This document shows, piece by piece, positions 1-64,000 of a stretch of DNA of 64,000 nucleotides. Below the pieces are notes generated by a model, which saw nothing but the letters and a program-made list of their open reading frames with translations, ran no database searches and was not told where the DNA came from. Made by a program: the position numbers and the translations under genes. Source of the DNA: Verrucomicrobiia bacterium (GTDB taxonomy: Bacteria > Verrucomicrobiota > Verrucomicrobiia > Limisphaerales > UBA1319). The first letter of the stretch is position 1. Every line of letters starts with the position of its first letter. The stretch covers positions 2,112,001 to 2,176,000 of the forward strand of contig OY760937.1 in NCBI GenBank assembly GCA_963664225.1. The letters run 5' to 3'.

Positions 1-482
1 GAACTCCAGATGTCCGTGCTGAAATGCAGGGCATCCGCTTCCAGGGCCTGGCTGTTGTGTTTGCGCGCCACCCGGTAAAGCATCCGGGATCGCCCAATGT
101 CCACGGCAATCGAGATTCCCATCACCGCAAAGGTCCAGATCGACGCATCGATGTGTACCTGTCTGACCACCAGCCGGTCGTAGGCCTCGTGGATGATCCA
201 AATGCACGTGACCAGCAGTAGAATCGTTTCGATCAAGGCGGATAAATTCTCCACCTTGCCGTGTCCGTAGAGGTGTTTTCGATCAGCCGGTTTTCCGGAG
301 ATCCAGACGGCAATGCAGGTGACCAAAGCCGCCAGCAGGTCCAACGCCGAATGGGCCGCCTCGGCCAAAATACCCAGGCTGCCGCTGAGCAACCCGATCA
401 CCAATTTGACCGTGGTCAGGAAAACGGCCGCCACGACCGAACTCAATGCGGCCGTGTTTTTTTCATGTTCAGCTCCATTCAT
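1..482 (-). CDS. Cation diffusion facilitator (CDF/FieF-like) transporter, N-terminal part; runs off the left edge
   Basis: Not in ORF track. Manual translation MNGAEHEKNTAALSSVVAAVF...GSLGILAEAAHSALD...KPADRKHLYGHGKVENLSA...SQALEADALHFSTDIWSS matches CDF TM2/TM5 motifs. Confidence 0.9.
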   Translation of the reverse strand, partial: MNGAEHEKNTAALSSVVAAVFLTTVKLVIGLLSGSLGILAEAAHSALDLLAALVTCIAVWISGKPADRKHLYGHGKVENLSALIETILLLVTCIWIIHEAYDRLVVRQVHIDASIWTFAVMGISIAVDIGRSRMLYRVARKHNSQALEADALHFSTDIWS

Positions 483-656
483 ACCCCGCCTCTGACCCCG
501 GCGCCGCCATCACAGGTAGATCCAGCGGCACATTCCCGGATATCGCGGTTCAGGACAATCCACCCGTCTGATGATGCAAAAGGGTCATTCTCCCGCGCCT
601 CTGCAATATACAACAAAATGGATAAGGGCGAGCGGGTCACGCGCTCACTCTGTCAA

Positions 657-1460
657 TCACTGCGGGATGTTCACCGTCTGACCCGTCTTGATTTTCCTGG
701 GGTCCAGTTGCGGATTGGCGTGCATCAAGGTAGGCAGGCGCACGTTGTATTTGCGGGCGATTTTGGCCAGCGTCTCGCCGGATTGCACGGTATGAATTTT
801 ATAGGGCTTGGCGGTAGTTGAGGACGGCACCGACATGCTGCGGATATTTGCGGCTGGCGTGCTGCGCACCGTTGAGGCCGGAGTCGCCGGAGTGCGCGGC
901 GGCTCGAATGCCGGATTGCTGACAGAGCCAGGGCCGGCGTTGCTGGCCGATTGCGCCGTGTAGGCGCGGTTTGTGGAGAGATAGCCGACCTGCTGCGTGA
1001 GTTGCTCGATCCGCTGGCGCAAAAGGCGATTTTCAGTCGTAATCCGCTCAAAATCATGTTGCAAAGTCGGCGTGATCGGACCCATGGGCAGCGATTTGAC
1101 CAATTCCTGTTTGCAGCCCAGAATCCGCTGCCGGATCAACTCCGCGTTGCTGGCATTCGGACGCAGCTTCAGGTAGCGCTCCCCGTGATAAATGGCCGCC
1201 GGATAATCGATCGCCTTCTGCTCATACAGATAGAACAGTTCGAAATGCGCCACGGCGTTCTCCGGATTCACTTCCAGAGCCTTGTTGAAGGCCTCGACCG
1301 CCCCCTGATAATCCAGGCTTTTCTCGAGATTCTTGCCCTGAACGACATGCGGATCCTTCAACTCGTCCTGATCGCTGCCCGGTTCCTCCAGGCAGCCCGC
1401 GCAAACCAGAGCGAGCCCAACCATGATCATCCATCGATATGCAGACACTGCCAAACTCAT
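657..1460 (-). CDS. TPR + LysM peptidoglycan-binding lipoprotein
   Basis: Lipobox-like CAGC, TPR-like helices, coiled coil, C-terminal LysM (HTVQSGETLAKIARKY...LMHANP...GQTVNIP). Confidence 0.85.
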   Translation of the reverse strand: MSLAVSAYRWMIMVGLALVCAGCLEEPGSDQDELKDPHVVQGKNLEKSLDYQGAVEAFNKALEVNPENAVAHFELFYLYEQKAIDYPAAIYHGERYLKLRPNASNAELIRQRILGCKQELVKSLPMGPITPTLQHDFERITTENRLLRQRIEQLTQQVGYLSTNRAYTAQSASNAGPGSVSNPAFEPPRTPATPASTVRSTPAANIRSMSVPSSTTAKPYKIHTVQSGETLAKIARKYNVRLPTLMHANPQLDPRKIKTGQTVNIPQ

Positions 1461-1603
1461 GGCGCGAAACTAATCAAACCCGGCCCGCAGCGCAATGACA
1501 GGTTGAACGGCGGCGTGGAGGAGGACATTCTTGCATGCATCGCCTATGCTTCTAAGTCGTCGCGAGAATCCTCTGTCACTGTGGCCTGCCTCTCTAAAGC
1601 ATT

Positions 1604-1629
1604 AAGAAAGGGGGCCGTTTGGCCCCCAG
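1604..1629 (-). terminator. Putative intrinsic terminator after aldo/keto reductase
   Basis: GGGGGCC-aaac-GGCCCCC hairpin followed by TTTCTT on the minus strand. Confidence 0.5.
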
Positions 1630-1674
1630 ATTCGTGACAAATCAGGCTCTTAAAACCTGCTTACGCCCGCCCTT

Positions 1675-2580
1675 TTACACCTTCGAAATCCGTTCGATCG
1701 TGTCGTCGGTTTCCGAGGTTTTGAGCGTGCCGATGGTGATGGCATCCACGAGGTTGTTGTTGAAGACAAACTTCAGCGACGTGTCTTTTTCCTCGGGTTT
1801 CACGAGTTTGCCTGCCCCGAATATCTTCATGCCGATGACCGCCTTGCCGTTCTTACGCGCGGTTTTCAACACATCGGAGACCTGCTCTGCGGTGCCGTCC
1901 ATCGAATATTCCGCCCCACCCTTGTAGTTGATGCGCGCCAGGATCAAGTCCACCCAGGGGTGGCTGGCCGCGACTTCCATGGCTCCAAAATGATGGCAGG
2001 ACACGCCCACAGCGCGCACCACACCTTTCTGCTTCAATTCGGAAAGTTCGTCCCGGATACGCTCGAATTTATCCGCCCAATCCTTTTCCATCATGCAATG
2101 AATGAGACAGATATCGATCATCTCCACATTCAATTCCTTGCGAAAGCGATCCAGCTCCACCTTCGCGCCGCCCGATGAAGCGTTCCAGTCCTCCTTGCGG
2201 GGCCAGAGCTTGGTCATCATGGTGAACTTGTCCCGGGGCAGATCCTTGATGGTGTCGCGCACAAAGGAATGCGTTCCGTAGAGGTCCGCCATGTCCATGA
2301 ACACCACGCCCTCGTCCACAGCGTGACGCACCACCTTCTCGAACGCCGGCTTGCCCATGCGCGTCAACTCGGAGGATTGCCGGTAACCATTGAAGCCGGT
2401 TCCCTGGGCCAGGCGCGATGTCTTGATGCCCGTGCGCCCGAGTGTGACCATGTCCGTCGCTTTGATGGATCCCGCTGCCGGAGCGGTATCCGCCCCGTAG
2501 ATCAGGGATGGGGCTGCCGCCATGAGTCCGGCGCCCGCGATTGTGGATTTGATGAACTGCCGCCTGCTGCAATTTCGCAT
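1675..2580 (-). CDS. Aldo/keto reductase with Tat signal peptide
   Basis: SRRQFIK twin-arginine motif; LGRTGIKTSRL, DMADLYG, KGVVRAVGVSCH AKR motifs. Confidence 0.9.
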   Translation of the reverse strand: MRNCSRRQFIKSTIAGAGLMAAAPSLIYGADTAPAAGSIKATDMVTLGRTGIKTSRLAQGTGFNGYRQSSELTRMGKPAFEKVVRHAVDEGVVFMDMADLYGTHSFVRDTIKDLPRDKFTMMTKLWPRKEDWNASSGGAKVELDRFRKELNVEMIDICLIHCMMEKDWADKFERIRDELSELKQKGVVRAVGVSCHHFGAMEVAASHPWVDLILARINYKGGAEYSMDGTAEQVSDVLKTARKNGKAVIGMKIFGAGKLVKPEEKDTSLKFVFNNNLVDAITIGTLKTSETDDTIERISKV

Positions 2581-2675
2581 AAGTCTTGTTCCTCTGTCGC
2601 TTTGTTAAGACTGGGTTTCTGGACGTGTTATTTGCCACAGTCTAAATCTGGTCGGCGATTGCGGCAAATGGTTTC

Positions 2676-4316
2676 TTAAGCCCAATACTTCCAGTCCACA
2701 TCCGGGAAAACCCCATCCTCTGCAGCCCAGGCGTCAAGAACCGCGGCGTCGATCCGGCGCGTGCGGATTTGGGCTCCGATCTCATCGAACCGCCCCAGAT
2801 GTGTCAGCAAACGCTGTCGCGCGTAACCGGCGTTCGCCCCCGCGCGAATTTGGAAGGGCCAATCGCTGGCCTGGGCCAGCAGCAGTTCGTTTGCGGCCAG
2901 TTTCATCGCCTTTGAAATTCCGGCGGCGAATGCAGGCGACTTGCCCGAATAAATCGATCTTTCCAAAGCTGACGCATGGCGCGCGTTCGCAATCATCCTC
3001 TCCTGCGCCTTCAGGAGCCGTGGATAAATCCACGCGTTTTCCGCATTGAGCCAGACCCGCCAGTAACCCGCCTCGCCCCAGCTCGAAGCCCCCGGTTTCG
3101 CTGTCTGGTGCGTGGCATAATCCGCCAGATACTGGCTGGGGGTAGCCAGCGCGGGAGCCTCTGGCCGTTGCGCCGCCAGGCGTCCCAAACGGTCGATGAA
3201 CTCCGGTCCCTCAAACCACCAGTGCCCGAACAACTCCGCATCGTAAGGCGCGGTCATCACCGGCGCGCGTCCCATCAAGGGCGCCAACTGCCGCATGTGC
3301 TCAGCACGCGCCTCCAGAAAATGCGATGCGTGTTCATTCACCACAGCCAGCGCCGCCGCGCGGTCATAGATTCTTTTCTCCGACCCCGCCCCTGTAATGG
3401 CGTGATACTTCATGCCGGTGAACCCGCGATGATCCGGGGACGGCAGCCACGGCTGGACATATTCGAAATCCATGTCGAAACCGATATCGCGGTAGAAATC
3501 ACGGTAGCGATAATCCCCGGGATACCCTCCGTGGCGGCTCCAGACCTGCTGGGCGCTGTCGATGTCCCGTCCGAAAACCGCCAGGCCTGACGGGGTCCAG
3601 AGCGGCGCGAATAGGCCATGCACCGGCCGGGGCGAGGCGTGCAGCACTCCGTGGGATTCGAGCACAAACCATTGCAACCCCGCATCCCGCAAGGCCGGTT
3701 CCACCTCCGGCACATAGGCGCATTCCGGCAGCCAGATGCCGCGCGGGGCACGCCCAAAACATTTTGCATAATGATCGCAGGCCACGCGCACTTGCGCGCG
3801 AATGGCCGTCGGATGCGTTGCCAGCAAAGGGAGCACGGCATGCGTGGCCGCACAGGTGATGATCTCGATGATATCCGCGTCCTGCAATCGCCGGAACGCA
3901 TTCACCAGGTTGCCGCCGTGCGAATCCCACGTCTTGAGCAGCCCCAGGAACCGGTCCAGATACATTTGCGCCACGGAACGCTGGGCCGCATCCCAATGGT
4001 GGCGGATGACTTCCTTTTCCGCCAACAGGATCAGGCCCTCGAGGCGTTTGCGGTAACGGCTGCGCAGGAGCGGATCCAGAAGCATCGCGCACAACGTCGG
4101 GGAAAGCGTCCACGTCAGCCGCGTGGGCAGTCCGTCCCGCTCCCAGCCTTCCAGGACTTGGATCAGCGGCAGGTAGCACTCCGTGATCGCCTCGTAAAAC
4201 CAGCTTTCCTCGAGGAACCGCTCATGCTCCGGATGGCGCACGAAAGGCAGATGCGCATGCAGCAGGAGCAGCAGGAAACCCGGTCGCGCGGAATTTGTTT
4301 TCAGGGGAACGATCAC
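2676..4316 (-). CDS. GH57 family 1,4-alpha-glucan branching enzyme (DUF1957 type)
   Basis: HAHLPFV, EAITECYLP, GIWLPECAY, PYDAELFGHWWFEG, LAQASDWPF motifs. Confidence 0.92.
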   Translation of the reverse strand: MIVPLKTNSARPGFLLLLLHAHLPFVRHPEHERFLEESWFYEAITECYLPLIQVLEGWERDGLPTRLTWTLSPTLCAMLLDPLLRSRYRKRLEGLILLAEKEVIRHHWDAAQRSVAQMYLDRFLGLLKTWDSHGGNLVNAFRRLQDADIIEIITCAATHAVLPLLATHPTAIRAQVRVACDHYAKCFGRAPRGIWLPECAYVPEVEPALRDAGLQWFVLESHGVLHASPRPVHGLFAPLWTPSGLAVFGRDIDSAQQVWSRHGGYPGDYRYRDFYRDIGFDMDFEYVQPWLPSPDHRGFTGMKYHAITGAGSEKRIYDRAAALAVVNEHASHFLEARAEHMRQLAPLMGRAPVMTAPYDAELFGHWWFEGPEFIDRLGRLAAQRPEAPALATPSQYLADYATHQTAKPGASSWGEAGYWRVWLNAENAWIYPRLLKAQERMIANARHASALERSIYSGKSPAFAAGISKAMKLAANELLLAQASDWPFQIRAGANAGYARQRLLTHLGRFDEIGAQIRTRRIDAAVLDAWAAEDGVFPDVDWKYWA

Positions 4317-4420
4317 ACCAATTCCTGTTCCATTATCGCAGCGCGCAGTTTCGCCTTTGGGGTGGTCATGGTCCTGAGAATATCACCTTGGAACGCTGCG
4401 GGCAAATGCTCGCCATGCAT

Positions 4421-4450
4421 AAAAAAAGAGCGGGAAAAATCCCGCTCTTT
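4421..4450 (-). terminator. Intrinsic terminator after fba
   Basis: AAAGAGCGGGA-ttt-TCCCGCTCTTT hairpin plus T-tract on the minus strand. Confidence 0.7.
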
Positions 4451-4487
4451 GCGTAAAACCAAATTAAGCCGGCTGGCGGCTCGCCGC

Positions 4488-5453
4488 CTAGTCGAAAGCG
4501 TGACCGGCGCAGCAAAGCACGTCACGGACCTTATGACGAACCAGCACCTTGACGTTCTCACGGGCCGGACTGAGGTATTTGCGGGGATCGAATTCCTTCG
4601 GGGTTTCAGCGAACACCTTGCGGATGCCGGCGGTCATCGCCAGGCGCAGGTCGGTGTCGATGTTGACCTTGGTGCATCCCACGCGGCGGGCGATTTCGAT
4701 GTCCGCCTCGGGAACGCCGGCGGTGTCTTCACCCATCTTGCCGCCGTATTTGTTGATCTCCAGAACCAATTCACGGGGCACGCTCGAAGCTCCATGGAGC
4801 ACCAGCGGATAATCGCCCAGATTGGCTTCCAACAGCGCCTTCTTGATCGCTTTCAAGCGTTCGAGGTCCAGGTGCTGGGTGCCCTTGAATTTGTAGGCGC
4901 CGTGCGAATTGCCGATGGCCACGGCCAGGGAATCGCAACCGGTGGCTCTGACGAATTGAACCGCTTCCTCAGGGTTGGTGTAAACACCGCTGTGTGAGAA
5001 GCCACCCGTGGCTTCGCCGTCGTCGTGCTGGGCGCCCACGAGCTTGCCCAGTTCGCCTTCGACCACACCGTTGTATTTGTGGGCGTATTCCACCACTTTC
5101 TTGGTCACTTCGATGTTTTTCTCCATCGGGAGATGGCTGCCATCGATCATGACGCTGGTGAATCCTTCATCGATGCATTCCTTGCACAGTTCGAAGGTGT
5201 CGCCATGGTCCAGATGGACCGCGATGGGAATCGTGGTGAGGCTGACGGCCGCTTCGATGAGCTTCTTCAAATAAACAGGATTCGCGTATTGGCGCGCGCC
5301 CTTTGAGATTTGAAGGATCAGCGGCGCTTTTTCTTCCTCGCAGGCTTCCACAATAGCCTGGAGTAATTCCATGTTGTTGACATTGAACGCGCCCAGCGCG
5401 TACTTGCCTTTCAACGCCTTGGCGAACAAATCACGTGTATGAGTCAGTGGCAT
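4488..5453 (-). CDS. fba: Class II fructose-1,6-bisphosphate aldolase
   Basis: GAFNVNN, HLDHG, SVMIDGS, GNSHGAYKF, LVLHGASSV, KVNIDTD, FDPRKYL; start taken at MPLTHTR. Confidence 0.95.
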   Translation of the reverse strand: MPLTHTRDLFAKALKGKYALGAFNVNNMELLQAIVEACEEEKAPLILQISKGARQYANPVYLKKLIEAAVSLTTIPIAVHLDHGDTFELCKECIDEGFTSVMIDGSHLPMEKNIEVTKKVVEYAHKYNGVVEGELGKLVGAQHDDGEATGGFSHSGVYTNPEEAVQFVRATGCDSLAVAIGNSHGAYKFKGTQHLDLERLKAIKKALLEANLGDYPLVLHGASSVPRELVLEINKYGGKMGEDTAGVPEADIEIARRVGCTKVNIDTDLRLAMTAGIRKVFAETPKEFDPRKYLSPARENVKVLVRHKVRDVLCCAGHAFD

Positions 5454-5759
5454 ATATCTTTCTTTCTTATTGCGTACATTCGCAAGAAACTTGCGATTGG
5501 TGGCGGATACTAAAAGAACCCCGCAAAAAAGGAAAACAAAATCTTGGTGTCCAAAAAAGTCCAAAACTGTCCGTTGAAATGGCATTTTTATTGATTTGGA
5601 AGAAAAACGGCTTATTATGTGGAAGAGCCACTCAAGCTGGGATCAAGGTTTCCAGCGCGCCAGATGTTCAAGCGTTGCGTGCACCGCATGCATTTGGTGC
5701 GGCAGTGGCGCCAATTTCAAAATCTAAATCAGGGTTTAATCCCGTTTTCGGATGCACTT

Positions 5760-6836
5760 ATGAAAGCAATGCTCAAAACCTGTCTGGTCGCTGCCGGCCT
5801 GATTTTCGCACTCCCATCGGCCTTTGCCCAGCCAGTCATGATCGGTTACACCAACTGTGTCGCCGTCTCCTCCTATTCCCAGTCGCTCATCAACGACATC
5901 ACACGGTTCCGCTGGTTTTTTGCCCATGCCTCCGTCGGCGGCAACATGATCGACGGAATCGACATGCTGCGGCAATCCAACCGAAATCAATTCCCATTGA
6001 TCCCAGTTTCCGAGGACGAAATGCCCCCGGCTTCAACCCAAAATGGCGCCCTCTATGAATTCATGCGGGGTAATCCCGGCGCGCAGGAAAAGTTCGACTC
6101 TTTTGGCGCCTACGTCACCAACGGTTGGCGCTACCCCAAAGTCAATCTGGTTCTCGATAAACTCTGCTATATCGATCAAGAAGCCGACCTCGGTTATTAC
6201 CTTGCCTCCATGGCCAGGCTGGAAGCCGCCTTCCCGGAAACGGTGTTCGTCTATATGACCATGCCCCTCACAACGGATACCGACGAAAATAATCTCAAGC
6301 GCAACATTTACAACGACGGCGTGCGGGACTGGACCCGGACCAACAACCTCGTCCTGTTCGACATTGCGGACATGGAAGCCCATGACACCAACGGCGTTCC
6401 CTCCGAGTTCACCTACAGCGGCCGCGTCTGCCAGCGTTTGTGCGACACCTATTCCAGCGATGGCGGGCATATGAATGACGCTGGAAAGGTTTTGACGGCG
6501 AATGGCTTCTACGCCCTGGGAGCCGCCCTGCTCGCCGTGGACCGCGACCGCGACGGAATGAGCGACGGCTTGGAGTTGATCGCCGGAACCGTACCGACGA
6601 GCGCATCTTCCGTATTTAATTTGCAGGCTTCGACCGCACCCGAAGGAGGCGTCGCCTTGAGTTGGCCGGGCACCACCAATCGCTTATACACCCTGCAACG
6701 CGGCACCAACCTCATGGTCCCGGAGAGCTTCACGAACATCGTGACTGATCTCCTCGCCACGCCCCCGTCAAACAGCTACACGGATTCTTTTACCGAAACC
6801 GGACCATTCTTTTACCGGCTTCAGGTCAAACAGTAA
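5760..6836 (+). CDS. Secreted hypothetical protein (possible SGNH-like domain) with DxDxDG Ca-binding motif and C-terminal FYR domain
   Basis: Signal peptide MKAMLKT...AFA; HASVGGN and DGGH motifs; DRDRDGMSDGLELIAGT; ends FFYRLQVKQ. Confidence 0.7.
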   Translation: MKAMLKTCLVAAGLIFALPSAFAQPVMIGYTNCVAVSSYSQSLINDITRFRWFFAHASVGGNMIDGIDMLRQSNRNQFPLIPVSEDEMPPASTQNGALYEFMRGNPGAQEKFDSFGAYVTNGWRYPKVNLVLDKLCYIDQEADLGYYLASMARLEAAFPETVFVYMTMPLTTDTDENNLKRNIYNDGVRDWTRTNNLVLFDIADMEAHDTNGVPSEFTYSGRVCQRLCDTYSSDGGHMNDAGKVLTANGFYALGAALLAVDRDRDGMSDGLELIAGTVPTSASSVFNLQASTAPEGGVALSWPGTTNRLYTLQRGTNLMVPESFTNIVTDLLATPPSNSYTDSFTETGPFFYRLQVKQ

Positions 6837-6840
6837 GGAA

Positions 6841-6878
6841 AACACCGCCGGGTCCTCTGACCCGGCCCGGCGTGTTTG
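6841..6878. terminator. Hairpin between convergent genes (terminator or REP-like)
   Basis: GCCGGGTC-ctct-GACCCGGC; a near-identical stem occurs at ~29966. Confidence 0.45.
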
Positions 6879-6926
6879 GGCGGCTTCTTGCGAAGGCCGC
6901 TCATCTCTTTCCATCCGCCCTGTGCC

Positions 6927-9900
6927 TTATGGAACCAAAACCACGCGGTAGAATAACTTGCCAAACATCTTATAGATTAGGATTCGTTTTTGGGTGGTGG
7001 TCGCGGTGAAAGAGGGTTGCCCTATCAAAGTCTGCCATGGTCCCTCGACTGTATCGGTGCATTCGATTTTGTATTCTTTGCCCGGAACGGTCCGGATATA
7101 CAATGCCTCTTGTCCAATGCCCGGGGGAATTCTATCCGCAGTCGATAAATCGTCAGGGCGAGGCGTGCTTTCAAATTTAAGCACAGAATCGGGACTGGTT
7201 GGATCTGTGCCTGCCTGCAATTCCTGAAGATTATTCAGGCCATCGCCGTCGGCATCATCCAATTCGGCGCTGGCTGAAGGATAATGTTCCAATAAACCAA
7301 CACTCCTGGCCCAATCGATATAAGAGGGTTCCCATAACGCAGTGGGTCGCTGTGCAAAAGTGGCCCGCCAGCCTGTGGCGCCTGCGCGGTAATAGACCGT
7401 GACATTCGTGGCTCCTCTAAACAAATTATACGTATCGGATGTCGGTGCATTTCCTTCAAAATACACAACTCTTAAGCCGGAGCAGCCACTCAATCCGTCT
7501 CCCAGGATACGTGTTACATTCGTGGGAATGGTGATATTCGTCAGGCTGGTGCAATTGGCGAATGCAAACGACTCGATGGTGGCGACACTGTGGCCAATGT
7601 TCACATTCGTAAGATTGCTGCACGACGAGAAAGCATTATAACTGATATTGGTGACTCCCGTCGGAATCGTGGCACTTTTCAGGCCAGTGCAACGGTAGAA
7701 TGCAAAACTTCCAAAACTGTTGAGATATTTGGGAATGGTGACTTCCGTCAGGCTGGGGCAATTGGCGAATGCACTCTGCCCGATTCTTAGGACGTTGTCA
7801 GGAATGCTGACATTGGTCAGGCTGGTGCAGCCATCGAAAGCGGAATCGGATATATTGGTAACCCCGGTTCCGAAAACCACATTGGTGAGATTGGTGCAAC
7901 CAGAGAAGGCGCTGCTGCCGATATTGTAAACATTGTCTGATATCTTAATGTCAGCCAATGTCGCGCAGCCCTTGAAGGCGTTTGCTCCTATTACGCCTAC
8001 CTTAATGTCTTGAATGATATCCGGGATCACCACGCTGCTATTGCTTCCAGTATATTGAGTGATCGTGACAGTCGATCCGATGGATGAAAAATTAAAACCG
8101 ATCAGATAGGTTAACTTTCCTGCCAGGAATCTGCCCCACCCAGTGGTTCCAGTATAATAATATATTTTGACACTACCGGCGCCAAACGCGTCACTGGCAA
8201 CGTATGAAGGTGCGTTGGCTTCAAATACTATGGATCTCATGCTTCCAGAAAATGCGTTGGACTCAATGTTTGTGACGCTGCCGGGGATGGTGATATTGAC
8301 AAGACGTCCGCAGCCAAAAAACGCATATGATCCAATGTGCGTGAGACCGTCGGGGATTGTGACGTTAATCAAATTATTGCATTGGTAAAATGTTTTACTC
8401 TCAATGCTGGTCACACCGTTCGGGATTTTGATATTCAAAAGCGCAACGCAATTTGAGAAGCACTGGCTCCCAATGCTCGTTGCACTTTCTGGAAGCGCGA
8501 TATTCGTCATCGATATACAGTACGCAAAGGCCGCCGACCCAATGTTGGAAACAGTGTTGGGCAGGGTGACGCTGGTCAGGCTTATGCAGTTACGGAAGGT
8601 TGCATCCCCAATACTGGCGACCCCCTCGGGAATGGTGATATTCGTCAAACCGGCGCAACCGTAGAATGCCTCCGCGCCAATATTCATCACACCGGATGGA
8701 ATCCTCACATCAGTCAGGGCGGTGCACCCATTGAAAGCATCATAACCAATGTTGGTGACACCGTCTGGGATCGTGATATTCGTCAGAGCCGTACACCGGG
8801 AAAACGCATAGTTTCCAATGCTTGCAACGGTGTTGGGAATGGTCACGCTTGTCAGGCTGGCATTTCCTGAAAAAGCATAGTCCGCAATGCTGGTGACCGG
8901 CATGCCGTTGATGGAGTTCGGTATGGTGATGTTTCCTCCGGACCCCATGTAGCCAATGATAGTGTAGGTGGAGCCGATTTGTTGATACGAGAAATCCGGC
9001 GCATCCGCCTTGTCCCACAATGCCGTCGGACGTCCTCCAAACGTCTTTCCCCAGCCAGTTGTTCCGACGCGATAATACACAGTGGCTAGATTATCATAGA
9101 GGAATGGAGCAAATGCAGAAAACAGGCTTGGCGCATTACCCTCAAAATAAACGCCTGTCAGATTCGAACAGTTCCCAAACACATAGCTCTCGATCTTGAA
9201 GACGCTGGCAGGAATCGTGATGCTCGTCAGCCCGGCGCATCCACTGAAGGCGGATTCCAATATAAAGTTGGCCCGATTGGGAATAATGATACTCGTCAGG
9301 CCTGTGCAGTTTAAAAATGCGTTGCTGCTGATGGTGGTAATGGTTTGAGGAATCGAAATATTCGTAAGCCCGGCGCAATCGGAGAATGCATAACCACTGA
9401 GCTTGTTGACTTTATTCTCAATACTGTAGCTGCCGGTCTTGCCTGCCGGGCAAGCGATCAGTGTTGTCTGGCTTTTGTTGAACAAGACTCCATCAACCGT
9501 GCTAAAAATGGAGTTCGTCGGGACTGAATATTCGGTCAGACGAGCGCAGCCAGCAAAAGCGGATTCCCGGACGAGGGTGAGCGTTTGGGGAATCACACAA
9601 GTTCCCGTTTTACCACCAGGAAATTGAAGAAGCGTGCTCTGGTTTTTATTGAACAATACACCATCGATGCTGGAGTAGTTCGTATTGCCGAGGGCCACCT
9701 CAATCGCCGTCAGGCTGCTGCAACGAGCAAACGCATCGACCCCGTAGTAACCCCCAATGCTGATAACACTCTCTGGGATTGCGATATTGGTCAGACTAGT
9801 GCATCCAGAGAACGCTCGATCCTGGATTTGCGTGACGCCGTTGGGAATATTGACGTTTGCCAGATTCGTGGAACCGTAAAACGCTGACCCCCCGATGATG

Positions 9901-10961
9901 ACAACGCCCTCTGGGAGGGTGACGTTCGTCAGCATGGTGCAATAAGTGAACGCCGAATTGCCAATGTTTGTGACACCGTTTGGAATCACATAATCTCCGG
10001 CTTTGCCCGCGGGATATGCCAATAGAATCATATGATTTTTGTCGAATAACACGCCGTCAATGCTGGCATAGGTCGCATTCATTGGATCAACAGTGATAGC
10101 CGTCAAGTTGGAGCAGCGCTCGAACGAAGCTGAAACAATTTTGGTGACCTTATCTGAGATTGTAACATTTGTTAATCCAGTGCATCCATAAAAAGCCATA
10201 CTTCCAATGCTGACCACACTGTTTGGAATTACGATGTTCGTCAGGCCAATACATCCGTAAAAAGCGTGACCGTCGATGCTGGTGACGCTGTCCGGCAGGG
10301 TGATGTTCGCAAGGTTGCTGCACATAACGAACATGGAATCTCCAATATTGGTAACACTGTTCGGGAGAATGGCGTTTGTCAGCGCATAACAATAGGCGAA
10401 CATGCTTGATCCAAGACTCGTGACGCTGTTGGGGATTGCGACCTCCGTCAAACGTCCACAACCGTAAAACACATCCGCTCCAATGTTGGTAACACTGTTG
10501 GGGATCAGTACATTGGTCAGGCCGCCACAGCCCCCGAACACGTCTATATCAAGAAAGGTCACGCTGTTGGGAATCGTTACGCTCGTCAGGCCGCTACAGT
10601 TGCCGAATGCATATCTGTCAAGGAAGGTCACGCCAGTCGGAATTGTTACGCCCGTTATGTTCGTGCCATTATAAAACGCCATATTCCCAATGACGGTCAC
10701 TGGTTTGTCTCCAATCGTATCTGGAATAGTCACATTCCCGCCGGGGCCCGTGTATCCCGTGATGGTGGCCGACAGATCGTTGGTCGTATAAGTAAAGTCA
10801 CCAAAGGTTTCCGCTCTCCCGACGGTCAACAACACTGACAATACAAGGAAGATGGGGATGAGTCTCCATCGAGTGATTGAGGGGCGTTGAATTATCTGAA
10901 TGAAGCCAGCCCGTAAATGAGCCTCCTGAACCAACATGGAAATAGTGTTCATAATCGTCAA
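6927..10961 (-). CDS. BspA-type leucine-rich repeat (LRR_5) surface protein with three LRR modules
   Basis: Many LTxIxIPxxVTxIGxxAFxxC repeats; N-terminal signal region; C-terminal DADGDGLNNLQE..GTDP and FYR tail; lower GC than flanks. Confidence 0.93.
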   Translation of the reverse strand: MTIMNTISMLVQEAHLRAGFIQIIQRPSITRWRLIPIFLVLSVLLTVGRAETFGDFTYTTNDLSATITGYTGPGGNVTIPDTIGDKPVTVIGNMAFYNGTNITGVTIPTGVTFLDRYAFGNCSGLTSVTIPNSVTFLDIDVFGGCGGLTNVLIPNSVTNIGADVFYGCGRLTEVAIPNSVTSLGSSMFAYCYALTNAILPNSVTNIGDSMFVMCSNLANITLPDSVTSIDGHAFYGCIGLTNIVIPNSVVSIGSMAFYGCTGLTNVTISDKVTKIVSASFERCSNLTAITVDPMNATYASIDGVLFDKNHMILLAYPAGKAGDYVIPNGVTNIGNSAFTYCTMLTNVTLPEGVVIIGGSAFYGSTNLANVNIPNGVTQIQDRAFSGCTSLTNIAIPESVISIGGYYGVDAFARCSSLTAIEVALGNTNYSSIDGVLFNKNQSTLLQFPGGKTGTCVIPQTLTLVRESAFAGCARLTEYSVPTNSIFSTVDGVLFNKSQTTLIACPAGKTGSYSIENKVNKLSGYAFSDCAGLTNISIPQTITTISSNAFLNCTGLTSIIIPNRANFILESAFSGCAGLTSITIPASVFKIESYVFGNCSNLTGVYFEGNAPSLFSAFAPFLYDNLATVYYRVGTTGWGKTFGGRPTALWDKADAPDFSYQQIGSTYTIIGYMGSGGNITIPNSINGMPVTSIADYAFSGNASLTSVTIPNTVASIGNYAFSRCTALTNITIPDGVTNIGYDAFNGCTALTDVRIPSGVMNIGAEAFYGCAGLTNITIPEGVASIGDATFRNCISLTSVTLPNTVSNIGSAAFAYCISMTNIALPESATSIGSQCFSNCVALLNIKIPNGVTSIESKTFYQCNNLINVTIPDGLTHIGSYAFFGCGRLVNITIPGSVTNIESNAFSGSMRSIVFEANAPSYVASDAFGAGSVKIYYYTGTTGWGRFLAGKLTYLIGFNFSSIGSTVTITQYTGSNSSVVIPDIIQDIKVGVIGANAFKGCATLADIKISDNVYNIGSSAFSGCTNLTNVVFGTGVTNISDSAFDGCTSLTNVSIPDNVLRIGQSAFANCPSLTEVTIPKYLNSFGSFAFYRCTGLKSATIPTGVTNISYNAFSSCSNLTNVNIGHSVATIESFAFANCTSLTNITIPTNVTRILGDGLSGCSGLRVVYFEGNAPTSDTYNLFRGATNVTVYYRAGATGWRATFAQRPTALWEPSYIDWARSVGLLEHYPSASAELDDADGDGLNNLQELQAGTDPTSPDSVLKFESTPRPDDLSTADRIPPGIGQEALYIRTVPGKEYKIECTDTVEGPWQTLIGQPSFTATTTQKRILIYKMFGKLFYRVVLVP

Positions 10962-11120
10962 GTAATGTCAGAACCCAAATAGAAGGCAAGCGACAACTCA
11001 TCACCGGGAACACGACAAAATTCAGGAAGATGGCAAAAGCCAAAACTGGGCGAATACGTGGAAGAAGCCTGGTGTGGGCCCCGGGCATATCAAGATGGTG
11101 CGCCTCTGACAGATAGTCTT

Positions 11121-11198
11121 GGTAGGGCGAGGCTCCCGCCGAGCCATCCTATTTTGTCGGCTTGTCGAAGGAAGGCTCGGCGGGAGCCTCGCCCTACC
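11121..11198. repeat. GTAG-type REP doublet (inverted pair)
   Basis: GGTAGGGCGAGGCTCCCGCCGAGCC at 11121-11145 and its exact reverse complement at 11174-11198. Confidence 0.8.
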
Positions 11199-11238
11199 GG
11201 GTTCATGCGCCCGTCATCGCCGAACGCCTGATAATGTC

Positions 11239-11952
11239 CTACCGTTTGCGATAAACAACGGTATGCGCACGAAGGGCCAGCAGCCGGGCCAATGGCGTCT
11301 GCCGGGCGCCACTCAGCGACTGGTCGATGATTTCAGATTTTCCCGGGCCGCAGGCCAGCACCCACACCTGTCTCGCCGCGACAAGAACCGGCAGCGTGAG
11401 TGTAATGCGTTGGGGCGGCGGTTTCGGTCCCGTGACGTCGGCATAGACTTCGGAACCTTCCAGCACAGACGATGGTGCGTCCGGGAACACGGAAGCGATG
11501 TGGCCATCCTCGCCCACGCCCAGAAAAACCAGATCCAGAATGGGCGTTACATGGTGGTGAGTGTGCGCTGTTCGGAGCAGATCCTGACCCGCTTCGCGCG
11601 CGGCCTCGGCGGGCGGAATCTCGCCTTTGATACGGTGAATGCGCTTGTCCGGTATGCCCAGTGGCCCCAGCAATAATTCATGAGCCAGTCGGTAATTGCT
11701 TTCGCCATCCTGCGGGGATACGCAGCGTTCATCCGCCCAGAAAAAATGCACACCGGCGAGCATTCCGGGCTTGGATGCGGACCGCGCCAGCGTCGCGATT
11801 TCTTTGAAGAGGAGGCGTGCGCCACGACCGCCGGAGAACGCCGTGCATCGAACCGGTGAGGGAGCGGTGCGCAAGCTCGCCAGCCAGCGGCGGGCCGCCG
11901 CCTGGGCAATCGTTTCGTCCGAGTCGAAAACGCAGATTTCAATTGGGTTCAT
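11239..11952 (-). CDS. pgl: 6-phosphogluconolactonase
   Basis: FSGG, HFFWADERCV, SNY, LGVGEDGHIASVFP, KPPPQRITLT. Confidence 0.93.
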   Translation of the reverse strand: MNPIEICVFDSDETIAQAAARRWLASLRTAPSPVRCTAFSGGRGARLLFKEIATLARSASKPGMLAGVHFFWADERCVSPQDGESNYRLAHELLLGPLGIPDKRIHRIKGEIPPAEAAREAGQDLLRTAHTHHHVTPILDLVFLGVGEDGHIASVFPDAPSSVLEGSEVYADVTGPKPPPQRITLTLPVLVAARQVWVLACGPGKSEIIDQSLSGARQTPLARLLALRAHTVVYRKR

Positions 11953-12188
11953 GAGTCCAGTTCACCAGGCTGTTTGCTGATAATGGGATCGCGAACACCA
12001 TGAAACAATTTGTCCCGCGAACCTTGCTTCACCAATACCACGTTAATGATATCGCGCAACTTTGACGCCTGTGCCGAATCTTCCCAAATCACGACTCCGT
12101 TGCCCCCTCTTTTCCATTTGCGTATGCGCCATGGAGGCACGTTTTCTGAAGCAAGGTCGGGAGAGAAAAACCAACGTATGGGACGCAC
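11949..12188 (-). CDS. Small hypothetical protein
   Basis: Fills the gap between permease and pgl with an ATGA overlap; no recognised motif. Confidence 0.3.
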   Translation of the reverse strand: MRPIRWFFSPDLASENVPPWRIRKWKRGGNGVVIWEDSAQASKLRDIINVVLVKQGSRDKLFHGVRDPIISKQPGELDS

Positions 12189-12202
12189 CCCTCCTATTCA
12201 AA

Positions 12203-13420
12203 CTATTCAAACCGCAGCGCGTCGATGGGATCGAGCTGCGCCGCTTTTCGCGCCGGATAAAATCCGAAGAAGACACCGATCACCGCCGAAAACACGAAGG
12301 CCACCACAATGGATTGGACGGACACCAGCGTGTTCCAGCCAAAATTAATCGACACCAGTTTTGCGCCGCCCACACCCAGCATGATGCCAATGAGCCCGCC
12401 GGCAATGCTCAACGTGACCGCCTCGATCAGAAACTGCAGCAGAATGTCCCGCCCGCGCGCTCCCACCGCCATGCGAACGCCGATCTCCCGCGTGCGCTCG
12501 GTCACGCTCACCAGCATGATGTTCATGATGCCAATCCCGCCCACCAGCAGAGAAACGCTCGCAATGGCCCCCAGCAGCACCGTCATGACCCGCGAAGTCG
12601 AGGTTGCCATCTCCGAAATCTCCTCCTGTGTCCGCACCATGAAATCGTCATCGCGACCCTCCGCGATGCGATGGCGCTGGCGCAGCAACTCCGTGATGCG
12701 GGCCTGTGTGGGCGCGAGTTCCTTCGGACTGGACGCCTGAACATTGAAGGAGCGGAACGTGGTGGCGCCGGTCAGTCGCACCATGGCGCTGGTGTAAGGC
12801 ACCAACACAATGTCGTCCTGATCGCTGCCCATCATCGACATGCCCTTCGAGGAAAGCACGCCCACCACGATGAACGGGGCGTTCTTGACGCGAATGATCT
12901 GACCCACGGGATCCAGATCGCCAAAAAGCGATGTGGCCGTGGTCTTGCCAATGATCGCCACCTTGCTGGCGCTGCGGATGTCGGCCTCGGTGAAATTCAC
13001 GCCACTCGCCAAAGGCCAGGACCGGATGTCGATGTAGTCCTCGCCCACGCCCGAAACCTGGATGTTATTATTTTGGTTGCCCACGGCCACCTGCGCGTTC
13101 GCGCGGACTTCCGGGCTCACGCCAACGATTCCCGCCACCTCGCTGCGAAGCGCCGCGTAATCCCCTTTCGTCAATGAAGGGGAACTGCCAAAACCCATGC
13201 CAAATCCGCCGCGGGTGACATTGCCGGACATGATTAAAATAACATTCTGGCCCAGGCTCGCGATTTGGGCCTCCACCTGGGCCTTGGCGCCGTTGCCGAT
13301 GCTGACCATCGCGATGACCGCGCCCACGCCGATGATGATGCCGAGCATGGTCAGGATTGTGCGCATCAGGTTGCGGCGCAACGCTCGGACCGCGAGTTTG
13401 AATGTAGCGAGAGGGATCAT
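12203..13420 (-). CDS. MacB-type ABC transporter permease
   Basis: RTILTMLGIIIGVGAVIAM; SLLVGGIGIMNIMLVSVTERTREIGVRMAVGA; PARKAAQLDPIDALR. Confidence 0.95.
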   Translation of the reverse strand: MIPLATFKLAVRALRRNLMRTILTMLGIIIGVGAVIAMVSIGNGAKAQVEAQIASLGQNVILIMSGNVTRGGFGMGFGSSPSLTKGDYAALRSEVAGIVGVSPEVRANAQVAVGNQNNNIQVSGVGEDYIDIRSWPLASGVNFTEADIRSASKVAIIGKTTATSLFGDLDPVGQIIRVKNAPFIVVGVLSSKGMSMMGSDQDDIVLVPYTSAMVRLTGATTFRSFNVQASSPKELAPTQARITELLRQRHRIAEGRDDDFMVRTQEEISEMATSTSRVMTVLLGAIASVSLLVGGIGIMNIMLVSVTERTREIGVRMAVGARGRDILLQFLIEAVTLSIAGGLIGIMLGVGGAKLVSINFGWNTLVSVQSIVVAFVFSAVIGVFFGFYPARKAAQLDPIDALRFE

Positions 13421-13621
13421 GACAGTTGAATGGCCTGTTGCTCCTGGCGAAGTCTGGCGATGCTGACCATCGCGATGACCGCGCCCACGCCGATGATGAT
13501 GCCGAGCATGGTGAGGATTGTACGCATCAGGTTGCGGCGCAACGCGCGGACGGCGAGTTTAAATGTGGCGAGAGGGATCATGACAGTTGAATGGCCTGTT
13601 GCTCCTGGCGAAGTTTGGCGA
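13298..13621. repeat. 161-bp tandem duplication across the ATPase/permease junction
   Basis: GACAGTTGAATGGCC at 13421 and 13582; copies differ by a few substitutions. Confidence 0.95.
13417..13581 (-). CDS. 54-aa chimeric mini-ORF (permease N-terminus fused to ATPase C-terminus)
   Basis: [58 protein letters not shown] overlaps at both ends. Confidence 0.55.
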   Translation of the reverse strand: MIPLATFKLAVRALRRNLMRTILTMLGIIIGVGAVIAMVSIARLRQEQQAIQLS

Positions 13622-14354
13622 GTTCGACGGCAGCGGTCAACCGGTTGACCACGGGTTGATTGCTGACGATCCGGCCGTCGCGCATGACGACGGTGCGCTT
13701 GCTGTAGCCGGCGATGTCCAGTTCATGGGTGACCATGACGACGGTGATGCCTTCGTCATTTAGTTTTTGAAAGATGCCCATGATCTCGATGCTGGTGTGG
13801 GTGTCGAGGTTTCCGGTGGGCTCATCGGCCAGCACCAGCTTGGGCTGGTTGACCAAAGCCCGGGCGATGGCGACGCGTTGCTGCTGGCCGCCCGAGAGCT
13901 GGTTTGGATGGTGATCGCCGCGTTCGGCCAGGCCCACGAGGGCCAGGGCGTCGTTGGCGCGTTGGGCCTGCTCGCGGCTGGTCAGCCGATGGCGGGCGTA
14001 AAACATGGGCAGCTCGATGTTCTCGAGGGCCGAGGTCCGGGAGAGCAGGTTGAAGCCTTGGAAGACGAAGCCGATCTTTTGATTGCGCAGGTCCGCCAGT
14101 TCGTCGCGGTTCAGGGACCCCACGTCCACGCCATCGAGCAGATAGGTTCCGCTGGTGGGGCGATCGAGGCAGCCGATGGTGTTCATGAGGGTGGATTTGC
14201 CCGAGCCGCTCGCGCCCATGATGGCGACGAACTCCCCGGGCATGATCTCGAGCGACACGCCGCGCACGGCCGGGACCTCAACTTCGCCCGTCATATAGTT
14301 CTTGACGAAGTTCTCCAGCTTCACCACGGGCTTTGGAGCATCCATGTTATCCAT
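13578..14354 (-). CDS. MacB/LolD-type ABC transporter ATP-binding protein
   Basis: Walker [10 protein letters not shown], signature [26 protein letters not shown]. Confidence 0.95.
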
Positions 14355-14383
14355 AGGCGGCTTGTATCTTGTGTCCGTTTTGT

Positions 14384-15934
14384 TTACCGGGGACGGCCGC
14401 CGCCAAAGGGCCCGCCGAAGGGGCTGGATGCGGCTCCGGCCCGGGTGGCCGTGGCGGACCCGACCTGGTTGGTGCCGGTGATGACCATCGCGCCTTCAGC
14501 CAATCCGCTGATCACTTCGGTGAACGCGCCATCGGTGATGCCCAACTTGACGGAAACGGGCTTGGGCGTGGGGACGCCATTCTCGTTTTCCATGATATAG
14601 ACGGTGCGCGGGGCCGATTCATCCATACGACCGGCCCTGAACCCGCCCATTCCACCGCCCATTCCACCGCCCATTCCACCGCCCATTCCACCGCCCATGC
14701 CCCCGCCCATTCCACCGCCCATTCCACCGCCGGGACCGCCACCGCCGCGTGTGCCGCGGGCCTTCTGGACCTGTTCGCGTTGGGCGGGTGTAAGGCTTTG
14801 CATCCAGGCCTGGACTTCTTCGCGCCCGTTGGGGGATCGACCCTCGGCCACCCACGGAGGCGTGGGGGCGCCGTCCGGCACTGCTGCGGCCATGGCCGTG
14901 CCGCTGCCGGTCGTGTTTGTGGCACCGCGATTCATGCCGGCGCTTCCGACGGTATTGGTCGTTTTGGTCGCACTATTGGGTGTTTTGGTTGTGCGAACGG
15001 CTTCGGGTGGGCGAAACCGCAGGGCGGCGTTGGGCAGTTTGACCACATCGGTCTTCTGCGCGGTGAGAATCGTGGCGTTGGCGGTCATGCCGGGACGCAG
15101 TTTGAGGTCCTTGTTATCCACATCGACGACGGTGGTGTAAGTGACCACGTTCTGGTTGGTGGTGGGGTTGAAACGCACCTGGCGGACCTTGCCTTCAAAC
15201 TGGCGGTTGGGGAAGGCGTCCACGGTGAAATTGACCTGCTGGCCCTCGACCACGCCTCCCACGTCGGCTTCGGAGACCATGGCGTCGATTTCCATTTTGG
15301 AGAGGTCGTTGGCGATTTGGAAGAGGGTGGGTGTGCTGAAGCTGGCGGCGACGGTCTGGCCGACATCGACGGCGCGGGAAATGACGACGCCGCTGATGGG
15401 GGCGTAAATGGTGGCGTGGGAGAGGTCCACACGGGATTTATCGACGGTGGCTTCGCGCATTTGAACGGAAGCCTGGGCCTGATGCAAAGTGGCCAGGGCC
15501 TGATCGGCGTCCGCCTGGGGGATGAGGTCGCCTTTGCGCAGGAGCATGGCGCGATTGTAATTCACCTGGGCGAGTTCCATGCTGGCCTTGGCATTGGCCA
15601 GATCGGCCTCGGACTGCTGGAGATTGGATTTGAGGGTGGCGGGATCGATCTGGGCGATGATATCCCCTTCCTTGACCTTGGAGTTAAAATCCACGCGGAG
15701 TTCATTGATGATGCCCGAAACCTGGCTGCCCACCTGGACGTTTTTGACGGGGGTAAGCTGCCCCGTGGCCGTAACGCTCTGGGCGATATCCCCCCGGGCG
15801 ACTTCGACGGTTCTATACTCGACGGGTGTGTGGCCGTTCTTTTGCATATACCAATAGGCGCCACCGCCCGCCGCGCATAGCAGCAGAAGAATCACGATCC
15901 ACTTCACGGGACTGGATTTACTTTTTCCTGACAT
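14384..15934 (-). CDS. MacA-type periplasmic adaptor (membrane fusion protein)
   Basis: VQVGSQVSG, IYAPISGVV, GQTVAASF, LRPGMTA; glycine-rich (GGGM)n insert. Confidence 0.93.
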   Translation of the reverse strand: MSGKSKSSPVKWIVILLLLCAAGGGAYWYMQKNGHTPVEYRTVEVARGDIAQSVTATGQLTPVKNVQVGSQVSGIINELRVDFNSKVKEGDIIAQIDPATLKSNLQQSEADLANAKASMELAQVNYNRAMLLRKGDLIPQADADQALATLHQAQASVQMREATVDKSRVDLSHATIYAPISGVVISRAVDVGQTVAASFSTPTLFQIANDLSKMEIDAMVSEADVGGVVEGQQVNFTVDAFPNRQFEGKVRQVRFNPTTNQNVVTYTTVVDVDNKDLKLRPGMTANATILTAQKTDVVKLPNAALRFRPPEAVRTTKTPNSATKTTNTVGSAGMNRGATNTTGSGTAMAAAVPDGAPTPPWVAEGRSPNGREEVQAWMQSLTPAQREQVQKARGTRGGGGPGGGMGGGMGGGMGGGMGGGMGGGMGGGMGGFRAGRMDESAPRTVYIMENENGVPTPKPVSVKLGITDGAFTEVISGLAEGAMVITGTNQVGSATATRAGAASSPFGGPFGGGRPR

Positions 15935-15937
15935 AAA

Positions 15938-16405
15938 TTAATTGTGCTGGGGTTCTGGTTTATGGTCCGGCCTGTCTGCGTCACCTTGGGGCGGCGGGCC
16001 TTGCGGTCGTGGCCCCGGCGGACCTTTACGATCCTTGGGGGGACCCATGCGTTCCCGTTTCATTTCTTCAAATTTGGTTTTCTGCTCCGGTGTCAATAAG
16101 AGGATGATTGTTGCATCCATGTTGCTCATCACCCTGCCGCCATCATCCATCGCCTTTTGATGCAGCACATGAAGCTGGTTGCAGGCCTCTTCCACCAGGG
16201 GCTTGATTTGGGTGTCCTGGTCCGCGCTCAAGCGCAAGTCCGAATCGAACCGGTTCATGATGTGCTCGCTCATGTTCCGGGGCGGAGGCAGCCGGAAGAA
16301 CTGGTGCCGGGCCAGATGGTAGCCGGCAAATCCGCCGGACAACCCGCCCGCGAGAAAGATCCCCGCCATGTAAACCGCAATCTTGGGTTTGGTGAATGGA
16401 TTCAT
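15938..16405 (-). CDS. Spy/CpxP-like membrane-anchored periplasmic protein
   Basis: N-terminal TM, LRLSADQ and LTPEQ motifs; position in ECF operon. Confidence 0.65.
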   Translation of the reverse strand: MNPFTKPKIAVYMAGIFLAGGLSGGFAGYHLARHQFFRLPPPRNMSEHIMNRFDSDLRLSADQDTQIKPLVEEACNQLHVLHQKAMDDGGRVMSNMDATIILLLTPEQKTKFEEMKRERMGPPKDRKGPPGPRPQGPPPQGDADRPDHKPEPQHN

Positions 16406-16695
16406 TGCAACATCGTAAGATTGATGGCCGGATTAAGGACATCCAGCCCGTAGAAATCTTTTTGCGTCTCCTGCTGGTAATGCAGCACGGTCATCGTCAA
16501 CATGATGGCGCAGGCGAACCCCAGGCCAATTCTCAGGAGTCGGGCCACGGGCAGGAAATCCTGATCCGGCGATGCCATCCGCCACCCGGCCAATACGCGT
16601 GTGGGCAGGAAATCAGGCATGGCGCCCGGCGCGGGCTGCGGGGCGCGGGCGGCGGATTTCAACAACCGATCCAATGACTCATTATTGGTTTTCAT
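16402..16695 (-). CDS. Putative anti-sigma membrane protein
   Basis: Small single-TM protein overlapping the ECF sigma stop codon. Confidence 0.6.
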   Translation of the reverse strand: MKTNNESLDRLLKSAARAPQPAPGAMPDFLPTRVLAGWRMASPDQDFLPVARLLRIGLGFACAIMLTMTVLHYQQETQKDFYGLDVLNPAINLTMLQ

Positions 16696-17306
16696 GGTTT
16701 TGATTCCCTCATCAGGTGATCCAGATCCTTCTTTAACTGATGCCGGGCGCGAAACGAGCGGATTTTGATCAGGGCGATATTCCAGCCCGTGATCTCGCGC
16801 ACTTCATCCAGCGTGCGGCCCTCCAGATAGAGGAGGGTCATGAGCAGCCGGTCCTTGGGTTTCAAACGGGCCAGCAATTTCCCGACCAGTTCGCGGGAAC
16901 CGACATCGGCCGAGGGGGCGAGGTCCTCCGCGCTGGCGGACAGGTGCTCGACGACGAGCGTTTCGTCCTCGCTGAGGTCCGCATAGCGCAATTCGGGGCG
17001 CACCCGCTCGTTCTCCAACTGGTTGAGGCAGGTGTTCACGGCGATGCGCGCCACCCAGTGCTCAAAGGGGGCCTGCGCCTGATATTGATCCAATTTCGCG
17101 AACACTTTCATAAAGACCGTTTGCACCAAGTCCTCCTCGCTTGTGCGCCGGGGAAGGTGCGAACGGACTATCTTTAAAACAAGAGGATGCAGGTGCTGCA
17201 AGAGTGCTCTTGCGGCATCTTCGTCGCGCTGGCGCACCCGCACCAGGCAGGCTGCAAGGTCAAATCCGGCCTCTGTATCCACCATTCCTATATTACATGA
17301 CCGCAA
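16692..17306 (-). CDS. ECF RNA polymerase sigma factor (sigma-70 family)
   Basis: EEDLVQTVFMK, FEHWVARIAVNTCLN, region-4 HTH (EGRTLDEV...KIRSFRAR). Confidence 0.92.
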   Translation of the reverse strand: MRSCNIGMVDTEAGFDLAACLVRVRQRDEDAARALLQHLHPLVLKIVRSHLPRRTSEEDLVQTVFMKVFAKLDQYQAQAPFEHWVARIAVNTCLNQLENERVRPELRYADLSEDETLVVEHLSASAEDLAPSADVGSRELVGKLLARLKPKDRLLMTLLYLEGRTLDEVREITGWNIALIKIRSFRARHQLKKDLDHLMRESKP

Positions 17307-17399
17307 CGGACGATGCAGGTTACAATTTATTTGAATGCGGGCGCAAGCCGCGCGAAGGAGTCTTTCGGGGGGAAATGCGCGTTTACGGGTGGCTTTATC

Positions 17400-17700
17400 G
17401 TTATTTTAGGATGTGTTCAAGCCGCCCGGACCCGGGAGGTCGGCAAGGAGGGCAACATTCCCATCCGCGATGTCACCTTCCTCTGTTCGCAGACGAATCG
17501 TTATTTCTGCAAAGAAATCACGTATCCTGTGGTGGACCTTTTCTTTACCGCCACCGCCGATCAAGCCGGGGAAGTGGGCTCGCCCGTGGAGATGGACAGC
17601 GTCCTATGGCTCGATCCCGTCACCGTAAATCCCGAGGACCTGGCGTTTTCCTCGATGCGCGCCACTTGGGCGGTGTTTATGAGGGGGCGGGCGTGGGCGC
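17400..17700 (+). pseudogene. Probable NUDIX hydrolase C-terminal remnant
   Basis: AARTREVGKEGNI resembles a degenerate Nudix box; FLCSQTNRY...TYPVVDLFF...LAFSSMR; no credible N-terminus. Confidence 0.45.
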
Positions 17701-17933
17701 GGGAGTTATTGAGAGGGGAGAGGGGAAAGTGTAGATGGATAATGGATAATTGACGATTGACAATGTCTTTTTAGGAGGTTGGCGGAGGGCGGATTGTTTT
17801 TCCCGATGCGATTCACGCGAAGACGAAATGAATAAGCGCCATGGGCAGAGAGAAACAAAACGAACAATATTATGGGAGAGCCTTTGAACTTTTCGCGCCC
17901 AGCAAAACGCAATCACAATTGACATAACCCCAC

Positions 17934-17962
17934 TTGCCGAAATGTCATAAACTTCTTACCAT
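17934..17962 (+). promoter_or_regulatory. Putative sigma-70 promoter giving a leaderless transcript
   Basis: TTGCCG-17nt-TACCAT ending 7 nt before ATG 17970. Confidence 0.4.
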
Positions 17963-17969
17963 CCGTTCT

Positions 17970-20606
17970 ATGCCCAGTTTTGAGAAGACGAGCCTTTGGA
18001 GAAACAGTTTTGAAAATCCTCAGTATCAACGTGAGGCTGAAGCGCTCGGTATCTTGCGCGAATCTTTGCGTGATATGCGTGGCCGGGCAGAAAATCTCGT
18101 ATCAAGGATTTCGCGTGATATTCCAGAATTAACAGTTCATGACGTGACGCATTTAGACGCCCTTTGGGAGATAGCAAGTTTAATTGCGGGAGACAATTAT
18201 CCGCTTAATCCCGCTGAGGCCTATGTGTTTGGTGGAGCAGTGCTTATACACGACTCCGCCATGTCTCTTGCCGCCTATCCAAATGGGTTAGGTGAAATTA
18301 AGAATACGCGAGAATGGCGCGATGCGGTTGCAAGCCGATTGAAAATGATCAGCAAGAAACCGATAAGCCGGGAACAAATTCTAAATCCGAGCGTTGAGGT
18401 TGAAAAGGCGGCCATTGCGGACTTTCTGCGTGAGGCTCATGCAAATCGCGCGAGGGACATAACTTCACTTAAATGGCCTACAACCGATGGCGGTTGTGAG
18501 TTTTTAATTCAAAAAAGCGAACTACGCGAAACCTACGGAGACATCATTGGGAGAATTGCGGCAAGTCATTGGTGGCCGATATCTCAACTTCATGATTTGC
18601 CTCCACGGGTTAATGCCGGCGACAATATTCCCGCTGCGTGGTTGGTGAACCCATTCAAGATAGCGTGCCTCTTACGAGTTGCTGATATTGCTCATATCGA
18701 TCACCGGCGTGCGCCAAAGTTCTTGCACGTAATCGTTAAGCCAAGTGCATCCTCTGATGCTCATTGGGTGTTTCAATCAAAAATTGGGAAACCGTCAATT
18801 GATCGGACTTTTCTCGTCTATACAGGTAGCCCATTCGACATTAACGAGGCCGAGGCTTGGTGGCTTGGTTATGACATGCTTTCGTCAATTGATGACGAAT
18901 TGCGCGCGGCTAACGGATTTTTGGATGGTCAGTCAATTCCTCTGTTTGCAGCGAGTGCCGTAAAGGGGGCCAAGCTGCCACTGGAAATTGCAAAAGTCAT
19001 TCCAACAAAAGGCTGGGTGCCGGTGAATACTGAATTGCGAGTTTCCAATGTTCCGTCGCTGGTCGAGTTGCTCGGAGGTGAGCGTCTTTATGGGGCTGAA
19101 CTTTCAGTACCGATACGTGAAATGATTCAAAACGCTGCCGATGCCATCGAAGCCAAACGTTTGGTCAGCGACGGCAATTCCGACACCGGCACAATCAGAG
19201 TCCATTTGCAGCGAACCTCTGATGGCGATTTTCTTGAATTCAGCGATAACGGAATTGGCATGTCTTCACGGGTACTTACTGGAGCTTTGTTGGATTTTGG
19301 TTGCTCTTTCTGGAAAAGCAGCTCAATCCGCCACGAGTTTCCAGGGCTTCTATCCAAAGGTTTGAAAACAACTGGACGCTTTGGCATCGGATTCTTTTCT
19401 ATTTTCATGTTGGGGGACCGCGTAACAGTCACAAGTCGACGATACGATTTAGCTGCTCATGATGCACATACGCTAGATTTCATAAACGGACTGCGAGCAC
19501 GTCCAATTCTCCGAGCACCTTCACCAGATGAGGCTATGCCTGACCCCGGAACACGAGTACGTGTGGTATTGCGTACACGATATGACGAACCGGGGGGGCT
19601 CCTATTCAAAGGAGCCTCTGGGGATAAGAAGAATATCGCCTCATTAAAGGACATAGTTACTTATGTTTCTCCAGCAGCGAATGCAACAATACGCGTTGAG
19701 GAGAATGAAAATATAGAAGTCGCTATTTCAGCTAATGACTGGCTTACAGCGGAACCTGCAATACTTACTGCACGTTTATCCAGCCCAATGAATACATGGC
19801 TAGAGCAAGATGTTACCGCACTACTTCCTCACTTACGACCACTGGTGGATCCCGACACGGAAGAAATTCACGGGCGCGCATTTATCTGTGCTGGCCGGAA
19901 ATACTTTCCGTCCGATGGTGTGGTAACCGTTGGTGGCTTTAGAGCATCAGTATTGCGAGATATCGTTGGAGTGCTTAATGGAGAACCAGAAACCGTTGCT
20001 CGCAATAGTGCGATGCCAACTGTCACAGCTTCGACACTTCGATCTTGGGCGACTGAACAAGCACAATTGATTGGGAATTCCAACATTTCCGACGCATACA
20101 AGCTTCGCACTGCCTCCGTTGTCATGCTTTGCGGGGGTAACGCATCATGTTTACCGGTTGTTGTTCACGATAATGAATGTCTTTTGACAGGATCGATTGA
20201 GGCCCTGTTGCGTAATCTTGACGAAGTTGAAGTATATGAAGGAGATGGAATAGAGTATGATGAAGACGACGATGTGCGGCCAAAGGAATTCGAAAATAAT
20301 TTCAACGTTTCTCCATCGTTATTTTTACTCCCCGATAATCTAGGGTATCTCCTGAAGGTTGGTGCTGAGAATTGGCCAGCTTGTATACCCGAGTTGTACT
20401 TACCTAATCAACCGAAATGCTGCGAAGATGTTTTTCACACAGCGATGGGCAACGCTTGGGGTTCTGTCCCAGATTACGACGAAGAATCTAGAGCGGTTGG
20501 CAATGTCAATAAAGATGACATTGTTCGGAACGTGCGCATCTATTCCCGTCCTTTAGATTTATCAGAATGCAAAGCTGCCCTAGATGCTCAGTTGGGCGAT
20601 TCCTGA
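17970..20606 (+). CDS. HD-domain (HD-CE-like) fused to HSP90-like GHKL ATPase
   Basis: TVHDVTH...LIHDSAM...H...SHW...LRVAD HD-type motifs; LYG..PIREMIQNAADA, DNGIGMS, GRFGIGFFS HSP90 boxes; lower GC. Confidence 0.85.
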   Translation: MPSFEKTSLWRNSFENPQYQREAEALGILRESLRDMRGRAENLVSRISRDIPELTVHDVTHLDALWEIASLIAGDNYPLNPAEAYVFGGAVLIHDSAMSLAAYPNGLGEIKNTREWRDAVASRLKMISKKPISREQILNPSVEVEKAAIADFLREAHANRARDITSLKWPTTDGGCEFLIQKSELRETYGDIIGRIAASHWWPISQLHDLPPRVNAGDNIPAAWLVNPFKIACLLRVADIAHIDHRRAPKFLHVIVKPSASSDAHWVFQSKIGKPSIDRTFLVYTGSPFDINEAEAWWLGYDMLSSIDDELRAANGFLDGQSIPLFAASAVKGAKLPLEIAKVIPTKGWVPVNTELRVSNVPSLVELLGGERLYGAELSVPIREMIQNAADAIEAKRLVSDGNSDTGTIRVHLQRTSDGDFLEFSDNGIGMSSRVLTGALLDFGCSFWKSSSIRHEFPGLLSKGLKTTGRFGIGFFSIFMLGDRVTVTSRRYDLAAHDAHTLDFINGLRARPILRAPSPDEAMPDPGTRVRVVLRTRYDEPGGLLFKGASGDKKNIASLKDIVTYVSPAANATIRVEENENIEVAISANDWLTAEPAILTARLSSPMNTWLEQDVTALLPHLRPLVDPDTEEIHGRAFICAGRKYFPSDGVVTVGGFRASVLRDIVGVLNGEPETVARNSAMPTVTASTLRSWATEQAQLIGNSNISDAYKLRTASVVMLCGGNASCLPVVVHDNECLLTGSIEALLRNLDEVEVYEGDGIEYDEDDDVRPKEFENNFNVSPSLFLLPDNLGYLLKVGAENWPACIPELYLPNQPKCCEDVFHTAMGNAWGSVPDYDEESRAVGNVNKDDIVRNVRIYSRPLDLSECKAALDAQLGDS

Positions 20607-20621
20607 TCCCGAAAAGTTAAC

Positions 20622-21962
20622 CTAGCTAACGATCCCCGCCGCGCAATTGTTCTGTAACTCGACAAGGTGCCCGTGCCACGACCCCATGTTCCCTAACAGA
20701 CCTGTAATCTGCGAAGCTTCCTCGCGTTTTTTTCTCGGCAAGCTTCCGAGCTCAAATACTTCGCAGGCACCGATTGTCAGGCGCTCCAATCCTTTCAACC
20801 GGTTAAGCAGGATCACAGCATCCTCAAATAGGACCCTACATGTGTTCGCGATATCCAGCGCCACTTGCTGCGCATATTCGCTCTCCTGGTCTCGCAGGTC
20901 GAAATCGGCTTCTTGCCCGAAAACGTACGAGACGTACTGGTCCATTAGTTTAACCGGAATGGTGCCTACCTGGATGGTAATCCTTTTAACGTCGTCAATG
21001 GCTCCGTCCCAAGCTAACTGCTTCATTTCGCGCTTCTTGGTCTCCGCCGCCATGCCTCCGAGAATACCGCCGGCAACCGCCCCAACCGCGCTGTTTGCGC
21101 CGTCAGAAAGCATGAACTCTAGACCTCCGCCAACAAACGCGCCCGCGATGGAGTGCTCCAATGTTGACGTGGACGCGAGCGCAATACCCAGACTGACAGC
21201 GTGCTCAGCGTAGCCACGAAGCGCCGATTCCAATTCCAGGAATGACTCCCTCCTGATAGAGGCCGCCAAGGAAGCCGTCGTCTGCATCCTAATGTCTTGC
21301 CGATTTGTCCTGCGCCGCACGGTTTCTGCGAGCGTCCCCGAGACAATTTCAATGAAGGCAGCCGAAAAGGCAAAAAAGTTGCTCAGAAAACCGGCGAACT
21401 CGGCGCGACAGTGGTTGGTTGCATTGCTTTGTTGGAGCGAATTAATGCCCCCAATCCGGAAAACCTCTCCTGTGTCCTTCAGCACCTTCTCGGAAAGGAC
21501 GTGGAAAGGAGCGGCGTATTGGACCAAGCCTGCGAGAATCGTCTTGGTGCCAAATTGGTACAGACTGGCGTGCTCAGACTCAAGTCTGTTGCGGCGAGGA
21601 TGGGTAATTGTCCTGGGAGTGCGTTCCTGTGGTTCCGCTGAACTGCAGTCCTTACGCATGCTAAACAGCGAAAGGAGGTCGAGGATGTCGGCGATGCGCG
21701 CCCACTGCTCCATTCCTGGTTGGCAATAATGGGTTTCGCTGTTGATTTCCCCTCGCTCAAGGAGGCCAGCAAGCTGTTCGATGCTATAAGGGCCTTGCTC
21801 CTTCTCGCTGACCAGTACGTAATACACTTCCGCGATTTTCGGAGGTTTCTCCGCGAGCTTTTGGCGGCTCTCAGCAGACGAAACAGGCGCGCCACAGCCC
21901 GGACAGGCAGCGGCCCTGTCGCTTATTTCGCGACCGCATTCTTCACATTTGATTAGCGACAT
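20622..21962 (-). CDS. Zinc-ribbon + GYF_2 (DUF4339)-like domain protein with glycine zipper
   Basis: CEECGREISDRAAACPGCG; QGPYSIEQL...GMEQW; GAVAGGILGG. Confidence 0.8.
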   Translation of the reverse strand: MSLIKCEECGREISDRAAACPGCGAPVSSAESRQKLAEKPPKIAEVYYVLVSEKEQGPYSIEQLAGLLERGEINSETHYCQPGMEQWARIADILDLLSLFSMRKDCSSAEPQERTPRTITHPRRNRLESEHASLYQFGTKTILAGLVQYAAPFHVLSEKVLKDTGEVFRIGGINSLQQSNATNHCRAEFAGFLSNFFAFSAAFIEIVSGTLAETVRRRTNRQDIRMQTTASLAASIRRESFLELESALRGYAEHAVSLGIALASTSTLEHSIAGAFVGGGLEFMLSDGANSAVGAVAGGILGGMAAETKKREMKQLAWDGAIDDVKRITIQVGTIPVKLMDQYVSYVFGQEADFDLRDQESEYAQQVALDIANTCRVLFEDAVILLNRLKGLERLTIGACEVFELGSLPRKKREEASQITGLLGNMGSWHGHLVELQNNCAAGIVS

Positions 21963-22363
21963 AAAGGTAAATGGGGCACTCCACTGTTTCGCTCATTCTC
22001 CTCAGATTTGTGCGTTGATGATTGAGGGGGCAAGGCGTGGTGCTTTGATCGGTTTCATGTTTCACGCGTGGTGGATTATCCATGATTAATCACACGGCAA
22101 ATCACCCCCCGGATATTGGATGTGGACTGGCATGGACATAGCGCGGCTATTAGTTCACAAAGGGGAACTTCTGTCAAAAAGCATTGTGAGGCGATGTGCA
22201 AAGCGGGTGCAGGGCAAAACTCGGGCGTGTGGAAAACACGTATGGCGGTGCACGGATTGTATATCGGTTTTGCGGCAAGGGCAGAAACAGCGTGCGGGGC
22301 TGGCGGTGCATTTGAGAACGTTGGATTTAAGAATGTCGTAAGCCGGTCAGGAGACCGGCGCTC

Positions 22364-24242
22364 GTGTGTCTGGCAGGTATTGGATCTATTGGGATGAAAG
22401 GAGCCCAACGGGGGCGGTGACGCCAACCGTAGCCGCAGGCCAGGTTCGATCCGCGAGGGTCGGGCGCGAAAGGGCCGAGAGCAAAGGCGCGACCGTAGGA
22501 ACACGAACGGGCAGTGAGGCCGGGTGCGTGGGTTAGCTGGCGAGTAACGGCGAAACCCAAAGGTCATCCAAACGCATCAGGTAGAGCCCGGCGGCGCGCG
22601 CCGACAGAGTCAATACCGACCCAGAGAGATCTGTCCCGTGAGAGCGGGACAGAAGTCAGCAGAGGCCATAGTAGTGATGAGGCCCGGTGAAAGCCGGGAG
22701 GAGCGAAGGGCCCAAGAACAGCAATGGACAGAGCTAGAGGCCAAACCTGGTCAGGACCCGGAAGCTAACCGAAACGACGGGATGCGACAACTGCGGTCAC
22801 TACCCCGCTCGGCAACGCGACTCAGATGCGGTGGAACCGCGGCGAGGGTCGTCAGTGGGAGGCAAGGGCGCCTGGCTGCGGGAGCCGGAAAGAAAGCAAT
22901 GTATGAGGAACTGATGGAACGGGTGGTTACGCAGGAGAATGCCACGGCAGCCTGGCTGGCGGTCAAACGCAACGGAGGCTCGCCTGGGATCGACGGCATG
23001 ACCACGCAACAGTTGCGCGACCATATTCGGGCGCACTGGGAAACCCTTGCCGGGAAACTGTTGGCTGGGAGCTATGCGCCCAGTCCGGTCCGGCGGGTGG
23101 AGATTCCAAAGCCCAATGGCGGGAAACGGATGCTGGGCATACCGACCGTGCAGGATCGCTGGATACAGCAAATGCTTTTGCAGGTGCTGCAGCCCATATT
23201 CGATCCGACGTTCAGTGAGCACAGCTACGGATTTCGTCCGGGGCGCAGTGCGCACGATGCGGTCAAGGCCGCGCAGGGGTATGTTCGCACGGGCAAGAGT
23301 TGGGTGGTGGACATGGACATCACCAAATTCTTTGACCGCGTCAACCACGACATTCTCATGACCCGGATTGGACAGACGATCCGGGACAAACGGGTGTTGC
23401 GGCTGATCGGACGATACCTGCGCGCGGGAGTCATGAGTGAAGGAGTGGTGATCGCCAGTGAGGAGGGCACGCCGCAAGGCGGGCCGCTCTCCCCACTGCT
23501 GGCCAACCTCTACCTGCACGCGCTGGACCAGGAATTGGAACGGCGCGGGCTGGATTTCTGCCGATATGCCGACGACTGCAACATATATGTGAGCAGCCGC
23601 CGGGCGGCGGAACGGGTTCTGGCTGGTCTGGTCCAATGGATCGGGCGGGAGCTGCGCTTGGAAGTCAACGCGACCAAGAGCGGCGCGGGACGTCCCTGGG
23701 AACGAAAGTTCCTGGGATTTCGGATCAATCCGCAGGGAGAGATCGAGATTGCCCCGCAAAGTCTGGAACGGTTTGAGCAGAAAGTCCGGGAACTATGGCG
23801 AAGCTGCCAGAGTCTGAGCAGTGCACAACTGCGAGACCGCTGGTGCGCGTATGTGCGGGGATGGTGGGCTTACTACCACCTGGCCGAACAACGCCGGGAG
23901 CTCCCTGGGCTCGAAGGCTGGATTCGCCGTCACATTCGCCGCTGCTTTTGGGAGCGGTGGCATGACTGGAAAGGTCGTTTGCGCCATTTGCGGCACTTGG
24001 GGTTGCGGGGACGCCTGCTCAAGGCGGCCCAAAGCTCCAAGGGAAGCTGGCACCTGGCGGCAACACCCAGTCTGCAAAAGGCCCTGAGCAACGCAGTCCT
24101 TCGCCACCACGGCTTCCTGCTACCATCTGACCTTGCGGCCACTATGTAGAAGGCCGCCCTGTTCAACCGCCGGATGCGAGAAAACCGCACGTCCGGTGGT
24201 GTGGGAGGGTGCCGGGGCGAAATCCCTGGCACCCGACCCGAT
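22364..24242 (+). mobile_element. Group IIC intron, complete
   Basis: Starts GTGTG, ends CCCGAT; short domain V with CGC triad (AACCGCCGGATGCG...CGCACGTCCGGTGGT); removal restores GGCGCTC|CGAAGAC as seen at 26226 and 28599. Confidence 0.93.
22899..24149 (+). CDS. ltrA: Group II intron reverse transcriptase/maturase (no En domain)
   Basis: PGIDG, RMLGIPTVQDR, SYGFRPGRS, GTPQGGPLSPLLAN, RYADD, FLGF; frame open upstream to 22638. Confidence 0.95.
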   Translation: MYEELMERVVTQENATAAWLAVKRNGGSPGIDGMTTQQLRDHIRAHWETLAGKLLAGSYAPSPVRRVEIPKPNGGKRMLGIPTVQDRWIQQMLLQVLQPIFDPTFSEHSYGFRPGRSAHDAVKAAQGYVRTGKSWVVDMDITKFFDRVNHDILMTRIGQTIRDKRVLRLIGRYLRAGVMSEGVVIASEEGTPQGGPLSPLLANLYLHALDQELERRGLDFCRYADDCNIYVSSRRAAERVLAGLVQWIGRELRLEVNATKSGAGRPWERKFLGFRINPQGEIEIAPQSLERFEQKVRELWRSCQSLSSAQLRDRWCAYVRGWWAYYHLAEQRRELPGLEGWIRRHIRRCFWERWHDWKGRLRHLRHLGLRGRLLKAAQSSKGSWHLAATPSLQKALSNAVLRHHGFLLPSDLAATM

Positions 24243-24491
24243 CGAAGACATCAGCGTGCGGGAATTGGATTTTAGCCATGAACGACACGAAATATCCGAA
24301 ATGGAAAAAAGAGCCTCACCCCGCCCCTCTCCATCTGGCGACGGAGAGGGAGTAGTATTGGACGGTTCTGAGGCGATTGGGCGGTTGGGAAGGTGCCGCC
24401 GCGTGGGGTTAATTGAGGGAAGATTGGATCATTGACTCTAGCGAGGGCAAAGGCGGCGTGCTTTGAGTTTCAGATAGGCACGCTTCGGACT

Positions 24492-25184
24492 TTAGCTCAT
24501 CACACACCTATTGCGCCACACGAACCGTCCTGCCATGGCGAGTGCGCTCATTGCAAAAAGGCCTGCCGTGCCGGGTTCGGGAACGGCCTCCGTGGAAAAT
24601 TGAATATCGTCGATGATGGCTCTACCACCATAAGATTCCGTAAACCGTAATTCACCGGTTTGGCCAGCATAAGATGAAATGTCTGCGGCGCAAATGTCGA
24701 AGCCAGGTTCAGACCAGATTACAGTGTAAGGCAGAACATTTCCTTGAAAGCTTACATAGAAATATCCAACTTGTTCATCTCTAAGCAAAAAAACCACGGA
24801 CAGCGAGTTCATCGGTATTAATCCCGTTTGTCCTATGGATGCCGGACCGCCTCCAAGTGGTCTTCCCTCGAGTCCAACTGAATATTGGCCGTCCAATGGA
24901 GCAAAACCATGGGGAAAATTGGTGTCATTGATGGAAATTGCTGCTGCGATTGCAGCCGCATTATCATAGTAGATTGTGTGCGTTGGAACATTATTGAAAT
25001 ATGCATTCCATCCCGGTATACCTTTTTCAACAGGAACCAAGGGGTAGGTTGGATAATACCCCCCTAGATCCGCTGATTCAAAATCCATATTCTGGAAAGT
25101 CCCCTGCCCAACCGCTGTGAGGGCGGTCAGACAAAATACCGAGAGGCTCGTCAAAGCCAATAGATGATGATGGATGTGTTTCAT
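24492..25184 (-). CDS. PEP-CTERM protein (paralog B)
   Basis: Signal peptide, FQNMDFE, C-terminal VPEP-TM-basic tail. Confidence 0.9.
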   Translation of the reverse strand: MKHIHHHLLALTSLSVFCLTALTAVGQGTFQNMDFESADLGGYYPTYPLVPVEKGIPGWNAYFNNVPTHTIYYDNAAAIAAAISINDTNFPHGFAPLDGQYSVGLEGRPLGGGPASIGQTGLIPMNSLSVVFLLRDEQVGYFYVSFQGNVLPYTVIWSEPGFDICAADISSYAGQTGELRFTESYGGRAIIDDIQFSTEAVPEPGTAGLFAMSALAMAGRFVWRNRCVMS

Positions 25185-25849
25185 TTGGTCCTGGAGTGAC
25201 GCCGCCAAAAAAGCAACGAACTGCCAAAAACCGACAAAACCAATGTGTTTGGCTCTGGCACGGCCTGCGTGGAAAATTGAATATCGTCGATGATGGCTCT
25301 GCCACCATAGGATTCCATAAACCGTAACTCACCGGTTTGGCCGACATACGATGAAATGTCTGCGGCGCAAATGTCGAAGCCAGACTCAGACCATATTACA
25401 GTGTAAGGGAGAATGTTACCTTTGAAACTCACATCAAATCTTTGAGGGCTTTCTCCTCTGAATAAGAACACCACTGAAAGCGAATTGAGTGGGATTTGCC
25501 CGGTCTGCGCTATCGATGCACTTCCCGCAAATCCTTGAATACCGACAGAATATTGCCCGTCAAGAGGAACAAAACCATATACGTAATTGGTATCATTAAC
25601 CGCAATAACGGGTCCACCTAAACTTGTATTATCGTACCAGACCGAGTATGTTTGAACGTCATCGTAATAAGCATTCCATCCCGGCAATGCTTTATCTACT
25701 GGAATCGGATAGCCAAATGGATATTCTGATACATTTGCCGCTTCAAAATCCATGTTCTGGAATGCACCAAACGCCTGTATTGAAATTGCAACCTGTAGAA
25801 TTGCGATAAAAGAAAGGGATGATTTAAATATTCTCATGGCAGGGGCCAC
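25181..25849 (-). CDS. PEP-CTERM protein (paralog A)
   Basis: Signal peptide, FQNMDFE, VPEPNTLVL...WRRHSRTK. Confidence 0.9.
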   Translation of the reverse strand: MAPAMRIFKSSLSFIAILQVAISIQAFGAFQNMDFEAANVSEYPFGYPIPVDKALPGWNAYYDDVQTYSVWYDNTSLGGPVIAVNDTNYVYGFVPLDGQYSVGIQGFAGSASIAQTGQIPLNSLSVVFLFRGESPQRFDVSFKGNILPYTVIWSESGFDICAADISSYVGQTGELRFMESYGGRAIIDDIQFSTQAVPEPNTLVLSVFGSSLLFWRRHSRTK

Positions 25850-25854
25850 CCAGA

Positions 25855-26855
25855 GTTTCGCTCATTCTTATCAGATTTGTGCGTTGATGATTGAGGGGGC
25901 AAGGCGTGGTGCTTTGATCGGTTCCATTTTTTACGTGCGGTGGATTATCCATGATTAATCACAAGGTAAATCGTCCCCCGGATATTGGATGTGGATTGGC
26001 ATGGACATAACGCGGCTATTAGTTCACAGAGGGGAACTTCTGTCAAAAAGCATTGTGAGGCGATGTGCAAAGAGGGTGCAGGGCAAAACTCGGACGTGTG
26101 GAAAACAGGTATGGCGGTACGCGGATTGTATATCGGTTTTGCGGCAAGGGCAGAAACAGCGTGCGGGGATCACGGTGCATTTGAGAACGTTGGATTTAAG
26201 AATGTCGTAAGCCGGTCAGGAGACCGGCGCTCCGAAGACATCAGCGTGCGGGAATTGGATTTTAACCACGAACGACACGAAATATGCGAAATGGAAAAAA
26301 GAGCCTCACCCCGTCCCTCTCCATCTGGCGTAGGAGAGGGAGGAGTATTGGACGGTTCTGAAGCGATTGGGAGGTTGGGAAGGTGCCACCGCGTGGGGTT
26401 GACGGGGGCAGAATGGATGATGGGAAGAATGGAAAATGGATAATGAAACAAAAAGGCATTGACGCACGCCCTCATCCCGGCCTTCTCCCCCAGGAGAAGG
26501 AGAAGTATTGCGAGTTATGGTTTTATTGAACGGTTAGGAAGGTGCCGCCGCGTGGGATTTGAGTGCGGGGGGATGGAACAAAAACATGGCATGCCACGAG
26601 GCGTGCGAAATGCATTAAATGTGATGCGGGCAGCGGGGTTTTCACGGTCGGCCTCCGGGTGAACTAAAGAAAAAGAGAGCCTCACCCCGCCCCTCTCCTT
26701 CTGGCGACGGAGAGGGAGTAGTATTGGACGGTTCTGAGGCGATTGGGCGGTTGGGAAGGTGCCGCCGCGTGGGGTTGGTTGAGGGAAGAGTGGATCATTG
26801 ACACTAGAGGGCAAAGGCGGCGTGCTTTGAGTTTCAGATAGGCACGCCTCGGACT
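25855..26855. repeat. Leader repeat copy 2 plus extra REP-like palindromes
   Basis: Near-identical to copies 1 and 3; CCTCACCCCG.CCCTCTCC...GGAGAGGG palindromes at ~26303, 26470, 26680. Confidence 0.9.
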
Positions 26856-27539
26856 TTAGCTCCTCACACTTTTCTTGCGCCACAAGAACCGTCCGGACAT
26901 GGCGAGTGCGCCCATTGTAAAAAGGGCTGCCGTGCCTGGTTCGGGAACGGCCTGCGTGGAAAATTGAATGTCGTCGAGGATGGCTCTACCTCCATAGGAT
27001 TCCGTAAACCGCAACTCACCGGTCTGGCCGGCATACGATGAAATGTCTGCGGCGCAAATGTCGAAACCAGGCTCAGACCAGATTACACTGTAAGGCAGAA
27101 CATTTCCTTTGAAACTTACATAGAAATATCCAACTTGTTCATCTCTAAGCAAAAAAACCACGGACAGCGAGTTCATCGGTATTAATCCCGTTTGTCCTAT
27201 GGATGCCGGACCGCCTCCAAGTGGTCTTCCCTCGAGTCCAACTGAATATTGGCCGTCCAATGGAGCAAAACCATAGGGAAAATTGGTGTCATTGATGGAA
27301 ATTGCTGCTGCGATTGCAGCCGCATTATCATAGTAGATTGTGTGCGTTGGAACATTATTGAAATATGCATTCCATCCCGGTATACCTTTTTCAACAGGAA
27401 CCAAGGGGTAGGTTGGATAATACCCCCCTAGATCCGCTGATTCAAAATCCATATTCTGGAAAGTCCCCTGCCCAACCGCTGTGAGGGCGGTCAGACAAAA
27501 TACTGTGAGGCTCGTCAAAGCCAACAGATGATGATGCAT
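26856..27539 (-). CDS. PEP-CTERM protein (paralog B', near-identical to B)
   Basis: Core almost identical to 24492-25184; start shifted to MHHHLL. Confidence 0.9.
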   Translation of the reverse strand: MHHHLLALTSLTVFCLTALTAVGQGTFQNMDFESADLGGYYPTYPLVPVEKGIPGWNAYFNNVPTHTIYYDNAAAIAAAISINDTNFPYGFAPLDGQYSVGLEGRPLGGGPASIGQTGLIPMNSLSVVFLLRDEQVGYFYVSFKGNVLPYSVIWSEPGFDICAADISSYAGQTGELRFTESYGGRAILDDIQFSTQAVPEPGTAALFTMGALAMSGRFLWRKKSVRS

Positions 27540-27544
27540 GTTTT

Positions 27545-28222
27545 TTATTTGGTCCTGGAGTGACACCGCCAAAAAAGCAACAAACTGCCTAAAACCGACA
27601 AAACCAATGTGTTTGGCTCTGGCACGGCCTCCGTGGAGAATTGAATGTCGTCGAGGACATTGCATCCTGAGTTTTCCGTAAACCTCAATTCTCCTGTTTT
27701 GCCATCGTATGAGGAAATATCGGCATTATAGATGTCGAAGTTAGGCTCTGACCATGTTTTAACATATGGAAGCACATTTCCATCAAAGGTTACCACTAAT
27801 GTTCCCTCGCTGATATTTCTAACAAGAAACACCACTGACAATGATCCTGCAGGAATCGTCCCAGTTTGCGCTATGGATACAGGAAATGTCCTAGCATCAA
27901 GACTTGCAGAATAGTTGCCATCCATTGATGCGATATATGGATCATCCGGCGAATTATTGTCAAATAATGATATTAACGAAGATCCTAAGCTGCGATTGTT
28001 GTACCACACATAACTCGTTTGCTCGCCTCCATAATATGCACTCCAACCAGGCAACACATCACTTATAGGAAATGGGCCAAGATCAGGCTGTGGATACTTT
28101 GAAATATTTGCAGATTCAAAGTCCAAGTTCTGGAAAGCCCCAAACGCTTGTATTGAATTCACAATCTGCAGAATTGCGATAAAAGAAAGGGATGATTTAA
28201 TTTTTCGCATAGCAGGGGTCAC
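27545..28222 (-). CDS. PEP-CTERM protein (paralog A')
   Basis: Same signal peptide and tail as paralog A, divergent core. Confidence 0.9.
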   Translation of the reverse strand: MTPAMRKIKSSLSFIAILQIVNSIQAFGAFQNLDFESANISKYPQPDLGPFPISDVLPGWSAYYGGEQTSYVWYNNRSLGSSLISLFDNNSPDDPYIASMDGNYSASLDARTFPVSIAQTGTIPAGSLSVVFLVRNISEGTLVVTFDGNVLPYVKTWSEPNFDIYNADISSYDGKTGELRFTENSGCNVLDDIQFSTEAVPEPNTLVLSVLGSLLLFWRCHSRTK

Positions 28223-28227
28223 CCAGA

Positions 28228-28785
28228 GTTTCGCTCATTTTTACCAGGTTTGTGCGTTGATGATTGAGGGGGCAAGGCGTGGTGCTTTGATCGGTTTTAT
28301 GTTTCACGCGTGGTGGATTATCCATGATTAATCACACAGCAAATCACCCCCCGGATATTGGATGTGGACTGGCATGGACATAACGCGGCTATTAGTTTAC
28401 AGAGGGGCACTTCTGTCAAGAAGCATTGTGAGGCGATGTGGAAAGCGGGTGCAGGGAAAGACTCGGGCGTGTGGAAAACAGGTATGGCGGTGCGCGGATT
28501 GTATATCGGTTTTGCGGCAAGGGCAGTAACGGCGGGCGGGGCTGGCGGTGCATTTGAGAACGTTGGATTTAAGAATGTCGTAAGCCGGTCAGGAGACCGG
28601 CGCTCCGAAGACCTCAGCGTGCGGGAATTGGATTTTAACCACGAACGACACGAAATATGCGAAATGGAAAAAAGAGCCTCACCCCGTCCATCTGGCGACG
28701 GAGAGGGAGGAGTGTTGGACGGTTCTGGAGTGATTGGGCGGTTGGGAAGGTGCCGCCGCGTGGGATTGACGGGGGCAGAATGGGA
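28228..28785. repeat. Leader repeat copy 3
   Basis: Aligns with copy 2 at offset 2373. Confidence 0.9.
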
Positions 28786-29039
28786 GCAAATAGAGCATCA
28801 CGCGGAGGAACGGAGAACGCGGAGAATTGGAGTGGAAGGGACCCGAAAAGCCACCCCACCCCGGCCCTTCATCTGGCGATGGAGAGGGAAATGATTTTGC
28901 TGCGTATGGGGTTATTGGACGCGTGGGTTGGATGGGCGGCGCGCGTTAATCAATGATTGGCGGCACTCGCCAGAGTGCCGCCACGGGTTGACCCATGGAG
29001 CTCAGGCAAAGAATATTCAGGATGGAAAATGGATTTTAC

Positions 29040-29726
29040 TCAGTGCGAGTACGTGCGGCGCCGTCTCAGGGCGGCGATGCCACACATTGCACCAAAAGCA
29101 ACCGCATACGATGCGGGCTCAGGCACTGCCGATATTTGCATTCCCGCCAGGCCGTTGTATTCACCACCGCCGCCAGTGTAAGAGAGAGTCATTGTTCCGT
29201 CGGTAACTGCGACATTGTGAATAACATCCCACGAGACGCCTGGTACCAGAGATCCATCGATGCTTCCCGGAATGCTCGATACGGAAGTGCTGTTAATCGT
29301 AAAGTTGCCTATATCCACACTAGGATGAATTGGCGCATAATAGGAAACGTTATAGGTTCCATTCTCCAGACCGGTGATGGAAACTTTCCAGGATCCTGGA
29401 GCCATGGAAAAAAAGTTGTCGTCTGCAAGGCGTTCGTTAATCCCGCTGGTTCCATAGAAGCCGCCATAATTCTCAGCAATGCAGGAAACACTTGCCGTTG
29501 TGGCGTTTCCACTCAGGTCGAACAAAGCGGTTGGACCAGCAGACGTGATCGTGTTCCAACTCCCAGTCTGGCCAATGGCGGCTCCGTATGTGGCGTCAGG
29601 AGTTCCACTAGCATCGCCAAAATCGATATTGAATAAGGCTGCATGGGCTTGATTTGCCAACAAGGCAATACCCAATCCACACAGCAGAATGAGTTTTTTA
29701 TTGGTTCGGTTGGTGCGCGTGTTCAT
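29040..29726 (-). CDS. PEP-CTERM protein (different core)
   Basis: Signal peptide ending AHA; FNIDFG; VPEPASYAV...RRRR. Confidence 0.9.
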   Translation of the reverse strand: MNTRTNRTNKKLILLCGLGIALLANQAHAALFNIDFGDASGTPDATYGAAIGQTGSWNTITSAGPTALFDLSGNATTASVSCIAENYGGFYGTSGINERLADDNFFSMAPGSWKVSITGLENGTYNVSYYAPIHPSVDIGNFTINSTSVSSIPGSIDGSLVPGVSWDVIHNVAVTDGTMTLSYTGGGGEYNGLAGMQISAVPEPASYAVAFGAMCGIAALRRRRTYSH

Positions 29727-29829
29727 TTCGATAATTAATTAATTATAACGTTATCGTCGGTCAAGGAGGATTCGTCATTTGCCTCCTGCCATTTCTGTGA
29801 AAATTGGCCTGCGCTTGTGTAATCCAGCG

Positions 29830-30575
29830 GCTGCAGATTGGAAATCTGCGATACGGCAGACAAGATGTCTGCGCTACGGGGAAAAGATTTTGCGATTACG
29901 GCCGGGACTTTGCGTTTGAGACGGTTCGCAGATTGGCAAGCTGCGATTCAGGTCAAAGAAGGGACGCCGGGTCAGGGGACCCGGCCTACAGGATGGCGCG
30001 CTCTGTAATGCGATAGTCTGACTGGCTGAAGAAGAGTTACAGGCCTGATCGTTTGGGCGAAATCGAGGAGGATCAACGTCTGCAGATTGGAAATCTGCGA
30101 TACGGCAGACAGGATGTCTGCGCTACGGGGAAAAGGTTTTGCGATTACGGCCGGGACTTTGCGTTTGAGACGGTTCGCAGATTGGCAAGCTGCGCTACGG
30201 GTTGCGGTGTTGGCGCGCTGGCAGGCAAGGTGGCTGCGAAATAGTGGCAACGGTGTTTGTGCTTCGGGTTGCTGAGGGTTCAGAGCGTTAAGCCGGTCTG
30301 GAGACCGGCACTCCGCTATTGCGGTTTTACACGCTCGGGCAGTCCAGAGGCTGCAGATTGGAAATCTGCGATACGGCAGACAAGATGTCTGCGCTACGGG
30401 TTGCGGTGTTGGCGCGCTGGCAGGCAAGGTGGCTGCGAAATAGTGGCAACGGTGTTTGTGCTTCGGGTTGCTGAGGGTTCAGAGCGTTAAGCCGGTCTGG
30501 AGACCGGCACTCCGCTATTGCGGTTTTACACGCTCGTGCAGTCCAGAGGCTGCAGATTGGAAATCTGCGTTACGG
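29830..30575. repeat. Cluster of REP-like palindromes (BIME-like) with 249-bp and 199-bp period duplications
   Basis: GCAGATTGGAAATCTGC x4, GCAGACA.GATGTCTGCGCTAC x3, GCCGGTCTGGAGACCGGC x2, GCCGGGTCAGGGGACCCGGCCTAC. Confidence 0.85.
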
Positions 30576-30586
30576 GTCGGGCAGCT

Positions 30587-32179
30587 TTATCGGCGGGTGG
30601 GTTTTCGAGGGAATGGCACGATGCGGGCGGGGGCGTGGACGGCGGTGGCGGCGTGGGTGCTGAGGGCGCCGGCCCATGCGATGTCGCAATGGCTGGCGGG
30701 GTTGAGGGGGTTGGCGCCTTCGGTGAATATCCAGCGGCTGCCGGCGTAGGTTTTGCGCAGGGCGAAGAAGTCCGCCGCGATATCCGGCGCGGTGCGGGGC
30801 AGGATTTTGTTTGCCGCGCTGAGCTGGTCCATGAGGACAAAGCCCATGTCGGATTTTGCGGAGCGGAAATTGACGGGGAGGAATCGACCGGGAAAGGCTT
30901 TGGCGGCTTCCCAGCAAATCTGACGTCCCAGGCCCGTTTCGTCGCCTGCGGCCATTACGCCGGGGAGGTTCTTGAGAATGGTGAAGAGCGCGGTTTTTAG
31001 AAAGTGCCAGTCCTCGGTGCGGCAGGTGAGCAGGCCGCGAAGGGTGAGGGAGGAGGCTTCCTGGGAGTCGATGTAGATGACGGCGAGGTCCCCTTCCCCA
31101 CTGGCGGCGACGTCGAAGCCCACGCGCCAGCGGGCATCGACGCCAAACAACGGCGCGAAGCCCTGGGCCAGGTATTGCTGAATGCGGGTTTCGCGCGCGG
31201 GCTGGCCGGAGGGGGTGAACGCGCCAAACAATTCGGCGATCTGCGGGGCTTCGAGATGGAGGCGGGCCAGAGTTGTATCGCGCAGACAACGTTCCATGGC
31301 CTCCCAGGAGACGATGGCGAGAGTGCCGCCGCGCGGGTTGCACATGTATTCCTGCTCGAAGATTTCAGGAAGGCGGGCGCGGCTCCGGCAGTCTTCAATG
31401 AATTGATCGCGGGTCCATTGGCGGCCGCTGGCGCGGTTGATGGCCTCGACGAGTCCCTGATTCACCGCGTCGAGCAGGGTGACGCGGTAGTAGCTCCAAT
31501 GGCCTGCGGACGCGCTGGAACTTGCGCCTGACTGCATTGTGGTTTGCGTTTGGATTTGCGCCTGCGCCTGTATTTGTGCCTCTCGGGCAAAAGTGTGAAA
31601 GAGGGTTTGATCGCCATTGCTCGAGGACCAGACGCCCAGATCGTAACCCCAGGTGACGCGGCCCGACGCGGCGGCCCAGAGTTGATCGGGCGCGCTGTGA
31701 AACGCGAACTCGTCCAGCCCCACGTCGCCGCCAAAGGCGCGCAGGGCATTGGGATTCGAGCTGAACGCGAGGATGCGGGAGCCGTTGTCGAAGCGAATGA
31801 CGCCCGCCTTCACCTCGTCGGTAAAGCCGGTGTCCTTGCCAGCGGAATCGAAACGCGGCACGCGGAGGTCCTCGACGCCACGCGAGAGAATGGCGCGGGT
31901 GAAATCGTAGGCTTCGGCGAAGCGGTGACAGGTGCGGACGTATTCCAGCGCGGTGGAATGGTCCTTGGTGGTGAACAAATAATCGCGCCGGCGGTGCTGA
32001 AGACGCTTGCGGACGTTCTTGAAGGCGTCCGCAAAGGTCCAGCCGATGCGCACGGATTTCTCGGCGAGGCGCAGCGGCGAATCATCGAGAATCCACGCGC
32101 GTTGATAGGGCAGGAAATAGCGGCGGAGCGCGGCGGATGAGTCTATTGAGTGGGTGGATTGGATGGATTGGGCACACAT
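30587..32179 (-). CDS. Mu-like (gp28-type) terminase large subunit
   Basis: FLPYQ Q-motif, EKSVRIGWT Walker A variant, LDEFAFH Walker B, FEQEYMC, GFDVA, DETGLG, HCDIAWA nuclease motifs; start uncertain. Confidence 0.88.
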   Translation of the reverse strand: MCAQSIQSTHSIDSSAALRRYFLPYQRAWILDDSPLRLAEKSVRIGWTFADAFKNVRKRLQHRRRDYLFTTKDHSTALEYVRTCHRFAEAYDFTRAILSRGVEDLRVPRFDSAGKDTGFTDEVKAGVIRFDNGSRILAFSSNPNALRAFGGDVGLDEFAFHSAPDQLWAAASGRVTWGYDLGVWSSSNGDQTLFHTFAREAQIQAQAQIQTQTTMQSGASSSASAGHWSYYRVTLLDAVNQGLVEAINRASGRQWTRDQFIEDCRSRARLPEIFEQEYMCNPRGGTLAIVSWEAMERCLRDTTLARLHLEAPQIAELFGAFTPSGQPARETRIQQYLAQGFAPLFGVDARWRVGFDVAASGEGDLAVIYIDSQEASSLTLRGLLTCRTEDWHFLKTALFTILKNLPGVMAAGDETGLGRQICWEAAKAFPGRFLPVNFRSAKSDMGFVLMDQLSAANKILPRTAPDIAADFFALRKTYAGSRWIFTEGANPLNPASHCDIAWAGALSTHAATAVHAPARIVPFPRKPTRR

Positions 32180-32727
32180 GGCGGTGAAGGGGGTAAAGGT
32201 TGAGATTGCGTGGCGGGTTCCTGGGAGATTCCAAAGACTTCGTCCACCTTGCGGATCACGGCCTGGCGATCCTGTTCGGACCATTCGGACTGTGACGGGA
32301 GCGCAGACAAACTGGCCCGGGCCTGGGTCAAGCTCTGGAGACGCTGGCGCGCGATATCGATGGTCGTGTCGCGTTGACGGAGCTTGCGCAGGCTCACAAA
32401 CGCCGCGAGGTCCTGGCGCTCGATGGCGGCCAGCTCGAAGGCCAATTGGGCGGCCTCGTGTATGCGTTCGCGCTGGGTCGTGTCGAGGTCGCCTTGATCG
32501 AGGCGTCCCCTCAGAGTGTCCGCAAACTCAGCGGCCAGTTCCAGCGAACGCGTCATGTGCCACCAGGCGGGGAACCGGCCCACCGTGCTCTCTGAAACCT
32601 TGAGGCCAAACTCGGCGGCAATGCGCTCCGCGGTTTCCTTCTTGGTGCTGTTTTGCAGCCACCGGATCACCTGGCGTTGTTTTTCGAAGGGCAATGCGCG
32701 CAAGGGGGATTCGTTATTATTACTCAT
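32143..32727 (-). CDS. Putative terminase small subunit (Mu gp27/DUF3486-like)
   Basis: N-terminal HTH-like (SPLRALP...AAEFGLKVSESTVGRF); directly upstream of large terminase. Confidence 0.6.
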   Translation of the reverse strand: MSNNNESPLRALPFEKQRQVIRWLQNSTKKETAERIAAEFGLKVSESTVGRFPAWWHMTRSLELAAEFADTLRGRLDQGDLDTTQRERIHEAAQLAFELAAIERQDLAAFVSLRKLRQRDTTIDIARQRLQSLTQARASLSALPSQSEWSEQDRQAVIRKVDEVFGISQEPATQSQPLPPSPPCVPNPSNPPTQ

Positions 32728-32751
32728 GGTCGAATGCGGTTAGTAATGTGC

Positions 32752-33009
32752 TTAAAACATCTGCTGCTCGAACTCGGCCCGGCCCGCGTCCGTGAGCCGC
32801 CACTTGACGGGACCGCCCAGGCCGTCCCGCGCGCCGATGATCAGATGGGCGGTGTCCAACTCGCGCAGAGCGGCCTGAAACTCAAACTCGCCGGGAGCGG
32901 GCCGCAGGAGCAGGCGCAACTGGTGATGGAGCGTGGGTTCGGGCAGCAGGTAGCCCCGGCACTGGGAGAGGGCGCGGAGGATTTCGCATTTCAATGGGTA
33001 GTTTTGCAT
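32752..33009 (-). CDS. Small winged-helix protein (Mu gp26-like)
   Basis: EILRAL...LRELD...WRLTDAG; syntenic with Mu gp26. Confidence 0.55.
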   Translation of the reverse strand: MQNYPLKCEILRALSQCRGYLLPEPTLHHQLRLLLRPAPGEFEFQAALRELDTAHLIIGARDGLGGPVKWRLTDAGRAEFEQQMF

Positions 33010-33014
33010 GGGGT

Positions 33015-33476
33015 TTAGATTTTGGTTAAACGGGCGATCTTCTCGGGCACTTCGCCGATGCGGGCATGGAGGCCCTCGATTTTTTCGTGCATGCCGTTGA
33101 TGAGTTCATCAATGCGCCGATGCAACTGGGCGTCGCACTGGGTGCGGATTTTCTGGGATTCGTCGCGGTCGGCGCGCATCTCCATGCGCAGCGATTCGAG
33201 GCGCTCCTGCAGGCGTTGGACGCGTTCCTCCCCGGCGAGCATGAGAGTCTCGCGGTCGTCGCGGATTTGGTCGCGCAGTTCCTCGAAACAATCCTCCAGG
33301 CGCTCCACGCGGCTGCAGACCGAGGCGAGCTCGGCGCGGTGGGCGTAGGCGTCCGCAAAGCTGACCTCGCGTTTTTGCGGGAGGAACATTTTCACAAACG
33401 AGGCGATGTTCAGGGCGAGCAGGAGGTAAAAACCGAATTCGACGATCCAGCGACCGTGACTGGCTAATTCATTCAT
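33015..33476 (-). CDS. TM-anchored coiled-coil protein (Mu gp25/DUF2730-like position)
   Basis: N-terminal hydrophobic helix followed by heptad-rich coil; synteny. Confidence 0.5.
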   Translation of the reverse strand: MNELASHGRWIVEFGFYLLLALNIASFVKMFLPQKREVSFADAYAHRAELASVCSRVERLEDCFEELRDQIRDDRETLMLAGEERVQRLQERLESLRMEMRADRDESQKIRTQCDAQLHRRIDELINGMHEKIEGLHARIGEVPEKIARLTKI

Positions 33477-33544
33477 GTGTGTGTGGGTTGATGGTTTGGT
33501 GCGATTGAGTTGAGTTGATTTTGACCGGGATGAATGCAGGAGTA

Positions 33545-34459
33545 TCAGGCGCGGACCACGGCGTTGCGGCGGGCGCGAACGAGGGCCTTATGCGAGGTGT
33601 CCATGGACTGGCTCAGGGCGTTCAACAAGGCAGGCTGTGGCGCGGCGGTTGGATTTGGACTTGGAATTGGGTTTGGACTTGAACTTGGGCCTGGGGACGG
33701 AGCCGAAGCGGTGGATTGTTTCCAGGTCTCGATGCCTTTCACAGTGGCGTCGAAGGCGTTCGTGCTCACCACGCCGACGTAGCCTGCGAGGGTCGGCAGC
33801 TTCCCCACCAGCCATGCGAGAAGGCGGCCCAGAATGGGGATCACGGCGGGCACAAACACCATCAAAGCAATCAAACCCGCGACGGGCAACGCGAGGCGAC
33901 CGACCCAGCGCGCCCAGAAGGAAATCCGGGCGTTGCGTGTGGATTCGGCCTCGGCGCCCATTTGGGTGAGGCGCTCGACGACGGCGCGGTGCCGACCCAG
34001 AACGCGATCCTGCGCGGCGAACGGTTCCCGCAAGGCGTCGGATACGGCGGTTTGCAGGACGATTTCAGGCGCGACGTGAGGGCTGTTTGACGCGGCGCTG
34101 GAGCGGGCTTGTTCCACCTGCGCGAGCATTTCCGGCACGGGCAACGGGTGAACCGGGGAGCCGAGGACGCGCTGGTTCTGCGAGACGAACGCGCGGGCGG
34201 TTTCCGAGCAGGCGTCCCGGTTGGTGAGGGGCTGGAGGTCCAGGGCCTGACGGGCGGCCTCGTTATTGACGCGGGCGGCCTCGACAAGTCTGGCATCGAG
34301 TTTCTGGCGCGTGGCGACGCGATACGTGCAGCCTGTCATTGCGAGGCACAGGGTCAATGCGATGACTGATAAAAGCCACAAAGTCAGGGCTGCGGAGGTT
34401 TGGTGCGGGATGGTTTGCGGATTAGTGAGTTGGGTGGATTGGACGTTTTTAGCATTCAT
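33545..34459 (-). CDS. Phage-like lipoprotein/membrane protein (possible lysis accessory)
   Basis: Lipobox-like MTGC, C-terminal TM helices; first gene of the operon. Confidence 0.55.
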   Translation of the reverse strand: MNAKNVQSTQLTNPQTIPHQTSAALTLWLLSVIALTLCLAMTGCTYRVATRQKLDARLVEAARVNNEAARQALDLQPLTNRDACSETARAFVSQNQRVLGSPVHPLPVPEMLAQVEQARSSAASNSPHVAPEIVLQTAVSDALREPFAAQDRVLGRHRAVVERLTQMGAEAESTRNARISFWARWVGRLALPVAGLIALMVFVPAVIPILGRLLAWLVGKLPTLAGYVGVVSTNAFDATVKGIETWKQSTASAPSPGPSSSPNPIPSPNPTAAPQPALLNALSQSMDTSHKALVRARRNAVVRA

Positions 34460-35106
34460 GGTGGTGGTTGTTCATGGGTCATGGACACGCCGAAGAAGGG
34501 GGCCGTGACAGGTGCCGGGCTGGAACTCCAGGCGGGAGCGGACGGAGGGGAGCGCACCCGTCACGGCCCGGGGCGGGCGTGTTCGGTGGGTTGTGGGATC
34601 GCGGAGGTGTCGCCGCAATTAAAGCGCGGCGTTCATCCGTCCATTCCATCCACTCGCGATGCCAATTGCAGTTCATGCGGGCGCAGAGTGGCAGGAATGC
34701 GATGGAAGGCGTGAGGCCGCGGTCGGCGGCATCGGCTGGATCGGCAAAAAAATGTCACGCGAAGACGCGACGACACGAAGAAGAAAGGGGGGCTGGAAGG
34801 GACAGGATGACAAGATGACAGGATAAGAAAAACCGTTCTAAACCACGAAAAGCGCGAAAAGGAGGAAATCCGGGGCTGGCGGGTTTTCGCGCTAAGAGGC
34901 CTGATATATTTCTTGACCAATATCACAAAACCCCCTAATCTAAGGGTCCAATCACAGATAAACAGGCAAATGCATGACCGAAGTTAACCTTTGTTAATTT
35001 TTGCCAGCGAACACCCATACGCTCATGGAGAATTACAGACGCATAGCCGGGTTGCTGGCGGGGAAGAACCGCCCGTCGTTTGATCAAAGTCAGACTGCTT
35101 AAGCGT

Positions 35107-35460
35107 ATGCCTGCATTCAAAGTTCATCTCAACCGCAAGAAGGTTTGCACAGCCAGTCTTGATGGCATCGGCGTGTTTGGCGCTCATGTCAGTTATGTCT
35201 GCCGTAAGGATGCCCCCGAGCAAAAGACTTTATCGCTTCATGTTGGCGGCTGGGATGCCACCGCAGGCGAGCACATTATCTGGCAAGAGGCTCATCCCAT
35301 TTGTGTTGGCGACAGGTTGAGTATTGAGGTGGTGGAGTCTGCGAAAGCAGACAAACCGGTAATCCGTAAGAAACCCGACCCGGCTGCAGATTTGCGCGCC
35401 CGGAAAAAGTATGTGCGTAAGTTGGCCAAAGAACTCGGATGGAAAATACAGGCGAAATGA
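35107..35460 (+). CDS. Hypothetical protein
   Basis: Compact protein-like ORF MPAFKVHLNRKKVCTA...AKELGWKI. Confidence 0.65.
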   Translation: MPAFKVHLNRKKVCTASLDGIGVFGAHVSYVCRKDAPEQKTLSLHVGGWDATAGEHIIWQEAHPICVGDRLSIEVVESAKADKPVIRKKPDPAADLRARKKYVRKLAKELGWKIQAK

Positions 35461-35596
35461 CGACGATGCCTGATAATTCGCGTGACGCAACCACCGTTGG
35501 CAGCAGCTTTCTGGCGACAAGCGTTGGGTTTGCCACGCCGTCGTTTGGAGGGGAATCGGTTATTGGCCAGCATGCAACATTTCGTCTCCTAAATTT

Positions 35597-36187
35597 ATGA
35601 TACCGATCAAGATTGAGTGTGGATGCGGCCAGCGATACGCGTTTGACGTGGAGCCGGTCAATGGGTTCATGCCAAGTGCGGTGGCCTGTCCCACTTGCGG
35701 TGTGGATGGCACCTCTGCCGCCAATGAATTGATCGCCCGGACTGTGGTGGCGGAGCCGGAAGCGCCGCCCATCCCCATCCCAAAAGCGCGGCCAGCCCGC
35801 ATCCCCGCCCCGGCACAACCCGCCCCACCGGCCGTTTCAGCGGCAGCGGCAACGACAACGGGAAATGCGACCTCGGAATTCAACATGGGTCTTGGCGTTT
35901 TGGGGGCGTTTCTGGGCGCATGCATTGGCGTGGGGTTAATGTATTTCTTCTACGAATTGGCGGGAGTCCGTTTCCCGTTGCTGGGCATTGGCATTGGATT
36001 TTTGACGGGTTATGGAGCGAAAATTCTCTTCAAGGGCAATGACATCACGCTGGGCGTCATTTCGGGAGTCATTGCGTTGCTGGCGATCGTCGGAACGCTG
36101 TATTTGATGTATGGATCGTTTCCCATGATGAGCATCATCTCTGTGATCGTCGGCACGAGCGTGGCCTACAACAGGGCTTCCAGTTAG
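35597..36187 (+). CDS. Zn-ribbon membrane protein
   Basis: CGCG...CPTCG, Pro/Ala linker, about four TM helices. Confidence 0.75.
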   Translation: MIPIKIECGCGQRYAFDVEPVNGFMPSAVACPTCGVDGTSAANELIARTVVAEPEAPPIPIPKARPARIPAPAQPAPPAVSAAAATTTGNATSEFNMGLGVLGAFLGACIGVGLMYFFYELAGVRFPLLGIGIGFLTGYGAKILFKGNDITLGVISGVIALLAIVGTLYLMYGSFPMMSIISVIVGTSVAYNRASS

Positions 36188-36317
36188 GCACTTCTGTAGC
36201 CAACTGAACGCGGGGGGCAGAAACTAACTTACCACTTTTTGCGCTGCGGAAGGATCCTCCATCACCGCCTGAATAAAGGCGGACGAAAGCGAAAAGCGTT
36301 CTTGGATGGCCGGTCTC

Positions 36318-36767
36318 CTACGACGGATACCTGCCCGAAATGTAATCCTCGAGATGGCCGATGGTGGCGTTCTGCGCGGAGATGATCCAGTTGACCAGGT
36401 TGCCGATGGAGACGACCCCAACCACCCGGTCCCCTTCCAGAACGGGCAGATGACGCACGCGGTTGTCATTCATCAGGCGCATGCAATCCTGAACCGTGTG
36501 GCGGGGAGTCACGGTAACCAGTTTCGTGGTCATGATTTCGCGAACAAACGTCTCTTTGGATGATTTCCCCTTGATGGCGATTTTGCGGGTGTAATCGCGC
36601 TCTGAAAGCATGCCGACCAATCGAACCTGCTCCATGACCAGCACGGCGCCCAGGTTTTTCGCCGCCATGAGGCCGATGGCTTCAAACACGGTTTGATCCG
36701 GGGTGACGCTCCATACGTCGCGCCCTTTGAGGTTCAGGACGGCATCAATTGTTCCGTTTGCATTCAT
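36318..36767 (-). CDS. CBS domain protein
   Basis: GMLSERDY, VREIMT, RVRHLPV, GVVSIGNLV. Confidence 0.93.
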   Translation of the reverse strand: MNANGTIDAVLNLKGRDVWSVTPDQTVFEAIGLMAAKNLGAVLVMEQVRLVGMLSERDYTRKIAIKGKSSKETFVREIMTTKLVTVTPRHTVQDCMRLMNDNRVRHLPVLEGDRVVGVVSIGNLVNWIISAQNATIGHLEDYISGRYPS

Positions 36768-37185
36768 AAGTCGTTGCCACTTTCAGCCTCTCCCTGCCTG
36801 CCCCGCGACACGGCGCAGCCCTTTGGGTGAACCGACCCGTGACGCGCGCTGTTTTACGAACCGTAACCTAAGCGATCCCGGGGGAATTTGCGAGTTTTTC
36901 GGCGGGACAATCCGGGTGCATGACAAAATTCACGCGTGCGGAAAACAGCCATGGCCGAGGCTGATTTGAAAGAGTGAATTGCGTTTTGAAGCGCCCTTTT
37001 GTCATGCAGGCGTCACGCAACGGCCGTTTACAGCCGCGTTGACCCTATCAGGGTCTTGAGAATCAAGGCGATCTGCCAATCCCTGACGTGACAGACGGAG
37101 ATATAGCCGCTGACATGCGAATCGGGGTGCTGAGTTGCGCTGCCATCGTTTCATAATAGAATCACCCCGTAGCGGAGACCTTTTA

Positions 37186-39160
37186 GTAGAGTAGGCGAAA
37201 TGGACGGATTGAATGGCCGTGGCCAATGACCGTCGCATTTCGCCCCTCATCGAACCGGACAGGCGGTTTTCCCGCATCCGGCTCTCCGGGGATCATACGT
37301 TGCATCGCTTCGACGTCATCGTTTCCATGCCGCATATTCCGGCATTTGGTATAAACCATAACGCTCATAGAGATCCTCCTTGGGGTATGTGGACCATTGC
37401 GCCCGACTACATCCGTGTTTGCGCCACAACCATCGTTGTAACTTGCTGCTGACGTATTCGTTCATCTGGCCCATCACCTTGGTGCTGTTCCCGTAGTGAA
37501 AGTAACCCTTCCAACCTTTGAGTTTCTTGTTGAGCTCGGGAATCACCTCTCCGATATCACGCCATAGCGTGCTTCGGTTGAGTTTCTCCCGAATCCCGTC
37601 TCGAAACTTCTTCTGGCTCTTGGGATGGGGTTCCACATGCGGATATTTCCATTTCCCCTTCCCCTGTCGCATTGTTAGCGCGAATCCCAAGAATTTGATG
37701 CCATCCTGGCGGAGGTCCACCAAGCGGGTCTTCTTCTCGTTGAGCACTAACTCGCGTTGCTTCAGCCATCGTTCCAGTCGTTCCATCAGTTCCCGTCCCT
37801 GCCCCGGCTGTCCGAGTATCACGAAATCATCCGCGTATCTCACCATCACGGGTTTGAGTTCGCAGCGTTCGTTGACTTCCCAATCCAACTGGTTGAGGTA
37901 TGCATTGGCTAAAATCGGCGATACAACCCCGCCTTGCGGAGTCCCCCGTCGATTCTGACCTTGCCCCCCCTTTGTCCCGCCTTTCCCTGTGTCGCTTTGC
38001 GGTTCATTCACGGGCGCGCGCAGCCATCCTGCGATCAGCTTGAGAATTGTTCCATCGCTGACCCGCTTGGCCACTATGCGCAACAAACGCCTGTGGGGAA
38101 TGCTGTCAAAATACCCGCTTAAGTCCGCGTCTATAACTTCGACGCGTCCTGTCAGCGTAGCCTTCTTGATCGCCTCCATTGCTTGGTGGGCATTGCGTTT
38201 GGGATGATAGGCGTAACTGTTCGGATGACTATCGGCTTCCAGAATCGGCAGCAATACAATCACCACCGCTGTCTGCACCACCCGGTCTTTCACTGTCGGG
38301 ATGCCCAGGGGTCGCAGCTTCCCGTCTCCTTTTGGTATATACACACGCTTCACCGGGCTTGGCCGATACTTCTTCGTGCGTAACTCCTCCAGCAGTTGGT
38401 TCCGCCATTGGTCCCAGGCTTCGTCGCTGGCAAGATAGACGTCGCATGTCTGCCCGTCGATCCCAGCCGCGCCATTGTTGTGCGCCACGGAGGCCATTGC
38501 CGTTTCCAGCACGTCCTTCCGCAGCAGTTCTCCGTAGAGGCTGTAAAACCGATACTTCGGCTCAGCCTTGGCTTTGCAATATAGCGCTCGCTGCAGCTTT
38601 TGAACTTTTATCGGGGTTGTTATCCGTTGAAAAAGTGTTTCCACTCCCTCAAGGCCATCTCCCTGTCCCTCGCTGTTTTGATTCGCTTCGATCCAAGTGC
38701 CTTCCCTTGGCTCCGCCGGGGTTTTGGTCGCCCCAGCTTCTTCGCTACTATGGAAGACTCCGACTTCTCTGGCTGCCCGTGCGGCCTCGGAGGGTGTTCC
38801 TCCTTGCACCGGCGGTTGAGGCTTTATCGCCCCGCCTCCAGAGATCTCCCAGCTTACCTTGGTTTCCCTTCCTGTCGTGTCGCCCTCGCTGACTCCGCCG
38901 GAATCAACAGCGCCCATTTGACGATTTGATGACGCCGCGTTTCTGCCTTCGCCGTTCGGGTAGCGGCTCGGCTTACCGGTTATTTCGGTTTCGGAGCTCA
39001 TTTGATGAGGTTTACTTTCGTTACGACCCGACAGTTCTTTCAGCGTCCCGCTTGTGGTTCGGCCTCACGGCCTCGTCCCGGACGCTGCATTTCGGTCGTG
39101 AACCGTCTAATTCGACCGGCGGGACTTTCACCCACGAGGCTACCAATTTCACTGGCGCAC
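37186..39160 (-). mobile_element. Group II intron (IIB-like), complete
   Basis: Starts GTGCG at 39160, ends CTACTCTAC at 37186; domain V GAGCCGGATGCGGGAAAACCGCCTGTCCGGTTC with AGC triad; EBS1 loop matches the 5' exon. Confidence 0.92.
37316..39001 (-). CDS. ltrA: Group II intron reverse transcriptase/maturase (true start probably downstream of 39001)
   Basis: LQRALYCKAK..RFYSLY, AGIDG, RPLGIPTVKDR, GTPQGGVVSPILAN, RYADDF, FLGF. Confidence 0.95.
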   Translation of the reverse strand: MSSETEITGKPSRYPNGEGRNAASSNRQMGAVDSGGVSEGDTTGRETKVSWEISGGGAIKPQPPVQGGTPSEAARAAREVGVFHSSEEAGATKTPAEPREGTWIEANQNSEGQGDGLEGVETLFQRITTPIKVQKLQRALYCKAKAEPKYRFYSLYGELLRKDVLETAMASVAHNNGAAGIDGQTCDVYLASDEAWDQWRNQLLEELRTKKYRPSPVKRVYIPKGDGKLRPLGIPTVKDRVVQTAVVIVLLPILEADSHPNSYAYHPKRNAHQAMEAIKKATLTGRVEVIDADLSGYFDSIPHRRLLRIVAKRVSDGTILKLIAGWLRAPVNEPQSDTGKGGTKGGQGQNRRGTPQGGVVSPILANAYLNQLDWEVNERCELKPVMVRYADDFVILGQPGQGRELMERLERWLKQRELVLNEKKTRLVDLRQDGIKFLGFALTMRQGKGKWKYPHVEPHPKSQKKFRDGIREKLNRSTLWRDIGEVIPELNKKLKGWKGYFHYGNSTKVMGQMNEYVSSKLQRWLWRKHGCSRAQWSTYPKEDLYERYGLYQMPEYAAWKR

Positions 39161-39329
39161 ACCCGAAATCCGAAATAGGAACGGCCCATCTGACGCAATC
39201 ATTTGGCCATCCATGGTTTGAAACCGGCTGTGGAGTATTGGTTTAATACACCTTCGCCGATTGCAAATCATGGCTGACTCAAAGCATTGCATCGTCTTGA
39301 CCATTCTTATTTCGGATTTCGGGTTTAAA
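39161..39329. mobile_element. MITE-like element with ~29-bp imperfect terminal inverted repeats (left TIR split by the intron)
   Basis: TTTTA|ACCCGAAATCCGAAATAGGAACGG versus reverse complement of CCATTCTTATTTCGGATTTCGGGTTTAAA. Confidence 0.6.
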
Positions 39330-39387
39330 TGCCTTTTTTAATTTGCAGATCCGGGGCTGCCGCCGCCAACGCTTCAGTCTGTCAGAA

Positions 39388-42117
39388 TCATTTTTCCACA
39401 CGCTGGATGCGCAGGTTGTCGAGGTAGAATGCGGTGTCCGCCTCCGCCGTGCTGCTGAAGCCCAGCCACTGCAATTCCCGGAAATCCTGGCCGCTCATCG
39501 GGAGAGCCTCAAAGGTTTTGGGTTGTTTACCTTCGGGCCTCAGTGTCAAACGAAACACGCGGGCCGCACTCTTTCCCAGTGGTGCCTGTATCTCCACATG
39601 AATCCATTGACGGCTCGGCACGGTTGCCAGAAGCCTGCCGCCAGCACTGACGTTCCCATTTCCTTCGAAGCGCAAGCTCGGGCCGATGTTCTGCGGGTAT
39701 GAACTGGTGTCGCGCCACTCGGTGATGAACTGCGCGTTGGTTTCAAACCAGACATCGAAGCTCTGGCACACCATGCCGGAGACAAGGTGCGGTTCGTAGT
39801 AGAAATGCGGTTGCCAGTTGGGCCGGAGCGTCGCGGAATCCGTCACTTTCAAACTCCGCTGGCCGCTGGCCGCGCGCTCTCCTGTCACCCGGATCGACGC
39901 CCCCTGCTCCTCGCCGCTAACCCGGGCCTGTTCGGGCGCTGCGCCGACCGGCGTTGTCTCAAATCCATCATCCACCTCCAAAGGTTTTGGGGGCGCAGGT
40001 GGTGGAGGCAGCGCGATCCTGGGGCAGCGCGCGTGGCTGGCCTCGTTCACCCAGGCGGAATCGCCATAGAGTCCGACCTGACTGATATCAAACTCCCCGA
40101 ATCCGAGTTCCAGGGCTGGCGAAGTGCTTTGGAGCCGGAAATCGTGTCCGTCAGCATTCACAAACTGAGGATCCGCAATCCGCGAGTGTGTATCCAGCCC
40201 GATGGCCTGCCATTCTCCAATGGTCCGGCGGAAGAACCGGAGCGCCTCGGGCCCCGCCGTATGCCAGTAAACGTTCTCGTCCCAGTCCCCTGGCGATTCT
40301 TTGGCGGCGAGACGTTCGCCAAGCGATTTTTCGCCGTAGTCCACCATGAGTTGGCCCTGCGTGAGGTAAACGATGTTGCGACGGAAGGCATTGGGACGCT
40401 TTTCGAAATAAGGCCACAGCGCCTGGTTGGCGGAGCAGGCGAAGATGTTATTCCGGATGACATGCTCATGGCCCCCGTTGTTGAACATCAGACCGCCACT
40501 CAGCGTGTTATAGACGAGGTTGCTTTCAACGAGGTAATTCCCGCACTGCGCATCCAGGTAAATTCCCCAGCCCAGAGCCGGCGCGGAGTATGGCCAGAGG
40601 TCGTGAAAGACATTGTTGCGAATGACGCTGCCGGGTGAAACCCCGAGGCAGTAAATCAAGCCGGCGTCACTCATGACCCCATGACCCAAATCGTGAACGT
40701 GGTTGAACTCGATGAGGTTGTTGGTCGTGCGATTCGGCTCCAGGCCCCAGTTCCAGCCGACGCTGATCCCGGTGTAGTAGAAGTCGTGAATGTCGTTGTG
40801 CGAAATTCGGTTTCCGCTGCTTTGGGCAACCCAGATTCCGACGCAGCCGGGATAAATCCGTCCACCGTCGAAGAGGTGGTTATTGTCCACAAGAGTGCGA
40901 CTGGTTTCCGCCACGTCCGAACTGGCCATGCGGTCCTCCCCCACCCGGATGCCGCCCGCACCGAGATCGAAGAGGCGATTGCGCTGGATGCGGCAGTCCT
41001 TGCAGCCCCGCCGGAACCAGATCCCATAGGTGCCGATGTGGGCCACTTCACAACCTTCGATGGCGCAGTCCATGGCCCCATCCGCCGTGATGGTGGCCGG
41101 GACTTCCACGGCCGCCTGGGTGCTGCTGTTACCCTTGGCGTCGAGCACCCAGTCCGCGTGATGAAAGGCCAACCCCCGGAGGGTCACGTGCCTCACGAAC
41201 TGGCCCTTCCCGGGATCGCCAGCCAGGGACACAAAGTTGGTCAACACAGGAGCCATAATCGGCGTGTCGCCCAGCCGTTCCCCAGGCATCGGCCAATAGG
41301 TCAGCACGCCCGTTTCGCGGTTGAGATACCATTCCCCCGGGGTGTCGAGCAATTCTCGCGCGTTCTCCACAAAATAACGCTGATGCTCCTCCCAGTATCC
41401 CAAGCCCCACCACTCCTTCATCGGGGCGGCCAATTCGACGATATTGGAAACCGTGTCCACCGACTTGAGCGGGTGGATGGAGTTCTCCCATGAATGCATG
41501 AGCACCAGGTTCACATCGTTGAGCCGTGGCCAGGGCTGAAGATCCCCGGGCGCAAATACGAACCGTTCGCGCGCCACGGGTTTGGCGTTCGGAATCGGCG
41601 GGCCGGGAATCAGCCGCGCGATGCGGTAATAACCGGTGTTCGGGGAACGCGCCCGCTGGCGCCGCTGCCCATCGACAAATAATTGCCGGAAATACCACTG
41701 CCCCGATTTTACTTCAGGGAGGGTGGTCTCCCAAAGGTTCCCGGTCCGATGAAACCCCGTGATGGATCGTCCGCCGGAGAAAACCGGCTTCTCATTCTGG
41801 AACGCGGCATATACCACCGGCCCCTCGGTTGTCCCGGAGTCTTGGGGCTGGAGCACTAACGGTGCTTTCAGGAAATAAGTTCCGCCGCGCACAAAGACCT
41901 GCACCGGCCGACTCCCAATCTCCGACCGCTGCTCCCGGATCCGGTCGCGGGCTCCCGCCAACGAAGACAACGGCCCGTCTGTACGCGCCGCGTTGGGAGC
42001 GGCCAGACGGCCGGACCAACCGTCCTCGCCATTGGTGGAGATGTAGAGCGTGAAAGGTGCCGGGGCGGCGGCTGTCGCGGTGCAGACAGCCAGAAAGAGG
42101 GCCAGAATCAGGTTCAT
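39388..42117 (-). CDS. Secreted right-handed parallel beta-helix protein (GH141-like) with C-terminal beta-sandwich
   Basis: YISTNGED.WSG, VRGGTY, LDTPGEWY, YTGISVGWNWG, GIYLD, NxI repeats. Confidence 0.85.
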   Translation of the reverse strand: MNLILALFLAVCTATAAAPAPFTLYISTNGEDGWSGRLAAPNAARTDGPLSSLAGARDRIREQRSEIGSRPVQVFVRGGTYFLKAPLVLQPQDSGTTEGPVVYAAFQNEKPVFSGGRSITGFHRTGNLWETTLPEVKSGQWYFRQLFVDGQRRQRARSPNTGYYRIARLIPGPPIPNAKPVARERFVFAPGDLQPWPRLNDVNLVLMHSWENSIHPLKSVDTVSNIVELAAPMKEWWGLGYWEEHQRYFVENARELLDTPGEWYLNRETGVLTYWPMPGERLGDTPIMAPVLTNFVSLAGDPGKGQFVRHVTLRGLAFHHADWVLDAKGNSSTQAAVEVPATITADGAMDCAIEGCEVAHIGTYGIWFRRGCKDCRIQRNRLFDLGAGGIRVGEDRMASSDVAETSRTLVDNNHLFDGGRIYPGCVGIWVAQSSGNRISHNDIHDFYYTGISVGWNWGLEPNRTTNNLIEFNHVHDLGHGVMSDAGLIYCLGVSPGSVIRNNVFHDLWPYSAPALGWGIYLDAQCGNYLVESNLVYNTLSGGLMFNNGGHEHVIRNNIFACSANQALWPYFEKRPNAFRRNIVYLTQGQLMVDYGEKSLGERLAAKESPGDWDENVYWHTAGPEALRFFRRTIGEWQAIGLDTHSRIADPQFVNADGHDFRLQSTSPALELGFGEFDISQVGLYGDSAWVNEASHARCPRIALPPPPAPPKPLEVDDGFETTPVGAAPEQARVSGEEQGASIRVTGERAASGQRSLKVTDSATLRPNWQPHFYYEPHLVSGMVCQSFDVWFETNAQFITEWRDTSSYPQNIGPSLRFEGNGNVSAGGRLLATVPSRQWIHVEIQAPLGKSAARVFRLTLRPEGKQPKTFEALPMSGQDFRELQWLGFSSTAEADTAFYLDNLRIQRVEK

Positions 42118-42190
42118 GGCCGCAAAGCTATGGCCCGCTCTGATGCGGGTCAACGGGGAAAAGTCCTCGCGCCGGGGCATCGGAAATGGT

Positions 42191-43708
42191 TTACAGCAAT
42201 TCAGCCGCGCGAGCCGCCATTTCGCTGCGTTCGCACTTGCAGAGCGGGATTACGGCCGTAAACGGCTCCCGACCCAGCCGGTCGGCTGCGTAGGTCAATC
42301 CATTGCTGAGTTTATCGAGGTATGGCACATCGATTTGATCGGGGTCGCCGGTCAGCACCACCTTGCAGTTCTTGCCCGCGCGCGTGATGATGGTCTTGAT
42401 TTCGAGCGGCGTGGTGTTCTGGGCCTCGTCGATGATGACGATGGCGTTATTGATGGAGCGCCCGCGAATGAACTGCAGGGGCTGAACTTCGATGGTCCCA
42501 TCCAACAGGAGCGATTCGAAACGGCCGGAACCGAGGATGAGCTTGAGATTATCGACGATCGGCTGAATCCATGGGCGCATCTTCTCATTGACATCCCCTG
42601 GTAGAAAACCCATTTCCCGGCCAAGGCTCACCATTGGCCGGGCGATGAGTATCTGCATGTCGTTTCCATTTCGCGGCTGGAGCGCGGCTTCATTGGAGGC
42701 TTTTTCGGCGGAGTGGAATTTGCGTTCATGACGAGGGGTTCCCTCCTGTTTTTCAGCGCCATGATAATGTAATTGATTGATCCGCTGAACCTCATCCAGC
42801 GCGGCTGCGATGGCCAGCAGCGTCTTTCCAGTTCCCGCAGGGCCCGTCATGCACACCAGGGTTTTCTTCTTGTCCAGAAGCGCGTCCACGGCGGCGCTCT
42901 GTTCGGTATTCCTGGCCTGAATTCCCCTGTGAGACTTGCCGTTGCAGAGCACTGGCATCTTCAATATGGTCCGGACCCTTTCATCGTGGTCGATGCAGAG
43001 GAGCGTTTCCATCTGGCTCTGCTCGTAGTTCATCACATAGTAACCCGGTATGATGGGCCGGGTCTGGTCGCCGTCCAGGTAAGTCTTGGAAAGAACGCCT
43101 TCCAATAGGATCCCCTGGCCGTCGCTTGAGAACAAAGCGTTGATGGCCTCGTTGGAAAATATTTGCACGTTCAAATGCGGCAATTGCCTGAGTTGCGTTT
43201 TGGCCTGGTCGCGCCGGTAATTCTGCTGCCCGAAACCGCGGCCGATGGCCTTGATCCCCATGAGCGTGTCCTTGGTGACGACGATGATGGGTGTTTTGAA
43301 GGCCGCGCGATGCTTGTAGAGCAAACCAAGGATCTGGTCGTCGCGGGTTTCGCCCTGGACCCGGTCATCGGGGTCATCCATGAGCAGGATGAGTTTGCCA
43401 TTGGTTCCGGGGATTTGAAGTTCAGGAAACGTTTTCCCGTTTGAGCGCGCTTTTTTGCCCTTTGACAAGGGCGTGCCGGCGACCGGAACGGATTGCATGG
43501 AAATGACCTTTTCGGAAAGCCCCCTGCTGATTTCCCGCAGCAAACGGCCGGCTTCCCGCGCATTGCGGTTCTTTTCCTCATTACCTTCCTTGAGCTGATC
43601 CAATTCCAGAATCACGTATTCGGTGACGACAATGACGTTCTCCTCGAAGGAAAACAGGGCCCGGGGATCGTGGATAAGGACGTTGGTATCGAGACAATAA
43701 GTTTTCAT
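42191..43708 (-). CDS. PIN-PhoH (PhoH2-like) ATPase
   Basis: LDTNVLIHDP PIN; GPAGTGKT, GFLPG, RGRS, IIDEAQN, GDPDQID. Confidence 0.93.
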   Translation of the reverse strand: MKTYCLDTNVLIHDPRALFSFEENVIVVTEYVILELDQLKEGNEEKNRNAREAGRLLREISRGLSEKVISMQSVPVAGTPLSKGKKARSNGKTFPELQIPGTNGKLILLMDDPDDRVQGETRDDQILGLLYKHRAAFKTPIIVVTKDTLMGIKAIGRGFGQQNYRRDQAKTQLRQLPHLNVQIFSNEAINALFSSDGQGILLEGVLSKTYLDGDQTRPIIPGYYVMNYEQSQMETLLCIDHDERVRTILKMPVLCNGKSHRGIQARNTEQSAAVDALLDKKKTLVCMTGPAGTGKTLLAIAAALDEVQRINQLHYHGAEKQEGTPRHERKFHSAEKASNEAALQPRNGNDMQILIARPMVSLGREMGFLPGDVNEKMRPWIQPIVDNLKLILGSGRFESLLLDGTIEVQPLQFIRGRSINNAIVIIDEAQNTTPLEIKTIITRAGKNCKVVLTGDPDQIDVPYLDKLSNGLTYAADRLGREPFTAVIPLCKCERSEMAARAAELL

Positions 43709-43845
43709 GCAATTATCAAGGCATCGACCATTGCTGTCATACATGTTTAATCGGCGGAGCAATTTGCGTTCATTGATATAGGACTACAGCCCTCGCCGCT
43801 TTAATCAAGAATTCACATCCAGTTTTTTCGAAGGGGCGATCGCCT

Positions 43846-43870
43846 CGATTTTGATAATTTTTTAACGCTG
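43846..43870 (+). promoter_or_regulatory. Possible KdpE-binding T-rich site
   Basis: TTTTGATAATTTTTTAACGC upstream of kdp resembles the T-rich E. coli KdpE box. Confidence 0.3.
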
Positions 43871-44047
43871 GCAGCCCTCACTTTAACTACCACAATTTGA
43901 AGATGGTCCTACGTTGGATCTCGTGAAGAGACACTCTGACAATGATCGGGTGGCGGGAGGTTCAATTTCATTGCACCGAACGCAGGCTGTGTGGCGCAAC
44001 GGCTTTAGACAAACATGCAAACCCACTCGATTTGCCGGAGATAAAAT

Positions 44048-44131
44048 ATGAATGATCTGATTTATATTGGCGTGATCATCGCTTTTTTTGTGGTGTGCGG
44101 TTTGTACGCACGCTTCTGCGAAATGCTTTAG
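44048..44131 (+). CDS. 27-aa hydrophobic peptide upstream of kdpF
   Basis: MNDLIYIGVIIAFFVVCGLYARFCEML*; preceded by GGAG. Confidence 0.7.
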   Translation: MNDLIYIGVIIAFFVVCGLYARFCEML

Positions 44132-44139
44132 GAGGACTC

Positions 44140-44223
44140 ATGGAAAACCTGATTGCGGGCTTTGTCGCCCTGTTGCTGTTTGGCTATCTGATCGTGGCCA
44201 TGGTTCGGCCGGAAAAGTTTTAA
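44140..44223 (+). CDS. kdpF: K+-transporting ATPase subunit F
   Basis: MENLIAGFVALLLFGYLIVAMVRPEKF*; GGAGG RBS. Confidence 0.9.
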   Translation: MENLIAGFVALLLFGYLIVAMVRPEKF

Positions 44224-44240
44224 GGATTTCAAGGATACAT

Positions 44241-46157
44241 ATGCGCTCCACCGATTGGTATCAGCTTTTACTTTACGTAGTCGCCCTTGCATTGCTTACA
44301 AAGCCGATGGGCCTCTACCTGTATCGTGTCTTGGACGCGAACGGAAGAACCTGGCTGGATCCGGTTCTAAAACCATTGGAGCGGCTCACGTATCGCGTGA
44401 TGGGAGTGAAGTCCGACAGCGAACAAGACTGGCGGCAATACACCTTTGCCATGCTGCTGTTCAGCCTGACGAGCTGTCTCTTCACCTATGCGATCCTGCG
44501 CCTGCAGAATCTCCTGCCGCTGAATCCCCAGGGCTTTGGGCCGATGTCCGCGCATCTGGCCTTCAACACGGCTGTAAGCTTCACCACGAATACCAACTGG
44601 CAGAGCTACAGCGGCGAATCGACGCTTTCGTATCTCTCCCAGATGGTCGGCCTGACGCTGCACAATTTCACTTCAGCCGCAACGGGCATCGCCCTCGCGG
44701 CGGCGCTCGTTCGTGGCATTGCCCGGCATTCGGCAAGGACGATTGGCAATTTCTGGGTGGACCTCGTGCGCACGACCTATTATCTCCTGTTGCCCTGCTG
44801 CGTTGTGTTCGCGGTCGTCCTTGTCTCGCAAGGCATGGTTCAGAACTTCAAGCCCTATACCAAAGCCAGGCTGACCGAATCCTTCACCATCCAGGTTCCC
44901 AAAACTGATGAAAAGGGTCAGCCAGTCATGACGAATGTGGCGATCATGGTCCAAGCTCCCAAACTGGATGCGAAGGGTCAACCGCTGATGGCCAACGGAG
45001 TGGCCGTGATGGTGGATCTGCCCAAGCTGGACGGTAAAGGCCAGCCGATGACGACCAATGTCCCGGTCATGATCGATCAAGTCGTGGACGAACAAACCAT
45101 CGTCCAGGGACCGATGGCCTCGCAGGTGGCCATCAAGATGCTGGGCACCAACGGCGGCGGTTATGCCAACGCCAATGCCGCGCATCCATTTGAGAATCCC
45201 ACGCCTCTCGCCAATTTCCTGCAAATGCTCTCGATCTTCGCCATCGGCAGCGGCCTGACCTATTACCTGGGGCTGATGACAAAGAATCAGGCGCATGGCT
45301 GGTCCGTATGGGGTGCCATGATGGTGCTCTTCATCGCGGGCGCTCTCGCTTGCTGGTGGGCGGAAGCTGCAGGCAATCCGATTCATCAACAGCTTGGATT
45401 GGTGGTTGCCGACGGCAATATGGAAGGGAAGGAAGTCCGGTTTGGAATCTTTAATTCCGCCTTGTTTGCGACCGTCACCACGGACGCCTCCTGCGGCGCG
45501 GTCAATTCGATGCACGATTCGTTCACCTCGCTGGGAGGACTCGTACCGCTGTTCAATATGCAACTCGGAGAAATCGTCGTTGGCGGCGTGGGGGCCGGGC
45601 TTTATGGGATGCTCGTGTTTGTTGTGCTCGCGGTGTTCATCGCCGGACTCATGGTGGGACGCACTCCAGAATATCTTGGCAAAAAGATCCAGTCCTACGA
45701 GGTGAAAATGGCGATGCTGTCGCTGCTGGTGCTTACGCTTTCCATTCTTGGATTCACCGCCTGGGCCGCGGTCAGCGACTGGGGTCTGGCCGGTCTGAAC
45801 AACGCCGGGCCGCACGGTTTCAGCGAGATATTTTACGCCTACAGTTCCGCCAACGCCAACAACGGCAGCGCTTTTGCAGGCCTCACAGCGAACACTCCCT
45901 GGTATGACACGACACTCGGCCTGGCGATGTTGATTGGAAGGTTCCTGATGATCGTTCCCATCATGGCGCTGGCTGGATCGCTTGCGCAGAAAAAGATTTC
46001 TCCCCCCAGTGTGGGCACCTTCCCAGTCGCAGGATTCACCTTCATCGTGTTGTTGGTAGGCACAGTGTTGCTGGTGGGAGCGTTGAATTACCTCCCGGGT
46101 TTGACACTGGGACCGATTGTGGAGCATTTCCTCAACGCCCAGGGAAGGCTGTATTAA
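44241..46157 (+). CDS. kdpA: K+-transporting ATPase subunit A
   Basis: FNTAVSFTTNTNWQ, LGTNGGG, SCGAVN, NNGSAF; start at MRSTDW. Confidence 0.96.
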   Translation: MRSTDWYQLLLYVVALALLTKPMGLYLYRVLDANGRTWLDPVLKPLERLTYRVMGVKSDSEQDWRQYTFAMLLFSLTSCLFTYAILRLQNLLPLNPQGFGPMSAHLAFNTAVSFTTNTNWQSYSGESTLSYLSQMVGLTLHNFTSAATGIALAAALVRGIARHSARTIGNFWVDLVRTTYYLLLPCCVVFAVVLVSQGMVQNFKPYTKARLTESFTIQVPKTDEKGQPVMTNVAIMVQAPKLDAKGQPLMANGVAVMVDLPKLDGKGQPMTTNVPVMIDQVVDEQTIVQGPMASQVAIKMLGTNGGGYANANAAHPFENPTPLANFLQMLSIFAIGSGLTYYLGLMTKNQAHGWSVWGAMMVLFIAGALACWWAEAAGNPIHQQLGLVVADGNMEGKEVRFGIFNSALFATVTTDASCGAVNSMHDSFTSLGGLVPLFNMQLGEIVVGGVGAGLYGMLVFVVLAVFIAGLMVGRTPEYLGKKIQSYEVKMAMLSLLVLTLSILGFTAWAAVSDWGLAGLNNAGPHGFSEIFYAYSSANANNGSAFAGLTANTPWYDTTLGLAMLIGRFLMIVPIMALAGSLAQKKISPPSVGTFPVAGFTFIVLLVGTVLLVGALNYLPGLTLGPIVEHFLNAQGRLY

Positions 46158-46169
46158 CCATTTTTACTC

Positions 46170-48209
46170 ATGACTCAAAAATCCACTCATCTCTTTGGTT
46201 GGAATATCGTCGGGCCAGCCATCGGAGACGCGTTCCGGAAGCTCAACCCGCGGTTGATGATTAGAAACCCGGTTATGTTCGTCACCATGGTTGGAGCGGC
46301 GATGACCACTGCGGCCATTTTCACCACGACAACCGGCCACGGCTTCATCCTCCAGCTCGCCATCTGGCTCTGGTTTACGGTGCTGTTTGCGAATTTCGCC
46401 GAAGCGGTGGCTGAAGGCCGGGGAAAGGCGCAGGCTGAAAGTCTGCGAAAGGCCCGCAAAGACACCATGGCCCGGCGCCTGCGCGACGGGCGCGAGGAAA
46501 AAGTGGCCGCCCCGGATCTGCAAAAGGGCGATCTCGTGATCTGCGAGGCGGGGGACATCATTCCGGCGGATGGAGACGTGACTGAAGGAATTGCCAGCGT
46601 GGATGAAGCGGCCATTACCGGCGAATCCGCGCCGGTCATCCGCGAAAGCGGCGGCGATCGCAGCGCCGTCACTGGAGGCACACGAGTGCTCAGCGACCGC
46701 ATTGTGGTGCGCGTGACCATGGAAAAAGGCAACGGCTTCCTGGATCGCATGATTGCGCTGGTCGAGGGCGCGAGCCGCCAGAAAACGCCAAACGAAATCG
46801 CACTAACCATCCTTCTGGCAGCGCTGACGGTCATCTTCCTGCTGGTCTGTGTGGCGTTGAAGCCATTCGGTTTGTATGCCGCCACGGAATTCTCGATTCC
46901 CGTTCTGATCGCCCTGCTCGTCTGCCTGATCCCCACGACCATTGGCGGGTTGTTGAGCGCCATCGGCATCGCGGGCATGGATCGCGTGCTCCAGCGCAAC
47001 GTGCTGGCCATGAGCGGACGCGCGGTCGAAGCCGCCGGGGATGTGGATGTGCTGCTGCTCGACAAGACCGGCACCATCACGCTCGGTAATCGCATGGCCA
47101 CGGCGTTCATTCCCGCGCCCAATATCAAGCCTGAGCACCTGGCGGACGCCGCGCAACTGGCCTCGCTCGCGGATGAGACACCCGAGGGCCGCAGCATTGT
47201 GGTTCTCGCCAAGGAAAAATATGACCTCCGCGCGCGTGAAATGGCCTCTTCCCACGCATTTTTTGTCCCGTTCACCGCACAGACGCGAATGAGTGGTGTG
47301 GATTTTCCATCGCTCAACAACCAGCCATCCCGGGTCATTCGCAAGGGTGCGGCCGAAGCCATTCGGGTCCATGTCGATCGATTGGGAGGCCGGGTTCCGC
47401 AAGCTGTGGAACAACAGGTTGAGGAAGTCTCCCGGCTGGGCGGAACACCCCTGGTGGTTGCGGAAGGCCGTGATGTCCTGGGGATCATTCACCTCAAAGA
47501 TGTGGTCAAAGGCGGCATCCGCGAGCGGTTTGCACGGCTGAGAACCATGGGCATCAGAACGGTGATGATCACCGGGGACAATCCATTAACCGCCGCGGCC
47601 ATAGCCGCTGAAGCGGGTGTGGACGATTTCATGGCACAAGCCACGCCGGAAGACAAACTAAGGCGCATTCGCGATGAACAGGCCGCGGGCCACCTCGTGG
47701 CCATGACCGGCGACGGCACCAACGATGCCCCGGCACTGGCGCAGGCGGATGTGGGCGTGGCCATGAACACGGGCACCCAGGCCGCCCGTGAGGCGGGCAA
47801 CATGGTGGACCTGGACAGCAACCCGACCAAGCTCATTGACATTGTCGAGATCGGCAAGCAGATGCTCATGACACGCGGTTCGCTCACCACGTTCAGCATC
47901 GCCAATGACGTGGCCAAATATTTCGCCATCATACCGGCCATGCTCATGGTCACGTTCCCGGCCATCTCCCCTCTCAACATCATGCGCCTGCATAGTCCCG
48001 CCAGCGCGATCCTGAGCGCGGTGATTTTCAACGCCCTCATCATCGTCGCATTGATTCCACTGGCGCTTCGCGGTGTGAAATACACCCCAATGGGAGCCCT
48101 GGCCACGCTGCAACGCAACCTGCTCGTTTTCGGCCTGGGTGGCGTCTTCATTCCCTTCCTGGGTATCAAGCTCATTGATGTCCTCATCACCACTTTGAAA
48201 CTCGTTTAA
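46170..48209 (+). CDS. kdpB: K+-transporting ATPase subunit B
   Basis: [23 protein letters not shown]. Confidence 0.97.
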
Positions 48210-48212
48210 GCC

Positions 48213-48806
48213 ATGAAAGATCTATTAACTGGCATTCGCAGCGCCCTGGCCGCCACTCTGGTCCTTGCGCTGGTTTGTTGCGGGCTTTATCCATTGATTG
48301 TATTTGGGATCAGCCAGGCTCTCTTCCCACACAAAGCCAACGGCAGCCTGGTCCTTGATTCCAAGGGCGTGGTCCGTGGTTCGGCCCTCATCGGCCAGGG
48401 TTTCACAGGCGCGAAATACTTTCACTCGCGCCCTTCGGCTGCTGGCAATGGGTATGATGCCACCAGCTCCGGCGGCAGCAACCTGGGGCCGACTTCGCAG
48501 AAATTGAGGGATTCGATCGCCCAAAATATCGCCGACTACCGCAACCAAAACGAGTTGGCGTCCGATGCCCCCGTGCCCGCCGACGCGGTAACCGCCTCCG
48601 CCAGCGGTCTTGATCCGCATATCAGTCCGGAATCGGCGCGGCTGCAAATCGAGCGTATTGCAAAGGCCCGCGGCTTCAATGCCGAGCAGAAGCTGTGCCT
48701 CGCGGCACTTGTGGAACAGTTCATTGAACCGCCACAACTGGGCCTTCTTGGCGAGCCGCGGGTCAATATTTTACTTCTGAACAGAGCCGTGGATGAGTTA
48801 CCATAA
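48213..48806 (+). CDS. kdpC: K+-transporting ATPase subunit C
   Basis: ANGS, YFHSRPSA, SGGSNLGP, SASGLDPHIS. Confidence 0.96.
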   Translation: MKDLLTGIRSALAATLVLALVCCGLYPLIVFGISQALFPHKANGSLVLDSKGVVRGSALIGQGFTGAKYFHSRPSAAGNGYDATSSGGSNLGPTSQKLRDSIAQNIADYRNQNELASDAPVPADAVTASASGLDPHISPESARLQIERIAKARGFNAEQKLCLAALVEQFIEPPQLGLLGEPRVNILLLNRAVDELP

Positions 48807-51489
48807 GGTTGTGCCGGACGAACGCCCCAATCCAGATCTGCTGCTGGCAGCCATCCAGAAGGAGGATGCCAGACGGCAGCGTGGCGTATTACGGGTGTTT
48901 TTTGGCATGGCGGCGGGCGTTGGCAAGACCTATGCCATGCTGGAAGCCGCGCAAAAACAAAAAGCCGCAGGGTGCGACATTGTCATCGGCTACGTGGAAA
49001 CCCACGGCCGGAAAGAAACAGATCGGCTGACAGAAGGCCTTCCATTGGTTCCTCGCAAACAGGTGGAGTATCGCGGGGTGACCTTGAGCGAAATGGATTT
49101 GGATGCGGTGCTTGCACGGCATCCCCGGGTGGCTCTGGTGGATGAACTCGCCCATACCAATGTGCCGGGTTCGCGCCATGTCAAACGGTATCAGGACGTG
49201 CAGGAGTTGCTCGAGGTCGGCATTGACGTTTACACCACTCTAAACGTCCAGCATGTGGCCAGCCGCGCCGATACCGTTCGTGCAATCTCCGGTTCCGCCA
49301 TTCAGGAAGTGGTGCCCGACACCGTGCTCGATGCCGCCGAAATCGAGCTGATCGACATTGCGCCCGAGGAACTGCTCAAGCGGCTCGATGAGGGCAAGGT
49401 CTATCTGCCGGACCGGGCGGAGGCGGCCCTGTTCAATTTCTTCCGGGAGGGAAACCTCACCGCCTTGCGTGAAATGGCGCTGCGCCTGACTGCGGAGAGG
49501 GTTGGGCAGGACGTGCGGGATTACATGCAGGCCATGCAAATCTCAGGCCCGTGGAAGTCAGGACACCGCTTGCTCGTGGCGGTCAGTCCCAGTCCATTGT
49601 CCGCCCAGTTGGTCGGGTGGACCCGCCGCCTCGCCGACAGCCTGGACTGCCCCTGGGTCGCGGTTTACGTGGAGTTGCCACGGATCCTCAATGAACCGGA
49701 ACAGACCCGTCTGACACGCAACCTCGCGCTGGCCCGTGAACTGGGGGCTGAAGTGATCACCACCACGGATGCCGATGTGGTGCGCGGTGTCCTGCGGGTG
49801 GCCCGGCAGCATAATGTCACCCAAATCGTGGTGGGCAAATCGGGTGAGCATCCCATCCGGGAATTTCTGCGGGGCGGCTCAATGCTCCTCCGCATGGTCC
49901 GCGAGAGTGGTGACATCGACATCCACGTCGTCCGCGCCGAGAAAATCGACAAGCCCGCCGCGCATTCATTGTGGCGATTTCCTTCGCAGCCCGATTGGCA
50001 TCAATACCTGGCTTCTCTCGGAGTAATCGCCACTGTGGGCCTTCTGAATGCCTTGCTCGATCCATTGCTCGGGCACAGGGTGGTGGGGCTGATTTTCTTG
50101 ATGGCTGTGGTGGGCCTGGCGCTGTTTGTGGGGCGCGGACCCGTGGTCGCCGCCGCCACGTTGAGCGCCCTGGTCTGGAACTACTTCTTCCTGCCGCCGC
50201 GTTTCACACTTCGCGTCAGCAGTTTCGAGGATGTGCTGATGCTGGCGATGTACTTTGTGGTCGCGCTCGTTCTGGGACAACTCATCGCGCGCATCCGCAC
50301 CCAGGAACAGGCGGAACGCGTGCGGGAGGAAAGAGCCATCGCCTTATATCTGCTGACACGGGAACTGGCCGACGCCGCGAGTCTGGAGGAACTCGTGCGT
50401 CGTGTGGTTCAGCATGTCACCGAGGCCTTCAAGTCACCAGTTGCCCTGTTGCTCGCCGAGACACCGGGCAAACTCGCGCCCCAGGCCCATCCGCTCAGCA
50501 CCTTTGCGCCTTCGGAAAAGGAGCACAGTGTCGCGGCCTGGGTTTTTCAGCACAAACAGCCCGCAGGAAAGTTGACCGATAATCTGCCACTGTCCGAGGC
50601 ATTGTATCTGCCGCTGACAACCACCAGCGGCAGTATCGGCGTCATCGGAGTTCGCCTGAACCAATCCTCTCCCCTCTCCATGCAGCAACGCAATCTGCTC
50701 GATGGCTTCACGCGTCAGATTGCCCTCGCCCTGGACCGGCAGCGCCTCCAGGAAAGCTCTGAAAAGTCCAAGGTGCTCGCGGAATCCGAACGCCTGAGCA
50801 AGACGTTGCTCAACTCCATCTCCCATGAGATGCGCACCCCCATCGCGGCCATCACCAGCGCCGCCAGCAGTCTGGGCGACTCCGCGGTATCGGGGGAACC
50901 TCGGTTGCAGCGAACCATGCTGGCCGAGATTCAGGAGGCGGCCCGCAGGCTCAACCGGCTCGTGGGCAACCTCCTCGACATGTCACGCCTGGAATCTGGT
51001 CATGTCAAACCCAGGCTCGATTGGTGCGAGGTGTCGGATCTCGTCAACGTTGCGATGAGGCAATCGGAAAAGGAATTGGTCTCGCATCCCGTAACCGTCG
51101 ACATCCTGCCGGGCCTGCCCCTGGTGAAGATGGACTTTGTTTTAATGCAGCAAGCCTTGACCAATCTGCTCTTGAACGCGGCGGTCCATACTCCGCCAGG
51201 CACCGCCATTCATTTGAAGGCAATGGTTGAGAATGGCGCCCTGGCCTTGTCCGTCTCGGACCGCGGTCCCGGATTGCCTGCCGAAGACCTGGCGCGCGTG
51301 TTTGAAAAATTTTATCGCGCCCCCGCCGCTCCGGCCGGAGGCACGGGCCTGGGCTTGTCGATCGTGAAGGGATTTGTTGAAGCCCAGGGCGGCACCGTAA
51401 GCGCGGAGAACCGTCCCGGTGGCGGAGCCGCATTCGCTTTGCGCATCCCACTAAATGAGCCCCCGCCTCCGGTTGAATCTGACACATGA
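48793..51489 (+). CDS. kdpD: Sensor histidine kinase KdpD
   Basis: GVGKTYAML, DELAHTN, USP domain, four TM, SHEMRTP, GTGLGL. Confidence 0.96.
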   Translation: MSYHKVVPDERPNPDLLLAAIQKEDARRQRGVLRVFFGMAAGVGKTYAMLEAAQKQKAAGCDIVIGYVETHGRKETDRLTEGLPLVPRKQVEYRGVTLSEMDLDAVLARHPRVALVDELAHTNVPGSRHVKRYQDVQELLEVGIDVYTTLNVQHVASRADTVRAISGSAIQEVVPDTVLDAAEIELIDIAPEELLKRLDEGKVYLPDRAEAALFNFFREGNLTALREMALRLTAERVGQDVRDYMQAMQISGPWKSGHRLLVAVSPSPLSAQLVGWTRRLADSLDCPWVAVYVELPRILNEPEQTRLTRNLALARELGAEVITTTDADVVRGVLRVARQHNVTQIVVGKSGEHPIREFLRGGSMLLRMVRESGDIDIHVVRAEKIDKPAAHSLWRFPSQPDWHQYLASLGVIATVGLLNALLDPLLGHRVVGLIFLMAVVGLALFVGRGPVVAAATLSALVWNYFFLPPRFTLRVSSFEDVLMLAMYFVVALVLGQLIARIRTQEQAERVREERAIALYLLTRELADAASLEELVRRVVQHVTEAFKSPVALLLAETPGKLAPQAHPLSTFAPSEKEHSVAAWVFQHKQPAGKLTDNLPLSEALYLPLTTTSGSIGVIGVRLNQSSPLSMQQRNLLDGFTRQIALALDRQRLQESSEKSKVLAESERLSKTLLNSISHEMRTPIAAITSAASSLGDSAVSGEPRLQRTMLAEIQEAARRLNRLVGNLLDMSRLESGHVKPRLDWCEVSDLVNVAMRQSEKELVSHPVTVDILPGLPLVKMDFVLMQQALTNLLLNAAVHTPPGTAIHLKAMVENGALALSVSDRGPGLPAEDLARVFEKFYRAPAAPAGGTGLGLSIVKGFVEAQGGTVSAENRPGGGAAFALRIPLNEPPPPVESDT

Positions 51490-52187
51490 ACGAAAATCCC
51501 GCTGTAAAGTCCACGGTGCTGGTCGTTGACGACGAACTCCAGATTCGCCGCCTGTTGCGCGTCACCCTTGAGGCCCATAACTACCGGGTTCTGGAGGCCG
51601 CGAGTGGCCAGGAGGCGATCACCGAGGCCGCCCAGCGCCGGCCTGACCTGGTCGTGCTCGATCTGGGCCTTCCCGATTTGGACGGTGTGGCGGTGCTCAA
51701 ACGGCTCCGTGAATGGAGTCGCGTTCCTGTCGTTGTGCTTTCGGTGCGCGATCGCGAAGAGGACAAAGTGGCTGCACTGGATAACGGGGCGGACGATTAC
51801 GTGACCAAACCTTTCAATACCGCAGAGCTTCTGGCGCGGCTGCGGGTCGCCCTCCGCCATGCCCAGCCAATGCCGGAGCAGAGTCTGTTTCGGTCTGGGG
51901 CGCTTGAAGTGGACCTGACCACTCGTGTGGTCAAACGCAACGGCAGCGAGGTCAAGCTCACCGCCACTGAATACGGACTCTTGCGGTTGTTTGTACAGCA
52001 CGCCGGAAAAGTGCTCACCCACAAATTCATACTTCGCGAAGTCTGGGGGCCCAACAATGTGGAACACACGCACTACCTGCGGGTGTACATGACCCATTTG
52101 CGCGAAAAGCTCGAAACCAACCCGGCGCAGCCTGAACTATTCATCACCGAATCGGGAGTGGGCTACAGGCTGATCGAGAAGGAATGA
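51486..52187 (+). CDS. kdpE: Response regulator KdpE
   Basis: LDLGLPD, GADDYVTKPF, HYLRVYM, GVGYR. Confidence 0.95.
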   Translation: MNENPAVKSTVLVVDDELQIRRLLRVTLEAHNYRVLEAASGQEAITEAAQRRPDLVVLDLGLPDLDGVAVLKRLREWSRVPVVVLSVRDREEDKVAALDNGADDYVTKPFNTAELLARLRVALRHAQPMPEQSLFRSGALEVDLTTRVVKRNGSEVKLTATEYGLLRLFVQHAGKVLTHKFILREVWGPNNVEHTHYLRVYMTHLREKLETNPAQPELFITESGVGYRLIEKE

Positions 52188-52312
52188 GCCGACATGCGCA
52201 TAAGGGGTGCGTGTTTGATAACTTTTGCAGCAGGGAAAGCATCCACACCCAATGTTATTCCATTGGGTGTGGATGCCTGGAAGTTCTGCGGTTTAAATAA
52301 TTTGTGTGGCGA

Positions 52313-53059
52313 TCAGTCGCCGCCGTGCTTTCGCACGTTCACGCCAGGTTGGTCCCCCCGGTTTTCGCCCCTCTCATTTTCGCCGAGTTGCAGGCTCGTG
52401 CCCAGCAGTGGGATCGTCGTTGTTTTGGCGGACGCACTGTAGTTTTTGACCAGCCCATACGTCCATGTGCCGAGCATCAGGAGCACCAAAGCAGCCACCA
52501 TCGGACGTGCCGATGCAATGGCGAATGAGGAATCGCAGTCCTTCTTCCCGCTGATCATGCTCATGGTGATGTTTTCCCGGTGGCGGATACTATGGAAGAT
52601 CACCCCCGCCACATGCGCTACAACCACGGCAATCATGGAATAAGTCATCAACTCATGGGCTTCTTTGAGATCCTTGTAACCCAGAGACAACATGATGCCG
52701 CTGATGGAGATTCCGAGCACCAGCGCGAGCATCGCGAAGATAGCATAGGCGGAGCCTGGGTTATGCCCAATATGGCGCTTACCACCTCCACCGAAGGCTT
52801 CCTTCAAATACGCAATAACCGCACCTGGTCCGAAGAGGAAGGAGGTGAAGCGCGCGTGCCGGGTGCCGAAGAAGCCCCACATCACGCGAAGAACGACCAT
52901 CAACGCAAGGGCAAGCCCGATGATGGCGTGCCAGGGGAACAGGCTGCCATCCCCCTCAGTCAATAATGCAATCATGGCCGCGGCGATGAAGCCCGCGGTG
53001 AGCAGCCAGTGAAAGAGTCGAGTTGGCAGGTCCCAAATGAGGGTGAGCTTGGGATTCAT
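52313..53059 (-). CDS. Cytochrome b/b6-domain (Ni-hydrogenase cyt b-like) membrane protein
   Basis: WDLPTRLFHW, GHNPG, conserved His residues in TM helices. Confidence 0.88.
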   Translation of the reverse strand: MNPKLTLIWDLPTRLFHWLLTAGFIAAAMIALLTEGDGSLFPWHAIIGLALALMVVLRVMWGFFGTRHARFTSFLFGPGAVIAYLKEAFGGGGKRHIGHNPGSAYAIFAMLALVLGISISGIMLSLGYKDLKEAHELMTYSMIAVVVAHVAGVIFHSIRHRENITMSMISGKKDCDSSFAIASARPMVAALVLLMLGTWTYGLVKNYSASAKTTTIPLLGTSLQLGENERGENRGDQPGVNVRKHGGD

Positions 53060-53061
53060 GA

Positions 53062-54336
53062 TTAAATTCCTTTTACATCATAGCACATCAAAGCGCCGCC
53101 ATGCCGGAGATAGAGCCTGCCGTTGGCCACGACCAAATGAGCCCAATGCGATCCCTCCCCCTGGGTCACATCGAAAGAACCCACCACCTCGCATTTCTCG
53201 GGTGATGCCTTCATCAGACCCACCTTGCCGTCCTCGGAGTAACAATACAACATTCCATCGGCATAGATAACTGAGCCGCCCTTTCCAACTCCCGGAGATT
53301 CCCATGCCAGTTTGCCCGTCTTCAATTCGACGCACGACCACTTGCCGCCCGCCTTCTGGTGGCTGGAGGCGAAGACGTATCCATCCACCAGGACAGCCTG
53401 TCCGTGAATGGGATCCTGCCGGGGTTGTTCCCACAGCGGTCGAACACTGTTTCCATCGTCGGCAATCTTCAGGCCGATGGCGCCTTTGCCATAGCCGCTG
53501 GTGACGTAGAGCAGACCTTCGTGGTAGATCGGCGTAATGGGATGATTCTGCCGGGGGTTTTCATACGGATACTGCCAAAGCACCCTGCCCGTCTCAGGGG
53601 AGAATGCGACCACGCCCGATTCCGTCATTGTCACTACCATGCGCTTGTTTCCGTGATTTATCAGCAGTGGGGAGCAAAAACTCGATCCCTGCCCCAGTGC
53701 CGGACTGACCCACACCTGCCTGCCGGTTTTGCGGTTCAGGGCAACCATTGTCGCCTTCTTGCCGCAGGGTGTGCAGAAGAGATTTTCCCCGTCCACCAAC
53801 AGGCTTTCCGCATATCCCCACTGGACTTGTGACGCGTCGTATTCCGCGAATAGCTTTTTGGACCAGACTGGCGCTCCGGTGGCGGCGTCAAAACAGGCCA
53901 CGTTTCCCACGCCGCTGGCAATATAAACCAAACCCTCGTAAACGGTGGGAATACTGCGCGCGCCCGGATGGCTGGTGCTCCACTCCGGTCCATAACTGGC
54001 TTTCCACTTCTCCCTGCCATCCAAGGTTAAAGCGCGAAGGATGCCTGACTTTCCCTCCAAGCCGGACACGTAGATCAGACCGCCTGAGACAGCGACATGG
54101 GAGAATCCCGCCCCCAGGTCTTGCACGCTCCAAAGGAGTTTTGGGCCGGCTTCAGGCCAGCGCGCCAGCAAATTCCGCTCAGTGCCTTTGCCATCGCGGT
54201 TTGGACCCCGGAATTGAGGCCAGTCACCCGCCTTGGTGGAATACTGGATCACGATCAAGAATGTGACGATCAGAAGTGAAAGGCGCCCGAGTATGGGCGC
54301 ATCGATTGGTTGGGATCCTCGATTCATTGTATTCAT
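53062..54336 (-). CDS. PQQ-like beta-propeller (BamB-like) secreted protein
   Basis: DWPQFRGPNRDG, repeated xTGxxxW blades. Confidence 0.88.
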   Translation of the reverse strand: MNTMNRGSQPIDAPILGRLSLLIVTFLIVIQYSTKAGDWPQFRGPNRDGKGTERNLLARWPEAGPKLLWSVQDLGAGFSHVAVSGGLIYVSGLEGKSGILRALTLDGREKWKASYGPEWSTSHPGARSIPTVYEGLVYIASGVGNVACFDAATGAPVWSKKLFAEYDASQVQWGYAESLLVDGENLFCTPCGKKATMVALNRKTGRQVWVSPALGQGSSFCSPLLINHGNKRMVVTMTESGVVAFSPETGRVLWQYPYENPRQNHPITPIYHEGLLYVTSGYGKGAIGLKIADDGNSVRPLWEQPRQDPIHGQAVLVDGYVFASSHQKAGGKWSCVELKTGKLAWESPGVGKGGSVIYADGMLYCYSEDGKVGLMKASPEKCEVVGSFDVTQGEGSHWAHLVVANGRLYLRHGGALMCYDVKGI

Positions 54337-56936
54337 ATGGTTGATTTTATTGGCCTTCGGTAATAGCAATACTTAAGCAATTCGAAGCTGGCGACGCAAC
54401 CCAGGCCTGCTGCCAGACAGATGGCAATATCCCGGGGATGCAACGGCGCAAATAGGAAGATTCCGCGCAGGGCAGGCAGCGACAGCACCACTGATAGGAA
54501 GAGGGTCGCGCCACCCAGAACCCACCACATCGCTCCATTGGCAATCCGCAAGGTGGTGAAGATGCTTTGGATTCGCGAACGGTTGCTCAGGATCAGTCCC
54601 AGATTGCCGATGATGAGCGTGGTGTAACACATGGCGCGGGCCTCCTTCTCTCCGCCACCCTGTGAATGGAAGATGCCGAAGACCGCCAGCACAATGGCCA
54701 GCATTATCATGCCCTGGATGACGCTGAATCCGATGCTTCTGCGGCTGAACAGCGGCTCGCGCTGATTACGCGGATGGCGTTGCATGAGGCCGGGCTCCTC
54801 TTTTTCGGCCTCGAAAATGGTGGAACAGGCCGGATCAATGATCAGCTCCAGAAACAGGATATGCACCGGCAGCAGAACCATTGGCCACTGAAACAGCACC
54901 GGCAGCAGGGACATCCCGGCGATCGGCACATGAATCGCGAAGATATAGCCAATCGCCTTCTGGATGTTGTCATAAATCCTCCGCCCCAGTTTGATCGCAT
55001 GCACGATGGATGAAAAATCGTCATCCAACAGGACCAGCGATGCGGATTCCCTGGCCACGTCCGTGCCCCGGCCGCCCATGGCAATTCCAATGTGCGCGGC
55101 CTTCAAGGCCGGTGCGTCATTGACGCCATCGCCTGTCATGGCCACCACCTCTCCGTTCGCTTTGAGAGCCTGGACGATCCGCAACTTCTGTTCCGGCACC
55201 ACTCTGGCAAACACGTTGACGTCTCCAATGCGCTTGCGCAGTTCGGTGTCATCCATGGCATTCAATTCCGGCCCGGTCATGACCTCGCCATTGGGCAAAC
55301 CAATTTGGCGTGCGATGTTCAGCGCCGTGCCCGGATAGTCGCCTGTGATCATCACCACCCGGATGCCGGCGGTGTGACACTCGCGGATTGCCTCGGCCAC
55401 CGTGGGTCGAACCGGGTCCGCCAAACCTATCAGGCCGATGAATTCAAACGAAAAATCATGTTGCGCCCCCGGCAGTTCATTCTGGTGGTTAAAGCGCGCC
55501 CGCGCCACGCCAAGCACCCGTAGCCCATCCTGCGCCATGGCTTCAATTTGCCCCGCGAGTTCCCGGGTTTGCACCTCTGTGAAATGGCACAAATCTGCGA
55601 TGGCCTCGGGCGCGCCCTTGGCCGCGATCAGATAATCGTCTCCCGTCCGGGCCTTCCAGACTTGGGAAAGAGCCAGAAGTTTGGGCGATAGCGGGTATTC
55701 GCGAATGAGTTCCCAGTCTCCGTGCAGATGTTCCGTTTTTCCCAGGAAAGTATTGCCCACTTGGTGGATGGCCTTTTCCATGGGATCGAAAGGATCGCGC
55801 TGGCTGGACAGAATGCCAAACTCCACCAACTCGTGAAAGGACTCCGGCAGATCGCCAACCGCACCGGCATTCTGTAAATCAATGGTCCGGCCGTGCCCGG
55901 CCAGACGACCCACGGTCATTTGGTTCAGCGTGAGCGTGCCCGTCTTGTCAGTGCATAATACGGTGGCTGAACCAAGGGTCTCGATGGCAGGCATGCGGCG
56001 GGTCAGAACACGCTTGCGCGAGATTCGCCACGCGCCCATGGCCAGGAAAATCGTCATCACTACCGGAAACTCCTCCGGCAGCATGGCCATGGCCAGGGTG
56101 ATGCCCGCCAGAAAGCCCTGGAGCCAATCCCCCCGTGTCAGTCCAAAGACCACCACCACGATGGCGCATAAGCAAAGGGCCACAATCGTCAGCAGTTTGA
56201 CCATCCGCCCGGTCTCTGTCTGCAAATGCGTCCGTTCCTGTTCAACGGTCTGGAGGGCCTTGCCAATCTTGCCAATCTCAGTCTGCGCGCCAATGGACTG
56301 CACTTCCGCAATCCCCTGCCCCTGCACCACCAGCGTGCCGGAAAAAATGAACGGCGTGTCATCGCCTCCGGGACGGGCCATCGCCGGGGGATCTTTCTCG
56401 CCGCCTTCCCCCGCCTGCTTGCGCACCGGCACGGATTCTCCAGTCAACAGCGATTCATCGACTGCAAGGTTGGTGGACTGCCTTAGCCAGCCATCCGCAG
56501 GCACGCGATCTCCCTCCCTGACAATCAACACATCCCCCCGCACGACATCGCGCCCCGCGATGCGTATCTGTTGGCCGCCGCGAATGACCGCGGCGCGCGG
56601 GCTGGAAAGATCCCGCAGGGCCTCCAACGCTCTTTCTGTCTTTCGTTCCTGATAGAGTGTGATCCCCATCACCACAAACACAAACCCCATCAGCATCAAG
56701 GCTTCTTCCCTGTCCCCCAAAAGCAGATAGATCACCCCGCAGGCAACGAGCAGCAGGAACATGGGCTCCCGGACCACCTCCCAGGCAATGAGTAAAATGT
56801 TGCGGGGCTTTGCGGACGGCAACTCATTGGCGCCTTCGGCCTTCTGTCGGGAGGCGGCCTCGCTCTCCGAAAGCCCCTGCAGGTGCTGGGGAACGGCATC
56901 GGTGGAGACGATTTCTTTCATGCTTGCGGCTGTCAT
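54333..56936 (-). CDS. Cation-transporting P-type ATPase (type II-like)
   Basis: TGES, PEEF, DKTGTLT, KGAPE, MITGD, GDGVNDAP. Confidence 0.95.
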   Translation of the reverse strand: MTAASMKEIVSTDAVPQHLQGLSESEAASRQKAEGANELPSAKPRNILLIAWEVVREPMFLLLVACGVIYLLLGDREEALMLMGFVFVVMGITLYQERKTERALEALRDLSSPRAAVIRGGQQIRIAGRDVVRGDVLIVREGDRVPADGWLRQSTNLAVDESLLTGESVPVRKQAGEGGEKDPPAMARPGGDDTPFIFSGTLVVQGQGIAEVQSIGAQTEIGKIGKALQTVEQERTHLQTETGRMVKLLTIVALCLCAIVVVVFGLTRGDWLQGFLAGITLAMAMLPEEFPVVMTIFLAMGAWRISRKRVLTRRMPAIETLGSATVLCTDKTGTLTLNQMTVGRLAGHGRTIDLQNAGAVGDLPESFHELVEFGILSSQRDPFDPMEKAIHQVGNTFLGKTEHLHGDWELIREYPLSPKLLALSQVWKARTGDDYLIAAKGAPEAIADLCHFTEVQTRELAGQIEAMAQDGLRVLGVARARFNHQNELPGAQHDFSFEFIGLIGLADPVRPTVAEAIRECHTAGIRVVMITGDYPGTALNIARQIGLPNGEVMTGPELNAMDDTELRKRIGDVNVFARVVPEQKLRIVQALKANGEVVAMTGDGVNDAPALKAAHIGIAMGGRGTDVARESASLVLLDDDFSSIVHAIKLGRRIYDNIQKAIGYIFAIHVPIAGMSLLPVLFQWPMVLLPVHILFLELIIDPACSTIFEAEKEEPGLMQRHPRNQREPLFSRRSIGFSVIQGMIMLAIVLAVFGIFHSQGGGEKEARAMCYTTLIIGNLGLILSNRSRIQSIFTTLRIANGAMWWVLGGATLFLSVVLSLPALRGIFLFAPLHPRDIAICLAAGLGCVASFELLKYCYYRRPIKSTI

Positions 56937-57094
56937 AACTTTACTAAACTAAAAATGGAACGGTCACTGGTCGGAATGCCGCAAACAACTGGATGCGGCT
57001 GGCAAAATTGGATTCGAGATGGGAACCGGACGAACTCTGGCGCCCAACTCTTTGACAGAGAAAGCGGCAGCTCAACAGTGGAACTCAGCTCGAG

Positions 57095-57481
57095 TTAAGC
57101 GTGGAAGGACGGAGCGCGTGGAGCCAGCGCCGTGCGCCAATGAAACTGCCAGCCCCGGGGCAGCAGTGAAGACTCCGCATCCAGTTTGGAAACCTCCGGT
57201 GATGGAGCCATCGCATGTTGCGCCGAAACAAAGAAATCTTCTTTCGCTTCCGCCCTGAATTCCTGCGCCGCGCAACCATTACAACCGTTTGGCAAACGGA
57301 ACTTGACCTCGTACGAACAACCCGATTTGGGTGTTGAGGAGGGATCGTCCTGGGCAACGGAAAACGAAGCGCAGCAACCATCCTGTGGCATGATCCCCAA
57401 GACCTCCAGCGGGCAAAGCATCCCGTTGGCCACGGTAAGGACGGCCCACAATGCAACCAGGATTAACTTTAGCTGAAGCAC
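57095..57481 (-). CDS. Cys-rich DUF2946-like leader protein ending in RAPS
   Basis: N-terminal TM/signal, CC and CxxC, C-terminal WQF..RTALAPRAPS. Confidence 0.6.
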   Translation of the reverse strand: MLQLKLILVALWAVLTVANGMLCPLEVLGIMPQDGCCASFSVAQDDPSSTPKSGCSYEVKFRLPNGCNGCAAQEFRAEAKEDFFVSAQHAMAPSPEVSKLDAESSLLPRGWQFHWRTALAPRAPSFHA

Positions 57482-57859
57482 GCTCTCAACATGCAGGACC
57501 CCTGCAAAATATTCAACCCCTTATCCACCATTGGCGGTCAAACTCTTGTTTTCTCGATTATTCTCGGGGATGAAACCTTGCTTCCAGCGCCACCAAACCA
57601 CCGTGCGGATGACGCACGGTGTCAATCCCCGGTTAAGTTGTCGGTTGGTTAAGCCCCGTGGTTCCATTGGCTGGCCACCGTGCGGCATTGACCCCGCCCC
57701 TTGAGCCGGAGTTGATGCTGGGTCATTCTGCGCTGGAACTGCTTCTTGAGGTTCCCGGCGAGCTTGCGCCATGCAGCCGTGAGCGTGTGGTCACGGGCAG
57801 TGGCGTGGATATCCGGCCCAGGCACAGCCAGATGGGCGGAAACAGAAAAAGCGGGTGCC

Positions 57860-57980
57860 GCTGCGTGCTGCCGCTCCAGAGGATGGAGGTTGGGCCGGGG
57901 CAAGAGTTGCAGGTCGATTTCGGCCAGGGAGCGTGGATGATTGAGAACGGCCACCGTCGCAAAACCCATTTGTTTCGCTC
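57860..57980 (+). pseudogene. IS21-family IstA transposase fragment
   Basis: RMEVGPGQELQVDFG...RRKTHLF; truncated on both sides. Confidence 0.7.
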
Positions 57981-58015
57981 CGCTCCTGTGTCCGTCAAAT
58001 CGGGGCAACCTCACC

Positions 58016-59137
58016 TCAATCCCCAAACGAAACGTCCAGTGTGCGCGCGGTCATCACGCCGTAGTCGTCCGCAGCAACGAGTTTGAGCTTTGCGGTCGCC
58101 ACTCTCAGTGGAACATAATCAAGTCGCGGCGGGTTGACGGCGACCATCACGCCATCGTGACCTTCAACCAAAGCACGCACCGCCGCCGCGCCGAAGATCA
58201 AGCCAAGTGACCGGTCGAGCGAAGTGGGCTGGCCGCCGCGCAACAGATGACCGAGCACCACTGTGCGCGTTTCCTTCCCGGTCAATTCCCCCAATTGACC
58301 GGCCACGATCTCGCCCACGCCGCCGAGCCGTTCGACGTGCCCTGCACTTGCCGCTTCCTTCAAAGTCACCCCGCCGCCGGACGGCTTCGCGCCCTCGGCC
58401 ACGACGACGATGGAGTATTGCCGGTCGCTGCCCGCTGTCTTGCGTTTGATGTGCGCGGCGACTTTGGCGATGTCATACGGGATTTCCGGAATGAGAATCG
58501 CATCGGCCCGGCCGGCGATGCCGGCATGCAGCGCAAGCCACCCCGCATACCGGCCCATCACTTCCACCACCATCACCCGCCGGTGCGATTCGGCGGTGAA
58601 ATGCAGGCGGTCAATGCACTCGGTCGCAAACGACACCGCGCTGTCAAAGCCGAACGTCGTCATCGTGGACTCAAGATCGTTATCAATCGTCTTTGGCACG
58701 CCGATGACGCGCAATCCCTTTTTGTGCAAGCCGCACGCAATGTTGAGCGACCCATCGCCGCCGACGGAAATGAGAGCGTCGAGCCGGCGTTCCCGGAAAC
58801 GGCGCAACACTTCTTCGCTGCGGTCGATTTCCGTGAACGAACCATCCGGCTGCGGCACGCGCGTCTTGAATGGATTACCGTAATTGCTCGTGCCCAGAAT
58901 GGTGCCGCCAAGGTGCTCGATGTTGCGAACGAGCGGGCGCGTCAGTTTTATCACTCCGCCATCGGGATAGTTTTCGGGATGCAGCAATCCATCGAATCCG
59001 TCCCGGATGCCGTGGATTTCCCAGCCGTGAGTGTGCGCGGCGTGGACGGCGGCATGGATGACAGCATTCAATCCTGGCGCATCACCGCCTCCGGTGTTGA
59101 TGGCGATTCGTTTAAAGGTGTTCATGGTTTTGTTCAT
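58016..59137 (-). CDS. pfkA: 6-phosphofructokinase (group III-like, probably ATP-dependent)
   Basis: TGGGDAPGLN, GGTILG, GGDGS, PKTIDND, EVMGR. Confidence 0.93.
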   Translation of the reverse strand: MNKTMNTFKRIAINTGGGDAPGLNAVIHAAVHAAHTHGWEIHGIRDGFDGLLHPENYPDGGVIKLTRPLVRNIEHLGGTILGTSNYGNPFKTRVPQPDGSFTEIDRSEEVLRRFRERRLDALISVGGDGSLNIACGLHKKGLRVIGVPKTIDNDLESTMTTFGFDSAVSFATECIDRLHFTAESHRRVMVVEVMGRYAGWLALHAGIAGRADAILIPEIPYDIAKVAAHIKRKTAGSDRQYSIVVVAEGAKPSGGGVTLKEAASAGHVERLGGVGEIVAGQLGELTGKETRTVVLGHLLRGGQPTSLDRSLGLIFGAAAVRALVEGHDGVMVAVNPPRLDYVPLRVATAKLKLVAADDYGVMTARTLDVSFGD

Positions 59138-59139
59138 GG

Positions 59140-61626
59140 TTATTCGGTTAAAAATGGTTCGGCGTGCCAGATCTCCCTGGCATAATCGGTAATCGTGCGA
59201 TCGCTGGAGAACCTGCCGGACGCGGCGATGTTCAGGATCACCTTTCGTGTCCACGCCGACTGGTCGGAATACAATTCCCCCAGTCGTTGCTGGGCCTGGG
59301 CGTAACCGGTGATGTCGGCCAGATGCCGGTAATGGTCGCCGTGTTGCAGCAGCGCATCGAGAATGGGTGTGAAGATGCCGGGCTCGTTTTGGCTGAAATG
59401 ATTACTGGCAATCAGGTCGAGCGCGGCGCGGGTTTCCGGCTCGTTCTCGTAGTGCCAGCGCGGATTATACCAGCCGCGACTTCCCTCGACCTGCTCCGCA
59501 GTCTGGCCGAACAGGAATAAGTTTTCCTCGCCGGCTGCTTCGGCCATTTCGATGGTCGCACCGTCGCGTGTCCCAATGGTCAGCGCGCCGTTCATCATGA
59601 ATTTCATGTTGCTCGTCCCGCTGGCTTCGTAGCCGGCCGTCGAGATCTGTTCGGAGACATCGCTGGCCGGGATGAGATACTCCGCGACGGAGACGCGATA
59701 GTCCGGCACAAAGACGACATTCAACCGGCCTTTGGCGATCGGATCGCCGTCGAGCGTGGCAGCAAGGTTGTTGATGAACTTGATGACGAGCTTGGCGAAG
59801 TGGTAGGCGGGCGCGGCCTTGCCGGCGAAGAAAAAGGTGCGCGGCGGAACGTCGAGATGCGGGTTTCCGCGCAGGCGATTGTAGAGCACGACGATGTGCA
59901 GCGCATTCAAAAGTTGCCGTTTGTATTCATGGATGCGTTTGATTTGGGTGTCGAAAATCGTGTCGGGATCGATCCCCGGTCTTCCCAGCCACTTGATGAA
60001 GCGCGTCTTCGCGTCGCGTTTGGCTTTGCGGACGGCGGCGCAAAACGAACTATCGTCGGCGAGCGGTTTTAATTTCTCCAACTGTGCCAGGTCGGTGATC
60101 CAGCCATCGCCTATGGCCCCGGTGATGACCGCCGCCAGCGACGGGTTTGCCAGCAGCAGCCAGCGGCGTGGTGTGACGCCATTGGTTTTATTGTTGAAGC
60201 GTTCGGGAAACAGGGCTGCGAAGTCCGGCACAACCCTCTGCTTGAGTAACTCCGAATGCAACGCAGCCACACCGTTGGTGCTGTGCGAGCCGACGATGGC
60301 CAGATGTGCCATGCGAACCTGGCGAACCGGGCCTTCTTCGATCAGGCTGACGCGCTCGACCCGCCCGGTGTCGCCGGGGCACCGCGCGCGCACATCGTCG
60401 AGGAAACGGCGATTGATTTCGTAAATGATTTCGAGATGGCGCGGCAGCAAATCCTGAAACCACCGCACCGGCCATTTCTCCAACGCTTCAGGCAGCAGCG
60501 TGTGATTCGTGTAAGCCAGGGTGCGTTGCGTGAGATTCCACGCGTCGGGCCAACTCAGTTTCGCTTCGTCCAGCAGCAGCCGCATCAATTCCGGCACGGC
60601 GATGGAAGGATGCGTGTCGTTGAGTTGGATGGCGACCTTCCCGGGCAGCGCGGACCAATCATTGCCGTCGGCCCGGAAGCGGCGGACCAGATCGGCCAGC
60701 GAGCAGGCGACGAGAAAGTATTCCTGCAAGAACCGCAGACCTCTGCCTTCCGTCGTGTGATCGTCGGGATACAACACGCGCGTAATCGTCTCGGCGGTGA
60801 GCGTTTCGGCCAGGGCGCCGACGAAATCACCGCTGCTAAACTGGGAGAAGTCGAAATCATTCGAAGCCTTGACGACCCACAGGCGCAGCGTGTTGATCGT
60901 TTTGCCGCCGTAGCCGACAACGGGCCGGTCGTAGGGAATGCCAATGAGGGTGGACGGTCGCCCTTCGACAACGCGCAGCGCGCCGCCGCGAATCTCGAAC
61001 GACACGTCGAGCTTCACCTCCACGGCTTCGTTGGGCCGGGCCACTTCCCACGGATCGGGCCGGGTGAGCCAGTGGTCGGGTTGTTCGGCCTGCCAGCCGT
61101 CGCGGATACTTTGCCGGAAAATGCCGTAGTCGTAGCGCAAGCCATAGCCCATGCCGGCAATGCCGAGGGTTGCCATGGAATCGAGAAAACACGCCGCCAA
61201 CCGTCCCAGGCCGCCGTTGCCGAGACCCGCGTCCGGTTCCTGCTCGATGATTTGCAGCGGATCGAGTTGGTGATGCTGGCAGAATTGCCGCACCTCGGGG
61301 TCAATGAGGAGATTGGCGATGTTGTTGGCCAGAGCGCGACCGAGCAGAAATTCCATCGAGAGGTAGTAAACGCGCTTGGCGTTGCGTTGCCGGTAAGTCT
61401 GCCCGGTCTTCAGCCAGCGTTGCGAAAGCACGTCGCGCACGGAATGGGCGATCGCTTCGAACTTGTCGCGGTCGGTGGTCTCCGCTTCCGCGACGACCTG
61501 GTCGAACGTAACGTGCCGCTCATAAAAAGCGTCGGAGTCACCGAATAGCTTAATTGGCCCGCAGTCGTAATGTTCGACAAGAGCCTTCTTTGTTCCAGGG
61601 CTGCTTTTCATACTTTTGGTGTTCAT
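59140..61626 (-). CDS. glgP: Glycogen/starch phosphorylase
   Basis: GNGGLGRLAAC, QLNDTHP, KRIHEYKRQ, EASGTSNMK. Confidence 0.97.
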   Translation of the reverse strand: MNTKSMKSSPGTKKALVEHYDCGPIKLFGDSDAFYERHVTFDQVVAEAETTDRDKFEAIAHSVRDVLSQRWLKTGQTYRQRNAKRVYYLSMEFLLGRALANNIANLLIDPEVRQFCQHHQLDPLQIIEQEPDAGLGNGGLGRLAACFLDSMATLGIAGMGYGLRYDYGIFRQSIRDGWQAEQPDHWLTRPDPWEVARPNEAVEVKLDVSFEIRGGALRVVEGRPSTLIGIPYDRPVVGYGGKTINTLRLWVVKASNDFDFSQFSSGDFVGALAETLTAETITRVLYPDDHTTEGRGLRFLQEYFLVACSLADLVRRFRADGNDWSALPGKVAIQLNDTHPSIAVPELMRLLLDEAKLSWPDAWNLTQRTLAYTNHTLLPEALEKWPVRWFQDLLPRHLEIIYEINRRFLDDVRARCPGDTGRVERVSLIEEGPVRQVRMAHLAIVGSHSTNGVAALHSELLKQRVVPDFAALFPERFNNKTNGVTPRRWLLLANPSLAAVITGAIGDGWITDLAQLEKLKPLADDSSFCAAVRKAKRDAKTRFIKWLGRPGIDPDTIFDTQIKRIHEYKRQLLNALHIVVLYNRLRGNPHLDVPPRTFFFAGKAAPAYHFAKLVIKFINNLAATLDGDPIAKGRLNVVFVPDYRVSVAEYLIPASDVSEQISTAGYEASGTSNMKFMMNGALTIGTRDGATIEMAEAAGEENLFLFGQTAEQVEGSRGWYNPRWHYENEPETRAALDLIASNHFSQNEPGIFTPILDALLQHGDHYRHLADITGYAQAQQRLGELYSDQSAWTRKVILNIAASGRFSSDRTITDYAREIWHAEPFLTE

Positions 61627-63050
61627 GGATTTTGCAATTGAATGGCATTTTTCGCGGCTGCTGCGGCGGGTTGGGCTGGTGAATCCGATTTGATTGACTG
61701 GTCCCGAAGGTCAGACACCAACCGTCTGAATTCCTCGTTGCCGGCAAGTTGGCGGGCGGCCAACTGGCGCAGGCGGTCCACTGTCTTTGAAGGAAGCCGA
61801 AGCGAAGTGGGCACGGAATTAAAGAATCGGCGTTCCGACTCATCGGCCAGTTGATTGAAATGCAGCTCGATAACGTAGGGGGTGATTTCGGGCGGCTGGG
61901 AATCGCCGGAGCCGGTCCGCTCACGCGAAAGACGCGCCATGGTTTCCTGAAACAATTCAATGGTTTCAAAGGAGTAATGGCTCACGGCAGCTCCGCTAAC
62001 CGAACCGATCAGCGATCCCAAACCAAGCGGGTGCTCTTTGGAATCCCAGCCGTAGTCCCGGTCCGTGTGCGCATCAACGACGATAAGTGCAACGCGGCGA
62101 GGCAACTTCGAAGGCGCGCTTGGGAGGAGAGTGGACTGTTCGTGCGCTATAGCCCTGTCAAGGGCGCCGCGCAATCCGAGATTGTCGGACAGTCCGCCGT
62201 CGAGCAAATGAATGAAGTGCCGATGCCCGTCCACATATGAGCGCGCCTGCAAAGCGACGTATTTCATGCGGGTCGAGGCGGCCGGGTCCTTCAATATAGC
62301 CTGTACCCATTCCGGCTCGGCCTCCGCCTTCCCCGCCGAATAGTTCTTGAGCACCACCGGGGTTAGACAAATTGGGAACGCAGAGGAGGCGGCAACAGCG
62401 CGGGAAATCGGGAATTGCGAAAGGTCCGATCCGATCAGATCAAATTCGTCCTGGGTGAATTCGAACCGCGCGCCGGAGGCGACATCCGTGGCATTGATGC
62501 TGAGAAATGGCCGGTTGCTCTGTGTCATCAAATCCGCAAACGTTGCGCCTTTGAAAAGCAGGCGATCATAATACTTCGCCGCCAGGTCGCTCCGGCTGAA
62601 TTTTGGCGAAGCCAGCCTGACTTGATTACAGGGTGACAAAACGCGAAGCAGCAAATCGGTCTGGACATCCTTCTTGAGAAACTGAGATTCGAAGTCAGAA
62701 AAAATGCGATCGCCCCAGAGCGCATAGTAGGCCGCGGTAAAACTGCCGCCGGACACCGAGGAGATGGTGTCCACCTCATCGAGCATCCGGTGTTGCTTTC
62801 CCTTTGCGCACACTGGCGTGCGCGCGAGTTCCTCCAGCACGCCGTACGACAGCGCTGCGGCGCGTGTGCCGCCGCCAGAAAACGCCAGCATCAAGAGCAA
62901 GTCGGAGGAATTTGTGGACGGCGCAACATGGCCAAACCGATAACCAGCGGATGCGTCACCTGATTTCAACCGTGCGTTTTGCGGATAATGGGCGCAGCCG
63001 CTGACGAGCAGCAGAACCGCCAGAAATATTGAAACAGGTTTTAAGACCAT
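61623..63050 (-). CDS. Patatin-like phospholipase lipoprotein
   Basis: Lipobox VSGC; SGGGTRA, SVSGGS, DGG. Confidence 0.9.
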   Translation of the reverse strand: MVLKPVSIFLAVLLLVSGCAHYPQNARLKSGDASAGYRFGHVAPSTNSSDLLLMLAFSGGGTRAAALSYGVLEELARTPVCAKGKQHRMLDEVDTISSVSGGSFTAAYYALWGDRIFSDFESQFLKKDVQTDLLLRVLSPCNQVRLASPKFSRSDLAAKYYDRLLFKGATFADLMTQSNRPFLSINATDVASGARFEFTQDEFDLIGSDLSQFPISRAVAASSAFPICLTPVVLKNYSAGKAEAEPEWVQAILKDPAASTRMKYVALQARSYVDGHRHFIHLLDGGLSDNLGLRGALDRAIAHEQSTLLPSAPSKLPRRVALIVVDAHTDRDYGWDSKEHPLGLGSLIGSVSGAAVSHYSFETIELFQETMARLSRERTGSGDSQPPEITPYVIELHFNQLADESERRFFNSVPTSLRLPSKTVDRLRQLAARQLAGNEEFRRLVSDLRDQSIKSDSPAQPAAAAAKNAIQLQNP

Positions 63051-63583
63051 GATTGTTCTCCACAGAGATGTTTTGGTTCGGCAGCGTCCGGCACGAGATC
63101 GTCGGGGAAATACTCCTGAATTGCCGAAAGAAGCCGCCGCGCGAGATTCCCGTCTTTCACCAAAAAAGCGTCAGCACCTGCAGCCATGCACCTGGCCCGG
63201 GCCTCTGGCGTGTCGTCGCTGGTCACAACGAATACGATGGGCGGATTCGGCAGTTGTTTTAGGCGGCGCGCGGTTTCCGCGCCGTCCATCCGAGGCATAT
63301 GCAGGTCTGTAACCATCAAGTCCAGTCGAAGTGTTGAAGCGTTACAGAGCGCTTTTCGGCCATCCGGCGCGGCGCCCACGATGAATATCCGCGGGTTCTT
63401 GGACACAATCCTGGCCATCAATGCCATCAGGAATGGACAGTCCTCCGCCAGAAACGCACGTATAGTGCGGGTGGGTAAACTGTCATTCTCCGGCGCGGAA
63501 CATTGTGATTTTTCAATACATGCTTTCATTAACGCTTTTCCTCCGGGGCATTCGCCGGGCTTTTGATTCGAGACGGAGTCCAC
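63041..63583 (-). CDS. Single-domain response regulator (start uncertain)
   Basis: LAED, TDLHMPRMDG, GADAFLVK. Confidence 0.85.
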   Translation of the reverse strand: MDSVSNQKPGECPGGKALMKACIEKSQCSAPENDSLPTRTIRAFLAEDCPFLMALMARIVSKNPRIFIVGAAPDGRKALCNASTLRLDLMVTDLHMPRMDGAETARRLKQLPNPPIVFVVTSDDTPEARARCMAAGADAFLVKDGNLARRLLSAIQEYFPDDLVPDAAEPKHLCGEQSWS

Positions 63584-64000
63584 CGCAGCAAGTCCATTGG
63601 CAGCGTGGTTTCGGGCATCCCCTCTGGCGTTGGAAAGGCGCTGACTCGGGTGATGTTGTTGGGATTGATGAAGCCAATGCCGCCCCCCTTCAAGCAGAAT
63701 GGAATGACCGGCAGGTCGAACAAGTGCGCAAACGACTGACGCTGATCGTGGACCGTGCCCCGAGTCATCGCCACCACCTTCAGTGTGCTAACCCATCCGC
63801 CGAGAGTGTGAATTTCCACCTTTGAAACGAGCGGGTTTAATGGATCAATACAATCACTGTCTGAGAGATCATTACCGGCGACCGTCTCTTCGCCCGATTG
63901 CTCATTCTGGAACTCGGTAATATTGATCGGTCCCAGAGGAGACTTCAGTGGGAAAATCACCGGAACCTGAACGGATGTGTGGGCGAGGATAATGTCAATC
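63529..64000 (-). CDS. Hypothetical protein, C-terminal part; runs off the right edge
   Basis: Frame open to the window end, same strand and overlapping the receiver gene. Confidence 0.55.
   Translation of the reverse strand, partial: IDIILAHTSVQVPVIFPLKSPLGPINITEFQNEQSGEETVAGNDLSDSDCIDPLNPLVSKVEIHTLGGWVSTLKVVAMTRGTVHDQRQSFAHLFDLPVIPFCLKGGGIGFINPNNITRVSAFPTPEGMPETTLPMDLLRWTPSRIKSPANAPEEKR

Follow-up and report, generated by a model that had tools for sequence, protein, structure and literature searches.

To our knowledge, gene transfer agents (GTAs) are known from a handful of lineages, and nearly all of them are tailed. RcGTA of Rhodobacter capsulatus is described as having a multi-locus "genome" (PMC5026251), and GTAs have been classed as viriforms (PMC9662315). 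Tail-less GTA head/capsid gene sets are reported from Rickettsiales and Holosporaceae endosymbionts (PMC9254644), and capsid-forming PICIs (cf-PICIs) are presented in a preprint as elements with a terminase and capsid of their own and no tail (bioRxiv 10.1101/2025.02.11.637232). The locus analysed here is an intact packaging block that stands without a phage; its putative capsid genes are distant and no tail genes were found in the genome. On this combination we base the view that a tamed phage head without a tail is probably still in use in a soil-type Verrucomicrobiota cell.

The packaging block and its gene identities

The window, meaning the whole 64,000-nucleotide stretch analysed from the genome that we call G000, contains five co-oriented, uninterrupted minus-strand ORFs. 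They are as closely packed as originally predicted, with gaps of 68 nt (A-B), 5 nt (B-C) and 24 nt (C-D) and a 37-nt overlap of D and E. The block and its neighbouring elements are as follows.

Gene A: 33545-34459, minus strand, 304 aa; spanin-like lipoprotein with a helical middle and a C-terminal membrane segment
Gene B: 33015-33476, minus strand, 153 aa; membrane protein resembling Mu gp25 (releasin, DUF2730)
Gene C: 32752-33009, minus strand, 85 aa; winged-helix DNA-binding protein (by model) at the Mu gp26 position
Gene D: 32143-32727, minus strand, 194 aa; small terminase (TerS), Mu gp27-like, with an N-terminal HTH
Gene E: 30587-32179, minus strand, 530 aa; intact Mu gp28-type large terminase (TerL; ATPase and nuclease)
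Tandem duplication: 30190-30575, strand not given; 1.9 copies of a 199-nt unit, directly after the TerL stop codon
Upstream element: 34649-34788, minus strand; T-tract and three GCCGAY units, core at 34722-34745

This gene order is that of phage Mu: a spanin-like lipoprotein, a gp25-like membrane protein, a gp26-like winged helix, TerS and TerL. The match to Mu gp25-26-27-28, proposed from the sequence at the outset, is borne out by profile, pairwise, fold and position evidence.

Gene E was first called at 30587-32284 (565 aa); the annotated, homology-supported start at M36 yields 530 aa. It matches Pfam Terminase_6N (27 bits against a curated cut-off of 22), phrog_2 (4e-14) and phrog_5909 (8e-11), and is 29% identical to Mu gp28 (E 3e-24). 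The motifs EKSVRIGWT, GDVGLDEFAFH, WSSSNG, GFDVAASG, GDETGLG and SHCDIAW align with Mu gp28 and are intact in the 8 relatives displayed, in agreement with the original prediction that ATPase and nuclease motifs are retained. We take them to be the Walker A-like and Walker B motifs of the ATPase and the acidic residues of an RNase-H-type nuclease. Over 39 relatives, K41, G46, T48, D156, E157, S185, G354, F355, D413, H497 and D499 are near-invariant. TerL is present in a single copy in G000.

Gene D lies immediately 5′ of TerL, the position of TerS in Mu and in the phage-like contigs L037 and L038. Its own matches are to HTH proteins and weak, with none to Phage_Mu_Gp27 (PF11985) at E 0.1. In an hhalign comparison its family connects (97.6%, E 2.6e-12) with a TerS-like family that adjoins TerL in phage contigs, three of whose eight members match PF11985 below cut-off (best 1.7e-5); the L037 TerS matches phrog_426 at 4.8e-5. 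Gene C is a winged-helix DNA-binding protein as judged from its AlphaFold model (pLDDT 91, topology H-H-H-b-b-H), for which the best Foldseek matches are PadR/MarR regulators (TMq 0.72-0.80, E 2e-3 to 1e-2). Its homologues stand directly 5′ of TerS in L037, L038 and L159, and about 0.6 kb 5′ of TerL in L080, which has no identified TerS. In the Mu record (AF083977.1), gp26 carries a winged HTH annotation.

Like gp25, gene B encodes a small protein with one N-terminal transmembrane helix, followed by a coiled coil, two genes 5′ of TerS. It is 22.5% identical to gp25 over 102 aa (E 0.045), and since its DUF2730 (PF10805) score of 20.6 bits falls under the cut-off of 24.9, we call it gp25-like and not a family member. 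B homologues in the related genomes G003 and G022 are linked to genes just 5′ of C-TerS-TerL in L037, L038 and the G309 prophage. Gene A has no Pfam or PHROG family match. It carries a lipoprotein-type signal, LAMTGC, and by hydropathy a C-terminal membrane segment at about residues 185-221, a topology that appears spanin-like and occurs at the position of Mu's spanins; the lipobox of the Mu o-spanin is LTGC (AF083977.1 record). A homologue in the related genome G001 (44% identity) has LLAGC, and the nearest atlas clusters, a weak match at 0.92, consist to 93-96% of viral hypothetical proteins.

The window contains no phage gene besides these five, and a Pfam search of 43 of its large ORFs found none of the capsid, tail, integrase or transposase genes whose absence had been claimed. 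It did find two group II intron reverse transcriptases; the window also holds repeats and has no tRNA genes. The original prediction placed a REP cluster, and no portal gene, after TerL. The portal is indeed absent, and the tandem duplication occupies the site where a phage would carry it. The REP label is roughly right, because about 40-57 nt of this local repeat unit recur in the genome (28 short matches). The description of GC content as host-like holds as an approximation: the block has 62.8% GC against 56.0% for the genome, with GC3 of 0.72-0.84 against 0.68-0.75 in five host genes. The low-complexity inserts are real and comprise proline/serine-rich tails in A and D and a 20-aa insert in TerL that, among the relatives compared, is found in G000 only.

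A distant head operon and its retention in relatives

The suggestion that Mu-type portal, protease and capsid genes be sought elsewhere in the genome led to an operon 221 kb from the block (G000 2365090-2369742), with the order portal-protease-scaffold-capsid. Its portal matches PF06074 (2e-37), its protease PF10123 (1e-29) and its capsid phrog_1005 (5e-40). A 278-aa gene (phrog_17104), conserved in G001, follows the capsid gene, and the operon is bounded by host genes for a PAS histidine kinase and a DAHP synthase. Like the terminase block, it is single-copy in G000. The two modules may stem from different phages, since the closest phage relatives of each differ: those of the head operon have capsids 55-58% identical to its own but TerLs only 24-27% identical to gene E, and the closest phage-borne TerLs (54-61%) accompany other head genes.

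The four genomes of two genera, g1 (G000, G001) and g3 (G003, G008), all contain both modules; in the three besides G000, TerL is 64-70% and capsid 74-89% identical to the G000 proteins. The modules are adjacent in one of the four, as convergent neighbours in G008, and lie on different contigs in G001 and G003. Selection against amino acid change, which was put forward as a check, is evident in both (NG86). Between G003 and G008, dN/dS is 0.17 for TerL, 0.20 for TerS and 0.32 for B, compared with 0.15 for a host IDH gene; between G000 and G001 it is 0.22 for TerL. Head genes range over 0.09-0.35 (G000-G001) and 0.13-0.44 (G003-G008). The modules have also diverged alike, with dS of about 0.8-1.5 for G000-G001 and 0.06-0.33 for G003-G008, and TerL (70%) and capsid (89%) identities between G000 and G001 are comparable with those of two well-conserved host proteins from the G001 flanks (68-76%).

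Joint presence in every g1 and g3 genome would fit vertical conservation, yet only three of nine other genomes in the family have the genes, and the flanks of G000 and G001 are not syntenic. A metagenome copy that is 93% identical has a different 3′ flank. The original prediction counted patchy presence with relaxed selection, or relatives with a full Mu-like prophage at this site, as evidence against itself. Patchiness is real (11 of 401 genomes of the order); relaxed selection was not seen, and none of five relatives examined carries a full prophage, or even a portal, at the TerL site.

A further link between the operons comes from the upstream element. It lies on the same strand as the block, about 260 nt 5′ of its first gene, A, and consists of a T-tract and three GCCGAY units with a spacing of 9 nt. 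Its core has a single exact occurrence in the 5.78-Mb genome, and the element (about 140 nt) is conserved 5′ of the equivalent block in G001. The core is shared upstream of both operons in both genomes, which favours a common system: a 2-mismatch version lies about 90-130 nt 5′ of the G000 portal gene and an exact one 45 nt before the portal ATG in G001. The G000 head-operon copy is not significant alone (nhmmer E 2.9), and G001 has 3 more copies before unrelated host genes. The element is a candidate promoter/operator or dispersed repeat.

Orphan terminases and alternative explanations

Terminase genes without an adjacent portal extend well beyond this lineage. In a TerL tree of 48 rows, the 20 known orphans require only 3 state changes, a number as low as which was reached in 0 of 500 shuffles. 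They form three groups in which every member of known context lacks an adjacent portal. Gene E belongs to a clade of 8 rows, 100% supported, with 7 of known context and no portal-linked member. The 10 portal-linked rows fall outside all three groups, except for G309, which the tree leaves unplaced at the base of the third.

These terminases raise a different explanation, which we consider unlikely: that the terminase (TerL alone or together with TerS) was exapted for a role without the cell's own capsids, the head operon being a separate matter. When Mu-like phages infect the cell, the enzyme might spoil their packaging step or take it over, either for defence or for host-driven transduction in borrowed capsids; or it might serve as a chromosomal ATPase-nuclease. 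Several observations are in its favour. In 36 of the 39 metagenome relatives that have 1 kb or more of sequence after TerL, no adjacent portal was found, and the 14 with long flanks lie, by Pfam, among housekeeping genes (NusA/IF-2, RecA, tRNA synthetase, TsaD and the like). Among 15 loci from species-representative genomes, about 10 are orphan TerS-TerL pairs, and one chromosome carries two of these pairs. In genus g20 (G022 and G157), a lone TerL of the clade to which gene E belongs is syntenic between hisF and the gene for a LuxR-type response regulator at 80% nucleotide identity, with a dN/dS of 0.125 (dS 0.88; hisF 0.089, response regulator 0.067), and no TerS, Mu-type portal or related capsid gene was detected in either genome. 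Retention of TerL is thus not strictly dependent on a head operon, and TerL may have a host role independent of these capsids. Since orphan clades persist under selection among housekeeping genes, in some cases where searches found no capsid genes, they suggest that phage terminases can be exapted alone. In g1 and g3, however, the terminase is always accompanied by a head operon of similar divergence, and the block in G000 still has genes A and B, of lysis type, as well as C with its winged helix, none of which is kept with the other orphan terminases. Retention of A, B and C fits particle production better than it fits a lone enzyme.

It is less probable still that the block, the head operon and perhaps a transposase-like cluster are pieces of one or more Mu-like prophages, scattered by frequent rearrangement and not decayed so far, that now have no function. 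These genomes are highly rearranged, with flank genes of G001 scattered over G000, and group II introns and repeats are present in the window. The modules shrink stepwise: g1 has A-B-C-D-E, g3 has lost C, and g20 has TerL only. Fragmentary or interrupted copies occur in G101, G154, G309 and G079. G000 also has a candidate Mu-type early module at 5.746-5.752 Mb, comprising an HTH_3 repressor, a protein of 835 aa with 27% identity to a phrog_310 transposase, and an AAA_22 ATPase. But neither G001 nor G003 has the transposase-like gene, which thus does not travel with the modules. Apart from the loss of C in g3, every gene of the block and of the head operon is intact in the four genomes, across a dS of about 1. 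TerL and capsid dN/dS values of 0.09-0.22 are on a par with host genes, and in g20 TerL is held at a fixed site with a dN/dS of 0.125.

A complete dispersed phage or classical tailed GTA, with neck, tail and lysis genes too divergent for our searches, is improbable. Coverage of the tail genes of Verrucomicrobiota phages is poor; in related viral contigs, the majority of ORFs that follow the capsid gene lack a PHROG match, and the conserved phrog_17104 gene after the capsid gene has no assigned function. Against this, tblastn searches of G000 with all ORFs from 7 related viral loci matched, besides the TerL and head loci, only a methylase and one transposase-like gene, and 33 Mu proteins added nothing further. 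The tail sheath, tape measure, Baseplate_J, Mu F and HK97 capsid families had no match in the genome, although controls were positive; no neck genes, endolysin or holin were identified in G000, and the head operon ends in host genes on both sides. An intact Mu-like transposable prophage (five genes in the window, head genes 221 kb and transposase-like cluster 3.6 Mb away) and a capsid-forming PICI or phage satellite (no integrase or island structure, two unlinked modules) were rejected.

A putative tail-less particle and its known counterparts

The reading that we prefer, with a confidence that stops just short of even, is that the block has been domesticated and is the packaging module of a GTA-like system that is split and has no tail. 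It would be the distal part of a Mu-type late operon, stripped of its phage context and kept by the host, and some host signal would cause its transcription from its own upstream region. D and E would form a terminase that cuts DNA and pumps a headful into procapsids built from the distant portal, protease, scaffold and capsid genes; A and B would assist in opening the envelope for release. This would yield a GTA-like particle (viriform) that is filled with DNA but has no tail. Expression, assembly, choice of packaged DNA, release and any transfer are steps that we infer. As for class, the genes are phage-derived, reside in a host genome at split loci with host flanks, and are single copies with no adjoining integrase or transposase, as in a viriform; a tail or other delivery structure, which a GTA would have, is not seen among sheath, tape measure, Baseplate_J, Mu F or downstream-gene homologues. 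Of the original proposal of a host-retained, GTA-like packaging module, retention is favoured by the head genes, by dN/dS and by the lack of a full prophage at the site in the five relatives examined. GTA-like function is not supported, and no tail, neck, endolysin or holin gene was found.

A broader proposal is also possible, and we advance it more tentatively: that Verrucomicrobiota hold a large family of Mu-type terminases, fixed in their hosts and not described before, which left the phage context at least two to three times and then diversified on chromosomes, and that the present member is half of a split, tail-less, Mu-derived GTA-like particle system whose two operons may share a host-type upstream element. 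If true, this would be a new, independent viriform origin outside the known GTA families, and would raise the question of how a tail-less DNA-filled capsid is used: in competence transfer, with borrowed phage tails, in defence or otherwise. The wider pattern of the orphan clades may outweigh the single locus in importance. For annotators, a lone terminase should not automatically be taken as prophage debris.

The closest described arrangement is the Mu late operon, genes 23 to 28 (AF083977.1), which encode spanins, gp24, gp25 releasin, gp26 winged HTH, gp27 TerS and gp28 TerL. The block matches it in gene order and sizes from the lipoprotein/spanin-like gene through TerL; TerL is 29% identical, B is weakly linked through DUF2730, C has a winged-helix fold, and D is connected to gp27 by profile comparison. 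In Mu, portal, F, G, protease, capsid and tail genes follow directly after TerL, and transposase A/B and the repressor lie upstream. In contrast, our block ends at TerL, its head genes are 221 kb away, and F, neck and tail genes were not found in the genome.

With RcGTA, the system shares chromosomal, phage-derived packaging and head genes at split loci, purifying selection and, probably, host inheritance. RcGTA is HK97/lambdoid-type, alphaproteobacterial and tailed, and its DNA transfer has been shown experimentally, whereas the putative system described here is Mu-type, belongs to Verrucomicrobiota and has no tail genes that we could see. Closer in content are the endosymbiont sets, which by the published account keep head, capsid and portal genes under purifying selection, lack tail parts and have an unknown function (PMC9254644). 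Those sets are RcGTA-like alphaproteobacterial remnants in reduced genomes (PMC9254644); here the origin appears to be independent and Mu-type, the genome is of free-living size (5.8 Mb), and the terminase is unlinked from the head genes. Finally, cf-PICIs are reported to release tail-less, DNA-filled capsids able to take phage tails later, and are portrayed as contiguous, mobile, helper-induced, self-packaging islands (bioRxiv 10.1101/2025.02.11.637232). In our case no integrase or island was seen, and the genes are split between two places in the chromosome, each flanked by genes of the host.

The five-gene block and its surroundings

The five genes make up a genuine module of the Mu-type lysis-distal and packaging kind; it is intact, and the host lineage keeps it. 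The original prediction described five co-oriented, uninterrupted ORFs ending in a large terminase with ATPase and nuclease motifs, and both the reading frames and the motifs are intact. Consecutive genes are separated by spacers of 68, 5 and 24 nt, and D and E overlap by 37 nt.

Genes of the block (window coordinates)
33545-34459, minus strand: gene A, 304 aa, uninterrupted ORF
33015-33476, minus strand: gene B, 153 aa, uninterrupted ORF
32752-33009, minus strand: gene C, 85 aa, uninterrupted ORF
32143-32727, minus strand: gene D (probable small terminase, TerS), 194 aa, uninterrupted ORF
30587-32284, minus strand: gene E (large terminase, TerL) as the ORF was called; 30587-32179, 530 aa, from the M36 start

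The M36 start of gene E is supported by annotation and homology. Its product scores 27 bits on Pfam Terminase_6N, whose cut-off is 22, and also hits PHROG terminase families; it shares 29% identity with Mu gp28 (E 3e-24), and JGI labels its relatives 'phage FluMu gp28-like'. The ATPase and nuclease motifs can be aligned to Mu gp28, and the 8 relatives displayed all retain them intact; their key residues are near-invariant across 39 relatives. Gene D alone gives only weak HTH matches. By hhalign (97.6%, E 2.6e-12) its family resembles a TerS-like family whose genes lie 5′ of TerL in phage-like contigs; 3 of the 8 members of that TerS-like family match Pfam Phage_Mu_Gp27 below the cut-off. Gene C is predicted to fold as a winged helix (pLDDT 91), with a model that best resembles PadR/MarR regulators (Foldseek, TMq 0.72-0.80), and its homologues lie immediately 5′ of TerS in the phage-like contigs L037 and L038 and in a prophage of genome G309. 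Gene B combines a coiled coil with a single membrane helix at the N-terminus; it scores 20.6 bits on DUF2730, short of the 24.9 cut-off, and its alignment with Mu gp25 is collinear and weak. Homologues in the related genomes G003 and G022 tie it to same-position genes of phage-like contigs, and a tblastn search of 50,697 phage records returned no match. Gene A carries a lipoprotein-type signal, LAMTGC in G000 (the genome containing the window) and LLAGC in its congener G001, and a membrane segment near the C-terminus. The annotated Mu record reads o-spanin (lipobox LTGC), gp24, gp25 releasin (DUF2730), gp26 winged HTH, gp27 TerS, gp28 TerL, portal; the proposed gp25-26-27-28 order is correct, and the match reaches one gene further upstream.

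A portal gene had been reported missing after the last gene, and a local 199-nt tandem repeat does occupy the position 3′ of the TerL stop codon where one might stand. Likewise, the window had been said to lack transposase, capsid, tail and integrase genes: by Pfam, its 43 large ORFs are ordinary host genes plus two group II intron reverse transcriptases, and none of them encodes a phage structural protein, an integrase or a transposase. No tRNA genes were found in the window. GC content is 62.8% in the block and 56.0% in the genome.

Group II intron genes (window coordinates)
22638-24149, plus strand: reverse transcriptase/maturase (RVT_1 + GIIM)
37316-39001, minus strand: reverse transcriptase/maturase (RVT_1 + GIIM)

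Contigs from three sequencing runs that cover 24000-40000 reproduce the window sequence in fragments, and coverage is high over the group II intron and over repeats; the very high depth around 36.8-39.5 kb indicates that the intron is multi-copy. Elsewhere in the window, a gene at 17934-20606 (plus strand), which may be of a defence type, encodes 890 aa with HD-CE and HATPase_c_3 domains and adjoins one for a GYF_2-domain protein. Directly downstream of the block, a low-GC stretch (0.45-0.53) holds three paralogous secreted proteins with PEP-CTERM-like anchors (VPEP...) at their ends (26856-29726, minus strand).

A head operon elsewhere in the genome

TerL is present in one copy in G000. The separate Mu-like portal, protease and capsid genes that the original prediction proposed to look for do exist, 221 kb from the block, between a PAS histidine kinase gene on one side and a DAHP synthase gene on the other, at a GC content of 61.9%.

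Head operon of G000, in gene order
2365090-2366322: Mu-type portal (PF06074, 2e-37)
3′ of portal: Mu-type protease (PF10123, 1e-29)
after protease: scaffold-like gene
after scaffold-like gene: major head protein (phrog_1005, 5e-40)
after major head protein: 278-aa gene, function not assigned

The most economical mechanism, which we put forward tentatively, is that D and E would package DNA into capsids built from this distant operon, giving tail-less, GTA-like particles. Two kilobases past the operon, after the DAHP synthase gene, lies an ORF6N/anti-repressor-type gene (L004 1848-2468, minus strand; G000 about 2371848-2372468; phrog_4792, 1.4e-19).

An upstream motif, first spotted by eye, occurs at window 34649-34788, some 260 nt ahead of gene A. 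The ~140-nt element combines CCCAT-like repeats and a T-tract with three GCCGAY units at 9-nt spacing, and an ATG follows after ~45 nt. G000 has a single exact core and, 5′ of its portal gene, one that differs at two positions; in G001 the surrounding ~140 nt is conserved 5′ of the block, and the portal ATG lies 45 nt after an exact core. In all, five exact cores and one with a single mismatch occur in G001, 4 of the 6 near contig ends (contigs C53, C137, C95, C143, C150 and C187; loci L167, L174, L172, L175, L176 and L177). Besides those at the block and the portal gene, three copies in G001 precede unrelated host genes (for TerC, for surface proteins and for a tricorn-like protease), and the C150 copy carries ~105 nt of portal 5′ coding sequence before a surface-protein gene. 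The element was not found at the block or head loci of G003 and G008. The shared motif as proof of a dedicated regulon is weakened by this absence and by the copies at host genes, and the regulatory lead is further weakened by its discovery by eye. As a weak lead, the element may be a host-type promoter unit wiring both operons, or a dispersed repeat.

A candidate Mu-type early module at G000:C1:5746000-5752000 (L197 5328-13857) contains an HTH_3 repressor gene; divergent from it are a 73-aa gene, the gene for an 835-aa protein that shares 27% identity with a phrog_310 transposase from viral contig L037, and an AAA_22 ATPase gene. An IrrE/M78 peptidase gene lies nearby, and GC content is about 0.47-0.53. 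Homologues of the 835-aa protein are present in G006-G009, adjoining Mu-like portal or capsid genes in G008 and G006, and are absent from G001 and G003. Since these two genomes lack it, the cluster does not travel with the two modules, and we rejected it as part of the system.

Relatives and orphan terminases

TerL matches were found in 9 of 41 related genomes and, at E<=1e-50, in 11 of 401 genomes of the order. Identity to the G000 protein is 70% in G001, 64% in G003 and G008 (genus g3), 60% in G022 and G157 (family f14) and 57% in G019. A capsid protein more than 70% identical occurs solely in G001 (89%), G003 (74%) and G008 (76%).

Relatives with both modules
G001: TerL block with all five genes A-E; head operon on another contig
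G003: holin-like gene, overlapping TM/lipoprotein pair, B, D and E; head operon on another contig
G008: TerL block as in G003; head operon convergent to TerL on one contig

In the five relatives examined, TerL is never followed by a portal gene, and the full Mu-like prophage that might have occupied this site in relatives is not seen in them. Upstream of B, G003 (L017 7414-8131) and G008 (L018 8277-8900) encode a 63-aa and then a 97-aa membrane protein; the latter gene overlaps a 133-aa lipoprotein gene by 188 nt in another frame, a layout like that of overlapping i-/o-spanin genes. Both genomes also have a receiver-domain protein just downstream of TerL.

Between G000 and G001 there is no flank synteny, and the 3′ flank of a 93% identical metagenome copy (L144) differs as well; the genomes are so strongly rearranged that flank synteny is uninformative for the block. 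By identity to G000, TerL (70%) and capsid (89%) of G001 have diverged no further than two well-conserved host flank proteins of that genome (68-76%). Glycogen phosphorylase, tried as a species marker, had no G001 match and was 50-54% identical in other members of the family, so it was discarded as a marker.

The canonical order TerS-TerL-portal-protease-scaffold-capsid is seen in phage-like contig L038, and in L037 the genes after TerS-TerL encode an SPP1-like portal, with MuF, and a capsid of HK97 type. Among 39 metagenome TerL relatives with at least 1 kb 3′ of the gene, 3 have a portal there and 36 have none; the 14 with long flanks have housekeeping genes downstream. About 10 of 15 loci from species-representative genomes, all but two labelled Verrucomicrobiota, are orphan TerS-TerL pairs, that is, pairs with no adjacent portal gene. 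The complete Verrucomicrobiae chromosome OY969763.1 carries two, at 4.75 Mb (L191) and 5.83 Mb (L192). A TerL tree of 48 rows includes 20 known orphans, which require only 3 state changes, a value as low being reached in 0 of 500 shuffles. They form three groups (support 100%, 100% and 99%), the last fork of the third, the one that separates off G309, being unresolved. The 10 portal-linked rows fall outside these groups, with G309 at the unsettled base of the third. The window TerL belongs to a 100%-supported clade of 8 rows, 7 with known context and none portal-linked.

Several other features were observed in this family. The TerS-like gene upstream of orphan TerL in L075, L081, L114, L115 and L141 encodes 440-600 aa with a long C-terminal extension, typical members having about 200-260 aa. 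TerL matches in L138 (152-3024), L090-L093, L101, L102 and others are far longer than 530 codons or in pieces, and may carry inserted sequence (intein, intron or insertion).

Within the clade of the window TerL, G022 and G157 hold a lone, syntenic copy.

Lone TerL, 500 aa, between hisF and a LuxR-type response regulator
G022: L019 (G022:C58) 8174-11674
G157: L156/L049

The two copies are 80% identical in nucleotide sequence, with dN/dS 0.125 at dS 0.88; no TerS lies beside them, and neither a PF06074 portal nor a related capsid gene was found in either genome. This is the cleanest evidence for a host-fixed, selected terminase lineage. The same response regulator follows TerL in metagenome contig L111. 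A terminase with a capsid-independent or phage-hijacking role is the likeliest alternative: the lone TerL is the main reason against tying terminase function too firmly to the head operon. Against this alternative stand the three relatives in which block and head operon occur together.

Selection, alternatives and precedents

The expectation that dN/dS would be below 1 in related genomes held under the crude NG86 method, with TerL at 0.17-0.22 and head genes at 0.09-0.44.

dN/dS by NG86
G003 vs G008, TerL: 0.17 (dS 0.15)
G003 vs G008, TerS: 0.20
G003 vs G008, gene B: 0.32
G003 vs G008, head genes: 0.13-0.44
G003 vs G008, host IDH (control): 0.15
G000 vs G001, TerL: 0.22 (dS about 1, saturated)
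G000 vs G001, genes A-D: 0.41-0.67 (dS about 1, saturated)
G000 vs G001, head genes: 0.09-0.35

These values speak against the possibility that the block is debris that has yet to decay. Decay does occur in some genomes, as broken, stop-containing or N-terminally truncated copies of the TerL lineage demonstrate (G154:C116:38745-39557, G101:C3:88943-90736, G309:C121 and C122, and L051 in G079:C118). Nonetheless, the module is probably functional and under selection, not debris. A complete system whose tail genes escaped detection is the weakest alternative: Phage_Mu_F, Phage_sheath_1, PhageMin_Tail, Baseplate_J and HK97-type Phage_capsid were not found in G000 by searches whose controls were each positive in named genomes, the other ORFs of 7 related viral loci had no further homologues there, and 31 other Mu proteins had none at convincing E-values.

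In searches of the open literature, we found no description of a Mu-derived or verrucomicrobial GTA, or of an 'orphan terminase' family. The components of the tentative reading, in which D and E would fill capsids made from the head operon, have precedents. RcGTA has a genome spread over several loci (PMC5026251), Rickettsiales and Holosporaceae keep tail-less GTA head sets under purifying selection (PMC9254644), and cf-PICIs release tail-less capsids (bioRxiv 10.1101/2025.02.11.637232).
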